DNA from: Prorocentrum cordatum
Lineage: Eukaryota
Direction of reading: 5' to 3'
Assembly: GCA_963575745.1 (NCBI GenBank)
Contig: CAUYUJ010000259.1
Span: 248,001-312,000, forward strand
Length of the DNA stretch: 64,000 nucleotides
The position numbers were made by a program, and so were the translations under genes. Numbering within the stretch: position 1 is the stretch's first letter; each line of letters begins with the position of its first letter. A model generated the notes under the pieces. That model searched no databases. It saw only the letters and a program-made list of their open reading frames with translations, and was not told the DNA's origin. Of the stretch, positions 1-64,000 are shown one piece after another.

Positions 1-954
1 CCTGGGGCAGACCTTGCCGGGAGCTTGCCGAATCCCTGCCAGGGTACAATTGTCGTCCAGGGACCCCGCGGGGACCGCCCCGCGCCCAGCACTTCGAGGC
101 GCAGTGGGCATGGATGATTCTTGGATCTTGCCCGCACGGGGGTCGACGACCTCTGGGGGCGGGGGGGGGCGGGTCAGAGAGACTCGCAGGCCTAGAGGTT
201 GACGCCAACACCACTGTCGGCGGTGTGCCTCCACCGAGGGAGGAAGATTCCGATCTCGGTGATGGTGGTAGTATTCTGGCTTCCGAGGTGACCGAAATAT
301 CAACACCAGCATCGAGATCTAGGATCATCTTCCCCCTGTGGAGGCAGCCCCCATGTGTTGGCGTTGGTGCTCCTGACCAGGCCTCCGCGAGATCAGTGGC
401 TGGTGACTGACCAGGGTTTGCCTACTCTTCTGCCCAGAAGCCGGTTACGGCCCCCGTCGCCGGGCGCCCGTCCTCGATCGATGCAGTCTGGCGCCTCACG
501 GCGCCCGGAGGCGCTGGGGAGACCAGCTGTACAGGAGCTAGTCTATTCCCCCTCGATTGCCCTTAAGTCGTGCGTGTTCCTCTACAGGAGGAGCTTTCCA
601 AAATAGTTTAAAAAATAGTCTGAGGACGATTTGTAGTTTTTTTCACCATATTTCTGAGCGTTTCTGGGGGCGTGTTTTATTGTTCGTCCGAAACCCGCCT
701 GTATGGGGGACACGCCTGACCTAAGATGACCCGCCTCCCAGTCCTCCGACCCGAGCGGCGGCCTTGCTAGAAGAGCCTTCCTAGAAGAGCCCTGGGGGGA
801 GGCTCCCACGAGGGCTGTCGGAGGCCCCCCCCCCGAGGGGCCCCTCCCACGAGGGCCCAGCCGCCTGCCTCCTCGCCCCCCGGCCCCTCCCGCCTTCGCA
901 GGAAGAGGCCGTCGCCATCGCCCCGCCCCCTCGCCCGAGATCTCCACGACATTA

Positions 955-991
<37 letters not shown>

Positions 992-1834
992 CTCCTCCTC
1001 CTCCTCCTCCTCCTCCTCCTCCTCTTCCTCCTCCTCCTCCTCCTTATCTATATGTGTGTATGTATGCGTATACATACACACCCGGGTTCAGGGAAGGGTG
1101 GCGGCGTATAGATAATTTATGAGCGCCAGCTGCTGTGTACGCCGACGCCCACCCTGCAGGTACACGCAGCATCCGTCGGAGGGTGTCTGCGTACACATTC
1201 TCGTGACCGGCGTTGGCCCCCGGGCCGGAGGAGTGGTCCGAAGGGGCCTTCCGCGCGCCGTGACCTCCTCCTCCACGGCGCGCGCGACGCCGCACCAGGG
1301 CCAGGGGCAGCATCTCGGGGAGGGGCAGGGCTCGGGGGGCAGGGGCTGGACCAAGCCGCTGCTTTGCTGGGACTCGGCTGTGCTTTGGTTTTTCCTTCTG
1401 GCAGGGAGGTGCAGGAAAACAGGCAGAGCAGAACGAAAAACGACACGAAGACAAAACGAACACGCAACGTTTAGGTCCAGCCCTGTCAGGGGCGGTGGCA
1501 ACGTCAGGGGCCGGTGCCAGTGTCGACAACGTTCGGGGGGGAGAGTGGAAGTTTAACGTTTCGTCGTTTCTGTCTGGGCGGCTTCCCACACTTGGTGGCG
1601 TGGTGGCGTAGGCTGTCGGAGTTTGAACACGTAGGTTTTCGGGCGTCTTCGTCGGTTCTCGGCGGCTTCCCAGCCTCGGGGTGCCCGCCAGCAGCAGCAG
1701 CTGTGCCTCGCCGAGGGGCGGCCTGGGCGGACCGCGCCTCGCGGCGGACGGTCACTGGAGACCCGCGCTATGACCCGAAAAACTAGGCGATGAGGATCAT
1801 CGGCGGCGAGCGAGGGGGGCGACGTGAGAAGGGG

Positions 1835-2010
1835 CGGGCTTTCTCTCAGAGGGCTCGGAAGTCCCCTGGCCTTCTGAGAAGTTCTCTAAGCCTTCCCCGG
1901 AGACACCGGACACTTCTCAGAAGGCGCGAGGGCTTCCGAGAAGTCCCGCCGCCTGCTGAGAAGGCCTCCTCCTCCTCACCTTCCCCCCCCGACTCGCCGC
2001 CGGGATGACT
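1835..2010. repeat. Palindromic dispersed repeat; related copy ~42970-43150
   Basis: CTCGGAAG...CCTTCTGAGAAG / CTTCTCAGAAGG...CTTCCGAG arms at both loci. Confidence 0.6.
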
Positions 2011-2243
2011 TTGGGATTTTAGGTGCTCATGGGGGAGTGCGACGGCCCGCAATCGTCCGCTGATCGCCGACAGGGGCGCGACGGCCCGTCCCGCCCAGCA
2101 GCGTGCGGACTCGCCCTCGGGGGTCTATCGCCCACCTGTCTGCGACGTGTCGCCGATTCCAGCTCGATGCTTCCGTTCCCGAGCTGGACCCCCCCCCCAA
2201 GGCGGCCTGGAAGGGTTCAGGGAGGGCCCGCGATGTCCTAGGG

Positions 2244-2410
2244 TTAAGTCGGGCGTGTCCCTCTACAGGAGGAATATCCAAAACTAGTAAAAAAAGAATC
2301 CGAGGGCGTTGTTTGTTGGACTCTTTGTTGGTTACTCTTGGAGCATATGTTGGGGATATGTCTTGATTCTTCGTCCAGAATCCGCCTGTAGGGGGGCATG
2401 CCCGACCTAA
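2244..2410. mobile_element. MITE family B (other copies 563-724 and partial ~10165-10285)
   Basis: ~30-bp imperfect TIR TTAAGTCGGGCGTGTCCCTCTACAGGAGGA / TCCGCCTGTAGGGGGGCATGCCCGACCTAA; AT-rich core; TA at both ends. Confidence 0.8.
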
Positions 2411-2918
2411 TCATGGGGGGCTGGCCTCTGACCAGTTCGAGCCGCCACCCCCGCCGCTCCGAGTTGTCGGCCCTCGGGTGCCCCACTGGCCTCCCCGTTG
2501 GCCCGAGGGGGGCCAGCCCGAGGCGTCATTCCTCCCTCGGCCGAGCCCCTCGGCCGGCTGCGAGGAGGGCTTCGACCAGGCCAGCGACATGTTTTCTTGA
2601 TATCCAGACACAGCAGACCCAGACAGGACTGCGTCGTGAAAGGATCAGGACGGGCAATCCTTGGGTATTCTCGGCCCCGGGGGTCTCTCGCCGGGCCTCG
2701 GGACCGTCAAAGAAACAACTCAGGACGAAACACCGGTCCCGGGGAAAGCGTCGGGACTTCCAGGGACGCCGTCCTGAAAAAGTCAGGACGTCGCAAGTCA
2801 TGGGACATGGCCTTCGGGCGCTCCTTTGGGGACCCGCTAGGAAGCGCCCCGCCGCCAGGGGGGTTCGACCAGGACTGCGACACGTTTTCAACCTGTGGCG
2901 AAGCGTCCTGGCGTGCCC

Positions 2919-3090
2919 ATAGGCCTACCAAACCATGTTCTAAGAACCTTTTGTGGTCTGCCCGAAGTGTTCTCAGAACGTTCCTGGCTGGGGCTGTCTT
3001 GTCTTGACACATTGGAACTCTGTTCTAGGAGCACCGCTTTTGTTCTTAGAACATTTTTGGGGTTCTAGAAAGACTTTGTGGTAGGCCTAT
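2919..3090. mobile_element. Small TIR element
   Basis: ATAGGCCTACCA / TGGTAGGCCTAT inverted ends; internal TTCT..AGAAC repeats. Confidence 0.6.
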
Positions 3091-3501
3091 AGGAATGCCA
3101 GGCCGGTCGGTCACTGCTCATTTTTTCTTGATGTCCAGATGCAGCAGACATGACCTTGGGGCGCTCCTTTGGGGACCCGCCGGGAAGCGCCCAGCGGCCA
3201 GGGGCTCATATCTTCCCACTTGGGCGCTCGCAGACGGGAGTGCCAGGAACTGGGGTGCACACTTGGGTCAGAATCGCCCCCCCCATCTCTGACGCTCCCA
3301 CGTTTCGGATCCCCGCTGGGGCTGCTAAGGGGCCACGTGTCTTAAGTGGATGCCGGGGTGGGTGATCTCTGGCCTGACCTAGGTGTACGGGTCATCAGCG
3401 GCTCACGGATTGCAATGATCTCGGTTAGATTGACGGAGCCCACTTCAGAATTGCCAAACCTCTTTGAAGCCACTTCGGGCCAGTTTCTGGCCCCCTCGCA
3501 G

Positions 3502-3618
3502 GGCTTCGCTGCCGGCGTCCGCGACGTGAGCGCCACCTGCCGCGCCTTCGCGGCGGTGACGCGCGGCGGCGCCGTCGTCGCGTGGGGCGACCGGCACTGC
3601 GGGGGCGACTCCAGCGCG
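3502..3618 (+). CDS. Internal exon of RCC1/BLIP-II-like repeat protein (GFAAGVRDVSATCRAFAAVTRGGAVVAWGDRHCGGDSSA)
   Basis: Matches the AFAA-x-DG-x-VVxWG-x-GGDSS repeat typical of dinoflagellate RCC1-like proteins. CAG|G acceptor at 3499-3501, GT donor at 3619, 117 nt, phase 0. Upstream exons not identified. Confidence 0.85.
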
Positions 3619-4912
3619 GTGCTCGGAGGAGAAAGTCGAACAATCAAAAAACAGCATAAGCATCGGAGGGAGGAGAAGCGACACCAACACCACAGGGGAA
3701 ACCCACCTCCAGCGAGGAGGTCCACGATGCCTCCCCGAGCTGGAGGCTGGGGATGTCTCGAGCGAGAGGGAGGGACCAAGCCACCAGGGAGACCCCCCTT
3801 GCCTCCTCGCATCTCCTCGCCCTGGTGGTGTTGGTGTTGCCTTTCCTTCTGTTCCTAAATCATACACTCTTTGGCGGTCCGCACGGATGTTTTGGATCCG
3901 CGTTGGTGCCCCATGGCGGCGCCTTCTGCGCCGCCCCCAGCGCGCTCCGCGCGCCAGGGAGGGGGTATCCAGCGCAGATCCAAGAGATCCGCGCGGACCG
4001 TCGAAAGTTTATGCTTTTAGGGAAACGAGTTGCAATTGTTTTTTGCTGCGTTCAGATCCTCGGGGCCCTCAACGGACCCCTGGACAGTCAGAAAACGACT
4101 CAGGGTGAAGCACAAGTCCCAGTGGAAGGCCCCAGGGCCGAGGACCTGTTTCCCTCGGAACCCCTTTCCTTCGCGCTAGGGTGGTCGAAGGGCGCCGATA
4201 CCAGAACCCTTGCCTCGCGTTCGCCTTTTGGGGCCCCCCTCGGAGGCCCTCGTCGCCACGAATGGACTCGCCTCGAGATTATGGTCGCACTTCGTGGGTG
4301 GAAGCAAGCCCGTAAGGGCGGCATTTCGCGGGCCCGGCCATTGGGCCGCGACCCCGCGGATACGGGGCGTTCATTCGCGGTTGCCCCTCGCGGGACGCAT
4401 CCGTGCGACGGCGTATGTGTGTGTCACTTGAGTTGCGGGGACGACTCCACCGCGGTACTCAGAGGAGGGAACGGTACCGCTACCGCACCGTTGTCTCGTT
4501 CTCTCGTTTTCTCGCCGCCACGGCGGAATTTGCCTCGAGAGCCTGGTCAGAAGGCACTCTGGCTGAGGTCGGGGGAGCAGCGGTATCGGTACCTTTAAGT
4601 CGTATATATATATATATATATATATATTACTAGCCGGCCGCTCTGCGGGTGATCGGGAGTTTCTGTATATAGAAGAAGGTGCGTGCGCTTGTTGGCGAGG
4701 GTGAGGATGAGGTTCCTCCTCCTCCTCCTCCTCCTCCTCCTCCTCCTCCTCCTCCTCCATCCTTCTCTTGCCTCCGTCTGTCCTCCTCCACCCCGCAGCT
4801 CCATCATCTTCTCCTCCTCCTCCTCCTCCTCCTCCTCCTCCTCCTCCTCCTCCTCCTCCTCCTCCTCCTCCTCCTCCTCCTCCTCCTCCTCCTCCTCATT
4901 CCTCCTCATTCC

Positions 4913-7635
4913 TCCTCTGGGCACCTCCCCCGGGGCGCGGATCCACCGGATCTGTCCGGATCTGTCCGGAAACGGTGCCGGAGGCCGCTCTGGGCTCCTC
5001 TGGGCACCTCCCCCGGGGCCGGTTTTGTGAGGATGTCTCAAGCGAGGGCGCCGGTTTGGGATTCGTCACCGGATCCAGCGGATCTCCGTCCCGGAAACGG
5101 TGCCGGAGGCCGCTCTGGGCTCCTCTGGGCACCTCCCCCGGGGCCGGTTTTGTGAGGATGTCTCAAGCGAGGGCGCCGGTTTGGGATTCGTCACCGGATC
5201 CAGCGGATCCACCGGATCTGTCCGGAAACGGTGCCGGAGGCCGCTCTGGGCTCCTCTGGGCACCTCCCCCGGGGCCGGTTTTGTGAGGATGTCTCAAGCG
5301 AGGGCGCCGGTTTGGGATTCGTCATCCGGATCCAGCGGATCTGTCCGGAAACGGTGCCGGAGGCCGCTCTGGGCTCCTCTGGGCACCTCCCCCGGGGCCG
5401 GTTTTGTGAGGATGTCTCAAGCGAGGGCGCCGGTTTGGGATTCGTCACCGGATCCACGGATCGGATCTGTCCGGAAACGGTGCCGGAGGCCGCTCTGGGC
5501 TCCTCTGGGCACCTCCCCCGGGGCCGGTTTTGTGAGGATGTCTCAAGCGAGGGCGCCGGTTTGGGATTCGTCACCGGATCCAGCGGATCCACCGGATCTG
5601 TCCGGAAACGGTGCCGGAGGCCGCTCTGGGCTCCTCTGGGCACCTCCCCCGGGGCCGGTTTTGTGAGGATGTCTCAAGCGAGGGCGCCGGTTTGGGATTC
5701 GTCATCCGGATCCACCGGATCTGTCCGGAAACGGTGCCGGAGGCCGCTCTGGGCTCCTCTGGGCACCTCCCCCGGGGCCGGTTTTGTGAGGATGTCTCAA
5801 GCGAGGGCGCCGGTTTGGGATTCGTCACCGGATCCACCGGATCTGTCCGGAAACGGTGCCGGAGGCCGCTCTGGGCTCCTCTGGGCACCTCCCCCGGGGC
5901 CGGTTTTGTGAGGATGTCTCAAGCGAGGGCGCCGGTTTGGGATTCGTCACCGGATCCAGGATCCAGCGGATCTCTCCCGGAAACGGTGCCGGAGGCCGCT
6001 CTGGGCTCCTCTGGGCACCTCCCCCGGGGCCGGTTTTGTGAGGATGTCTCAAGCGAGGGCGCCGGTTTGGGATTCGTCACCGGATCCAGCCGGATCTGTC
6101 CGGAAACGGTGCCGGAGGCCGCTCTGGGCTCCTCTGGGCACCTCCCCCGGGGCCGGTTTTGTGAGGATGTCTCAAGCGAGGGCGCCGGTTTGGGATTCGT
6201 CACCGGATCCAGCGGATCCAGCGGATCCACCGGATCTGTCCGGAAACGGTGCCGGAGGCCGCTCTGGGCTCCTCTGGGCACCTCCCCCGGGGCCGGTTTT
6301 GTGAGGATGTCTCAAGCGAGGGCGCCGGTTTGGGATTCGTCACCGGATCCAGCGGATCCACGATCGGATCTGTCCGGAAACGGTGCCGGAGGCCGCTCTG
6401 GGCTCCTCTGGGCACCTCCCCCGGGGCCGGTTTTGTGAGGATGTCTCAAGCGAGGGCGCCGGTTTGGGATTCGTCACCGGATCCAGCGGATCCACCGGAT
6501 CTGTCCGGAAACGGTGCCGGAGGCCGCTCTGGGCTCCTCTGGGCACCTCCCCCGGGGCCGGTTTTGTGAGGATGTCTCAAGCGAGGGCGCCGGTTTGGGA
6601 TTCGTCACCGGATCCACCGGATCTGTCCGGAAACGGTGCCGGAGGCCGCTCTGGGCTCCTCTGGGCACCTCCCCCGGGGCCGGTTTTGTGAGGATGTCTC
6701 AAGCGAGGGCGCCGGTTTGGGATTCGTCACGGATCCACCGGATCTGTCCGGAAACGGTGCCGGAGGCCGCTCTGGGCTCCTCTGGGCACCTCCCCCGGGG
6801 CCGGTTTTGTGAGGATGTCTCAAGCGAGGGCGCCGGTTTGGGATTCGTCGGCGGATCCACCGGATCCACCGGATCTGTCCGGAAACGGTGCCGGAGGCCG
6901 CTCTGGGCTCCTCTGGGCACCTCCCCCGGGGCCGGTTTTGTGAGGATGTCTCAAGCGAGGGCGCCGGTTTGGGATTCGTCACCGGATCCAGCGGATCTGT
7001 CCGGAAACGGTGCCGGAGGCCGCTCTGGGCTCCTCTGGGCACCTCCCCCGGGGCCGGTTTTGTGAGGATGTCTCAAGCGAGGGCGCCGGTTTGGGATTCG
7101 TCACCGGATCCACCGGATCTGTCCGGAAACGGTGCCGGAGGCCGCTCTGGGCTCCTCTGGGCACCTCCCCCGGGGCCGGTTTTGTGAGGATGTCTCAAGC
7201 GAGGGCGCCGGTTTGGGATTCGTCACCGGATCCACCGGATCTGTCCGGAAACGGTGCCGGAGGCCGCTCTGGGCTCCTCTGGGCACCTCCCCCGGGGCCG
7301 GTTTTGTGAGGATGTCTCAAGCGAGGGCGCCGGTTTGGGATTCGTCACCGGATCCACCGGATCTGTCCGGAAACGGTGCCGGAGGCCGCTCTGGGCTCCT
7401 CTGGGCACCTCCCCCGGGGCCGGTTTTGTGAGGATGTCTCAAGCGAGGGCGCCGGTTTGGGATTCGTCACCGGATCTCTGTCCGGAAACGGTGCCGGAGG
7501 CCGCTCTGGGCTCCTCTGGGCACCTCCCCCGGGGCCGGTTTTGTGAGGATGTCTCAAGCGAGGGCGCCGGTTTGGGATTCGTCACCGGATCCACCGGATC
7601 TGTCCGGAAACGGCGCCGGAGGCCGCTCTGGGCTC
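4913..7635. repeat. Minisatellite, ~22 copies of a ~115-140 bp unit (mode 122 bp)
   Basis: Nearly invariant core GGAAACGGTGCCGGAGG...GGGATTCGTCA, with a variable number of 9-bp (C/G)CGGATCCA subunits between cores. Confidence 0.97.
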
Positions 7636-8679
7636 GTGCTCTTCGCGCCGGGGGTGAGGATGACGTGAGTTCCACAGAAACTCCCTCAAATCACACGCAC
7701 CTCTCCGAGGGAGTAGAGCTCAGAGGTGATTTTTCTGGCCGTTTAGCTAGAGACATTCTCGAAATTCTGAAAACCGGTGGCACCTCTCACACAGATCCTG
7801 ACGTCAGGGTAAAAAAAACACAGGGATTTCAATATTTTAATATAAAACCTTCAAAAACACATGGTAATTTCAATGATTTTGACCCCGACTCTCAGAGAAT
7901 GGTGGTTTCGCCTGAGACATCCTCCCAATGCCGAGTCCCGACGTACCTTCTGGAACCCCAGACCCCGCCTCGGAGCCTCCTGGGGGCCTCCTGGAACCTC
8001 CTGGGGGCCTCCTGGGGCTTTCTGTGCCTTCTGGTACCCCAGACCCCGCCTCGGAGCCTCATGGGGAACTCTTGGAACCTCTGGAGGTCTTCTGGGGCCT
8101 CCTGCAACCTCCTGGAGCCTCTTGGGGCTTCCTGGAGCCTCCCGGGGTCTCCTGGGGCCTCCTGAGGCCGCCTGGGGCCTCCTGGGGCCTCCTGGGGCCT
8201 CCTGGTGGTCTGGCCATTTTCGCCTGCGACATCCTCGCAACTCTTGGTTCCAAGATGCTCTGAACTCAGGTGTTCAGGTTACTTTCGCCTGAGACATCCT
8301 CGCAACTCTGGGTTCCGAGATGCCCTGAGCTGAGGTTGTCAGGCCACTTTCGCCTGAGACATCCTCGCAACGCTGACCTCGAAGAGGCATTGCCCTCGTC
8401 GATCCTCCTGCTCGATCCCCAATCCTTTTGGGGGGGTTCTTACTCGATCTTAGATTATTCTGCGTTCACCTCCTGCCGCTTCCCCTTCTCTTAGGCACGC
8501 CCTGGCGGCGCCTCCCCAGCTTCCCCTTCTCCATCTCCGATCCCGCCGTCATGGTGTCTTCCTCCTGCTTCAACCGCCCTTTGGGTTTTTTGAACGAGCC
8601 TGGGCACACACGTGCCACGTGTGTATATATATATATATGTATATATACATACATATATGTGTATATATATATATATGTA

Positions 8680-9790
8680 TATCGTCCGCGGCCCCGCGGC
8701 CCAGGGTCGCACACTGTTCCTAAACTCCCCCCCCCCCGTAACCGAATTTGCCGCTTGGGCTGCGGGGGCCTTGTTTGGCATCCAGGGGCCCATATTCGGA
8801 GTCCTGGAACTTTTTCCGCTTCCCCGATGCGTCCACCTAGGTTTCTGGAGACGGCAAGATGCCGACAAGACGGCCCAAGAGCGCTCGAAGCCGCCCAAGA
8901 TGGCCCTATGATCGGCCCAAGAGGCCCCCAAGATGCCCCAAGGTCGCTCTGCGAGGACCTCCAAGAGAGCCTCAAGATGCCAAAATCATTGATTATCATT
9001 GTGTGTTTCCAACATGTGTTGCTTCTCACGTTTTCGAGCGGCCGACACTCCAAGACTGCCCAAGAAGCCTCCAACGTCGCCCCAAGAGGCCCCCAAGAGG
9101 CCCCCAAGACGGCCCAAGAGGGCCGCATGATCGGCCCAAGAGGCCCCCAAGAGGGCCTGAAGAGGGCCTGAACTCGGCTCCAAGATGGGCCCAAGAGAGG
9201 GAACGCGAACCGACTTTTCGAATTTCCCGTCCCCAGAGACCCCCAGGAGGCCCCAAGAGGCCCCAAAGTGGCTCCAAGAGGCTCCAAAGAGGACCCAAAG
9301 ATGCTTAAGAGAGGTCCGACAAGCTCCACAACGCCCCCGTGGAGGCTTCAAACCTGCTTCCAGAAGGCCCCCCTAGAGGCATCCCACGATATCATCCCAG
9401 CGAACATACGAGAAGCCTCTAACCCACAACCTAGACACGGTTGCGGGATGGACCCAGAACTGCGACCTCTGGTTCGCATGGGGGGCTGGGGGGGCTTTGA
9501 GGGCTCCAAGAGGGTTCAGAAGTGGCCCCGGACCCCCCCAGAGGCTCCCAAGCTGGCCCAAGATATTCCCAAGGAGGCTCCAGAGAGCCCCCCCAAATGC
9601 CCGAACAGAGGCGCCCTCTGCCCCAAGAGGCCCCCAGGAGGCCCCAAGAGACTCCCAGGAGGCCTCCACGACGCCCCAAAAAGCTACCAAAAAGGCTCCA
9701 GAAAGACCCGAGAAGCTCCCGAGAAACCCCCACCGAGCTCGTAGGAGGCCTCTACAGAGACCCTCAGAAACCCACCAGAAGCCCTTCGTC
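8680..9790 (-). repeat. Dispersed GGCCTCTTGGG-rich repeat family (also ~7950-8210, 36290-36800, 45490-46130, 62950-63420)
   Basis: ~11-bp GGCC(T/G)TCTTGGG periodicity; three copies share the landmark TTCG(C/T)GTTCCCT.T.TTGGG. Confidence 0.8.
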
Positions 9791-10308
9791 CTCCATTCTC
9801 TGGAACAGCCCTTCGGAACACGTGGCCCTGGCTGCACCCCCCGACCCGCCCACCCAATGTCGAGGCCCGAGGACGCCCCCATGACGCCCGCAAGACGCTC
9901 CGGAAACGCCTCTCCCGCGCACGTGGATCAGGTGACAATGATGCTGATCGTCGGTGGTCCGTCGTCGTCATCGTCGTCGTCGGTCGTCGCTGGTACGCTA
10001 CAGGCCAAACTCATCCTTGAACTCCGCAGTATCCGCCCGAAAATCACGCATGGGTGAAAGGAAGGAGCCCGGATGACCACATGGAAAAGGTCCCATGGAA
10101 ATTGACACAGTCTTCGGAGTCGACTAGAACCTAAACGCGCGCGAAGCGCGCGCCGGGTTCCAGTTAAAGAATATTGTAAACAGTCTGGGGACGATTGTTC
10201 GACTAGTTTTGATTCTCCTTTGTTATTTTCGAGCATGGTTAGTTGTTCTTTCAAAATCCGCCTGTAGGAGGACATGCCCGACCTGACGGTACTTTTTTGT
10301 TTCCCCAG

Positions 10309-10380
10309 GTGGCTTCGCGGCTCGCTGGGGGCGTCCAGCGGGTCTTCGCCACCTCGTCGGCCTTCGCGGCCGTGCGCGAG
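10309..10380 (+). CDS. Exon of the same RCC1-like gene (VASRLAGGVQRVFATSSAFAAVRE)
   Basis: Pyrimidine tract plus CAG|G acceptor; 72 nt; continues GGDSSA|V in frame; GA donor at 10381. Confidence 0.85.
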
Positions 10381-10856
10381 GACCCTTGAAACAAATCGGG
10401 CGCAGGATTTTTCCAATGCCGGGCGTTGACGCCTGTGGTTCCAGGCCTTGGGACCAGTGGAGGCTCGTTTGGTTCGAAAAACACAAAAGAACGATGCGGT
10501 CTGGGGCTCCAGTTTTGTTATGGTCGCGATGTTGTACTCTCTTTCTTTCGCGATGCCCTATCACAGCTAGGGCCACCCCAGGGCCTCTTCACGCTGCGCA
10601 CGGAACACCGACGGAACGGCTTTCGTCGTTTTGACAGTCCGTCGGGCCTCATTTCGCGCTCTGGGGGACGTCAGGGATCGATCAGGGGCGAACTAGCCCG
10701 CCCCAGGGAAGTGATCCAGACTTTGGGGCTCACGGCGTGCAAGGCCACAGCGTCGGAGTTCTGGCCGCCGCCCGTTGCCGCCCTCGCCGCCGTCCGCCGG
10801 AACGCGTCGGGCCTGTCTGGCGAGCCCAGAAAGAAGGATGGATCTCCAGGCCTCCC

Positions 10857-11009
10857 GGATGGGGTCCAAGTTGAAGGGGTCGGAGGATCGCGCCGCATCG
10901 CCGATGCATCGGCGATGCGGCTCGATGTGGAGCACGGTCTGTTCCACACCGACGGCGCCGTTGCACCGCCTGTGCATCGTCGAGGCGGTGTTGTCTTCCG
11001 ACCCCATCC
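10857..11009. mobile_element. Palindromic MITE family A (related copies ~11420-11580, 37110-37300, 40960-41020, 42480-42690, 57750-57920)
   Basis: GGATGGGGTC / GACCCCATCC ends; perfect 30-bp palindrome GCCGCATCGCCGATGCATCGGCGATGCGGC at 10892-10921. Confidence 0.8.
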
Positions 11010-12224
11010 ACAGCTGGAACGACGGTAACAAAAGCAACCCTGAGTATGTTGGAGGGGTGCCCTTCAGTTCTGTTCCACGTGTGGGGGATCTCTACATTGT
11101 AGTGTTCTTCGTTGGGGTATCTCCGTGCGGCCTTGGTCCCTCTATGCAGGGACTCGTGTTCTTGACTCACGTTGTTGTGCTGTAACTGTTCACTGTACCC
11201 TGACCCATTTTGGGGAGGCCTCCAGCATCGCTCCAGACCGTCCCAAAACACATGCCCTCAGAGCATCCCAGAGCGCACTGAAGGGGCCGCGGCCCCTGGT
11301 GCATCCTCTGTACCCACCCGTTTTCATGGGCGACCGCGAAAGCGCAAGGGTATTCGCGTTTTGCATGTTTGCGGTCTGGTTCGTGTTCCGTTGGTAAGGC
11401 TTCGGTCTAGGCCTTTCACATGGGCTCCGAGCAGATGGGGTCGGAGGATCGCGCCGCATCGCCGATGCGTCGGCGATGCGGCTCGATGTGGAACCCAATT
11501 TTCTCCACGCCGACGGCACTGATGCACAGCTGGCGTCGCCCGTGTATCACCGATGCACAGGCGACGCCGATGCATCGTCCTGGTCCTCCTCCACCGCCTT
11601 CTTCCTTCTCCTCGCGCACGTGGTGGAGGGAGGTGGACGTGTCGGAGGCGGAGGTGTACAGGAGTAGGAAGATGAGGTGCAACATGGTGAAAGACAAGGA
11701 AAATGAGGGGAGGACTGGAGGAGGTGCACCATGGTGGAGTAGAAAGAAAGGGAGGAGGATCAAGAGGTACCGCGAGGCCGAGTTGTGCACGTTGATGGTG
11801 CAGGCTGGACCATTCCGTCGGCTACGCTCGAGGAGGATCAGGAGTTGCACCATGGTGTAGGAGGGCAACCTCGCCAACCTCCCCTTCATGTCGTGTTATT
11901 ATCTTCCCTCCTCGTTCGCTCTCCCCCGAGGGGACTTCATAGGTTCGGGCAACGCCCCAAAGCATGGACAATCAGCCTTCCTCCTCCTGGGTCGGTCGGT
12001 CGGTCGATGTGCAAAGAAATTGGAAATTAGAACGCAGTTGAATGATACACTGAACCGAAGGCACGGGAATAGCATAGGACGGAAACCAATGTAGGACGGA
12101 AACCACCGAGGCATGGATAGAGTTCTTAGCCGTTGTAGCGCACGGCGGGGTGCCAGAATTCAAAAGAGCAAGCTCAAAGCTTGAGACTTACGCTTCACCT
12201 TAGCTGCTCGATCTTGAGCTTACG

Positions 12225-13020
12225 ACTCTTCGTGGGTGCCAAGCGTGTTTGGGAGAGGTCCAGGGAGGTGATGTGCACATGTCGGCGACGACCAAGCGAA
12301 CATAAAGTTATGGCGGGACGCCGGGCTCCAGCAAAACCAAAAACACATACTTTCAAGTCGAGGCTTACGAATCATGGCAGCTACTCGAGCTTGTGCCTGG
12401 GATTCCATGTGTGGGCCACACGTAGTTTTGGGAGGGTCAGGGAGGGTTGAAGCGCACGAACACATGTTTGTCGCATTGCAGTTGTTGTTTGCGTTTCGGT
12501 GTGTGTGTGTGTATGTTGCACTGCAGTTCTCGTTGTGGTGTGGTGTAGCTGATCGAGCCTGAGTTTCGGATCCCGCGTGGGAGCCAAGAGTGGTTCGGGG
12601 AGGTCCAGAGGGGGCGTGATACGCACATCTCGGCGACGACCGCACTGACCCAGTTGGTTTTGCATTGTTTTTTTGTTGGCGTTGCATTTGTTGATGCATT
12701 GCAGTTGCTTCTGCGTTGCAGCTTCGTTGCGCTGCAGCGGCACAGCTAGAGCTTGAGCTTGTGTTTCCGCGTGGGAGCCAAGCATGGTCTGGGGAGATTC
12801 AGGAAGGGATGAAGCGCACATCTCGGCGACGACGACAGGAGCGTACCTTCCTGCATTGCATTCTTTGTTGCATTACCGTTTATTTTGTCCTGTAAAAGCG
12901 TGCGAGGATTCCGCGTACGTTCCAAGCATAACCGTGGGAGATTCAGGGAGAGTTGCATGCAGACATGTTGGCGACGACGACGCGAACATGTTTTTGTGTA
13001 TTACGTTCCCTGTTTGCGTT
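12225..13020. repeat. Highly degenerate ~150-190 bp tandem repeat, ~5 copies
   Basis: CGTGGGAGCCAAG...GGGAG..TCAGG...GCACAT.TCGGCGACGAC recurs near 12230, 12410, 12576, 12770 and 12917. Confidence 0.7.
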
Positions 13021-14338
13021 GCAGTTTCTTCTGCATTGAGTTTTTTTGTTCGCTGTAGTGGCGCTGCTAAAGCGGGCTGGCAGGTCTGGTTGGCGGGTCT
13101 GACTGGTCTGGCTGTTCTGAATCATTGGTTTGGCTCGTCTACTTGGTCTGCGCAGGTTGACCTGCTTGGTCTAGTCTGGGTTTCGCTGGTCTGAGTGGCT
13201 AGGAAATCTGGCTTGTCTGGTAGGTCCACTTGGCTGGTCTGGTTGGTCTGCCTGGCTGGTGTGACTGGGTGGTCTGAATTGTTGTTTGGTCTGGGCGGCA
13301 CCAGTGGTTATTCTAGTCTGTTCACTTGCGGGCCATTCACAGCCAGACAATTGTTGTTGCATGGCCGTTTCGGTGATCAGGTTGATCTGCTTTTTCTGGC
13401 CAGTGCTTGTCGGCTTGGTCCAGTGTATCATGCCCCGAGGCCGCGGACACATCCCACGAACCAGTAAAACATGCCGCCGCAAGAGTAAAGTCCCAGACAC
13501 TTCAGAAACCCACATGCGGGCCCCACAGGACCTCCGGTACGATAGTGTCTGGCTCGGTTAGATGGGTCCTCGCAGGGATCTTTCGGGCCGTCTTGGCATC
13601 TTGGGCTGCTTCTCTTAGGACCTCCTGGGACTGAGACTGCAGAGGGCTCCAAGAAAATCCCAACGCAGCCAGGAACCTCTGGTACGGTACACTGGGGTGT
13701 TGTTTGAGGGCCCCTCTTGTGGCCTCTTAGGGCTCTTTCGGACCGTTGTCGTTGTAGCTGGGGCTGGGACAGACAGCGTTGCTGCGTCAAGTGCGTTCAG
13801 GTTCCGCCCCAGGCGCCTAACCATGAGATTCTCGATTTCTCCGAGACGTCGTCCAACGCTGACCTCTGTCTCCTCGAGGACAAAATAACCCCTGACCCTG
13901 GGAATACAGGAACGACGTGGCTTCACTGATGTTCCCTTTTTCACATCAGTGCTACTAGATATGATCGGCTTGGTTCGCTACATTTGCAGGCAGGACCCCC
14001 TATCCTCAATGTCCCTGGCCCTCCTAGATGAGGTCGCCTCCCAAAGGATTAGGAGTTATGCCCAATCAGTTTCTTCTCTTTGCTTCGCTCCGTCTGCCAA
14101 GGCGTGCGTCCGCGCACCGTCAGGGGCCTGGCCCGCTGGACCGTCTGCAGACCGCTCGCCCTCGCATCTGTCTCTGCGCGGCAAGAGCTGGTGGCGACGC
14201 TAGGGGCGACTAAGTCCAGTGGCGACCATGACACGTATTCGCCCGGGAGCCTCGCCGAAGGCATGTATTCATATGCGCCCCTGGTTTGAGTGCATAGCTC
14301 GCGCCTGGGCACTTCGCCTTTATTGTCGCCTCCCAGAG

Positions 14339-14458
14339 GATGGGGCGGTGGTTACCTGGGGCCAGTGCGGCGGCGACAGTAGCGTCGCCGAGCCAATGCT
14401 GCGCACGGGCGGGATTCGGGAGCTGGTCTCGACGCTGGGGGCCTTCGCGGCCGTCAAG
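14339..14458 (+). CDS. Exon of the same RCC1-like gene (DGAVVTWGQCGGDSSVAEPMLRTGGIRELVSTLGAFAAVK)
   Basis: Completes AFAAVRE|DGAVVTWG in frame; AG|G acceptor; GA donor at 14459; 120 nt. Confidence 0.85.
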
Positions 14459-14716
14459 GACGGCAGAAGGAGGAGGAGGAGGCGGAGGAAGAGAAGGAGG
14501 AGGAATGGAGAGGAGGAGGAGGAGGAGGAGGAGGAGGAGGAGGAGGAAGAGGAGGATGTACGGAGGGCACCGTGTGGCCACTGGTGTGCTAGTCAGTTTT
14601 TGGCACCTCTTTCCTTCTCCTTCTGACGAGGAAGAACCAGTAGGAGGAATGCACCACCTCTGCGGAGAGTCCGTGGGGGGAATCCACGGCGGGGCTTCTC
14701 AAACGCCCTCTCGCCT

Positions 14717-14785
14717 TTGATTACGATGATGATGATGATGGTGATGATGATTATGATGATGCGGATGATGATGATGATGAGGATG

Positions 14786-14831
<46 letters not shown>

Positions 14832-15046
14832 CGATGACGATGCTGATGCTGATGCTGATGCTGATGTTGATGCTGATGCTGATGCTGATGCTGATGCTGA
14901 TGCTTATGCTGATGCTGATGCTGATGCTGATGCTGATGCTGATGCTGATGCTGATGCTGATGCTGATGCTGATACTGATATGATGCTGATGATGATGATG
15001 ATGCTGATGATGATGATGATGCTGATGCTGCTGATGATGCTGCTGC

Positions 15047-15081
<35 letters not shown>

Positions 15082-15118
15082 GTGATGCTGATGCTGATGC
15101 TGATGCTGATGCTGATGC

Positions 15119-15150
<32 letters not shown>

Positions 15151-15836
15151 GTGATGGTGATGGTGATGATGATGATGATGCTGAGTCGGATGAGGCTGAG
15201 GATAAGGATGAGGATTGGGAGGAGGAGGAGGAGGAGAAGGAGGAGAGGGACCAGGAGGAGGAGGAGGAGGAGGAGGAGGAGGAGTTTGAAGAGGAGGCGG
15301 ATAAGGAGGAGGAGGAGGAGGAGGAGGAGGAGGAGGAAGGGAAAGGGGGAGACGGAGCAGGAGAAGGAGAAGGAGGAGGAGACGAGGAGAGGAGCAGGTG
15401 GAGAAGAAGGAGTGAAAGGAGGGACAGGAGGAGCAGGAGGAGGAGGAGGAGGAGGAGGAGAGGAGTGAAAGGAGGGACTAGGACTATGAGGAGAGGAGAG
15501 GAGGAGGAGGAAGAGGAAAAGGAGGACGAGGAGGAGGAGGAGGGAGGAGGAGGAGGAGTAGGAGCAAGATGGAAGAAGCAGGAGGAGGAGGTGGAGGAGG
15601 AGGAGGAGGAGGAAGAGGAGGACTAGGAGGAGGATTGGGAGGAGGAGCAGGAGGAGGAGGAGGGAAAATAGGATGATGAAGATCATGATGAGGAGGAGGA
15701 GGAGGACAAGGAGGAGGATTAGACTGAGGAGGAAGCGGATGACGAGGAGGAGGAGGAGGAGCAGGAGGTGGAGGAGGAGGAGAGGGAGGAGGAGGAGGAG
15801 GAGGAGGAGGAGGAGGAGGAGGAGGAGGAGAAGGAG
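14717..15836. repeat. (GAT)n/(GATGCT)n then (GAG)n microsatellite
   Basis: Directly visible. Confidence 0.97.
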
Positions 15837-16258
15837 TAGTTAGGCAACGAGTTGGGATTAAGCGCCCCCCTTGTGAGTCGCGCCGTGGTTCATCATGGTT
15901 CGGCCTAGTCCCAAAATGGTTGATCCAAGCCCCCTGCGAGGCCCTGTCCGATCATGGAAGGTAAGAGGCTACAGGAAGAGGAGGGAACTCTCAACAGAAA
16001 GCAGAGGGCGGAGAGGAGGATAGCGATGAGAAGGATGAGGAGGAGGAGGGCGAATATCGGAAGAGGGGGAGAAGAGGGGGAGAAGGATGAGGAGGAAGTG
16101 AAGATGAGGGGGAGCGAGGATGACGGAGCGAAGGTGAGAGAGCAAATAGCGCACGATGCCCTTTGGGAACAACCCCGCAATGAATAACATATGCTACCAC
16201 ACCCCGCAAATAACAGTACACATCCCTGATCATTACTAGCATTACGCGTGTCATCCCA

Positions 16259-16280
16259 TCCGGAGGCATTTCGCCTCCAG
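16259..16280 (+). other. Degenerate DinoSL relic upstream of the transposase
   Basis: TCCGGAGGCATTTCGCCTCCAG matches TCCGTAGCCATTTTGGCTCAAG at 17/22, ungapped, same strand, ~60 nt before the first transposase ORF. Confidence 0.6.
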
Positions 16281-16339
16281 CTTCCGGTGCCGAATGTGTC
16301 CATCCTTGCTTCATGCTCAGATGTGTGATGTTCGTGTGA

Positions 16340-19300
16340 ATGCAAATCGCTGGGGACGAAGATTCTCCTCGTGAACTAGAAGTCATCGGAGATGACGATG
16401 TTAGTGGCCCTCCGAGGGCCAAGCGCCGCCCGCGCCAGACTGCACTGCGCACAGTTGGTCTCTTTCGCGTGTGTCTCATTGTGGCTTCAATTGCTGGGTG
16501 GTGGCCTTCTGTGCGTAAAAATGGAGATGCATTATTTGATGTACCACATGGGCCCCATGTCATTGGAGCAGTGTTGTATCAATATGGTATGTTTTGCGAG
16601 TCGGATGCTGGCCGAAAGTCGAATAGAGATTTCAACAAGTTCTTTCCGCATCTTGGTAGGGTCACGAGGGCTGGTGACATATTTGGGATCATATCGTATG
16701 TTGCATCCGATCGCATCAAGTTTGAGAACCCAGGGCCAGTAGGTGTAGAGGTGCAGCATTTCATAGACAACTGTCGGGACCGAGGCGTTCGAAACTCTGA
16801 ACTCCGTGGGCTAGATGACAGGTTTGACTTTGTTCGGGAACTGCTGTTGTGGAAGCCTGAATGTTCGATATGTTCATTATGCACGCTGGTGCCAGCTCTG
16901 GCGTCTCTTGTAATTGGCGGCGCGCTCTCCTTGTTTCATTGCGCACCGATCACGACCAAGTCAGAGAGGGCCAGAATGCCGAGAGAACCGCCAACAAAAG
17001 ACATCAGGCGTCTACTGGGCCATCTTCGGGCCTCGCCGGGGCCCATGTCTTCGGGGTCTCTCGGCTGTGGTGGCGAGGGCATTCAGGTGACCAACCGAAT
17101 GTTGAAGTTAGCTGTCGACCCGTTGTTGTTGATCGATGGGGTACGGGCCTCGACGTACACAAAAAGCGTGAAAACATACATGGGGCCGCCGACGCATTCA
17201 AACGCATCTTCGCCAGATATGCGCACATCCCGTTAGGGGAAGTGTTGGGCCATGTTGAGCCAGTGCGTCTGGAAACGCTTCGTAGAGCTCGGGTCCGCCT
17301 CGGTACCACTGCCATGTTGATGACTCGGGCGCTGTTTCAGGATATATTGCGAACGGCCCCACTCAACAGCACCAACATGCATATATTTATTGGTGCGTCT
17401 CCTCAACGAAGAGGTTTAGAGCTGCACGCGTCGACAGTCGACATTTGGGCTGGTGACACATTTATCAGAAAAATGATGCCTGCGGTTTCGTTGGCGAGGG
17501 AGTTTGTTGACAGGGTTGGCAAGACAACCGCGACACTTTGGCAACTGTTTCTGTTATTCGGACCGTCGGCCGATGTGCTTAGCACGGTGTGCGCGCGTGT
17601 CCGCTCAATCACAACGGATCAAGGCACTGAGAGATTTATTCCAAACGTGCCAGGGTTCCTCGGGGATTGTTGCGAAATGCTCGGCAGAAGGTTCAGGCGT
17701 GACACATTCGAGGAGCAGCAATTCATGTTCATGAGATGCCTTGAGACGCCAGGCTGGTGCCATTTGTGGGATTTGCTCCTGCGACGTGGTCTTTCATCGT
17801 TCACTTGGTTTCCGACTTGGCTTAAAGGCGCGAAGGTTATTGTACATTGGTTGCGGCGGCAACCCATCGTAGACATCTCTGCCCGCAGGCTGAGACAAGA
17901 CAGGGGGCCAGGCGCCGCCGATATCACCCAATCCTTGAGGCCCCCATCCTGTGCGCAGTGGAGATGGCAGACGTTGCGCGCTGTGTGTGCTGAGTTGAAC
18001 ACTGGCATCGACACGCTCATAGCTTCTTGGGACCCCCTGCAACTGGCCACCAGTAAAGGTAAGGAGTTCGTCACGGCTGCGACGGGCGCCTTGAGATCAC
18101 CGATATGGAGACGGCTGTTTGGTGTAGTGAAGTGGGACTGCGGTTGGTTGCACCCTTTGTTGCCTTGGGGCCAAGGCTGCGCGTGCCGCCAACCAGGTGA
18201 TGACGATGCGCCGTCTTGCTCATTGAAGGGCCGCCGACTGCCAGAGGCGTACCACTACTCTATATCACATCTACGCGCTGGTGTTGAGGAGGTCAATGCG
18301 TGGTCGGCTGCTTCTTTTTAGGCCTCCCTGAGAGAGTCGCGCGAGAGATCCAAGGGCGCGTGAGGATGGTGGACTCACTGGCGAGGCGCAAGCTTCAGTA
18401 CTTGGACAGGATGCCACACGCCTGGCTCGCCCAATCGGATTGGGCGAGCCAGGCGTTCGAGACAGATGCATTCACCAGCGGGGACAGGTACCAGCAAACA
18501 TGCACCATCGAGTACCGAGGGAAATTCTTGTTGCCTGGCTGGTTGCTTCGGGGCCAAGTTGAGGCGCTGGCAGATGACGGCAGTGGAATGCTTCCAGAAC
18601 TGGCTGCTGAAGTCTCCAGCTTGCGCCAAGCGCCCATTGCTGACAGCGTGTGCGAGCGGCCTCGCGCCGTGGGCTCGCGGGTGGCACAGCGCTCGCGAGC
18701 CGCAGAGTGGCCATGGATCGCCAGCGCGATGCGAGTAGATCAAAACCTTGATGACGTAGACAATGCGCCGACTGTTGTCAGCGTTGATGTCCGTAAGGTT
18801 TGGGGGTGTCTCATTCGTCGATCATCCGAACATCTCACGCGCAGCGGCGTTCTCGGCTCCAGACTGCCTCCCGAATTCCCAGGAAGAAGCTAGAGGCCAA
18901 CGTGTATTCGATGGCCCACCTTCTGTCCGACGACGTCGGCCCAGCTGCCGACGACCCTGGCGATGACCCTGATGGCCGCGGCCCAGGCGGCGGTGCCCCA
19001 CCGCCGCCGCACTTTGGGCCTATCGTTCCACGAGTCCGAGGGGCCCCTGACGGACCGTATGGAGGCGCTGGAGGCGGAGGAGGTGGTGGCGGAGGTGGAG
19101 GCGGCGCTGGGGGGATTGGTGCTTTGTCTGGCCACGCCGCAGCTCAAGTTAAGCTGGTTCGCCAGTTGTTGTCGGCTTCGTTGGGGGTGTTCTCATCCAT
19201 TCCGCTGCCAACTCGCAGCGAAGACGGAGTCGCAGAACCGTTGCTCCTGCAAGTCTTGGCGCTCAAGGGGAGGGGCATCGTCGTGATGACGTGCGAAGAC

Positions 19301-20811
19301 GAGGTCGCCCCGGCGGGCAAGCCTGCAAGTTTTGATCCGGCTGAGGCTTGAGGGAGGATTGAGGAGAGGGAGGGAGGGAGTGAAGAGGGGGGTCGTGGGT
19401 GGGGGAGGAGGAGGTGGAGGATTGCTGGTGGTAGGGGGCTCAGGTGAGGGAGGAGAAGGAAGCTGAGATGTTTTAGTTTGTTTTTTCGAGAACGGCTTGA
19501 ACACGAGAAACGAGTCCAATAGCATCTCTGACTGCGATTCTACTGAGGCGTCGGGGAACATGTTACAGCCTCCTAAAGGTAGGGCCTCGAAAGGCCTCCA
19601 GGCAAGCCCCTGAAACATTCTCTGAGAAGCGCGAGGGGGGCGGACAGGATCTCAGGTTCGCGCGCGATATGTCTTGGCCCCCCAGGTTCACCAGAAAGGC
19701 GCGTACGAGATAACTGCCCAGTCATTCGAACGGCGGGGGCCTCTTGGAGACGAGTTGGAGTTGGGGGGTGACGTTCATTGTTTTCCAGTGGCAGACTCTG
19801 GCCAACTCGAAATTGCCACGCTGTTTGGTGGGCCAACGGAGCTGCAGCGTGACAAAATACAGAAGTGGGAGGTTCTGCCATCTCAGGTTGACGGGTGTGC
19901 GCGCTCGGCGAATCCCAAGCAGTTGCAGCCCCTCGTCGCGTTGTCTCACCCTAGCTGTCCTGTTCTTTCTTTGTCATATTACTTGGCATCGAAAGGGTGC
20001 GAAGCTATTAATCGTAAGACACTGCGCGACCAAACAGTGCACAACCAGTGCGATGGTCGTTCCCCCTTGGGTTCCTCATTTTATCTCCTGCGCGTGGTTC
20101 TCTTGGGCAGCCTGCGCGAATCTGGAGAGATGTTCTTCCCGTGCGGGCAGCCGCGGGCATAGTGCAGACTCTTGCTCAAAACGCGGAAACACCAACCGAT
20201 AGACAAAGGTGCCAAACACTACTTACAGTTGTTGGGTGAGTCTGTTGAGTGCGTGGACGTCGTGCCCGTCGTTGCCCATGCCCGTCCGCCGCCTGCGCTT
20301 CCGATAGGTGATATTGTTGGGGGCGACGAGCCTGATGTCGGCGTCATCCCTGCAGTCGTGGACGCCGACGGCGAACCCGCAGGGGTAGGGGAGGCCGGTT
20401 CGGGTGGCCACGGCGGCGGCGACATCGCCGTGGATGCGGACATGGAGGACCCGCCTCCACTTCCTCTGCCTGGGGCCCCCCCCGAGGCAGCGGCCGCCGC
20501 GGCAGCTCCCTTTCCAGGGGTCGTAGGGCATATCTTGGGCCAGCCAGTGAAGTTTATCCCTCGCAGGGTTGCGGGTGGCTATGTCCACTGGGAGCGGCTC
20601 CAAGCATTTTGCAATAATCCGATGCATCGCGCTTGCAAGTGTTATAAATCGAGGAGCTTGGATTTGTGCCGAGACCGTTTTGGGCCCAGGGCCGCCGAGG
20701 CTTTTTTTTTTGGGGGGGGCGTGGCTTGGCCAGAGCCACCTGCCTGTTGATGAGCGCGAGAAGCTCAGTCCCTCGTTTGCTGCCCAGCAATCGTATCTCG
20801 ACAACCGCTGA
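16340..20811 (+). pseudogene. Decayed hAT-like DDE transposase (frameshifts, a stop, probable intron ~19346-19680)
   Basis: Ordered motifs across overlapping ORFs: IFIGASPQ (expected first Asp is GGT at 17392), SITTDQGTE (Asp at 17617), PGWCHLWDLLL (CxxH-like), AQWRWQTL (RW motif), APIADSVCER (Glu at 18654). C-terminal C-x4-H-x2-C-x-C-YKSRS cluster; ends ...SYLDNR* at 20811. Start position approximate. Confidence 0.7.
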
Positions 20812-21327
20812 TGCGACCTCTGGCGGCTGTAGCGATGATAAACGCGCGGCGCAAAGCAAAGCTGAGAGGGAGTGAGGAAAAGAGGGGGAGGAGGAAGGAG
20901 AAGAGAGGTGAGGAGAGGATATTGAGGGAGGAAGGAGAACGTAGGACCCTGGTCCATGGGAGCCTGTGAGCCACGCACATGCGCCTGCACGGGCCTTCGC
21001 AAGGTCTGCGGGGGGGGGGGGGGGAGGGAAGGGATGGGGGGGGATCTGAGTGATGCTCACGGGGGCCTTCTAGTGGCAAGTGGTGCTCAACGGTTCACGC
21101 GAACCAAGCCAACTGTGGACGCGTTGTTGGCGTTCTCTCGTTCTGCTACCTGCGACTGCCGTCCTATTCCTAAGCATGTCTGTGGTATGCGTCTACACAT
21201 AGGTACACCATATGGGTGCGCTCCTAACGCATTAGGTTGCATAGCAAGTGCGCTGTTGCGCTGCCCACACTATGTGCATGAACAATGTATGCAAGCCCAA
21301 GGGCCTTGATGCAACTACGCCTTGGAG

Positions 21328-21583
21328 TGATGAACCATCCCAAAGCATGATGAACCATCCCGAACCATCCCAAACCATGATGAACCATCCTGAACCATCC
21401 CAATCCATGATGAAACCATCCTGAACCATCCCAAACCATGATGAAACCATGGTGAACCATCCTGAGCCATCCCAAACCATGATGAAACCATCTTGAACCA
21501 TCCCAAACCATGATGAAACCATCCCAAACCATGATGAAACCATCCCAAGCCATGATGAACCATCCAAAACCATGATGAACCAT
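21328..21583. repeat. Internal tandem array of the element's subterminal motif (CATGATGAACCATCCCAAAC-type, ~10-bp modules)
   Basis: Directly visible repeats of TGAACCATCC / CAAACCATGA; same motif as at both element ends. Confidence 0.92.
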
Positions 21584-21755
21584 GTCCTCCACTACCCCCC
21601 ACTACTGATGAAAAGTAGTTGCTGATGCGAGAGTTTCGTAGTTCATATTCCTGAAAAACAGTTGCAGCGCTAAGCTGCTATGTTGGTCTGGGGGCTTGGC
21701 GTGGAGATGAGAGCGCAACCGCTTCTTTATAGCTGCCGAACCCTATTGGGCACTA

Positions 21756-21777
21756 CCCGTAGCCATTTGGGCTCAAG
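21756..21777 (+). other. DinoSL relic upstream of the second gene of the element
   Basis: CCCGTAGCCATTTGGGCTCAAG: 20/22 to DinoSL; ATG follows at 21861. Confidence 0.92.
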
Positions 21778-21860
21778 GCGTTCGGCTACCACGGTGGCAA
21801 CACAGTGCGCCAGCAGCGCGCTGCAGCATCCCACTCCACCTTCGAGCTCCTGCTCTCGAG

Positions 21861-24227
21861 ATGGAGCGCAGGGACGTGGATCTCGTCGCTGACGACATCG
21901 GTGATTCCGCCGAGGAGCAGATGGACGTTCCTGCGCCGACCCCTTCCAAGGCATGCTTGCGCGGCGCTGGGGGCTGCGCTTCAGGGAAGATCACTGACGC
22001 CAAGTGCTACCCCTGCTTGCATGCTGGGGCGGCTTCGAAGTACCTCGGTTTCTTCCTCCACACCAAGTGCGTCAAAGCTGCGCGGTCGGCCAGGCGCGGA
22101 GATGCCGATGCGATGGGCGACATGGTGACGACGTCGGCCGAGGAGTGGAGGGCGCTCGTTTCGCCTGGAGTGACGGATGACAACCGCTATCGTGGGTCAG
22201 CGTTCCTCAAGACAGCGAAGACGGGGATTAAGGAGTACAAGAGGACCAAGGCGACGGAGAGGATCACCCCGAAGGTGGGCATGTGCAAGGTTCGCCACGT
22301 CAACTACATGAAGCTCTGGGAGGGACAGGACGAGGATATATCAGAGCTGGAGTTCGACGAAATCTTGGCTGACATGAAGAAGAAGGGCATCACCATCTAC
22401 GATAAAAAGAATCGTCCATGCATCCAGGTCGATGACAATGCTTCGACCCTGACCAAGACCATGAAGGAGGTGGAGCTCGAGGGGCCCAAGGCGGGGCGGA
22501 AGCGCAGGCGTGAGCCTGATCCGTCTCCCACTACGTCCGTGGCCGAAGACGATGATGACGGGGTTGGCGACGCATCCAGTGACCTGTCCGAGTGCGCAAC
22601 GTTCCGCCTTGGAACTTCGAGCGACGAGGTGCGCGCGCGCATGCGCGAGAAGAGGAAGGGTGCCAAGCTCGGTCCGACGCTCACCGAGGAGAACCAACAG
22701 AAGCTGGACGAGGCTGACGGCGTGGGGGGGGGGGGGGCAGGACGTCTTGGGCAGTCGATCTGTTTCGAAAGATTTTTCGGGAATCGCTTTCGAATTGCGT
22801 TTTCCTGTGAGGTGTAATGGGCCGCAGACTTTAAACTCACGTAAGTTGGTTCAACTCCTGCCGGCTTGATGGGCTGGTCTTCGGCGATCTTGGATGCCAT
22901 CGGGTGCTTGATTTTGCGGTCGTGCTCTGGGCCTTAGAGGTGTTGCCTCTCTCCCCGCAGGCTGCGGGCTCTGGCAAGAAGAAGTCTCCTGCGTCGGTGT
23001 CTGGGGCGAGCGTCTTGCGCGGGATCGGCGACAATGCTTCTCCAGTCGGCTTTATGAAGGAGCGCAAGAGGGCGGCCAGTCTTGCGTCTGACTCGCTCAG
23101 CGAGCTGCCAGGGCCCAGGGCAGAGCGCATGAGGATGACGCGGGCGAAGTGCCATCCTGCAAGAGGCCAGAACTCAACAACCTCTCGAAGCAGCTGGGCG
23201 AGCTCCTCGGGGAGATTGAGGCGTTCCAATCGGAGGTATCGGATGAGACCAAATGCATCGAGTTGATTCCCGGGGATCAGGCCAACGAGGTGAGGAAGGG
23301 AAATATGAAGGCCAGGTGTGCTCGGAGCAAGGTCGCATCGAAGCTTCTCGGGGGCAAGTTCGGCCAAGTGCACGCCAAGAACATTGCGGCGATCATCGAG
23401 GGCCTCGAACACCCTGATAGCCAGGCCTTCTACTTCGCCGACGTTGAAGGCGTCGTCAGCGAAGGCTCCCCGGAGGTGGCAGGAGACACCGTGTCCAAGT
23501 GGGGTTCCCAGACCGACTTCGTCAAGGAGCTCGCGAACATGCAGAATACGGATGAGATCACGTCGGCGATCAAGGCGCTCGTCGAGACGATGAAGGCATC
23601 AGGGCATGCGACTTGGCTTGGATGCATGACGAAAGTAGGCAGCGAACACCAGGTCACCGACGAGTTCAAGGAGTTCTTCAAGACCGAGCTGTTGTTCTTG
23701 AAGGAGAAGGGGGGGCTCCCGTGGGTGTCAACGTCTCGCCCCTGGGCGTGGCGCTACGGTCCCAGCCAGTTCCCGATGCCAGGAGTGGGGGCGCTGACTC
23801 AAGCAAAGTCGAATGACATGTACTTGCAGCTGATGAAGGCGAAGGTGGTGTTGGGCTGCGGCGTGTCCATCGAGGACCTCGCGGCGTTCCTCGAGTCCCC
23901 CCAGGGTGTGAAGGGCTTGAAGGGCCATGGCATTCTCGTCAAGGTCAAGTTGGACGAAGTTGTTTTCGTGCCGTGCGGTTGGCTGGTGCGCCGCTGCGTC
24001 GCCCGTCCACCGAACCCGACCAGGCCAAGTTTGCGTCGGAGACGTTCGGTTCCATTTGGTCCATGGCCCTCTTCTCGGCGGCCTGGGCGAAGGACGTCGG
24101 CGACCTGCGCTGCAAGGCCATCTCAAAGCTCAGCGTGGACAGGCTGCCCAAGTCTGCGCCGAACAGCTCCCTTTGGGAGGCGCGCCGCGCCACCTTCGCC
24201 AAGTTTCTTGAGCAGGTGGGGCAGTGA
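21861..24227 (+). pseudogene. Transposon-borne gene of unknown function: Cys/His-rich N-terminus, basic/acidic middle, C-terminal cupin/JmjC-like motif
   Basis: Strong coding-like codon use. Exon 1 is 21861-22712, then a GC-AG intron 22713-22960 (GAG|GCTG...CAG|GCTG). Exon 2 needs frameshifts at ~23150 and ~23990 and ends ...KFLEQVGQ*. VKLDEVVFVPCGW resembles the JmjC C-terminal GExxFVPxGWxH but lacks the His. Confidence 0.7.
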
Positions 24228-25736
24228 GCGTCGCACGGCAGAGGCCGATGACGTTCGTTTTTTTCAATGCCAGCGTCCTAGCCGAAAGGGTAAGCGCGAT
24301 CGAATGATGATGATGATGATGGAGCCTCCGCCTCGTCCTACTCCTCCTCCTTCTCCTCCCCCTCCTCCTCCACCCCCTTCCACCCGCTCCCCCTCCCCCT
24401 CCCCCCCCCTCCTCCTCCTCCCCCTCCCTCTCCTTCTCCTCTTCGCAAGCGTTGCGCAGGAGGCCGGGGGGGGGGGGGTGGGGAGGAGGGGAAAGAGAAA
24501 GATGAGAAGAAGGATGATGAGGCGGAAAAGGAGGAGGGAGGAGGCGGAGGAGGAGGAGGAGGAAGAGGGGGAGGAGGGGGAGGAGGAGGAGGAGGCGCGC
24601 AGCACAAAGAAATAATCCCCAGCACAGAAGGTCGGATGCACACCGCCTCTCGAGCTGTGGGCGCGTTTGGCGTCGACTCAGTCTCTAGCCGCCCTGGTCG
24701 CCCGAGCAGGGCGAATCGCGTGTTTGGTCCAGTCTCTCAAGAAAGCAACTCTTTCAACTTGACGTCAGGTCAGTTGGCTCATGCCCTCTTTTGCTGCTGT
24801 GACGCCAGTCATTTCTTCTCCGCTAGGGAGAGGCCAGCAGCGCGTTCGAGGGCCTCCAATTGTGACAAATCGCGGTTCCAAGGCCGGTTTGAGACAGCAC
24901 CCGCAAGACGAAAGAGGACCCCCATTGAGGCCCAAGTAGACCCCCAAGGGGCCCCAATGACATCAACACTCAGACTCACATGAGAAGGTTGTGCGGGGGT
25001 GCCCAAGGATCCCCAAGGGCTGCCGGGGCCCCCTGAGGACCCCCGAGGATATCAGCACTAAGACTTAACTTGGATCGTCGTTGTTATTATTGTTACCGTT
25101 GAAAGCCGCCCTCGCCATCGCCGTTAGAAACATCAACACCACCACAATCACCATCATCGTCCGTATTGGCATCAGCATTATCATGATTGTGAGATGTCCT
25201 AATGGGTGTGGTTGGGCATGCTCGCTGGACTGCGGCTCGTGTATCGGGCAGTCTGTGACCTCAAGACAGCGCCGATGGAACGTCGCAAATGCGTCGCCTC
25301 CCCTGCGATGATGAGGAGGAGGGGGGGGAATGAGGAGGGGGAGGATGAGGGGGAGGAGGAGGAGGAGGAGGGGGGGGAGGGAGGAGGAGGGAGGAGGATG
25401 GAGTGGAGGAAGGGAACGAGGGGGGAGGAGGAGACGGACCGAGACTCGTGTTCTTCTTCGTGCAGTAGTGTTCGGGCTTGGCCGTGCGGGGCCCGATTTC
25501 TTTCTTAGTGCGGCCAGAGGGCCGAACGTCGAGCCACAGGGCTCGCGTGTGCGCACCCGCTTGGCCAGACAGTGCCTGACTCGAGTTGCGCGAGGTCGTG
25601 AGCCACTCTTGCTCCATCGCGCCTCGCATTCCGTTACCCCCCACTCTCCACCTCCACTCGTCGCTCCCCCTTGCTTGTTGTATCTCTTTTGGTTTCGAGA
25701 GCTGCCTGCCTCTTTGCACTGGGAGGGGTCCGTGCG

Positions 25737-26123
25737 ATGGCAGGCAAGAAAGCTTCGTGGATCTGCACGCTGGGCGATGTCTGGGTGGATGAGGGGGCCG
25801 GGAACGAGCCTCAGCGGAGAGAACGCAGTCCTGAGAGTTGGACCGTGATGCGGTTATGCACTCCTCGCAAAGAGCCCGTGCCCGGCGGTGCACGCGGCCG
25901 TTTCTCGGACCCTAATATCATGATTGACCCCGAGTTCGACATAATCGCCGCAACCCGCAAGCTCCCGAGGAACAGGTATAAGATCCATTTTTTCGGCACG
26001 TGGCTCCCCAGTAAGAGAATGAGGCGGTCTTCCCAATCGATGCCCGCGCAGCCTGCCTCCTCCTCCCGTTCGTTGCCGCCGCCAGTTACGCCGACAAAAA
26101 AAAAGAGGCCGGATGCATCGTGA
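25737..26123 (+). CDS. Small basic hypothetical protein (128 aa) inside the element, possible third gene
   Basis: ATG at 25737; non-repetitive sequence; C-terminal NLS-like PTKKKRP. No family recognised. Confidence 0.35.
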   Translation: MAGKKASWICTLGDVWVDEGAGNEPQRRERSPESWTVMRLCTPRKEPVPGGARGRFSDPNIMIDPEFDIIAATRKLPRNRYKIHFFGTWLPSKRMRRSSQSMPAQPASSSRSLPPPVTPTKKKRPDAS

Positions 26124-27108
26124 TCGACTGACGTGGATGCGCATCCATGCGCTCATTCTTTCTAGGCGTGATCGCACAGTGCTGGCCTGTGCTCGACACG
26201 CCTTTCGTTCGCAATGGGGTGCGAACGTGTTGAAAAAATGCCAGCGTTCATCATGCCGTCATGGGCCCCAAGCTTGCTTGCACCACGCGTGTCATAACAT
26301 AACGCATCATCAGTAGTCAAGTTAGGCCGACGGGGACAACGATTAAGTGAACTGCACCAGAGGATGACTTGAGTGAGAGTGGGTGAGAGAGGGCGGGGGC
26401 GATTATGATAAGTCAAACGAGGCGGGGGATGACCAGGGTCCTCTAAGTGAAATGGGATGTGGGAGCACGAGGGGGTGGAGGATGAGGAAGGTGCGGCGAA
26501 AGGATACAAACGACGACGGCAGGGGGGATGAGGATGAGGAAGGACGCAAGGATGGGGAGGAGGAGGAAGCGGCCCACCCTCTGCCCGCCGCCTGCCTGGG
26601 GGCCTCGGCGAGCTTCGAGGCACCCACCCGCGGCCGCGGCCGCCGCGAGGGGAGGGGGGGGGACGCCCTTCTCCACCTCTCGCTCCTCCTCTCTACTCCT
26701 GGCCCATCTTCTCATTCTCCCTCCTCCCCACTCCTTGTCTCTCCTCGTGTCTCTCTCGTCTCGGAGCCGCGTTCTTATCTCAAGTTTCTCCACCTCTCTC
26801 TTCTCCTGGCCTCCCCTTCGCTCTTCCCCCGTTTCATCGCTCACGGGCTGAATGGGGCCTTCGCAAGGTAATGCCGCAGTTTCTGTTAGCAGAGGCTGGC
26901 AAATCCTTTGCTGGACCCTACCCGGTGCTGATCAGTTTGCGCTGCGCCCCAACAGTTTGGTATAAATCCGCCAGAAAGATGATTGAGACTTCCCCACGAA
27001 CCCAAACCATGATGAACCATCCCCAACCACCCCAAACCATGATGAACCATCCTGCCACTACCAGGGACCCCTTTTAACACAGGGTTGCCGCGAACCGCTG
27101 CCTCACTA

Positions 27109-28590
27109 AGGAGCAGGACGAGGAGGAGGAGGAGGAGGAGGAGGAGGAGGAGGAGGAAGAGGAGGAGGAAAACAAGTAGGATAACGAGGTGCAGAACGAC
27201 GACGAGGAGGAGGAGGAGGAGACAACAAAACACTGAGGAGCGGAAGGAGGGGGAGGAGGAGGAGGAGGAGAAGAGGAGAAGGTGGAGGAGGAGGGACAGC
27301 ACGGAAAGGACGAGGAGGACGAGGAGGGGGAGGAGGAGGAGGACTAGGAGGAGGGGGAAGGGGAGGAGGAGGACGAGGAAAAAGGAGGACGAGGAGGAGC
27401 AGGAATAGGAGGGGCGGAATAGGAGGAGGAGGAGGAGGAAGAGGAGGAAGATATGGCGTAGGAGGAGGGAACGGAGGGAACGGAAGCAAAGGAGGAGGAG
27501 GAGCAGGAGGAGGAGGAGGAGGCACAAGGAGGAGGAGGAGGAGGAAAGGAATGATGAAGGAGGAGAGGAGGAGGAGGAGGAGGAGGAGAGGAGGAGGAGG
27601 AGGAGGAGGGGAGGAGGAGGAGGAGGAGGAGGAGGAGGAGGAGGAGGAGGAGGAGGAGGAGGAGGAGGAGGCGCGGAGGCGGAGGAGGGGGAGGGGGAGG
27701 ACGGACGAGGAGGAGGACGAGGAGGAGGAGGAGGAGGAGGAGGAGGAGGAGGAGGCGGAGGAGGAGGAGAGAGGAGGAGGAGGAGGAGGAGGAGGAGGAG
27801 GAGGAGGAGGAGGAGGAGGAGGAGGAGGGGGAGGGGGAGGGGGAGGGGGAGGAGGAGGAGGAGGAGGAGGAGGAGGAGGAGGAGAGGAGGAGGAGGAGGA
27901 GGAGGAGGAGGAGGAGGAGGAGGAGGAGGAGGCGGAGAGGAGGAGGAGGAGGGAGGAGGAGGAGGAGGAGGAGGAGGAGGAGGAGGAGGAGGGAGGAGGA
28001 GGAGGAGGAGGAGGAGGAGAGGAGAGGAGGAGGAGGAGGAGGAGGAGGAGGAGGAGGGGAGGAGGAGGAGGAGGAGGAGGAGGAGGAGGAGGAGGAGGAG
28101 GAGGAGGAGGAGGAGGAGGAGGAGGAGGAGGAGGAGGAGGAGGAGGAGGGAGGAGGAGGAGGAGGAGGAGGAGGAGGAGGAGGAGGAGGAGGAGGAGGAG
28201 GAGGAGGAGGAGGAGGAGGAGGAGGAGGAGGAGGAGGAGGAGGAGGAGGAGGAGGAGGCGGAGGAGGAGGAGGAGGAGGAGGAGGAGGAGGGAGGAGGAG
28301 GAGGAGGAGGAGGAAGAGGAGGAGGAGGAGGAGGAGGAGGAGGAGGAGGAGGAGGAGAGGAGGAGGAGGAGGAAGAAGAAGAAGAAGAAGAGGAAACATA
28401 ATAAGAATAATAATAAGAAGAAAAAGAAGAAAAAGAAGAAGAATAATAATAATAAGAAGAAGAAGAAGAATAAGAAGAGGAGGAGGAGGAGGAGGAGGAG
28501 GAGGAGGAAGAGGAGGAGGAGAAGGAAAGGGAGGAGGACGAAGAGAAGGAGGAAATGGAGGAGGAGGAGCAGGAGGAGGAGGAGGAGGAG
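27109..28590. repeat. (GAG)n microsatellite with (GAA)/(AAT) patch
   Basis: Directly visible. Confidence 0.97.
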
Positions 28591-28599
28591 GGCGCGAAG

Positions 28600-28698
28600 G
28601 AGGACAACGCTATCGTGACCTGGGGCTGGGCTGGGCACGGGGGCGGCCTGGTCGAGCTGCCCGCGGACCTGTGCGGGGGGCAGCCTGGGCGGGCGTGA
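28600..28698 (+). CDS. Terminal exon of the RCC1-like gene (EDNAIVTWGWAGHGGGLVELPADLCGGQPGRA*)
   Basis: Completes AFAAVK|EDNAIVTWG in frame; AAG|G acceptor directly after a (GAG)n tract; TGA at 28696-28698. Confidence 0.8.
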   Translation, partial: EDNAIVTWGWAGHGGGLVELPADLCGGQPGRA

Positions 28699-30053
28699 TG
28701 CCCTCTGTGATGCCCTCCATGCCCTACCGTCCTCTCGGGGACGGTCAATAGGACGGGGCCGGGACGATGAGAAGTCCGTTCCAGAGCGTTCCAGAGCGCT
28801 TTGCGAAGGCCCGGCGCCCGAGACATCCTCCGGAACTGCCACGTCTCAGAGGTTCCCGATGTGCCCTCACTCGCCTGTCGCATCGTCTCGGCTCTGCGTC
28901 GTAGTCTAGATCAGAGCAGGGCGAGCTGAGCCAACGGTAGTTGGCCGTCGTGGGGGCCTCCGCCTCGCGTCGCCGCGGCTGGAGAGGGGTCCTCGGCATT
29001 ATTTCGAGCCGCTGGTGTCTCAAGTCGCCCTGCTTCAACGAGGGTGGGGGTGACCGGGGTCAGGACATCGCCCCAGATGTCATGGTCCTTCTGTTCATTT
29101 CAGCACGTGCCCGCACCGACGCAGCCAGGTCCGACGCGCGATCCAAACCGATCCGATTTCCCGACTCGATGTTGACTGATTTTGCCCCCCTCATTTTCCT
29201 GCTCCTCTTCTTCTCACGCGTTGACGTTCTCTCCCGTGGCTAGCTGCAACGATGTCCCGCGTGTGTTCTTCTCCGACCCATGCACAGAAGTTCTGAATTT
29301 GCACTGCGGCCAGGCGTTTCTTCCGTCGCGCCCGCTCCACGACGGTGGAGCATGTGGCGCCGTCGGAGCAGTCTTCGGGAAACGCATTTTTTTTGTTGCG
29401 CCCTCTTGTTCGGCCACCCTCTCGTCTCTCGTTCCATTCCTCTCCTCGCCCCGCTTCTCCCAGCCTTGTTTCGCCCCTGGCTTCTCATCATGCTCTTCCT
29501 CCTCGCTGCTCATCCTCTTCTTTCCCCTACCCCTCCCTCTACTCTGCCTCCTCCCCTCCCTCTTTCCATTCCCCTTCTGCTTGGCCGTTTTTTTGCGACT
29601 CGGTCCAGAGTGGCCAGCGCAGCAGCGCTTTCCTCGGGCCCCCGAGCGCGGGGCGCTGGTACTTCCTCAGCGAGCCCGCGAGTTTATTTTTCTTTTTCGG
29701 AGGCCCCGTGCAGCTGCCAGTAGCTAGGTCGTGAGCTTCGAGTCTGTCCCTACTATACCAGTCGTCATTTTTGTGGTCGTGGTTGTCGTCGTCATCGTCA
29801 TTCTTGCCCATATACGTTGATCCTGCCCGTGATGCCCTCTCGCTGTCCGTCTGACCCTCCCTACCCGCTCTTGGCTTGTCAAGCCCTTTCAGAGTTGCTT
29901 CCCTTCCCCGTTTCGTCCGACCCGGCCTTCGCTCCCCATTTGTCAGCCCGCTCCTTCCAGAACCCGTGGTTGCATGCGGGAGGTGGACACAGACAAGAAG
30001 AACATGGCCAAGGCCCCGCTCCCCATTGACCACCAGCACCACCACCTCCTCCC

Positions 30054-30220
30054 TAGGGCGACGAGATCCATACATATCCACTGCTCCTGGCCAGGCCCAT
30101 CCTGGGCCCAGGATCTGTGTATATGCCTCCCTGGCCAGGCCAGAAAGGCGTAAACACCGCTCCTGGGCCCAGGATGGGCCTGGCCAGGAGCAGTGGATAT
30201 GCATAGATCTCGTCGCCCTA
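30054..30220. mobile_element. 167-bp foldback MITE with TAGGG...CCCTA termini (hAT-like ends)
   Basis: Near-perfect inverted arms of ~60 bp (TAGGGCGACGAGATC...CCTGGGCCCAGGA). Confidence 0.85.
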
Positions 30221-30417
30221 CTCCCTCCCACCCTCATCCACTCTGGCGAAACAACAAAACACGAGGGAAGGGAGGGACAGAGTGGGACGAGGAGGGACGG
30301 AGGAGGAAGAGGAGGAGCAGGAACGGGGACAGGGACTGACTACGAAGAGGAGGAGGAGGAGGAGGAGGAGGAGGAGGAGGAGGAGGAGGAACGTCAGGTC
30401 GGGTGACCTGCTTGGCA

Positions 30418-31851
30418 CTACGGCCGCAGCGCCGCGGGAAAGGTGCCTCTTTCCTGCTCGCAGCCGAGATGCGAACGGCACCAGCCCAACACCGAAGCCC
30501 CAGAGTGCCGCGCACGGCCCCCAAGGGGCCCAGACCAGGGGGGCCGGGAGGGCCAGGGAACCCGCCCCAAGGGACCGAGGCCCCCGCGGACAGGAGGACG
30601 ACATCCCCCACAGCGCCCATCCCCTCGGGCCTCTGCCAGCTTCTCCTGCAGGTGCGGCTTCTCCGACCCGACCAGCTGCTCAAGCCAGCACTTGAGGACC
30701 TTGAGCTTCGCCTGGCCTGAGGCGTCCAGGCCGTCAAAGCGGCCGTCCACGAAGAGCTGCAGAGTGGCCTTGGCGCCCTCCTCGAAGTCGGTGGACCCCG
30801 ACGCCACGCCGAGCGCCAGCTCCGACTCGTTGAGGCCCTGCACCGTGTCGAACACCTCAGTGTAGCTGCACATGACCTCGATGTCCTCCTTGGACTCCGC
30901 ATCGCGGCAACCCTTGCACTCCGCGACCACCGTCTGGCTGAGGGCCTCGAAGTGATCACGCTCCTGCTTCAACTGCCATGCGACCTCCCTCGACTCCATG
31001 AGCTCTGAGGCCAAGTCCTGGACGGCCCTCCCGATCTCGACGTCGTCCTGGAAGCTGCTCTGCAAGGTCTGCGTGCTCGCTTCTAAGAAGTACTCGCCGA
31101 GGTACCACTTCATCACCCCGTCTTTGTGGTGGCCGAAGACTCCGTCGGCGCCGTTGCTCCCGAAGCCGCTGTCGCTGAGATGCATCTCGTGCGACGCTTG
31201 GCCTCCAGAAGCTTCCTGGCCAGGAGCCGCTTGGTCGTCACGCTCTCCAGGGGGTCTTTCTCCATCTTGTCGCTCTCCGTGCCCGCTTTCCTGCGAGCCC
31301 ATCGTGATGCCCTCGGCCAGTTGCGACCCCACGCCTCGTCCTCGCCCTCCTCGCTCTCCTGGTCGGCCGCCACGCTCTTCTTGGCCAGCAACGTTGTCTT
31401 GCACCAAGACCGCGGGTCCTTCTTGTTCAGCTGGATCCAGCCTCTCTGAAGCCAGAATGCCGCCGTCCTCGCACTGCTTGATGGGGCCCTCGATGGTGAC
31501 TTCAGCGAACGACGCTTCTGACTCGCCGACCGCCCCGTCACCTGCTCCAGAGGGACATAGCCAAGGTCCATCTTGTCCTTGAAGCCCTGCAGCTCCCCGT
31601 AGCCGAGCCCCATCGATGCAAATGGCTGCTCCCTGTGGCAGGCCGCAAGGCTCCTGAGGTCCAGAGCAAGCGGTGGCATCGCTGTCGCCTGCGAGACCGC
31701 CCTTGATGCTGAACCGGCCTCCGCACAGCACCACCTGCCACTCGAGGGTCTCCCCACTGCCGAACTCGAGGTCCTTGAGGAAACGCCCCACGACTTGCTC
31801 GGCACCTGCCAGTCCAGCGGTCCTTCGCTGGTGAACAGTTGCACCGCTCAT
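30418..31851 (-). CDS. Intronless SL-headed hypothetical protein (477 aa, acidic, predicted helical), probable retrogene
   Basis: Uninterrupted ORF from MSGATVHQ starting ~84 nt after the SL relic; G/C-ending codons; no introns, unlike neighbouring genes; no recognisable domain. Confidence 0.7.
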   Translation of the reverse strand: MSGATVHQRRTAGLAGAEQVVGRFLKDLEFGSGETLEWQVVLCGGRFSIKGGLAGDSDATACSGPQEPCGLPQGAAICIDGARLRGAAGLQGQDGPWLCPSGAGDGAVGESEASFAEVTIEGPIKQCEDGGILASERLDPAEQEGPAVLVQDNVAGQEERGGRPGERGGRGRGVGSQLAEGITMGSQESGHGERQDGERPPGERDDQAAPGQEASGGQASHEMHLSDSGFGSNGADGVFGHHKDGVMKWYLGEYFLEASTQTLQSSFQDDVEIGRAVQDLASELMESREVAWQLKQERDHFEALSQTVVAECKGCRDAESKEDIEVMCSYTEVFDTVQGLNESELALGVASGSTDFEEGAKATLQLFVDGRFDGLDASGQAKLKVLKCWLEQLVGSEKPHLQEKLAEARGDGRCGGCRPPVRGGLGPLGRVPWPSRPPWSGPLGGRARHSGASVLGWCRSHLGCEQERGTFPAALRP

Positions 31852-31934
31852 GCCCGCATGGCTCGCCGCGGCAACGCCGCTTCGAATCGCGCCGCTGCAA
31901 CCCCCGCGCGCCCCGCGCGGGGCCGAAACGGCTC

Positions 31935-31956
31935 CTTGAGCTAAAATGGCTACGGA
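31935..31956 (-). other. DinoSL relic
   Basis: Minus strand TCCGTAGCCATTTTAGCTCAAG: 21/22 to DinoSL. Confidence 0.95.
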
Positions 31957-34864
31957 GGAGCAGGAACAGGAGCAGAAACAGGATGAAGAGGAGTCACGGC
32001 CTCGATGAGGGGAAGGGGGGGACATTTCCTTTTGGTCAACTCGGCGCCTATCGCATCTATCGGGTTCCAGAAGTCGTCCTTCCCCTCCATGTCTTTTCTC
32101 TATCTCGCTCTTCCCCCCCCTCCTACCCAGAGTGTACATTTTGACATAGGTTGGGGGGAAGGAGGGAGGAGAGGAGAGGAGAGATGGGAGGAAGGGGATG
32201 AGCTGGCATGGGTGGGGGAGGTTCTGCTTATGTTTTTTTTGTAGTGACTCGAGAAGGCCTTCCGGAAAGTCCGGTACAGCTACCACCCGGTGATCGTGAT
32301 CCCCGTGTTGACCGAGACGCTGGCCAGCAGCGACGAGAAGGCCACCCCTACGACCAATTGCGCAACCCACCCCCTGCTGGCCAGAATTGACGCTGAGGTA
32401 TCGGGCACCTCCGCTGGGGTTCACTCCGATGCAGACGTCCTTCATCGTCAGAACCCGATCCGCTTCTTCGGAGGTCTGACCCGCTCGGGAGTCGCGTAAT
32501 GAGATGGCGATACAGTGGAAGCCCATGCCAAGAAACACCCTTCTTGCCTCCAAGGTGCCCTGGGTTTCTTGGGTTTCGATGGCTCTGCCATGGAGAGAGT
32601 GACGCCCCCACACCAGCAATCCATGGACGTCGTGGGGTTCCCGGGTGGGGTCTCTTGTGGAGTGTTTCTCAAGGTCGGGCCCCTACTGTTTGTTTGGGGG
32701 GGGGTGATAAATGGGGGGTGAGGAGGGTGCACCACCTGGGCCCCGAGGGGGGCCTGTAAGGCACCCCTTTGTGGGGGCCCAGGATGGGCACGACTGGTGC
32801 ACGCCCCCAACCCCTTCGCTGTGGTAGGTTCATGGTTCATGCGGCGATGCGTCACGGGGGGCGAGGGGCGATAGCCCTGTGCCCCCGATAAGAACACCGG
32901 GGATCATAAAGTTCGGGGCCCCGGGGGGGATTAACGATTTGTTCCGGCAAGACGTCACGAAATTTAAAAGACGGAACATGTGGGAACCCGGGATTTATGT
33001 GTATTTATGTGTGTGTCCCTGGGCGCCCTTATAATATTTCATACAAGCGTAGAAGTCGTATGGTGACGAGTTGTTCGGTCATGTTTGGAACATTTTTTTT
33101 TTGAGCCGGGCGTGTTCGCCATTTTTCCGACCCTGGGATTCTCACAGATCGACGTGGCTCGAAGAATGGCGCAGACAGATGGGGTCTAGTGCTCCAGGCG
33201 TGATTCTATACGATGTTGCAAGTTTTTCCGCTATGTCGGATTTCAGGGTTTATACGTTTCCGTGGGTTCCTAGATGTTGGTTTGCCTCGGGATGCGTTCC
33301 AGCAGCTGCGCCTCGCCGACACCGCGCGGGTGCCCGGATCACTTTGAACGTCGGTCACAGGGCTGGGAAACATGTACGCGAGCGTAGCATGCGTCCGCGC
33401 CGCCGTTGGTTGTTCAAGCGGCCGGCGCTCGATTAGCCCAGATCGTAAGCGCAGTTATGGATCCGCTACTGCATCCGAAAAGAAAACGCCTCCTGGAGAA
33501 TGCCTCCCACATTGTTCGTTTTAGCACCAGTACTATATTTCACGATGTCTACCTCCTCTCTGCTTGGTGGCGGAGTTGGCCTCACCTGCTTGTGGTCAGC
33601 TCTGTCCGCGCTTGGGAACAAACTACTACATCATCTCCGTTTGCGCAGGAACCTAGCACCACTATCTCTGGACCAGCATGGGGACATGCCTCCACAGCCG
33701 ATTCGCCGACTCACGTTGACAAGCGGACACACCAAAATCAACGCCCGACACCAGACTCGACCCAACATGGAAGCATGACCTACAACTTCTTCTGTTTGGT
33801 ACTATTTGGCTATGCGTCGGCTGTGCTGCTGGTTACATGCATCGTGGTAACCACCACGACGGATGTGATAACACCACCAGGGGCCGTCATGGGGACCCCG
33901 CGGAACGCGTATCGCACATCGAATTTTCTCAAACCATCGAATTTTCTCAAACAAATCACGCGTAGCTTAATTTCACCAACGCCCGCATAACACCGCAACA
34001 ACAAGCTGCATACCTGCAGCGTGGCTTAGGTTGGGTCGCTCGCACTGTCGCGATGCGGAATTCACCACAAATTTTGAACTACGGCGTGACAATTCAAGGG
34101 GTCCACACGGACACTTATATGTATGTATTATATATATACATCTCTCTCTCTCTCTCTCTCTTCAGCGACGAGTTCGAGAACCTGGAGGATGAGCGCCAGC
34201 TCACCTCAGGTACTGCGCGAATCCGAAACATGCAAGGACGTCTGGGATATAGCAAGTATCCAGATCAACATATTATTCGGTGCATGGTGCGGGTGAGCGT
34301 TCAGCAAAGTCGATGACCGTCCGGGTTGGCTGAGGCGACCGATTAGTGACGTTTTCTTGGGGATGACATGTACGACACTGGTCACCATGCGTTGCTGTAC
34401 ACCTAAGCGTTGCATTCGATGACAGACGTCACGCTGTGCAATCCGTGTTTTTTTGTGATCGTGGTGTCGTAGCTGTTCCTGATTTGTTTCCCCATCTGTC
34501 CTCTCCGTCCGTGCCCCCGTCCCTTCCGCGGCTGTGTTTCCGCCGAGGTGGAAAAGGAGGACCTTACGGGCCTTGCAGAGGGGAGGAGCGAAGAGTGAGC
34601 AATGAGGGAAGGTTGAGGGAGGGAGGAGGATGAGGACAACGAGGAAGACGAACAACAATGATCAGGACGAGCAGGAGGACCAGGCTTGGGCGGATGAAGA
34701 AGAGAATCAGGACGACGAGGATGAGGGAGCGAAGGAGCGAGAAGGGAGGCGGACCGTGCATGGACATTCGATTCGATCTTTGTGGCCCAAGATGCCCTCT
34801 GGACCCCCGAAAACAAAAATCGGCCTGACGAGTACCGCATTGTTGGTACCGGTTTCGGTGAAGC

Positions 34865-35775
34865 TCCCTAGGGGCCACGAGACGTGTGAGGGGTGCGCCG
34901 AATTCGGTGGCGCGAACGCATGCGGACCCTGCCACTGGAGCCTTTGGTGGGGCTCCCTGTGAGGCCACAAGACGCAGTCCTGGATGGGGGATACGCATGC
35001 GAACGGTGCCACTGGGGCTTTCGGAGCAGCTCCTTATGGGTCCACGAAGCGCTGCCATGGGTGGGGGAGACGCATGCGGACTGCGCCACTGGGACCCTCG
35101 GTGGAGCTCCCTATTGGGCCACGAAGCGCTGTCCTGGGTGGGGGAGGCGCCTGCGAACGGCGCCACTGGGACCCTCGCTGGAGCTCCGTATGGGGTCACG
35201 AACCGCTGTCATGGGTGGCGGTGACGCATGCAGACCCTTCAACTGGGGCTTTCGGTGGAGTTCCCTGTGGGGCCACGAAGCGCTGTCCTGGGTGGGAGAC
35301 ACGGATGCGAACGGTGCCACTTGGGCTCTCGGTGGCGTCCCTGTGGGTCCACGAAGCGCTGTCATTGGTGGTGGAGACGCATGCGAACGGTGCCACTGGG
35401 GCCTTTTGTGGAGCTCCCTATGGGGCCTGCCACTGGAGCCTTCGGTGGAGTTCCCTATGAGGCCACGAACCGCTGTCTGGGGTGGCGTTGACGCATGCAA
35501 GCCCTGCCATTGGAGCCTTCAGTGGAGCTCCCTATGGGACCACGAAGCGCTGTCCTGGGTGGCGCTCACGCATGCAAGCCCTGCCAGTGAGGCTTGCTGT
35601 GGAGATCCCGATGGGGCCACGAGACGCTGTTCTGGGTGGCGTTGACGCCTGCGGACCCTGCCACTGGAGCCTTCGGGGGAGCTCCGATTGGGTCACGAAC
35701 CGCTGTCGTGGGTGGCGTTGACGCATGCATGCCCTGCCACTGGAGCCTTCGGTGGAGTTCCCTATGGGGCCACGA
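34865..35775. repeat. Degenerate 77-bp tandem repeat, ~12 copies
   Basis: ACGCATGCG...GCCACTGG...GGAGCTCCCTATGGGGCCACGAA recurs at 34916, 34993, 35070 and onward. Confidence 0.93.
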
Positions 35776-37395
35776 AAACGGGGAATGGGTGTGCCGAAAT
35801 GATGGACATGTGGAGAGCGGAGGCAAGGAGGGGGAGGAGGGGGGAGGGGGCAGCCGGACGAGGAGGAGAGACGCGATGCGCTGTCTCTTCAAAACGAGGA
35901 CCCAACACCACAGGATGGTTGGAAATGATGGCGTGACGATGGACGGGGCGTGAGTGGGGAGAAACATTCGAACCCTCGAAGCACCGCCCTTACTGCGATC
36001 ATCGTTGATGTCAGGGGCGTGGGGGTAATTACGAAGGCCTTACGGCCGATGCCGACGAGCCTGGAGACGACCCTGTCGTCTGGGCGCGCCAGCCCTCGCG
36101 GATCGGACGGTGGCTGCGAGGCGCTGTCGGACGTCAGAGGCGTTGAAAGCGCGCTTGCCGCGCTCGGGAAAGTGCCCCTCCTCCGTTCTGTGATGGGGAG
36201 GAGGAGGAACAGGCGGAGGAGGAGGACAAGGTCGAAGAGGAGGGAATACCCGGTTGTTCTGTAATTTCCTAGTTTGTGTTGTAGTTTCCTAGGAGAGTTT
36301 TTGGGGCCTCTCGGGAGCCTCTTGGGGCCTTTGTGGGCTTCCTGGAGGGCCTCTTGGGAGCTTCTCGGGGCTGAGGGCTCGAAATGTCCGTTCGGGTCCC
36401 CCGTCTGGGCGCTCTCCTGGAACCGTTTTGGGGGGCCTTCTGTGAATTTGGGAGGCGTCTTGGGGCACTTTTGGGCCGTTTGGGGACCCTCTCGGAGGCC
36501 TCTTGGGCCGTGCCGGGGCGATCTTAGGAACCTCTTGGGCCGTCTTGGCGCGTGGGGAAGCGGAAGAGGCGAAAACGCCAAACATCTTTAAAAAACGTCT
36601 GGGAAATCCATGATTTGTACCTCTTGGAGTTCTCGTGGGAACGGTCCTGGAGGCCTCTTGGGGCGTCTCGCAGGCCTCTTGGGCCGTCTGGAGGCCGTCG
36701 AGGCGTCTTGGACAAATCATTCGGCGATTCGGCGCCCTCTTGGATCGTCTTGGTGGCCTCTGGGCACTTTTGGCCCTTCTTGGGACTTTTTTAGGCTCCG
36801 GGATTCCCCGGGGGGGCGGCGCAAAAACCCGGGACCACCCCAGGGACCCACCCCGGGGGGCGGCGTAAAAACCCGGGCCCCCCCCGGGCCCCCCCCCCCG
36901 GCTGGGAAGGGATCAAAGGGAAGGGGCTTCCCTTCGACTCAATTACGACGTTGCTAAATTTCGCCGAGGAGGGAACAGACGGAGAAGCCTCTTCCACACG
37001 CCGACAGGGCCGGCGGATTTGATTGGGTTTTTCTCTGTGGTCTAATTGAGAAGATCCCTCGACTCTGTAAGGATTTGAATATATGGCCCATCTTCTGGTG
37101 GACGAGGACATCCGGGCCACCTCGATGGGGTCGGAATAGATCGGGGCGGAGGATCGCGCCGCATCGCCGATGCATCGCAGATGCGGCTTGATGTGGGGCC
37201 CGTTTTTATCCACGCCGACGTTGCCGATGCGTCGCCCGACGCATCGCCGATGCATCGCCGATGTATCGCCGATGTATCGACCCCATCTACTCTGACCCCT
37301 ATCAAGGAGGTCTCTAGGACATCGAGGAGGACGAAGATGATCAGGAGGAGGGGGAGGACAAGCGGAACGAATAGTGACATAATATACATGAAATT

Positions 37396-37528
37396 TCGGA
37401 CGTCCGCGCGGATTCTTCGGATCGGTGTGTGGCCCCCCCGGCGGCGCCTCCGGCGCCGCCCTTGGCGCGCTTCGCGGGCCAGGGAGGGGGATCCAGCGCC
37501 GATCCGAGGAATCCGCCCGGACATCCGA
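37396..37528. mobile_element. MITE family G (other copies ~3875-4000 and ~58772-58895)
   Basis: 30-bp TIR matching at 27/30 (TCGGACGTCCGCGCGGATTCTTCGGATCGG); shared core GGCGCGCT.CGCG.GCCAGGGAGG. Confidence 0.78.
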
Positions 37529-37769
37529 GCTGTTTTGTTTTTGTCAATTTGTGTTCCCCTTGAGGATGACCAGGGGTGGGTGGATGAGGAGGACCATGAC
37601 GACGAGGATGCGAGACATGACCTCACGGCGCACCAGCACTATCAGCTCCAGGGGCGCCCGCCCGCTTTTCCCAACGCAGCCTGGCCGCGCGCGCGCGCCC
37701 CGCCCCGCCCGGCGATGTCCCCCGCGCGCTGCGTGTTCCTGTTCGGTTCTAGGGGGATGGAGGAGGTTT

Positions 37770-38690
37770 TCGGGGGCGGCCAAGAGGGGGGTGATGCTTG
37801 TGGGGGGGCGGATAAATGGTGACGGGCGATAATAAACGTCCCCCCCATTAACCCTCTTTTTTAAAATCCCCGCCCACAGGGATTTATCAGTGGGAACGGC
37901 GCGGAGGCCGAACTTGATAATCCACGGAAAAGTTGCGGGGATCAAAGTTACGACCATATCATGCTGATTAGCAACAACATCGAAAACGCTGATCATGGCC
38001 ATGCTGGTCTCACCACATCAGCTTTCGCAATCACGAGCGTGTGGCAGGGCTGTGGGATTCTCACCAGTTTAGATTGCCCACGTTACGACCGTGCGGCAGG
38101 GCCACGGGATGCATTACAAACATGGCGTAAACGTCGGAACGACGTTTGGGTAGGGATCAGCCTTCGCCGAGTGCTGATCCCAACCAACATGGCCAATATT
38201 CCTCCTGTAATTTCTCGAGTTCCCCGAGATCTCTCGAGTAATCTCTGTGTAGTGCGCCTCTGCGGGCAAGTAGCCACGAGCCTCGAGATCGTCCGAGTCA
38301 GGCTTCTGTCGTGCGCCTGGTTTAACCTCCTCCTCCACCATCGTCACCATCATCATCATCATCATCATCATCAGCATCATCATCAGCATCAGCATCATCA
38401 TCTTCACCATCATCATCATCATCGTCATCATCATAATTCACCCTCCCCGGTCACATCCTTTATTATCCCCGCGGGAACCGCGAACTGTATCATCCCAGGG
38501 GGGGTATTACCGCCCACTATCGGTTATCATGGCGGGGCCACGCTATCTCCCCTGATTTCGTGGCGCGTCTTTTTGTCTCGTTAGCGTCCCCGGCCCCCCC
38601 CTTGGGCCGCGCGCACGCCGCCGGCCATGATTTGCGCCACCCCCTCTTGGACGCCCCCCTCTTGGCCGCCCCCCTCTTGGCCGCCCCCGA
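37770..38690. mobile_element. Non-autonomous TIR element (Mutator-like by TSD length)
   Basis: TIR TCGGGGGCGGCCAAGAGGGGG / CCCCCTCTTGGCCGCCCCCGA; perfect 10-bp flanking direct repeat GAGGAGGTTT at 37760-37769 and 38691-38700. Confidence 0.85.
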
Positions 38691-40510
38691 GAGGAGGTTT
38701 GCCTACCTCAATTCGGGTCGTTCGGTTGCATCGTCGGGGGGATTCTTCTGTCTGCCAAATTGGCGTCCTTCTGCCCAGCGAGGGCTCGATGCGGATTCGA
38801 CGCAAATTAGGAGTGGATGCGAGGAGGATCCGACACGGATGCGACACGGATGCGACAATTCCGACATGGATTCGATTCGACGCGGATTGGGCCGCGACGG
38901 GACAGACAAGGTCCCCCGAATATGCAACACAAGGGTCGATCGAAGGGGAGGGGGCATTCGGATAGGGGGGTGTTACGAAAACCTCTGCGTGCAGGTGGTC
39001 TGACGTGCCCGCCAGGCGCGGTTGCGCCCTACCCCCCCCCCGTGAGTGCTGCAGGGGTCCAGCTCCCCCTTCACGTTGGCTCGTTCCCATCCCGTGCCTT
39101 TCCTATTGCGCCCTTCCGTCTTCTCCGATCCGCTCCTCTTGTGTCTCCCCCTCTCCCCGCCCTCGCGCAGGGCGACCGACGAGGACGCCACCATGGGGCG
39201 CCCATCGAGTCTGCGAGGGGTGTGCTCTCCCGATTTCGGCAGGCGCCACCAAGACCCCTCGCCACTTCCACACCCCCCCCAAGCTCCCAGTGCAGGGCCG
39301 ATGGCTCTGGGGCGGCACAGGGTGCAGTTTCCAGTCCCCGTGCCTCCCACCCCCTCCTCCTCCTCCTGCCCCTCCGCTCCTCCTCCTCCTCCTCCTCCTC
39401 CTTCTCTTCCTCCTCCTTCTCCTTTCTTCTTATTCTTTTTCTCCTCTTCCTCCTCCTCCTTCCAATGACTCAGCACTCGGAGGTCCTCTCCTCGAGGTCT
39501 CGGCCCCCCTCCTTTGGGCCTCCCCCCCCAAAGCCCTCTCCTCGAGGTCCCTCTTCTCCTCCTCGAGTGCCTCCCCGAGGCCCGTCGCCCTCCTCGAGGG
39601 TCCTCCTCCTCGAGGGTCCGCCCCGCGGCCCTCCTCGCGAGGGCCTCCTCAAGGTTCTCCTCCTCATCGAGGTCTTCCTCCTCGAGGTCCTCCTCGAGGC
39701 CCTCCTCTCGGCCTCGCCTCCCCTCCGCATCGAGACTGCGGAGGGGGGGAAAACGGGGAGCATGGCCGAAACGGAGCAGGACATCGTCGTGCCGACCTTT
39801 GCCGGCGCCGATCTTGGGCAGCGTCCGTGCGCGGATCAGCCTCGCGAGTCGGCGACGGCTCGGCGGGGACCATGACCAAGATCGGCGTCGACAAGATCCA
39901 TCGACATCTGGATCATGGTCGAGAGGAGGGGAACAAAAACGCAGACATAATGAATTGTCGACTCCCAGGAGAATATGGGAAAATATGGGAAGTGAAGTGG
40001 GGGGGAAGACGAAAACCCTGAAAACATGGGAAAATATTATGAATCCTGTTATTTGTGTGTCTTGAGCCTCTTGATGCCTACCTCCCTCGCCGAGAGACCC
40101 CCCCCCGCTCGAGCCTCGAGGCTCGAGGCTCGAGCCCCCCCCCGCCGCCGCAGCGAGGGCGCCACGGGCCCCGCCGACCCCGCCCCCGCGAGGACGACGG
40201 CGACGACGACGACGCCGCCGACGCCGACGACGGCGGAGACGACGACGAAGACGTCGACGAGGCCGCCGACGGGGCCGTCGAGGGCGCCACGGGGCCCCGC
40301 AGCCCCCCTCGGCCCGCCCGGCGCACCCCGCCCCGGGGCCAGGCCTCCTCGCCGCGCCCGGCGCGGCCTCGCGCGTCGCCCGGGCGCGCCGCCGGCCCGC
40401 CCCCTCTGCGCGCCGCCGCCCCGACGCACACCGCGCCCTCGCCGTCGTCGGTCGTCGTCGTCGTCGTCGTCGTCGTCGGCCTCGTCGTGATCGTCGTCGG
40501 CCTCGTCGGC

Positions 40511-40543
<33 letters not shown>

Positions 40544-40707
40544 CTCCTCATTTTCTTGATTTTCCCTTGCTTCGCTCGCCTACGCCTGTTGTCATGCGCC
40601 GACTTTCAACTTTCTGCACTCACAGACGGCCAGGACTTCAGCGTCGCCCAGAGGCCGAATGATGATGATGATGATGATTATTCTGCTGCTGATGATGATG
40701 GTGGTGG

Positions 40708-40743
<36 letters not shown>

Positions 40744-40774
40744 CGATGATGATGATGATGATGATGATGATGAC

Positions 40775-40852
<78 letters not shown>

Positions 40853-43800
40853 CGTCGTCGTTGTCGTTGTCGTCGTCTGACTCTTCGTTGTTGTCGTCGT
40901 CGTCGCTGTAGTCTTCGGCGGCGGCGGCACGTCTCTAGGCCTCCTAGCGAGTTAAGTGGGGCGGAGGATCGCGACACATCGACCATGCATTGCCAATGCG
41001 GGGCGATCCTCCGACCCTTTCTAGGAGGCCTCTCTCGTCGTCGGCGTCGGCGTCGGCGTTGTCGCCTTCGTGGAAGGGCGCGGGGGCCAACAGGGGGGGG
41101 GGGACGTGGGAGTTGGGGGCGGAGGGGGATGGGGAGGATGGAAAGGGACGGGGGAAGAGCGAGTGGGAGGAGGGAGGGGGGATGGTGCTGGTGCGGAAGC
41201 GGAGGAATGATAATGGGCGAGGAGGACGGGGCACGTACAAGACAGAAGGAGGGCTGACAAGGAGAAGGGATGAGGACGAGGATCAGGATAGGGATGATGA
41301 TGGTGATGTTGATTCTGCTGATGATGATGGTGAGGGTGATGATACTGCTGCTGATGATGATGATGCTGATGACGACGACGCTGCTTATGTTTTTGATGAT
41401 GGTGGTGGTGATGAACTCCCGAAGGGCGCACGAACTCCCGCGGCAACGCCCGCGGCTGCGCGGGGAGGCTTGCGCACCGCGCGGGGGGGCAGCCGCGGGA
41501 AAACGGCCCGCACCCGCGGGGGGTCACGGCGGCGGAGGAGGAGGAGGAGCAGGAGGAGGAGGAGGAGGAGGAGGAGGAGGAGGGGGAGGAATAGGAGGAG
41601 GAGGGGGAAGAGGGGGAGGAAGAGGAGGAGGAGGAGGAGGAGGAGGAGGAGGAGGAGGAGGAGGACGAGGAGGAGGAGGAGGAGTAGGAGGAGGAGGAGT
41701 GGGAGGAGGAGGAAGAGAAGGAGGAGGAAGAAGAGGAGGACCCCCTCCCCCGCCAACTTCTGGTGGTGGTGGTGGAAAACAGGCCCATCATTGATGCCTC
41801 CGGTTCGGATCGATTCGGTTTCGAGGGCTGCCGCTTCCGAGTCGCGTTGGCTGCGGATTCTGATTCGGGCTCCGATATTTTCACGGAGGCCTACTGGCCT
41901 GCTGATTTCCGCCGGTTCGATCTTTATCCCGCCTCAGCTGCCGACGTCCACCGATTCGAGTCATTTCGATTGCCGATTTGACTTACCGATCCGATTCTGG
42001 GCTATCCTGCCCCCGAGGTTTCCCACCCCTGCTTGGGGCCAGTTTGTCATCCCGAGTTGTGTTCTGACGGTCCCGGGTCCCAGTATGAGGGCCCTGGGAG
42101 GCCGAAGAGATACGGGAAATAAACCTCTCCGCCGAGATCTTGGCACGACGCGAGGGGGTATGGGACCCCCCCGCCGCGGGCGCAGGGGCGCAACGCGACG
42201 GCCGTGCACAACCCCGGCTTTCCCGACGGGAAGATTGCTCCCGGGCTGGCGGCGGAGGGCGCGGTGGCGGGGGCCTCGGCCGCCTACTTGCGTCCCCCTT
42301 TCTAGGCCCCTTTTTCTAGATCAACGTTGATCAAAGCACCGCCCTTCCTGAGATCAACGTTGGTGTCATGGGCATGGTGGTAACTTGATTGGGGCTTCTC
42401 TCTGGTGTAATTTCGAATCTTCCTCGACTGTGCAAGGGTTCGAATCTATGGTCCACATACGGAAGCGAGGATCCGGGCCTCCCAGATGGGGTCGGAGCAG
42501 ATGGGGTCGACGGGACCGCGCCGCATCCCCGATGCATCGACGATGCGGCTCGATGTGGAGCCCGATGTTCCCCACGCCGACGTTGCGGACGCGTCGCCGA
42601 AGTCGCCGGTGCATCGCCGATACCTCGGCGGTGCACCGGCGATGCGGCGCGATGCCTCGACCCCGGCCGCTCGGACCCCAACTGGGAGGCCTCTGCCCGT
42701 GGAGGCAGCGTTGGTATCCCCTGGCGAGCGCGGGCGCGGCTCTGGGAGGGGCCCTGCGATGCTGTCGATGCTCCTCGGGACGTTTGATCGCCTGATGTCG
42801 GCAGTGAGCGAGGCGGGGATCTGAGGAGGAGAAGCAAGGGCGCCCTCGAGGGCGCGAGGTTATTCGCTCTTCGCGGTTGGGCTCCGATTCCTCCTCATCC
42901 TCCTCTTCTCCCCTGGGAGGCGGCGCGAGTGCGCGAAGTTATTCGCGCAGCACGAAGCGCGAAGTGGGGAGCCCTCGGAAAAGGCCTTCTCGGAAGGCGG
43001 CGGGGCTTCTCAGAAGAGCTCTGGCCTTCTGAGAGCCTTCTGGTGTCTCTGCGGGGAAGGCACAGAACACCTGCCGGATGGCCCTGGAGCTTCCGAGCCT
43101 GCTTAGAAAGCCCGCCCCCATCTCACTTCCCCCCGGGCTCGCCGCCAAGTGTTAGCCTGATGTGCGTTTGCCCGATCGGCCTGTGTCGGCCATCATTGCA
43201 CCATCTGCGTCGTGTTGAAGTGCTTCTGTGGACCAGCACACGTTGGCGCTAACACACGTTCTGAGGATCATCGATCCTAGCGCTGCCATTTTTCCTCCAC
43301 GCGCGTTTTCGCCTGCTTTTGGGCCCCCAGATCCTCACAGATCCATCTGGACCGAATAGTGACGCACACAGACGGGGTCCGTGATGCTGCTATTTGTGGG
43401 CAACCTCAGATCTGACGGGAGGAGGGGGGAGTGGGGCTGGTCGCGATGCGACTCGCGCCGGCGCCGTCTGGGAATGCGCAGGGATCCTTCGTTCCCACGG
43501 CGCCTGCGGGAATCGTGACGTGACCAGGGGGGGGGCGGGCGGGGCCAGCCACGTGCGGATCGGGGAAGATTTGCCCGCTCAGAAAGGGAGGGGAATGTGG
43601 GATACAGCCCGAGGGGGGCTATTCGGACACACCGCCGCTATCGAGGAGCCCCCCAGCTCGTAGATCCGGGAGTTGGGCCTCCAAGTTTCGGACCAGTCGA
43701 AACACCACAAAGTCGGGGATTGGTGTCGCCATGCCCCCCTCATTGGGTTGGGAAAGATTTGAGTTCGAAGTCTGAATTTTTAGGTTTTTCCGGGCGTCAT

Positions 43801-44505
43801 CGTCGGTTCGGCAGCTTTCTGGCCTCGGGGTACTCTCAAGGAGATGCGCTTCGCCGAGGGATTGCTCGGGCTGTCCAGATCGTCCCGAACGGTCGCTAGA
43901 GACCAGAGAGAGATGGGTCTAAAACCAGACGGCGATCATCGAGCACAAAAGAAACCGTAACCCTAATACCACGATGAAGACGCGGCCTCACTGATGTCGC
44001 TGTCTTCGTATCAGGGATAAGGACTCTGGGCGGTTTGTTTCGATAATCTTCAGAACAGACCCCCTCTATCCGTAATGTTTGTGGCCTCTCCCAAAGGGTT
44101 GAGGGCCCTCTTACTGCTAATCAGACGAGGATCAGTTGGGGAGGGTAGGCTCAGGTGGGGATGCGTCGACCCCCAATCGCCCATTGATCGCCGATTGTGG
44201 CCCCGTTTACCCGCCCCAACCCGCCCTGGAGTGTGCGGATTCGTTCTCGGGGGCGTACCACCGATTCTCGGCGATGTTCTGCCGAGTCCAGGTCGATCTT
44301 TCCGCCCATTAGTTGAATCCCCCCAGCGTTGCCCGTCAGTCTGGCGACCCGGTGTTCGCCCCTGGTGCGAACATCTCCCGGGCCAGTCTTTTCTTCAGTT
44401 GCACTGCGTCTCGTACATCGGGCCCGCGTCTGGGGCCGAAGCGTCAGCAGAGTTTCTCCGCGCGTGTGCAGTGCGGCGCGGGGAGATGAGCGTGTCCTCG
44501 GCGGT

Positions 44506-44567
<62 letters not shown>

Positions 44568-46269
44568 GGAGGTGGAGCAGCAGCAGAACGATCAGGAGCA
44601 GGGAGGGAGGCAACGGGAATGGGAGGTAGGTGGCTTAGGGAGTGGCAGTGGACATGAGTGTCAGGATGGATGGAGGGGCGAGAGATGGGGAAGGCTGGAG
44701 GGATGGAAGAGGCGGCGGAGGAGCGGCAGGTGTATGAGGAGGAACGGTAGAGGACTGAAGGGCCTCAGACAAGATCGGTGCGCTCGCGCCACATCCGGCA
44801 TCCTACCCCTCCCACCTATCCCGTCGCATTGGGCTTTGTTGCCTTAGCTATCCACAGATGCGTGTCGCAGCGGACCTGGAACTCAAGAAACGACCCCTAT
44901 CGCGTTCTGCGCAATCGGAAAGGGGAGATCCGGGTACGTAGGAGTTTCGGAAGGATGAGGATGAGGTGGCGGATGATCAGGAGGATGAGCAGGCGGAAAA
45001 GAAGGATGAGGACGATGGTGGGGTACGAGGACGAACAGAAGTAGCGGGAATTTGAGCGGAAGGAGCGAGAGGAGCTGGAGGACCATGGAAGGTGAAGGAG
45101 GGCAAAGGAGGGGGGACAACGATGAGGAAGGATTCGGACCTAGAACAGAGGTCCGCGCATGAGCGAGATCACCATTATGACCGACGGGAGCAGCAACCTC
45201 AAATGAGCCATCGCTGTTTGGGGAAGACCAGTTCGAAGGACAAAACATACTTGGATTCTAAAAACCATCGTTCAGACGAGCGTTGGACATCCTGTGCTTA
45301 AAAACGTTACGCGGAGACGGCCGGTTATCTTGTGGACAGTGCCAACGGATGCAGAATTTTGTCATGGTCATGGCGATGGAGGCGTAGTACCGAGAGGAAG
45401 GGGGGAAGTGACCCTCCATCGAAAGGCCTTCGGCTCATCCCGCCACCGTGCCTGGGTTGTGGGTGTGGATCGTTGGGATATCTCGGGAGGCCTCTCGGAG
45501 GCTTCTTGGAGGTAGTTTGGAAGCCTTTTGGAAGCCGTTTGGGGGCCTCTTGGGACCTCTTTTGGGCCTCGTTTAGGCCTCGCGGGGCCTCTGAGGGGCC
45601 TCTTGGGGGCCTCTTGTGGCCTTCTGGGCGCCTCCTGGGGGCCTCTTCGGCCGAAGACTCAGATTTTCGGTTCGCGTTCCCTCTCTTGGGCCCCTTCTAT
45701 GGCCGTCTTGGGTCCTACCTGTTGGGCCTTCTTGGGCCATCTTGGGGCCTTCTTGGGCCTTCTTGGGCCGTCTTGGGGCCATCTTGGGGGCGTGTTGGGC
45801 CGTCTTGGGGGCGAATTGGGCCGTTTTGGAGCGTCGGCAAGACGAACAGGCGAGTAGACCAAAAACAAGGAGACACCTAAGGAACATCAGAAGTCAATGA
45901 TTTGTGCCTCTTGGGGCCTTCTTGGGGCGTCTTGGAGGCCTCTTGGGCCGTCGGGGGGGCATCTTGGGCGTCTTGGGCAGATCTTTCGGCGATTCGGGGC
46001 CGTCTTGGGGGCCTCCTAGCGCCCTATTGGCCCGTCTTGAGGCCTTCTCGGGCCCGAACAGTTCACGCGCCACCACGCGGGGGAGCCCAGAGGGTACGCG
46101 ACAAGTCCAAGGAGATTCCGGAATTTGGTGTCGGGGCACCTTGAAGATTCTTCAGGACTGGTGATTGAGGCTCCAGGGATCACGCAAAGGACATGAGTAC
46201 ACGCCCACTCCGTGCCCAGAGGCACGGTGGCAGATGACTTAAGATAGTGAAGACATTGTTGAGATTGGT

Positions 46270-47578
46270 GGTCATGGTGCTGGGCGGTCGGTAATGATGA
46301 TGCTGCTGATGATGGTGATGAGGATCATAATGAGGATGTGGATGAAGATGATACTGATGCTGCTGATGATGATGCTGATAATGATGATGATCATGATGGT
46401 GTCGATGATGATTCTGACAGTGGTAGCGATAATACGGGTATACCATACACTTGACATTTGCTATTCTAGCGGCTATAATACCACACATAGCAACAACCAC
46501 AAACAACATTGATGGTGCTGGTGAGGATGGTGATGCTGATGATACTGATCATGATCGTGGTGGCAGTGGTGGTGCTGATGGTGGTGGTGATGCTGATGAC
46601 GATGATGGTGATTGTGATGCTGAATGTGGTGATGCTGATGAATATGGTGATGATGATGGTGATATATGTTGATTAGTGGTTAATGGTGATGGTGCTATTG
46701 ACGACGATGATGCTGGCGATGTTAAGGCTTATGATGTCGACAATGATGATGATGCCGAAAACAGTGATGTTGGCGATGATGATGCTGATGATGGTGATGA
46801 TGATGATGCTGATGCTGATGTTGACGATATTGATGGTGAGGCGGATGCTGCTGATTATGATGCTGCGGCTCATGATGATGTTGATGCCGATGGGATTGAT
46901 GACGCTGGTGTAGGAAATGATGTAGTTGATGACGATGGTGAGGACGATGATGCTTCGGCTGAGCATGATGGTAATGATTGTGATGCTGATAATGCTGATG
47001 CAGCTGCTGGTGGCTGCAATGGCTGTAATGGTGGTGCTGGTGATGATGATGTCGCTGCTGATGAGGATGATGCTGATGGTGAGGACGATGCCGATTATGA
47101 TGATGATGATGACGGTGATGATGTTGATGATGGGGCTGCTGATGACGAGGATGCTGATGGTGATGGTGATACTGATGGCGATGATAACGGTGATGATGAA
47201 GATGGCAATGATGAGAGTGTTTGTGATTCTGACGATGATGCTGGTGCAGATGGTGATGATGAAGATGTTGAGGATGATGGTGCGGATGATGATGAGGATG
47301 GTGATTATGAGGCTGCTGTTCACGCGACGTTGATGCTGATGATGTTGAGAATGAGGTTGGTGCCCTTAGCGATGATAATGGCGACTGTTTTGATGGTGGT
47401 ACCGATGTGTCGGCGGTGTTGATGATGACGGTGGGAGTGGTCGTGATGATGATGCTGACGCTGATGCTGATGTTGGTACCGATGCTGCTACTGCTGCTGC
47501 TGCTGTTGCTGATGCTGCTGCAGCTGATGATCATGATGATGCTGATGCTGATGATGATTAGGATGACGGCGACGACAT

Positions 47579-47622
<44 letters not shown>

Positions 47623-47830
47623 CTGATGATGATGATGATGATGACGATGATGATGATGATGCTGGTGCTGCTGATGATGATGCCGATGCTCATGATCATT
47701 ATGATGCTGATGAGGATGGTCATGGTGCGGATGATGATGATACTGATGCTGCTGTTGATAATGCTGATGATGATTATTATGAAGATGCTCATGAGGATCA
47801 TGATGACGATGATGCTGCTGATGATGATGC

Positions 47831-47877
<47 letters not shown>

Positions 47878-47878
47878 T
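46270..47878. repeat. Degenerate (GAT)n microsatellite
   Basis: Directly visible; similar tract at 40659-40852. Confidence 0.95.
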
Positions 47879-49591
47879 GCCGCACGACGGGCAGGGAGCA
47901 GGAGGCGGAATGGAGGAATGATGAGGGTGGGACGGGACAGAGGAAGCACAATGACGACACGGAAGAGGAGCAGGAGGAGAAGGAGGAGGAGGAAGAGGAC
48001 AGGGCGAGGTGCCCTTGTGTCATCCCACTTTGTTTCTCTTGGGCGGGGCCTTGCGCTCTCCGCCCCGCCGAGGTGATGCGGCTCGAGGCCAGGGCGATGA
48101 TGGAGGTCTGCGCCCCCCCCCACGCCGCTCTAGCACTCCTCCGCCCGTCCGCACACCATGCCATGTCACCCTGGCTCCTCTAGGGGGCAAGCAAGCACAC
48201 CACAGCTCATGAAGCCCTGACGCGACGCAGCGGTCCTCTTCCACGATAGGTGCCCTGCGATTTCTGGTTGGCATGGCGGGCGAACGCCCGTCTACTTTTT
48301 AACTTGGCCGGCCGCATACTCGCCAAACATGGCGCACCGCCGCTGCAACCCTCACTGCTCGCGGGGGAGATTGCGGAGAACGACGACGATGACGACGACG
48401 ACGGATACACCTACAGGTAAGGTCAACACCATCACGGACTGGACGGCCCTGGCTGGCCTTCATCCGACGATGCCAGGCATGCGCACATCCTTTACGGAGG
48501 TCCAGATTAGCAGATGCACCCCCGATCCTCACAGCATTGAGGAAGAGGGAGGAAGACGGGGGGATGCGGAGTAGGGAGGATGACGATTCCGAGCGGGGAT
48601 GACGAGCTTGACCCCTGCCCCCGCCAGGACCCCGACTACAATCACGCCCCTCCCCTCGTCAACTCTGACGACCACCCGCTCCAGCGCTCCTCTTGCGTTG
48701 CCGCCTGGCGGGCGTCGCGGCCGTGGTGGCTGTATCCTCGTCGCGGGCGGCCCCCCCTCTCATTGCCCCTTGCCCAGCCCGCTTGCCAGCAGTGACACGT
48801 GAGCTGGAAAAGTGATGGTGGCCAGCCCTTCCACGCTTTCCAGCCCTGGCCAGTCTCCTTCGATGTTGTTCCCATCCCTGGCGGCCACATCCCTGCCAGT
48901 GCTTCCAAGTTCCGCTTGCTCCAGCTTCCCTGTACGTTCCTTCCTCTCCTCGATCCTTACCCGTTCTCCCTTGCCATTCACCCTTGACCTGCCTCGTCCC
49001 GCCTCCCGCCTGCGCATTCGCTCTCTTTTGCATGTTGCTCTCTCCTTGCTCCTGTGGCTGGCAGGGCAGCGCCCGCTGCCAGGAGCAGGAGCTCGGGCGA
49101 AGTCATGGTTTGGTGGTGCCGCTTCTCAGACCTTTCCGTGGCGGAGGAACAGGAGGATGAAGACGAGGAAGATGGAGGCGCCGATGGGCAAGTTCCCTCC
49201 CGAGCGGTCCTCCGAGCAGCTTGGCGAGGCTGCTTTTAGTGCGCGTGCGCTATCGATGCCGCTCCCTTTTGCCTCTGAGAGCCCCCTGGGCGCGCGCTCG
49301 CGTTTTAACTCTCGTTCTCTCTTGTTCTTTCTTTTGCTCCCCGACGCCGTGCCTATCTGCCACCTAGGGCTCTACGGTAGCAGCTAGGCGCCACGCCAGC
49401 AAGTATCCGCATTGCGCCAACGCCAACGCGCTGCCTACCAATGAAGGGGCTGAAGGAGAAGGAAGAGGATGAGATGGACTTGGAGAAGGGCGAGTAGCAG
49501 GATGAGGAGGAGGAGGAGGAAGAGGAGAAGGAGGCGGAGGAGGAGGAGGACGAGCACGACGACGACCACCAGGATGACGACGATGACGTCC

Positions 49592-50180
49592 AGGCAAGAG
49601 GAGGTCGTCAGTGGCCATCTGGGCCCGCCCGCACACGGACTGCGGGCGCGAGCGACCGGCCTCGCATCCCCGCGGCCCCCCTCTTTCGCGCCATGGTCCT
49701 CAACAAGCTGTCCGCGCTCATGGGCCCACCCGCGCTAGCCCCAGAGGACGTGTCCGCGCCGCACGAGCTTTCGGAGGCGCTCTCCATCTGGTCCCGCGAG
49801 GCTCGGGAGGAAGGGGCCATACAGTCAACCCGCATGTGCAACCTTCCCAAAGGTACCCTTTGCATCCTTGCCTCTTCGGTCCATCGATGGCTACTTTGGT
49901 TAGCCGCGCCCTGCTCGAAAAGTTTCGGAATGGGCGCCCAAGGCCCTTGCATCCTTACCGCGCATCCTTACGATAACGAGTCGTCTGCACTGCGGCCAAG
50001 ACTTCGGGTCAGGACCAGCTCTGGGCTCCAGAGGGGCCCTGGCTTGCGGCCTCGGTCGGCTCGCGCAGTGCCGACGCGGCGGCGACCCCGGCGCGGGCGT
50101 TCCGGGATGGCCGCCGCGAGTGGCCTGGTATCGGCTGGTACCGAGCGGTCCGCGCTGTCGGCGAGCTGCGGCCTCTGAAG
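49592..50180 (+). CDS. Two probable exons of an unidentified gene (...LFRAMVLNKLSALMGPP...SIWSRE | DQLWAPEGPW...)
   Basis: Coding-like islands joined in phase 0 by intron 49801-50012 (GAG|GC...CAG|G). Outer boundaries uncertain; the antisense frame is also open. Confidence 0.4.
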
Positions 50181-51939
50181 TCAGGGGGGTAACAGCACAC
50201 ATGCAACATAGGAACATAATATAGGAAAACACGGGACGTGGGGGCGGGTAAGTCGAACATCAAGCACATACGAGAAAATATTGGAGAGGCCTGACGGCCG
50301 GTGCCGCCGACCCTGACTGAAAGGGCTAGGAGTGGGGGGAGGAAGCGGAGGATGAGGAGGAGCAGGAGAAGGGGGAGGAGAAGGAGGAGGAGGAGCAGGA
50401 GGAGGAGCAGGAGGAGGAGCAGGAGGAGGAGGAGGAGGAGGAGGAGGAGGAGAGGAGGAGGAGGGAGGAGGAGGAGGAGGAGGAGGAGGAGGAGGAGGAG
50501 GAAGTGCATCTTTTGTGTGCCCGCTCGAAGAAAGTGCGTCCCGGGAGTGTGATATTCTGACTTGGGATGTGCTCCCCGAAGAGGAAGAAGGGCATCTCGG
50601 GCGTGCCCGCTTTTGGAAAATGCGCCCTAGGGGGGTGGTATTTTGACTCGGGGCCCGCTCCCGGGACGCCTCTGCGGGAGGAGGAGGAGGAGGAGGAGGA
50701 GGAGGAGGAGGAGGAGGAAGAGGGGGAGGAGAAGGAGGAGAGGAGCAGGAGGAGAGGAGGAGGAGCGGAGGAGGAGGAGGAGGAGGAGGAGGAGGAGGAG
50801 GACGAGGAGGAGGAGGAGGAGGAGGACGAGGAGGAGGAGGAGGAGGAGGAGGGGAGAGGAGGAGAAGGAGGAGAGGAGCAGGAGGAGGAGGAGGAGGAGG
50901 AGGAAAAGGAGGAGGAGGACCAGGAGGAGGAGGAGGAGGAGGAGGAGGAGGAGGAAGTGCATCCCGTGCGTGCCCGCTCGAGGAAAGTGCGCCCCAGCGG
51001 GCGTCGTATCTGCCCTGGGCCCCCCCCCACTCCCCTCCCCCCCCCCTGCGGGGAAGGGATCAAAGGGAAGGGGCTTCCCTTCGACTCCGCTACGACGTCG
51101 TTTAGTTTCGCTTTGGATAGCGCGCTTAAGGAGGAGAGCCCTGGGAGGGGGGGAACGGAGACGACGGAGACGTCGAGTCGAACGGAGAAGCCCTTCACAC
51201 ACGCCGACAGGGTCGGCGGATTTGGAATCCTGGGATTTGTGTCTATTCATTCGTGTGCCCGTGGGCCCCTTGATTACGGCCGAACGATCCAACGCCGACC
51301 GTCGGATACCAGCGCCAACGCCGTCGCGGCACGAGTTTTTGCCCCGTGGTGGTACTCACGCTGATGCGCTGCTCTTGTGGCTTCCGCGGGTCCCCCCGCC
51401 GCTCCAGCCGCGCCCGAGCCCCAGAGCTCTGGCCGGAGCGCGCCCCGGGAGAGGTCCGTGGAGCCACCGCATTGTTTTGTTTATTGTTAAGTTTCCCCAG
51501 GGACGGCTTCTTCCTCCTCCTCCTCCTCCTCCTCCTCCTCCTCCTCCTCCTCATGCGTTCTGTTCTCCCCCGCCTCCCTCGCGCCTCCGAACGTTTCTCG
51601 CTCCCCAGCCTCATCGTCCCTGTCGTTACCCCGTCTCATCCTGCGCCTTCCTCCTCATCCTCAGCGTTGGCCCCATTCTTCTCATCATCGTCCCTTTTTT
51701 TCGCGGCAGACTTCCCGTCCTACACATCTCCTCGTCTTTGCTTCCTGCCTTGTGCTCCCTGTCCTCCTCCCCCCCTCCACATCCTTGCTCTCGTCGTCCT
51801 CCTTCCTCGACGTCGTCCTCATCATCATATCAGCCAGCGTTGACTCCAAATCAATAGGAAGACAGGAGGAGGACGAGAGGAGGGTGGGAGGAGGACGAAC
51901 ACAGGATGGGAGCAGGACGGCAGGAGGACGGGAGGAGCA

Positions 51940-52330
51940 AAATCAAGCAAGCGCAAGCGAGCAAGCGGAAGCAAGCAAGCGCAGCGAAAATAAACGCAAG
52001 CAACAGCCAGCGATCAAGTGCAAGCAAGCAAGGGCAAGCAATCGCAAGAAAGCGAGAGCAAGCACGCAAGAGCGAGCAAGCAAGTGCAAATGAGCACGCA
52101 AAAGCAAGTAAGCAAGCACGCAAGAGCAAGCAAGGAAGTGAAAGCACGCATGTGTAGGAATACATACGAGACCGATAGGCATAGGCATACGCATGGGAAC
52201 GCTGAGAGGTGGTGAATAGGCATAGGCATGGGTATTGGCATAGGCATAGGCGTAAGCGTAGGCGTAGGCATAGGAGTTAGGGGGGAGGCATCGGCATAGG
52301 CATAGGCATAGCCATAGGAATTAGGGGGGC
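51940..52330. repeat. (GCAA)n then (GGCATA)n simple repeats
   Basis: Directly visible. Other simple repeats: (GT)n 54825-54995, (CA)n 59245-59455, (CT)n 60150-60480, (TTGCA)n 60720-60900. Confidence 0.9.
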
Positions 52331-53087
52331 ATAGGAATTAGGGGGGCAACGGACCAATTAGTAGAGAATGAGTTAGAACTCCTATAGATCAAGCCAATTT
52401 GGAAAATCTTGCTCCATTCCTCCATTCCTGCTCCCTTCCTCCCTCCTTTCCCCCCATCCCTCCCTCGCCCTTCCCTGCCCCTTCCTCCCCCCTTCCGGCG
52501 CCGCGACAAACATGCAACCTCGTGAGCAGACGCCGTGACAGGAGCCAGGGGCCCCATGCTGCCGCGGCATGCTTCGATAGCCGGCCCGAGCCGTGCGGGC
52601 TCCAGGGCCCGAGGGAAGGCAAAGACGCCCAGGAATCCCTGGATCTCAGGGTCCCCGCTTCCTCCGCGGGAGGGGCTCGTGGTCGTCGTCGCCGTCGCCG
52701 TCGTCTGCGTCGGCTTCGGCATGTGCGTCGCCGTCATCGTCGCCGTCGCCGTCGTCGGCAGCGTCGTCGGCAGCGTTGTCGCTGTTCCTCTCGAGCTTCT
52801 CCTGGTCCTCCTCGCGCCTCTCTCCTCTCTCCTCGTCGGCGTCGTCGGCGCTCCTCCTCTCGGGCTTATCCTGATCCTCTTGCCTCTCTCCTCTCTCCTC
52901 CTACCTCTCATCCTCCCCCTACCCGACCACAGGGAAGCCCTTCTGAAAGCGAGACCGCATCGCCCAGGGACAGCCCAGGCTAGGAGCGGCTTCACTCGCC
53001 GCCGATAGTTGAGAGTCAACTTTCAGGGGCTCTAACCGGCAGAATCCAGCAGAATCCCGTCGTTCGCCTCCGCCCGGGCCCCCCGAG

Positions 53088-53241
53088 GCCGCCCACGCTG
53101 CCTCGCGCGGCGCGCGCGCGGCGGCGTACGCCATGGAGCAGGCGGACGTGGCCAGGAGCACCGCGACGCAGGCCAGGGACATGCTCGGGGAGATCCAGGC
53201 AGGCACCCCTCTATTTTCTGTTGGCGGTGAGGAGGAGGTGG

Positions 53242-53278
<37 letters not shown>

Positions 53279-53369
53279 GGAGGAGGAGGAGGAGGAGGCT
53301 AAGCTTGTGCCTGGAGTGTTCTTCGGCAAAAAAGGTCTCCGGCTCAGGCAATATGTCACGTTCGAAAGG
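53088..53369 (+). CDS. Two probable exons (AAHAASRG...MEQADVARSTATQARDMLGEIQ | AKLVPGVFFGKKGLRL...)
   Basis: Exon 53088-53198 with AG|G acceptor and GC donor; 99-nt microsatellite-filled intron 53199-53297; end of the second exon uncertain. Confidence 0.4.
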
Positions 53370-53455
53370 AATAGGGGAAGAGTAGAGTAGCCCAGATGGC
53401 ACCCCGTCACGTCCGAGACCTCCCTCCCTCCCCCCCCCTCCCCCTTCCCCTCCTC

Positions 53456-53688
53456 GGTAAGACTTCGGCATCCCGCAGGTAGTCCCTGCTGGCCTCAACA
53501 GGCCCTCCGAGTAGTCCCAGCTGGCCTCCGCAGGCCCCCCGGCGGTCTCAACACCACGGCGCCGCATACGGCGGTGTCTCTGGGGCGCTCCGCGCCCCTT
53601 GCGGACTACTCGGGGGGCCTGTTGAGGCCAGCTCGGACCACCTTGGGGGGGGGGGGGAGCTGTCTGTGCACATCCCGAAGCCTTACCA
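53456..53688. mobile_element. Foldback/MITE-like inverted repeat
   Basis: GCTGGCCTCAACAGGCCCTCCGAGTAGTCC (~53488-53517) is inverted at ~53603-53632; outer GGTAAG.CTTCGG / CCGAAG.CTTACC. Confidence 0.65.
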
Positions 53689-56600
53689 TTCCTTCAGGAT
53701 TCTCCTGAGGTTGTCGCTGATTCTTGAAGGTTTTCTCACTTCGGGAGGGTTTCCAGCACCTGCGCGTCGTCGGGAGCGTTCCGGGGGGTACCTGGACCGG
53801 CCCAAGGAGGCCGCTGGAGGCCCAAGTGATGGCCCAGAATCCAGTCCTCGGTTTGCGAAAACAATGCTTTGGGCCAGAGTTCGGTTTCTAGGGGCCCATA
53901 CGGCTCCCCAGGACCGTCGCGAAACGGCTTGGTATGAAAGACCGGTCCCATGGGGAGTGGTCTCAGCCTCCCGGGGTCCTCGTCGTGCAGCAAAAAGCAG
54001 ACAGTCTGGGCTCCCCCGCCTCTGCCTCCCGCTCTCCTCCCTGGTCTTTCCTTTCTTCCTGCAGTACCAGCGCGCAGGGCCAGGCCAGGTGGCACTCCCG
54101 AAGGGTGCCCTTGCATCCTTGCCTCTTCGGCTCGCCGTCGGCCACAGCTCGGGTCAAAAGAGGCTTCGGCCTGGGCGCCCAAGGCTCCTGCATCCTCACC
54201 CCTGTGCCCGTATCCGCGGGAGCGCGCCCTGGAATCCAGACCGCGAGGGTGATGATGCGGATATGTTCGCCGCTCGTGATGGTGGGCGTCGTGAGACACT
54301 GCAGCGTTGGGAGTTGCCACATGGGAGGAGGGAGGAGGGAGGAGGAGGAGGAGCAGGAGGAGGAGGAAGAGGAGCAGGAGGAGGAGGAGGAGGAGGAGGA
54401 GGAGGAGGAGGAAGAGGAGGAGGAGGAGCAGGAGGAGGAGGAGGAGGAGGAGGTGCCCCCAGGACTTCCGAGGGAGCTCCCCACGGCCCGCGGAGCCACC
54501 CCCCGCGAGCCCCAAAAGAGGCCCCATGGGGTCTCCAGGATGGCGCGAGATGCTGCCGGGGGCACCCTGAAGCGGGGACACCCTTCGGCAGCTTGTGAGG
54601 GCTTGATTTATATGCCGCGTCGTTTGGTCTTGGCCAGGGGCAACGGGCTTCGGAACGAGATTTGCTTGCATGGACGTTCCAGCACCCCGCACACAGGGGA
54701 AGCCGAGACGTCCACCCTCACCGAGCTCCTTGGCCGACCACACGGCTCGGCGCATACCTCGAGGCCCTCCCAGCAGCACCCGATGCATCATCGACGATCA
54801 TCAGGACGCGTCTTAGCCAGAATGTGTGTGAGAGTGTGTGTGGTTGTGTGAGTGTGTGGGTGTGAGTGTGAGTGTGTGTGTGTGAGTGTGTGAGTGAGTG
54901 TGTGCGGGTGTGAGTGTGTGTGTGTGAGTGTGTGCGTGTGTGCGTGCGTGTGTGCGTGCGTGTGTATGTGTGTGTGCGTGTGTATGTGTGTGTGTATCTT
55001 GAAGGGCTCCTGTGGAACGACGTGGGCGCTAATACACGTTCTGAGAGTCATCGACAGGAGGGCGGGCGATAGTTCTATCCACATCCAGTGCGTCTCGGAG
55101 TTTGGGGCGCTCGTTCCCAGCAACCTGAGGCGCACTGGATATGGATTCGCTCTGACCCCAAAAAGTCTGGATTCTGATCCAGATCCAGTGCGCCTCGGCC
55201 TCGCGGCCCCCCTTCCCAAAAAGTCCAAGACGCTCTGGACATGGATAGAAGTCTTGCCCGCGAGGAGAGCCCCTGCTTCGCGCACGCGGACCCCTCCACG
55301 ACACCGCCGGACGCCTCGCTGGCGGGCCTCGGCGGGCGGGCCTCGCTGCCGGCGTTGGCGCTCGTGGGCTGCCGACTGGCGCAGCGACGTCAGGCCGCCG
55401 CGGCGGGCAGAAGAGCACCAGACCCCCTCGAGCAATGGAGAAAATCAGGACGAACATCTTTTCGCCATTGTCGGTCTCTGGGGGCCTCTCCTGGGCCCCC
55501 GGTCCCTCAGCAAAACGACTCGGGATGAAGAACCGGTCCCGGGGAACAGTTCGAAACCTCTGTGGGTCGACGCTGCGACAAGACAATTACGTCGTGGGCC
55601 TGGTGACGACGGCGGCGGCGGCGGCGACGACGCCACGGTTCGCGCCGGCGCCGTCTCGGAGTGCTACAGGGAACGGTGGCATCTTCCCTGACGGTGTTGG
55701 CGCGAAGCGTGACGTTGCCAGGGGGGGGGACGCGGCGAGGCCAGTAACGTGGTGTCGCAGGTCATGAAGTTCGGACTTTGCACTGGTCCGGAATCGGATT
55801 TTGCACTGGTCCAGAATTGGCTCAATCCCGCTGAATCTGGCTGAATCCCGCTTCATCCGGCTCAATCCTGGTTGATTGAGGCCTACTCTGGCGCAGCGGC
55901 CCCCCAATGGGGCTGACTCCTCCCTGGGCTTCCCGACGAAGACCCCCCAGCAGTTGCCTCCTACATGCAGAAGTGGTCTCCAGCCTGCGCGCGTGGTGGA
56001 GCCGACCACTCCTTCCGCCACGGCCCACGGCAGACATCGCCGCGGAGCGGCCGCCCGCCCGCTTCTGAGCCGCGTGCGGCAGCGGCCGCGGTCGAGCTGG
56101 AGAGCTCCCCGGGCGCCACGGGGCTGCGCGCGCCGCGGCCCTCGCAGGGCCAGCCTGCAGCAGTGGCAGAGCGCGTCGGCCTGCCTGCCGGCCCAGGTTG
56201 CACGAGGTGCCCCGAGCACACGTCTGGCCATGAGGGAGTCCTGTGTCCATCGGTCGGGTTCGTGGTCTGAGGGCTTGGTGTCTGTTCGGAGAGCATGCTC
56301 TTGTTCAGAGGACGGTCGGTCCCTGCTCAGACCATCGGGCCTCCCGGCAGCCGGGGGGAGCCGCGGGAAGCCAAGGGAAGCTGCCGGAAGCTCATGCGGT
56401 TCCGAACAGAAGTCCAGGAGCGAAAACACGCTCTCGACACGGGGGATGCCGGTCTCTCGAGTGCGCTTGGCCTCGCGCGAAAATTGCAAAGTTCGTCGCA
56501 TGACGCGCTCCTTCGCGCTCCTGATTTTCACCCCCCCCCTTTGATATCCCCCCCTTTCGCCCGACCCAAGGAAGGCCTGAAGGGCACACCGCGGTCTCAG

Positions 56601-59600
56601 ACGTCCCCGTCGCCAGCGTCCGCTCGTAGGGAGCGCATCAGCTATCTCTACTCGAGGGCTGCGCCGCAGGCCATGCCGCGGGGCGTCGCCGGGACAGGCG
56701 ACGGGGAGCCACGGAGGAGGCGTCGCGGGGGCGGCGACGACGGGCACCGGCGAAGGTCTGCGCGAGATCCCTCCCTCCTCCTCCTCCTCTCCTCCTCCTC
56801 CTCCCCTCTCCTCCTCCTCCTCCTCCCTCCTCCCTCCTCCTCCTCCTCCTCCCTCCTCCTCCTCCTCCTCCTCCTCCTCCTCCTCCTCCTCCTCCTCCTC
56901 CTCCTCCTCCTCCCTCCCGGGGTCCAGCGTGGACCGGAACGTCGCCTCGCATCGGCGCGAGGCCGTCGTTCCCCGAGCGGGCTTGCCGATGGTTTCTCAT
57001 CTGGTCAGAGGTTGGTGCCTCCTGCTGCTGCTCTGGCCGTGGCTCGGAGGTGCCGCGGGTTCGTCGGTTTCCTCGGGTTCCGTGGTCTCGTTCTTCCGGT
57101 TCCTGGGCATTGCAAAGTAATGCCAGGCAGTGCCAAGCAACGCCAAGCAATGCGAAGCGATGCCAATCCATGCAAAGATAAGCCACACAATGCAAAGCTG
57201 TGCGAGTTGATGCCAAGCAGTGCCAAGCTTTGCCAAGCAAAGCAAAACAATGCCGAGCAATCGCAAGCAACGCCAAGCAATGCAAAACAATGCCATGCAA
57301 CGCACCCATGCAATAGTATATGTTTTCACTCAATTGGGGTTGCGCCGGGTGTATTGTTTGGAATGGGGGGAGGGCGTGGCCAGGCCCGCAAGGAAATCTG
57401 GACGTCTCGCACGTCGGGGCAAACTTGCACGCATTTTCGGCCCAGAGCTGTTGTGGAACAGGCGGCGGAGGGCGTGGGAGTTGCCATGCAAGTCAACTTG
57501 TTTGAGTCTACAGGAAAACAGCCTCTCCCCCCTGGGGTCCGTCCTCCCAGGGTCCGTCCTGGATTAATTGCGTTCTTTGCCACGAAGCCCGAAAACGACG
57601 TCCGCCTTGTTTGTTGTTGTTTGAAGATGTTGTAGGCCTGTGTACCCAGGGAGGACATTAATTAGCTCACATATGGTTTTGGCACGCTTTTATAGCCACA
57701 TCCAGCCGTGACGACGAGTGCTTTCAAACACATCGCAAATAGGGCTGGAGTAGATGGGGTCTGAGGATAGCGCCCCGCCGCCGAAGCATTGGCGATGCTG
57801 TCCGATATTCTCCGCGCTGATGTCGCCGATGCATCGCCGACGTCGCCGATGCATTGCCTGTGCAACACCGATGCATCGGCAATGCATCGGCGATGCGGCG
57901 CGACCCCCTGACCCCATTCGCTTGTGGCCCATGTGGCCCATGTGGGAGGAGGACGAGGCATGAAAGGAGGAGGAGGAGGATAATGGAGGAGGAGAGTGGA
58001 GGAGGAGGTGGAGGAGAAATGGAAAGAGGAGGAGGAGGAGGATGAGGTGGTGGAGGAGGAGGAGGAGGAAATGAACGAAGGAGGAGGAGCAGGAGGAGGA
58101 GCAGCAGGAGGAGGAAATGAACGGAGGAGGAGGAGAAGGAGTTTGCGAAGGCTGCCGCCCTGACTGGGAGCTCAGTGCGAATGGGGAGCTGCTTGGCCAG
58201 GGAGGGGGGGGAGGGGGAGGAGGAGGAGGAAGAGGAGGGGGAGAAGGAGGAGGAGGAGAAGGAGGAGGAGGAAGAGGAGGCGGAGGAGGAGGAGGAGGAG
58301 GAGGAGGAAGACGAGGGGCAAGATGTCAGGCGTTGCGCAATGGGGGAGGGGCGATAGAAGGAGGGCGGTGAAGAAAGTTGCCCATTTGTTGCCCAAGGGG
58401 CCCCCTCTTTGGCCCGAAAGGGGCAAGGAGGGTGCTCGTTTCTCCCCCCCCACCTCGTGTGTCGCCCACCCAATTCAGGAATGCCCGAGAAGGAGGAGGA
58501 GGAGGGGGAGTGTGAGGAGGAGGAGGAGGAGGAGGCGGCGGCAGATACGTGTCCCCACAGGCGCGGCCCCACTGGCGCCGCAGGGTGCGGCGGGCGTGGC
58601 GCCACGCCCACGGCGCATTCCTGTGACCCGCCGGCCCACGCAGCCGGCAGGGCGCCGCGGACAGCAGGGGCAACGCTATAGGGGCGGATGGGCTCGTGGG
58701 GGGGGATCGCATCGACCCCGAATCGCCCATTCCGATCAAGGGAAACGCGCATCAACAGAAACTGTCACATCTCCGCGCGGAGTTCTCGGATCTGCGCTGG
58801 ATCCGCCTGGCGGCGCTGCAGCGCCGCCTCCGGCGCGCTCCGCGTGCCAGGGAGGAAGGGGGGGGTCCAGCGCATAGCTAAGACGTCCGCACGGACCTGC
58901 GGCAGTTTCACGTTTGAGCAGTTTTTTGTTTGGCTCGTCCCTTCATGGTAGCCCCCGCCCCGCGCAGGAACATGCGGATTCGTTTTCGGGGGCCCGTCGC
59001 CGATCGGTCGGCGATCTTTCGCGGATCATTTCGATGTTTTCCGCCACCGCTGAGCCAGTGGCCCCCTAGCGTTCCCCCCGCAGACCAGCGCTCTGTTCGC
59101 GACCGTCGCGGCCGCCGCCAAAGGCATCCCCTGATCCCCGTCGCCATCGCCGCCCCAGACTTCGGGCAGACCCAGGTGTTTCTAGTCCAGGCGCATCTTC
59201 TGCGTGTTTCGGCCAGCATGGGCTGTTCTCACTCCCCGGGTGCAGCACACACACACAGACACGGACACGGACACAGACGTACAGACACACAGACACACAC
59301 ACAGACACACTCTCTACGTCGGCGGCTGGGCAGAGATCACTGCTGAGGCGATCTGGCATCAGTGGGGCGCGCCAGATGCAAATCACACATACACACATAC
59401 ACACAACACACACACACACAACACACACACACACAGACGCACACACACACACACTGATCCAGGACGGGAAGTTGCCCCTCCCCCTCCCCCCCCCAGGGAT
59501 GAGGGGTTGAGGCTTCTGGGGCCTGCGGGTTTAAAGTGCCAATATGTCTGTCTCCAGAGTCATGGAGGACCTCAAGAGTAGCCTGGGGACAGATAGTGAG

Positions 59601-61574
59601 CGGATTTCGCTTCGACCCCTGGCAGACTCGAAAGAGTCGCACCAGAGGCCTGTTCGTTAAGTGAGACTGTTTGGAAGCTCCTTGTAACATGTTTTTTCGT
59701 TTGGTGTTTTTCGTGGCGCTTCGTTTTCACTAACTGCGTTCATTGGTGTTTTGTGCCTTTCAGTTGCTTGATAAGTTCTTTTGGTGGCCTGTGGTGGCTT
59801 TTGCGTGCGTTCGGTTACTTTGTTTGTAGTTTTGGTGTTTTCGGTGTCGTTGCGGGGGGACAAGGATCGTCCCGGAGCCACCAAGATAAAGCGGTGTACG
59901 GTTCAACTGTGTCCCCCCCAAAAGTGCAACCATGATGTGACATCATGATTGCAGTTTACCGCGTCCAGGAAGAGCGGGGAAGAGAAGCTTTTGTGATACT
60001 GGAGTGGTCCTGGCTGACTTCCGCACCTTTGAATGTGTTTCATGTAATATCATGCCTTCGGTCTGTGTCCCGTTCTTTCCTTTCCTTGTCTCGCCTTCCC
60101 TCCACTCTGGGGCTTCTCCCTTTCCAGTTTCTCCCGGGAAATTTGTTGTTGCGCCTCTCTCTCTCTCTCTCTGTTTTTCTCTTTTCTTTCACTCTCTTTC
60201 ACTCTATCTATCTATCGATCTCTCTCTCTTTCTCTCCCTCTCTCTCTCATTCTTCCCCTCTCTCTGTGTCACGCTCTTTGAAACTCTCTTTCTCTCTTTC
60301 TCCCATCCCATCGCTTCCTCTACCACTTTCTGAATCTCCCTCTCTTTCTATCACTTCCTCTTTCTATCTCTCCTCGCACTATCTCTCTATCTCTCTGGCC
60401 TCCCGTCCCGGCGTTTCCCTTCCCTCTCGCGTTCTCGCTTCCTCTTTCCCCCGCTGCTCTGTTCTTCCTCTCCCCCCCTCTGTTTATTCCCCAGATCGTG
60501 CTTGCATGTAGGGGTTCTTACTTCTGGAATAAGGAACTGGGCCTTTGCGTCGGCCTGGCGGCGATGTTGTCGTGATCGCCGCCACTCGCCGACTCGTCGC
60601 CGCCCATCGTCAAGGCCTGTGAGTCGGTCTGACCGCTATGTTGTCGCCATCACCGCTCCGTCGCCATCTCGTCGCCGTCCCGTGTATGGGCCGGCGTTGC
60701 TTCGCATTTCTGTTGCTGTGCTTTGCGTTGCATAGCTCTGTATTGTTCATTACTGCATTGCTTTGCATGCGTTGCACTGCGTTGCATTGCATTGCATTGC
60801 TCATTGCTCTGCATCGCTTTGCATGACTTGACCTTCCGTTGTGTTGCTTTACATTGCTTTGCGTTGCGTTGCATTGCTTCGCACTGCCTTTTACAAAAAT
60901 TGCTCCACACAGATTGAATAGCATATATTGCTCACCACGCATATTGCACTACACAGTTTTCACCACATAGTCTCCACAGTATACTTTGCACCACGTTGAT
61001 TCTCTTTTCTAAAAGAGTATTAGGGTCCCCCTCTCGAGATGAAGGGGACCGCTTTTCATATTGCGTTGTACAAATGATTATGCCCCATCGTACAGTCCAG
61101 TATCCCACCCCCTAATCCTCTACAAACATGCTATGCGCGCGCACCCGTTCATCAAACAGCATCAGGGTTCAAGGGTCTCTTGCAACAAATGGGACGGATT
61201 GCACGCGCGCGCGTCGTCGCGCGCGCATGCCGCAATCCTTCAACAACTTTTTAGGTTTCGTGAGGATTTCATATTCTAGCGTCTCGAAACCATTCAAAGT
61301 TTTTGGTTTGGCAACATCCGTTTTCCAAAAGGGGCCTGCGCTCGCGCTCTTGCGAGTTTTTCCGAAATCCATAGGTTTGCTTCGAACATTCTCATGACAT
61401 TCGTCCAACATGCCTCCCGCGCCGCATGTTGAACTCATTCGAACGCCCTTGCGCGCGTGCTGGGGGGGCACGATCCGCGCCTAAAAACACTGGGGGCAAC
61501 TCTCGCGCCTCGGCTGCGTGCGCATGACGAACTCCTCCCAAAACTCTCACCACCGACGCGAGGACCCCGTCATC

Positions 61575-62720
61575 GTCGCCGGCGCGGTCAGCATCGGCGC
61601 AGTCATTGGCCTTGCCTTGCCGTCGTCGAAGTCACCAGCGTTACCAGCATCGCTACTATCATCATCGTGTCCACCGCTTTCGACGTTGCCACGATACGCG
61701 CGAACTGAAGTGCCAAACTAGCTGGCCGCTGCGCGCGAGAGCATGCGCGGGTGAGCGCGGCCGCACACATGTGCCAGCAAACTTCAAGCAACCATCGCAT
61801 TTGCCACCGCATGGATTTTGTAAAACAAGATGCGGGTGGGTGGGTGGGGCGATTGCGCGAGCAGTGGAGTGGACAATTTCAAGTTTGGCAGGGTGATTTT
61901 TGTTTCAACATCAAATATGGTCGACCCCCCACTCGAAATTAACCGTCCTGGCTTTGTTTTCTTATTGCGATATTCATACGAATCTGCCCCATCGTCCATC
62001 ATGTGTATAATTTTGCACTATCCAACGCAGGCCGGTATCGTGTTTCACAAACCAACAGTTTCCAACACATTTTTTGCACACACGGGACAACATGCACACG
62101 CGGGCGTCGTCGCGAGGTTCTCTGATGATTCAGAATTGAGTGTTGCCCATGTGTTTTGGATAAACAGATGGGGTCGCTTTGATTTTCACTCGAAACAAGC
62201 TTGCGCCCGCACTCTTGTCGAATTCGCCGGGCAACCGTTCCAAACGCGTGTCATAACATGCTACCAAGCGGGGTTCGCGCGAACATGTCGAAGTCGTGCG
62301 AGCGTCTCTGCGCACGCAGTGTCGCAAGGTTGTTATTGCAACATAAATGACGATGTGCACACGCGCGGCATCGTCTCCGTCACTGGCTTTGCCGTCGTCA
62401 AGGTCACCATCGTCACCAGCATCGTCAGCATCATCATCGAGTCGACCGTTGTTGACTTTGCCATGATACCGCGCCCGCCCAAGTCGCCGACTCGCACTGA
62501 AGTTCCCGCTGGGAAACGCCCAGCGAAACGTGCCACCGCGGACGCGTCAGTCGCGCCAAAGTGGCTGGCTGGCCGCTGCGCGCGCGAGCATGCGCGGGCT
62601 AGTGCAGCCGCAAACGTGCACCAGCCAACACCAAGCACTCATCGCACTCGCCGCCGCATGGTTTTTATGCAAACCAAGTTGCTTGTGGGTGGGTGGGACG
62701 ATTGCGCGAACAGTGCGGTG
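61575..62720. repeat. Diverged ~300-bp direct repeat (~61575-61870 and ~62360-62720)
   Basis: Shared TTGCCGTCGTC..GTCACCA..GT.ACCAGCATCG, GCTGGCCGCTGCGCGCG.GAGCATGCGCGGG and GGGTGGGTGGG.CGATTGCGCGA. Confidence 0.8.
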
Positions 62721-64000
62721 GGCAAGCCATTGCGAACACATGTAGATGTATATACATACGTATACATCTACATCTACATCTATATATATGTATTTATATA
62801 CATACATACACATACATACAGACATACATACATACATATGCCGCACGCAGTTTATTGTACCACGTACGTTGCGCAGCGCCGTCTGCAACACCAATCGAAT
62901 GGTTTTCGGCCCATCCCGCTATGGTGCCTGGGTTGTGGGCATGAGGTTTGTAGGATGTTCGTGGGTATTTTGTTGGGGGTTTCCCCGGTGCCTTCTGGAG
63001 GGAATTTGGAAGCTTCTTGCGGGCCAATCGAGGGCCTCTTTGGGTATGTGTTGGGCCTCCTGGGGGCCTCTTGGAATCTCTTGGGGCCTTTTGCGGGCCT
63101 ATGGGGGGCCTCGTCGTTTTTTCGGAGCGCCTCTCGGGGCCCTCTGGGGGGCATTTCGGGCGGAAGGCTCGGATGTTCGGTTCGTGTTCCCTTTTTTGGG
63201 GCACTTTTGGGATTGATTGTCGGGCCTCCCTGGGGACTTTTTGGAACCTCTTGGGCCGTGCTGGGGCCGTCTTGAGGCCCTCTTGGGCAGTTTGGGGGCC
63301 CGCTTGGAGGCCTCTCTGGGCGGTTCTGGTGGCCTGTGGGGTCGTTGGGGAGCGTCGGGAAGCAGAACAGGCGAGAACGCCAAACACCTTCAAACATCTA
63401 GGGCAAATCAGTGAGTTTGGCCTCCCAGGTTTGTTGGAGGGCCTTTGTCGGAAACTGGTACGTATACATTACCAGTGGCGGGCTGTCTTTCAATCCCACG
63501 AATTCCCGAGGGTCAAGGACGACGCTGGGGTGGTGTGGTGTACTTTTTTCCCCGATGTCCCGGGGAAACAACGACACATGTATACACCAGAGTCCCGTAT
63601 ACACCATGATCCGTTCCCAAGTGCAAATTTCAATGCAGGGCCGGAAAAAGCGTCGGTGTATATAGAGTTCGATTCCCAATTTTGGGCCGTTTTTGGCAAA
63701 TGTTGTTCGTATTGGAGCTATATTTCGGCGACTTCGTGCCCTCTTGGTCCGTTGTGGGGCCCCTTGGGGGCCGAAGACGGCGTGAGGGGGCACTCGACAA
63801 TCTCCTGGAGAGTTGGGCCGAGGGGCTCCGAACCCCTTAAGACGTCTTCAGCAGTGACGCTTAGAGGGGATTGGGCAAAGGACTTGAGGACATGCACAAT
63901 CCGTACCCAGCGGCAGTGTGGCGGATAGGGTACAATATCTTTATGTATGTATGCATGCATGTGTTAGTGTATATATGTATGTATTTGTATATTGTACCAT

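What the first reader, a model, noticed from the sequence alone, without database searches (positions are those of the whole stretch)
15837..27108. 11.3-kb hAT-like DNA transposon whose genes are headed by spliced-leader relics
Seen: TIR-like ends (11/13), inverted subterminal 15-mers, a decayed DDE transposase preceded by a 17/22 DinoSL match (16259), and a second gene preceded by a 20/22 match (21756), all on one strand. Known: genomic DinoSL relics mark reverse-transcribed trans-spliced mRNAs, and hAT elements usually encode one protein and move without an RNA step. Inference: this cut-and-paste element was assembled from retroposed mRNAs, including its own transposase message, or it hard-wires SL-like leaders to support expression. 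I am not aware of this architecture being described, but could not search the literature.
Basis: partly seen in the sequence, partly recalled or inferred. Interest (0 to 1): 0.9.

Follow-up and report, generated by a model that had tools for sequence, protein, structure and literature searches.

The report
Dead hAT-like transposon with spliced-leader relics
A decayed cut-and-paste transposon in a dinoflagellate genome belongs to a very large, unnamed transposase family whose genes carry a remnant of the host's spliced-leader sequence just before the start codon, which may let the element bring its own expression signal wherever it lands.

Summary
15837-27108 lies between (GGA)n tracts. Its 13-nt ends match 11/13 in inverted orientation (12 of 5000 shuffles reach this), with inverted 15-mers inside each end.

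The first gene (16340-20811) is a pseudogene of a ~1,350-aa protein: at least 5 frame changes, one stop, and G in place of the first catalytic D. The family has no Pfam match but is large (4539 representative clusters). Its core folds like the hAT transposase Hermes (Z 20.4; next best 9.2).

The weak 17/22 spliced-leader match at 16259 is not chance. All 5 metagenome loci that reach the gene's 5' end (4 independent) carry a 17-19/22 relic 0-27 nt before the ATG, two of them with intact ORFs.

The relic sits 420 nt inside the left end, so it is carried by the DNA element. It is probably an ancient retroposition scar kept as a portable trans-splice acceptor or promoter.

The second gene (20/22 relic at 21756) is an orphan. 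It lies between two copies of the right subterminal sequence, so it is most likely a captured or inserted retrogene and not part of the family design.

No genome was available, so other copies with these ends, TSDs and mobility remain untested.

The parts
14987..15836 (.). Left flank: (GGA)n-type microsatellite that abuts the element
   Evidence: Tandem Repeats Finder rows 14987-15829 and 15218-15836; sequence
15837..15849 (+). Left terminal inverted repeat (13-mer beginning TAG)
   Evidence: 11/13 against the reverse complement of 27096-27108; 12 of 5000 shuffles reach this; unique partner in the window at 2 mismatches or fewer
15883..15900 (-). Left subterminal motif copy (AACCATGATGAACCA core), inverted relative to the right-hand copies
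   Evidence: the 120-nt ends align with score 44 against a maximum of 32 in 300 shuffles
16259..16280 (+). Decayed spliced-leader (DinoSL) relic, 17/22, 59 nt upstream of the transposase ATG
   Evidence: homologous relics sit at the start codon in L001-L005
16340..20811 (+). Pseudogene of a ~1,350-aa hAT-like transposase, with no intron. It has at least 5 frame changes, a TAG at 20160-20162, G in place of the first catalytic D at 17392-17394, the second D at 17617-17619 and the E at 18654-18656
   Evidence: fold
21331..21583 (+). Internal array (about 7 units of 31 nt) of the subterminal motif, 520 nt after the transposase stop. Its last ~58 nt (21543-21600) are about 90% like 27000-27065. Read here as the original right subterminal region (R1), lacking the terminal 43 nt
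21756..21777 (+). Well-kept DinoSL relic (20/22) heading the second gene
21861..24130 (+). Second gene, an orphan. ORF 21861-22811 (frame 0) and ORF 23092-24130 (frame 1). A possible GT-AG intron lies at 22812-22960, followed by a frame change near 23100. GC3 is 0.73-0.75
   Evidence: no Pfam match, no relatives, no Atlas hit
24131..26999 (.). Rest of the passenger segment: low-complexity tracts and ORFs with no family match; function unassigned
   Evidence: flank-motif density is at background, 0.8 per kb
27000..27065 (+). Right subterminal region (R2) with two motif copies
27096..27108 (+). Right terminal inverted repeat
27109..28591 (.). Right flank: (AGG)n microsatellite

Best explanation
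15837-27108 is a dead, composite copy of a dinoflagellate-specific, hAT-like cut-and-paste transposon.

The transposase gene. The single-exon gene (16340-20811) once encoded a ~1,350-aa protein. Its core is an RNase-H-type DDE domain with a helical insertion, as in Hermes. In this copy the gene is broken by at least 5 frame changes and one stop, and the first catalytic D is replaced by G. This copy could therefore move only with transposase supplied by another copy.

The relic at 16259. The 22-mer 59 nt before the ATG is a worn copy of a DinoSL-derived leader that is a trait of the whole family. I infer that an ancestor of the family took the 5' end of its transposase gene from a reverse-transcribed, trans-spliced mRNA. 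The scar has since been carried inside the DNA element.

Why the relic persists. It is most likely kept because it gives a mobile gene, at any landing site, a ready trans-splice acceptor (the AG at leader positions 6-7). It may also supply the T-rich promoter-like motif proposed for retrogenes.

The second gene. Its fresher relic marks an unrelated host retrogene, picked up with about 5.4 kb of DNA in the right subterminal region by insertion, gap-repair capture or use of a distal right end. It is not part of the family's architecture.

Shown: the fold, the gene decay, the inverted ends, and the recurrence of the relic across the family. Inferred: transposition itself, selection on the relic, the relic's function, and how the second gene was acquired.
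For: Fold:
- An AlphaFold2 model of family member P0024 with 103 aligned sequences gave pLDDT 91.0 and pTM 0.87.
- In Foldseek against the PDB, ranks 1-10 are all Hermes transposase (E 2e-8 to 1e-6). The next family is P element at E 0.03.
- VIA-align against 48,161 chains put Hermes 8edg_A at Z 20.4 (383 residues aligned, rmsd 4.5), with P element next at Z 9.2.

Catalytic columns in alignment A5:
- First D: 82 of 82 non-gap rows.
- Second D: 93 of 94.
- E: 45 of 48.
- H of the PGW.H motif: 99 of 99.

Family size: 4539 representative clusters at E<=1e-3 and 1108 at E<=1e-30. Full-length members are 1256-1459 aa.

Decay of the window copy.

Ends:
- 11/13 match at the boundaries, reached by 12 of 5000 shuffles.
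- The right boundary is the only partner in 64 kb.
- The 120-nt ends align with score 44 against a shuffle maximum of 32.

Relic as a family trait:
- Of 6 metagenome loci encoding relatives, 5 reach the 5' end of the gene.
- All 5 have exactly one DinoSL-like 22-mer with 3-5 mismatches, on the coding strand, ending between 3 nt inside and 27 nt before the ATG.
- Each has 77-619 nt of unrelated DNA upstream of the relic. L001 and L005 are near-identical, so this is 4 independent loci.
- L002 and L004 have intact ORFs of 1341 and 1357 aa.
- Two further family proteins read through a relic as VAILVQ and RSHFGS just before the start.

Pattern of mismatches (my tally from the sequences, over 5 independent relics):
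- Leader positions 4-17: 8 of 70.
- Positions 18-22: 9 of 25.

Relic internal to the repeated DNA: a ~90% diverged second copy in the same organism's DNA run is homologous from at least 16196, which is 63 nt upstream of the relic.

Similar layout in L004: an inverted pair at 268-294 and 4806-4832 brackets the relic and the ORF. GAAACC/GAACCA hexamers cluster in the ORF flanks of L002, L004 and the window.

Second gene as a passenger:
- No relatives found.
- No match in the 6 loci.
- Flank motif at background density.
- Bracketed by homologous R1 and R2.

Published context (passages read):
- About 23% of Symbiodinium genes are retrogenes with relics.
- The relic's AG is described as a trans-splice acceptor and TTT(T/G) as a putative promoter (PMC5585692; PMC12014239).
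Against: - No second copy with these termini could be examined, and no empty site. The 8-bp flanks (6/8) lie in a microsatellite, so neither mobility nor the exact ends are proven.
- (GGA)n tracts are frequent in this window. A GGA-rich tract also lies inside the element at 15990-16130, so 'one microsatellite split by an insertion' is not secure.
- The terminal ~50 nt alone align only weakly: 16 of 300 shuffles reach the score.
- Inverted-repeat tests on the flanks of L002 and L004 are weak: 9 and 10 of 200 shuffles reach the score.
- The hexamer enrichment counts tandem copies, so its p-values are inflated. Motif orientation differs between loci.
- L002 has an A-rich stretch about 170 nt after its stop and a microsatellite directly before its relic. 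That is what a plain retrocopy would look like.
- The relic in the window and in L001/L005 has lost TTT(T/G) or the AG respectively.
- The diverged second copy is no more leader-like: 16/22 against 17/22.
- No Pfam hAT model matches any member.
- Selection on the relic is argued from 5 independent sequences only.
Confidence: 0.55

Rival explanations
1. Retro-amplified gene family, not a DNA transposon. The hAT-like protein genes multiply as ordinary dinoflagellate retrogenes: mRNA with spliced leader, then reverse transcription, then integration. Each relic would mark the 5' edge of an independent retrocopy. The inverted ends in the window would be coincidental or would belong to something else.
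For: - Every locus examined has a single relic directly before the ORF, and the gene has no introns.
- L002 has a (GA)n tract immediately before the relic and an A-rich stretch about 170 nt after the stop.
- Retrogenes make up about 23% of genes in Symbiodinium (PMC5585692).
- No convincing TIRs were found in L002 or L004.
Against: - Homology between the window copy and the diverged second copy begins at least 63 nt upstream of the relic.
- The relic lies 420 nt inside a significant inverted-end pair.
- No poly(A) remnant follows the window gene.
- No leader-plus-truncated-relic tandem, expected after repeated mRNA recycling, occurs in any of the 6 loci or the window.
- The catalytic triad is conserved across thousands of diverged clusters. 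That fits proteins which still transpose something.
- The same hexamer clusters flank the ORF in three diverged loci.
Confidence: 0.22
2. The element is: a two-gene transposon assembled from two retroposed mRNAs, with both genes integral to it.
For: Both genes are on one strand, each is headed by a relic, and both lie inside one pair of inverted ends.
Against: - Two word-indexed searches of 5.8 billion clusters found no relative for either ORF of the second gene, while the transposase family is very large.
- None of 6 related loci has a match to the second gene, though only L002 and L004 extend 330-430 nt past the stop.
- An array homologous to the right subterminal region stands between the two genes.
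- The segment carrying the second gene has background motif density.
Confidence: 0.1
3. The 11.3-kb unit is not a mobile element at all. It would be a stretch between two unrelated (GGA)n tracts that happens to hold a transposase retro-pseudogene, a retrogene, and a local short-repeat family that occurs in both orientations.
For: - (GGA)n tracts occur about a dozen times in the window, and inside the unit too.
- The TSD is uninformative.
- The terminal similarity without the 15-mer is weak: 16 of 300 shuffles reach the score.
Against: - The 11/13 inverted match lies exactly at both microsatellite edges (12 of 5000 shuffles) and has a unique partner in the window.
- The 15-mer motif occurs nowhere else in the 64 kb.
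Confidence: 0.1

Closest known systems
hAT superfamily transposons (Hermes, hobo, Ac); solved structure: Hermes transposase (PDB 8edg, 4d1q, 2bw3)
   Same: - RNase-H-type catalytic core split by a large helical insertion domain, with Hermes as by far the best structural match.
- Conserved D, D, E and a W/H motif after the second D.
- Short inverted termini beginning TAG, and short subterminal repeats.
- One transposase gene per element in the related loci.
   Different: - No Pfam hAT model matches, and identity to Hermes in the structural alignment is 11-13%.
- The protein is about twice as long, with roughly 250 aa before and 550 aa after the Hermes-like core. The C-terminal extension ends in a conserved Cys/His motif.
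- No BED finger was detected.
- The 8-bp TSD is not demonstrable here.
- A spliced-leader relic sits at the start codon.
Dinoflagellate retrogenes tagged by DinoSL relics (mRNA recycling; PMC5585692 and PMC12014239, passages read)
   Same: - A genomic copy of the 22-nt leader on the coding strand shortly before the ORF, and an intronless gene.
- The central part of the relic (after the AG, including the T-run) is better kept than its edges. This is the pattern those papers report for retrogenes generally.
   Different: - Here the relic lies inside a unit with inverted ends and is shared by a transposase family across deep divergence, including intact copies.
- There are no stacked relics and no poly(A) trace in the window.
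- In the passages I searched, neither retrogene paper mentions DNA transposases ('transpos' occurs 0 times in PMC5585692 and once, in another sense, in PMC12014239).
DinoSL at the 5' end of dinoflagellate +ssRNA virus (dinoRNAV) transcripts, discussed as molecular mimicry (PMC9651163, passages read, citing Levin et al. 2017)
   Same: A selfish genetic element that carries the host's leader sequence, with the proposed benefit of host-like expression and a TTTT promoter-like motif.
   Different: That case is an RNA virus and its endogenous copies. This one is a DNA transposon family whose relic is encoded in the element.
Gene capture and composite elements in cut-and-paste transposons (Pack-MULEs, Ac/Ds macrotransposons) - recalled, not checked in a paper here
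   Same: Host DNA with a gene lies inside the termini, bracketed by duplicated subterminal sequence.
   Different: The mechanism is not established here, and the captured gene is itself a retrogene with a leader relic.

Membership tests
hAT superfamily | DDE RNase-H-like catalytic domain interrupted by a large all-alpha insertion domain, Hermes-like fold | tested here: met
   Model pLDDT 91. Hermes at Foldseek E 2e-8 with probability 1.00. VIA Z 20.4 over 383 residues against 9.2 for the next family.
hAT superfamily | Catalytic D, D, E present | tested here: met
   For the family: 82/82, 93/94 and 45/48 non-gap rows. For the window copy itself the first D is G (codon 17392-17394), so this copy is catalytically dead. 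Residue-by-residue equivalence to Hermes D180/D248/E572 (numbers recalled) was not checked.
hAT superfamily | C-terminal hAT dimerisation domain (Pfam PF05699) and other hAT sequence models | tested here: inconclusive
   No Pfam family at E<=0.1-1 in the window ORFs, 8 first hits or 20 full-length members. The structural alignment does run to Hermes residue 609.
hAT superfamily | Short terminal inverted repeats | tested here: met
   11/13 at the two boundaries, reached by 12 of 5000 shuffles. Unique partner in the window.
hAT superfamily | 8-bp target site duplication | tested here: inconclusive
   The flanking 8-mers agree at 6/8, but both lie in (GGA)n.
hAT superfamily | Multiple copies sharing termini; excision and insertion polymorphism | not testable with these tools
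   No genome is held. One low-depth DNA run shows a ~90% diverged second copy of 16196-17173 only.
DinoSL-relic retrogene | Leader relic on the coding strand upstream of the ORF | tested here: met
   16259 (17/22) and 21756 (20/22). Also seen in 5 of 5 related loci that reach the 5' end.
DinoSL-relic retrogene | Homology to parent or sister copies begins at the relic; poly(A) remnant and short duplications at the edges | tested here: not met
   For the transposase gene in the window, the second copy is homologous from at least 63 nt upstream of the relic. No A-run follows the gene. For the second gene, no poly(A) or duplication was found, and no parent is available for comparison.
DinoSL-relic retrogene | Intron loss relative to a parent gene | not testable with these tools
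   The transposase gene is colinear with the proteins, without gaps, but no intron-bearing parent is known. The second gene may contain a GT-AG intron at 22812-22960.

The most novel reading that the evidence does not exclude
A very large, so far unnamed dinoflagellate lineage of hAT-like DNA transposons has made the host's spliced leader part of the element. A leader-derived 16-22-mer is maintained by selection at the transposase start codon. It serves as a portable trans-splice acceptor and/or core promoter, so the transposase can be expressed from any insertion site in a genome where every mRNA must be trans-spliced. The family began when a trans-spliced transposase mRNA was reverse-transcribed back into a transposon.
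Probability: 0.4. Interest if true: 0.8.

Novelty: new variant of a known kind. Interest (0 to 1): 0.66.

Why it matters
Dinoflagellate genomes are very large and repeat-rich, and their DNA transposons are almost uncharacterised. This finding identifies a family of thousands of diverged ~1,350-aa proteins that no Pfam model recognises, and places it by structure next to hAT transposases.

It also shows that members of the family carry a spliced-leader remnant at the start codon. If selection maintains that remnant, it would be an example of a cut-and-paste element adapting to obligatory trans-splicing by carrying its own leader-derived expression signal. It would also link the RNA-based (retroposition) and DNA-based routes of gene mobility in these genomes.

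In practice, the family profile and the relic give a handle for annotating these elements. They also suggest a candidate portable expression cassette for dinoflagellate genetics.

Four full-text searches and passages in five papers turned up no description of a DNA transposon with a DinoSL relic. The library lacks most subscription journals, so this is not proof that none exists.

Tried and rejected
- Whole genome: none is held, so copy number, shared termini and empty sites could not be examined.
- Sequencing runs: no RNA holder was listed.
- Reads laid on the element: one DNA run of apparently the same organism, kept as low-depth contigs, plus two other organisms. It gave a diverged second copy of 16196-16341, 16504-16823 and about 17024-17173. 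The listed joints fall in G-rich or (GGA)-rich low-complexity tracts and I did not use them. Bins 26040-26419 and 26800-27160 have no cover, which says nothing.
- Earlier findings of this scan: nothing by place, sequence or words.
- First structure model from a 10-sequence alignment: pLDDT 58, not used.
- Sequence search of the PDB with the family profile: only a chance hit at E 0.87.
- Viral contigs: no relative found.
- Second gene: Pfam gave only MCM_C at E 0.12. No homologues for either ORF. The protein Atlas gave no usable hit. No match in the 6 related loci.
- Other ORFs in 19136-26692: no Pfam family.
- Rfam over the whole window: no match, so there is no annotated SL RNA gene.
- An internal right terminus after the array: no TIR-like 13-mer in 20800-22000 at 3 mismatches or fewer. 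The sequence after the array does not resemble the right terminal 55 nt (45 of 300 shuffles reach the score).
- Retrocopy edges for the second gene: no poly(A). The only A-run is A9 at 26096, and no flanking duplication of 12 nt or more was found.
- TIR search in L002 and L004 flanks: weak (9 and 10 of 200 shuffles reach the score).
- The idea that the 16259 match is chance: rejected.
Full report
WHAT IS THERE

The window is GC-rich (about 0.6). It carries three matches to the dinoflagellate spliced leader (DinoSL) with 6 mismatches or fewer, where shuffles give 0.1 per window at 5 or fewer. They are at 16259(+), with 5 mismatches; 21756(+), with 2; and 31956(-), with 1. The host is therefore a dinoflagellate. 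No whole genome is held for it.

The stretch 15837-27108 lies between a (GGA)n-type tract (14987-15836) and an (AGG)n tract (27109-28591).

THE ENDS

- The first 13 nt and the reverse complement of the last 13 nt agree at 11/13.
- When 13-mers may slide within 25-nt windows at the two boundaries, 12 of 5000 shuffles reach this.
- At 2 mismatches or fewer, the right boundary is the only partner of the left 13-mer in the whole 64 kb.
- A 15-mer (AACCATGATGAACCA) lies 46 nt inside the left end in inverted orientation, and twice inside the right end.
- The two 120-nt ends align with score 44, against a maximum of 32 in 300 shuffles. That signal comes mainly from the 15-mer. The terminal ~50 nt alone are weak, with 16 of 300 shuffles reaching the score.
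- The flanking 8-mers agree at 6/8, but they sit in a microsatellite, so this tells nothing.
- (GGA)n tracts are common in this window, and a GGA-rich tract also lies inside the unit at 15990-16130. 'One array split by an insertion' is therefore suggestive only.

THE FIRST GENE

The 486-aa ORF at 16861-18321 found 8 unnamed relatives (E 3e-87 to 3e-11). A profile of these found 4539 representative clusters at E<=1e-3 and 1108 at E<=1e-30. Full-length members are 1256-1459 aa.

No Pfam family matches the window ORFs, the 8 first hits, or 20 full-length members. No PDB sequence matches the profile.

Full-length relatives align colinearly to the window from 16382 to 20805, passing through frames 2, 1, 3, 2, 3, 1, with a TAG at 20160-20162. 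The gaps between pieces match the gaps in the proteins, so these are frameshifts and not introns. The gene runs from the ATG at 16340 to the stop at 20809-20811.

The most conserved motif of the family, D-[AS]-S-P-Q-W-R-G, reads G-A-S-P-Q-R-R-G in the window (codon 17392-17394). The gene is dead.

THE FOLD

A first model from 10 sequences was poor (pLDDT 58). A model of family member P0024 with 103 aligned sequences reached pLDDT 91.0 and pTM 0.87.

- Foldseek against the PDB: Hermes transposase chains fill ranks 1-10 (E 2e-8 to 1e-6, probability 1.00, TM about 0.5 over about 600 columns). The next families are P element (E 0.03) and RAG1 (E 0.07).
- An independent all-against-representatives alignment: Hermes at Z 20.4 (383 residues aligned, rmsd 4.5, model residues 84-588). 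It is followed by P element at Z 9.2 and retroviral integrase cores at about Z 8.5. Transib scores 6.4.
- Candidate catalytic residues lie where an RNase-H fold puts them: after strand 1, after strand 4, and on a late helix. They are kept in 82/82, 93/94 and 45/48 non-gap rows.

I did not obtain a residue-level superposition on Hermes. The family is hAT-like by fold, far from canonical hAT by sequence, and about twice as long.

THE LEADER RELIC AHEAD OF THE TRANSPOSASE GENE

On its own, the 17/22 match at 16259 is borderline. A scan of metagenome contigs with two conserved peptides returned 6 loci that encode relatives. Five of them include the 5' end of the gene.

Each of the five has exactly one DinoSL-like 22-mer at 5 mismatches or fewer, on the coding strand:
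- L002: 19/22, ending 5 nt before the ATG.
- L004: 18/22, overlapping the ATG.
- L003: 18/22, 21 nt before the ATG.
- L001 and L005: 17/22, 27 nt before the ATG. These two are near-identical, so the five loci give four independent cases.

All have 77-619 nt of unrelated DNA upstream of the relic, and all carry mismatches. They are therefore encoded in DNA and are not fresh leaders on mRNA.

L002 and L004 have intact ORFs of 1341 and 1357 aa that start at that ATG. Two more family proteins, whose called ORFs run upstream, contain the leader translated in frame (VAILVQ and RSHFGS) just before the conserved N-terminus.

The N-termini are homologous across loci. The better kept the gene, the better the relic:
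- L002 (intact): 3 mismatches.
- L004 (intact): 4 mismatches.
- L003 (one interruption): 4 mismatches.
- L001 (truncated): 5 mismatches.
- Window (dead): 5 mismatches.
This is only five cases.

Across the five independent relics, my tally gives 8 of 70 mismatches at leader positions 4-17. These positions include the AG and the T-run. Positions 18-22 have 9 of 25.

The 16259 relic is therefore real and a family trait.

IS THE RELIC THE EDGE OF A RETROCOPY OR PART OF A DNA ELEMENT?

For the DNA element:
- The relic lies 420 nt inside the left inverted end.
- A ~90% diverged second copy in a DNA run of apparently the same organism is homologous from at least 16196, which is 63 nt upstream of the relic. 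In that copy the relic is 16/22.
- No poly(A) trace follows the gene.
- No stacked relics occur, although repeated mRNA recycling should produce them.
- The catalytic triad is conserved across thousands of diverged clusters.
- In L004 an inverted pair (268-294 and 4806-4832) brackets the relic and the ORF at distances like those in the window.
- GAAACC/GAACCA hexamers cluster in the ORF flanks of L002, L004 and the window at 9.6-12.7 per kb, against 0-0.9 per kb in the ORFs. Tandem copies inflate those p-values, and the orientation varies.

For a plain retrocopy:
- L002 has a (GA)n tract directly before its relic and an A-rich stretch about 170 nt after its stop.
- The inverted-repeat tests in L002 and L004 are weak.

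I rate 'relic carried inside a DNA transposon' as the better reading, but it is not proven.

WHY THE RELIC WOULD BE KEPT

Family members that share about 35-45% protein identity could not retain a neutral 22-mer. Either each lineage acquired a relic independently, or the relic is under selection.

Published work on retrogenes (passages read) proposes that the AG inside a relic serves as the acceptor for the next trans-splicing. It also proposes that the TTT(T/G) motif serves as a basal promoter, which would explain the high survival of retrogenes (PMC5585692; PMC12014239). A DinoSL on dinoflagellate RNA-virus transcripts has been discussed as mimicry (PMC9651163).

For a transposase gene that lands at arbitrary sites, a built-in acceptor and promoter would be useful. 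This is inference. The window relic has lost the T-run motif, and the L001/L005 relic has lost the AG.

THE SECOND GENE

The 20/22 relic at 21756 is followed 83 nt later by an ATG at 21861. Two ORFs follow (21861-22811 and 23092-24130) with coding-like GC3 of 0.73-0.75. A GT-AG interval at 22812-22960 could be an intron, and a frame change is needed near 23100.

The gene has no identifiable relatives:
- No Pfam family.
- No relative of either ORF.
- No Atlas hit.
- None of the six related loci has a match. Only L002 and L004 extend 330-430 nt beyond the stop.

Between the two genes stands a 250-nt array of the subterminal motif (21331-21583). Its last ~58 nt, including 13 nt beyond the array, are about 90% like 27000-27065 at the right end. 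No TIR-like 13-mer follows the array. The 21756-26899 segment has the flank motif at background density.

The simplest reading is that the original element ended shortly after the array. About 5.4 kb carrying a host retrogene then came to lie inside the right subterminal region. The route is unknown. I found no poly(A) or duplication marking a simple retro-insertion.

COMPARISON AND NOVELTY

The element works like a hAT transposon and passes the fold, catalytic-triad and TIR tests. It fails or leaves open the sequence-model and TSD tests.

The relics are those of dinoflagellate retrogenes. For the transposase gene, however, homology does not start at the relic, so that copy is not a simple retrocopy.

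Four full-text searches and passages in five papers gave no description of a DNA transposon carrying a DinoSL relic, nor of this protein family. The library omits most subscription journals, and I did not read supplements.

I rate it a new variant of known kinds.

VERDICT

- Observation: confirmed.
- Interpretation: partly supported. The hAT-like identity and the hard-wired leader relic hold up. The designed two-gene architecture does not.
- Main gap: mobility, the true termini and selection on the relic all need the source genome and transcripts.

Noticed in passing
window 31935-31956 (-): A third DinoSL relic (21/22) on the minus strand heads a long minus-strand ORF (within 30418-32682). Leader relics are therefore common in this stretch of genome.
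   Followed up: partly
window 18418-18456: A 39-nt near-perfect palindrome (97%) lies inside the transposase pseudogene, at the place where the family consensus (P-Y-L-L-A-R-L-G-E-P-G-V) is disrupted in the window copy. It may be a small inverted duplication.
   Followed up: partly
window 16259-16280: Two of the five mismatches to the leader (positions 8 and 16) are complementary to each other, so the leader's small stem (AGCC/GGCT becoming AGGC/GCCT) is kept. In the diverged second copy the stem is shortened by the change at 16273. This could be chance.
   Followed up: no
L003 1-107, and window 27063-27077: In L003, five tandem copies of a 21-nt palindromic unit (GACCCCGGGGTCCTTTTAAAG) lie directly upstream of the relic. 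The window's right end contains a similar GGGACCCCTTTTAA.
   Followed up: no
window 20517-20805, and the C-termini of full-length relatives: The ~550-aa extension after the Hermes-like core ends in a conserved Cys/His-rich motif (C-N-N-P-x-H-x-x-C ... F-F-L-G-x-W) of unknown fold. It has no Pfam match.
   Followed up: partly
window 22812-22960: A possible 149-nt GT-AG intron lies in the second gene although the gene is headed by a leader relic. PMC5585692 notes that some retrogenes retain introns.
   Followed up: no
window 4944-7635 and 34906-35776: Two long tandem satellites: a 122-bp unit repeated about 21 times, and a 77-bp unit (154/344-bp higher order).
   Followed up: no
window 46576-47877: A 1.3-kb degenerate (TGA)n tract coincides with the lowest GC in the window (0.48).
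   Followed up: no
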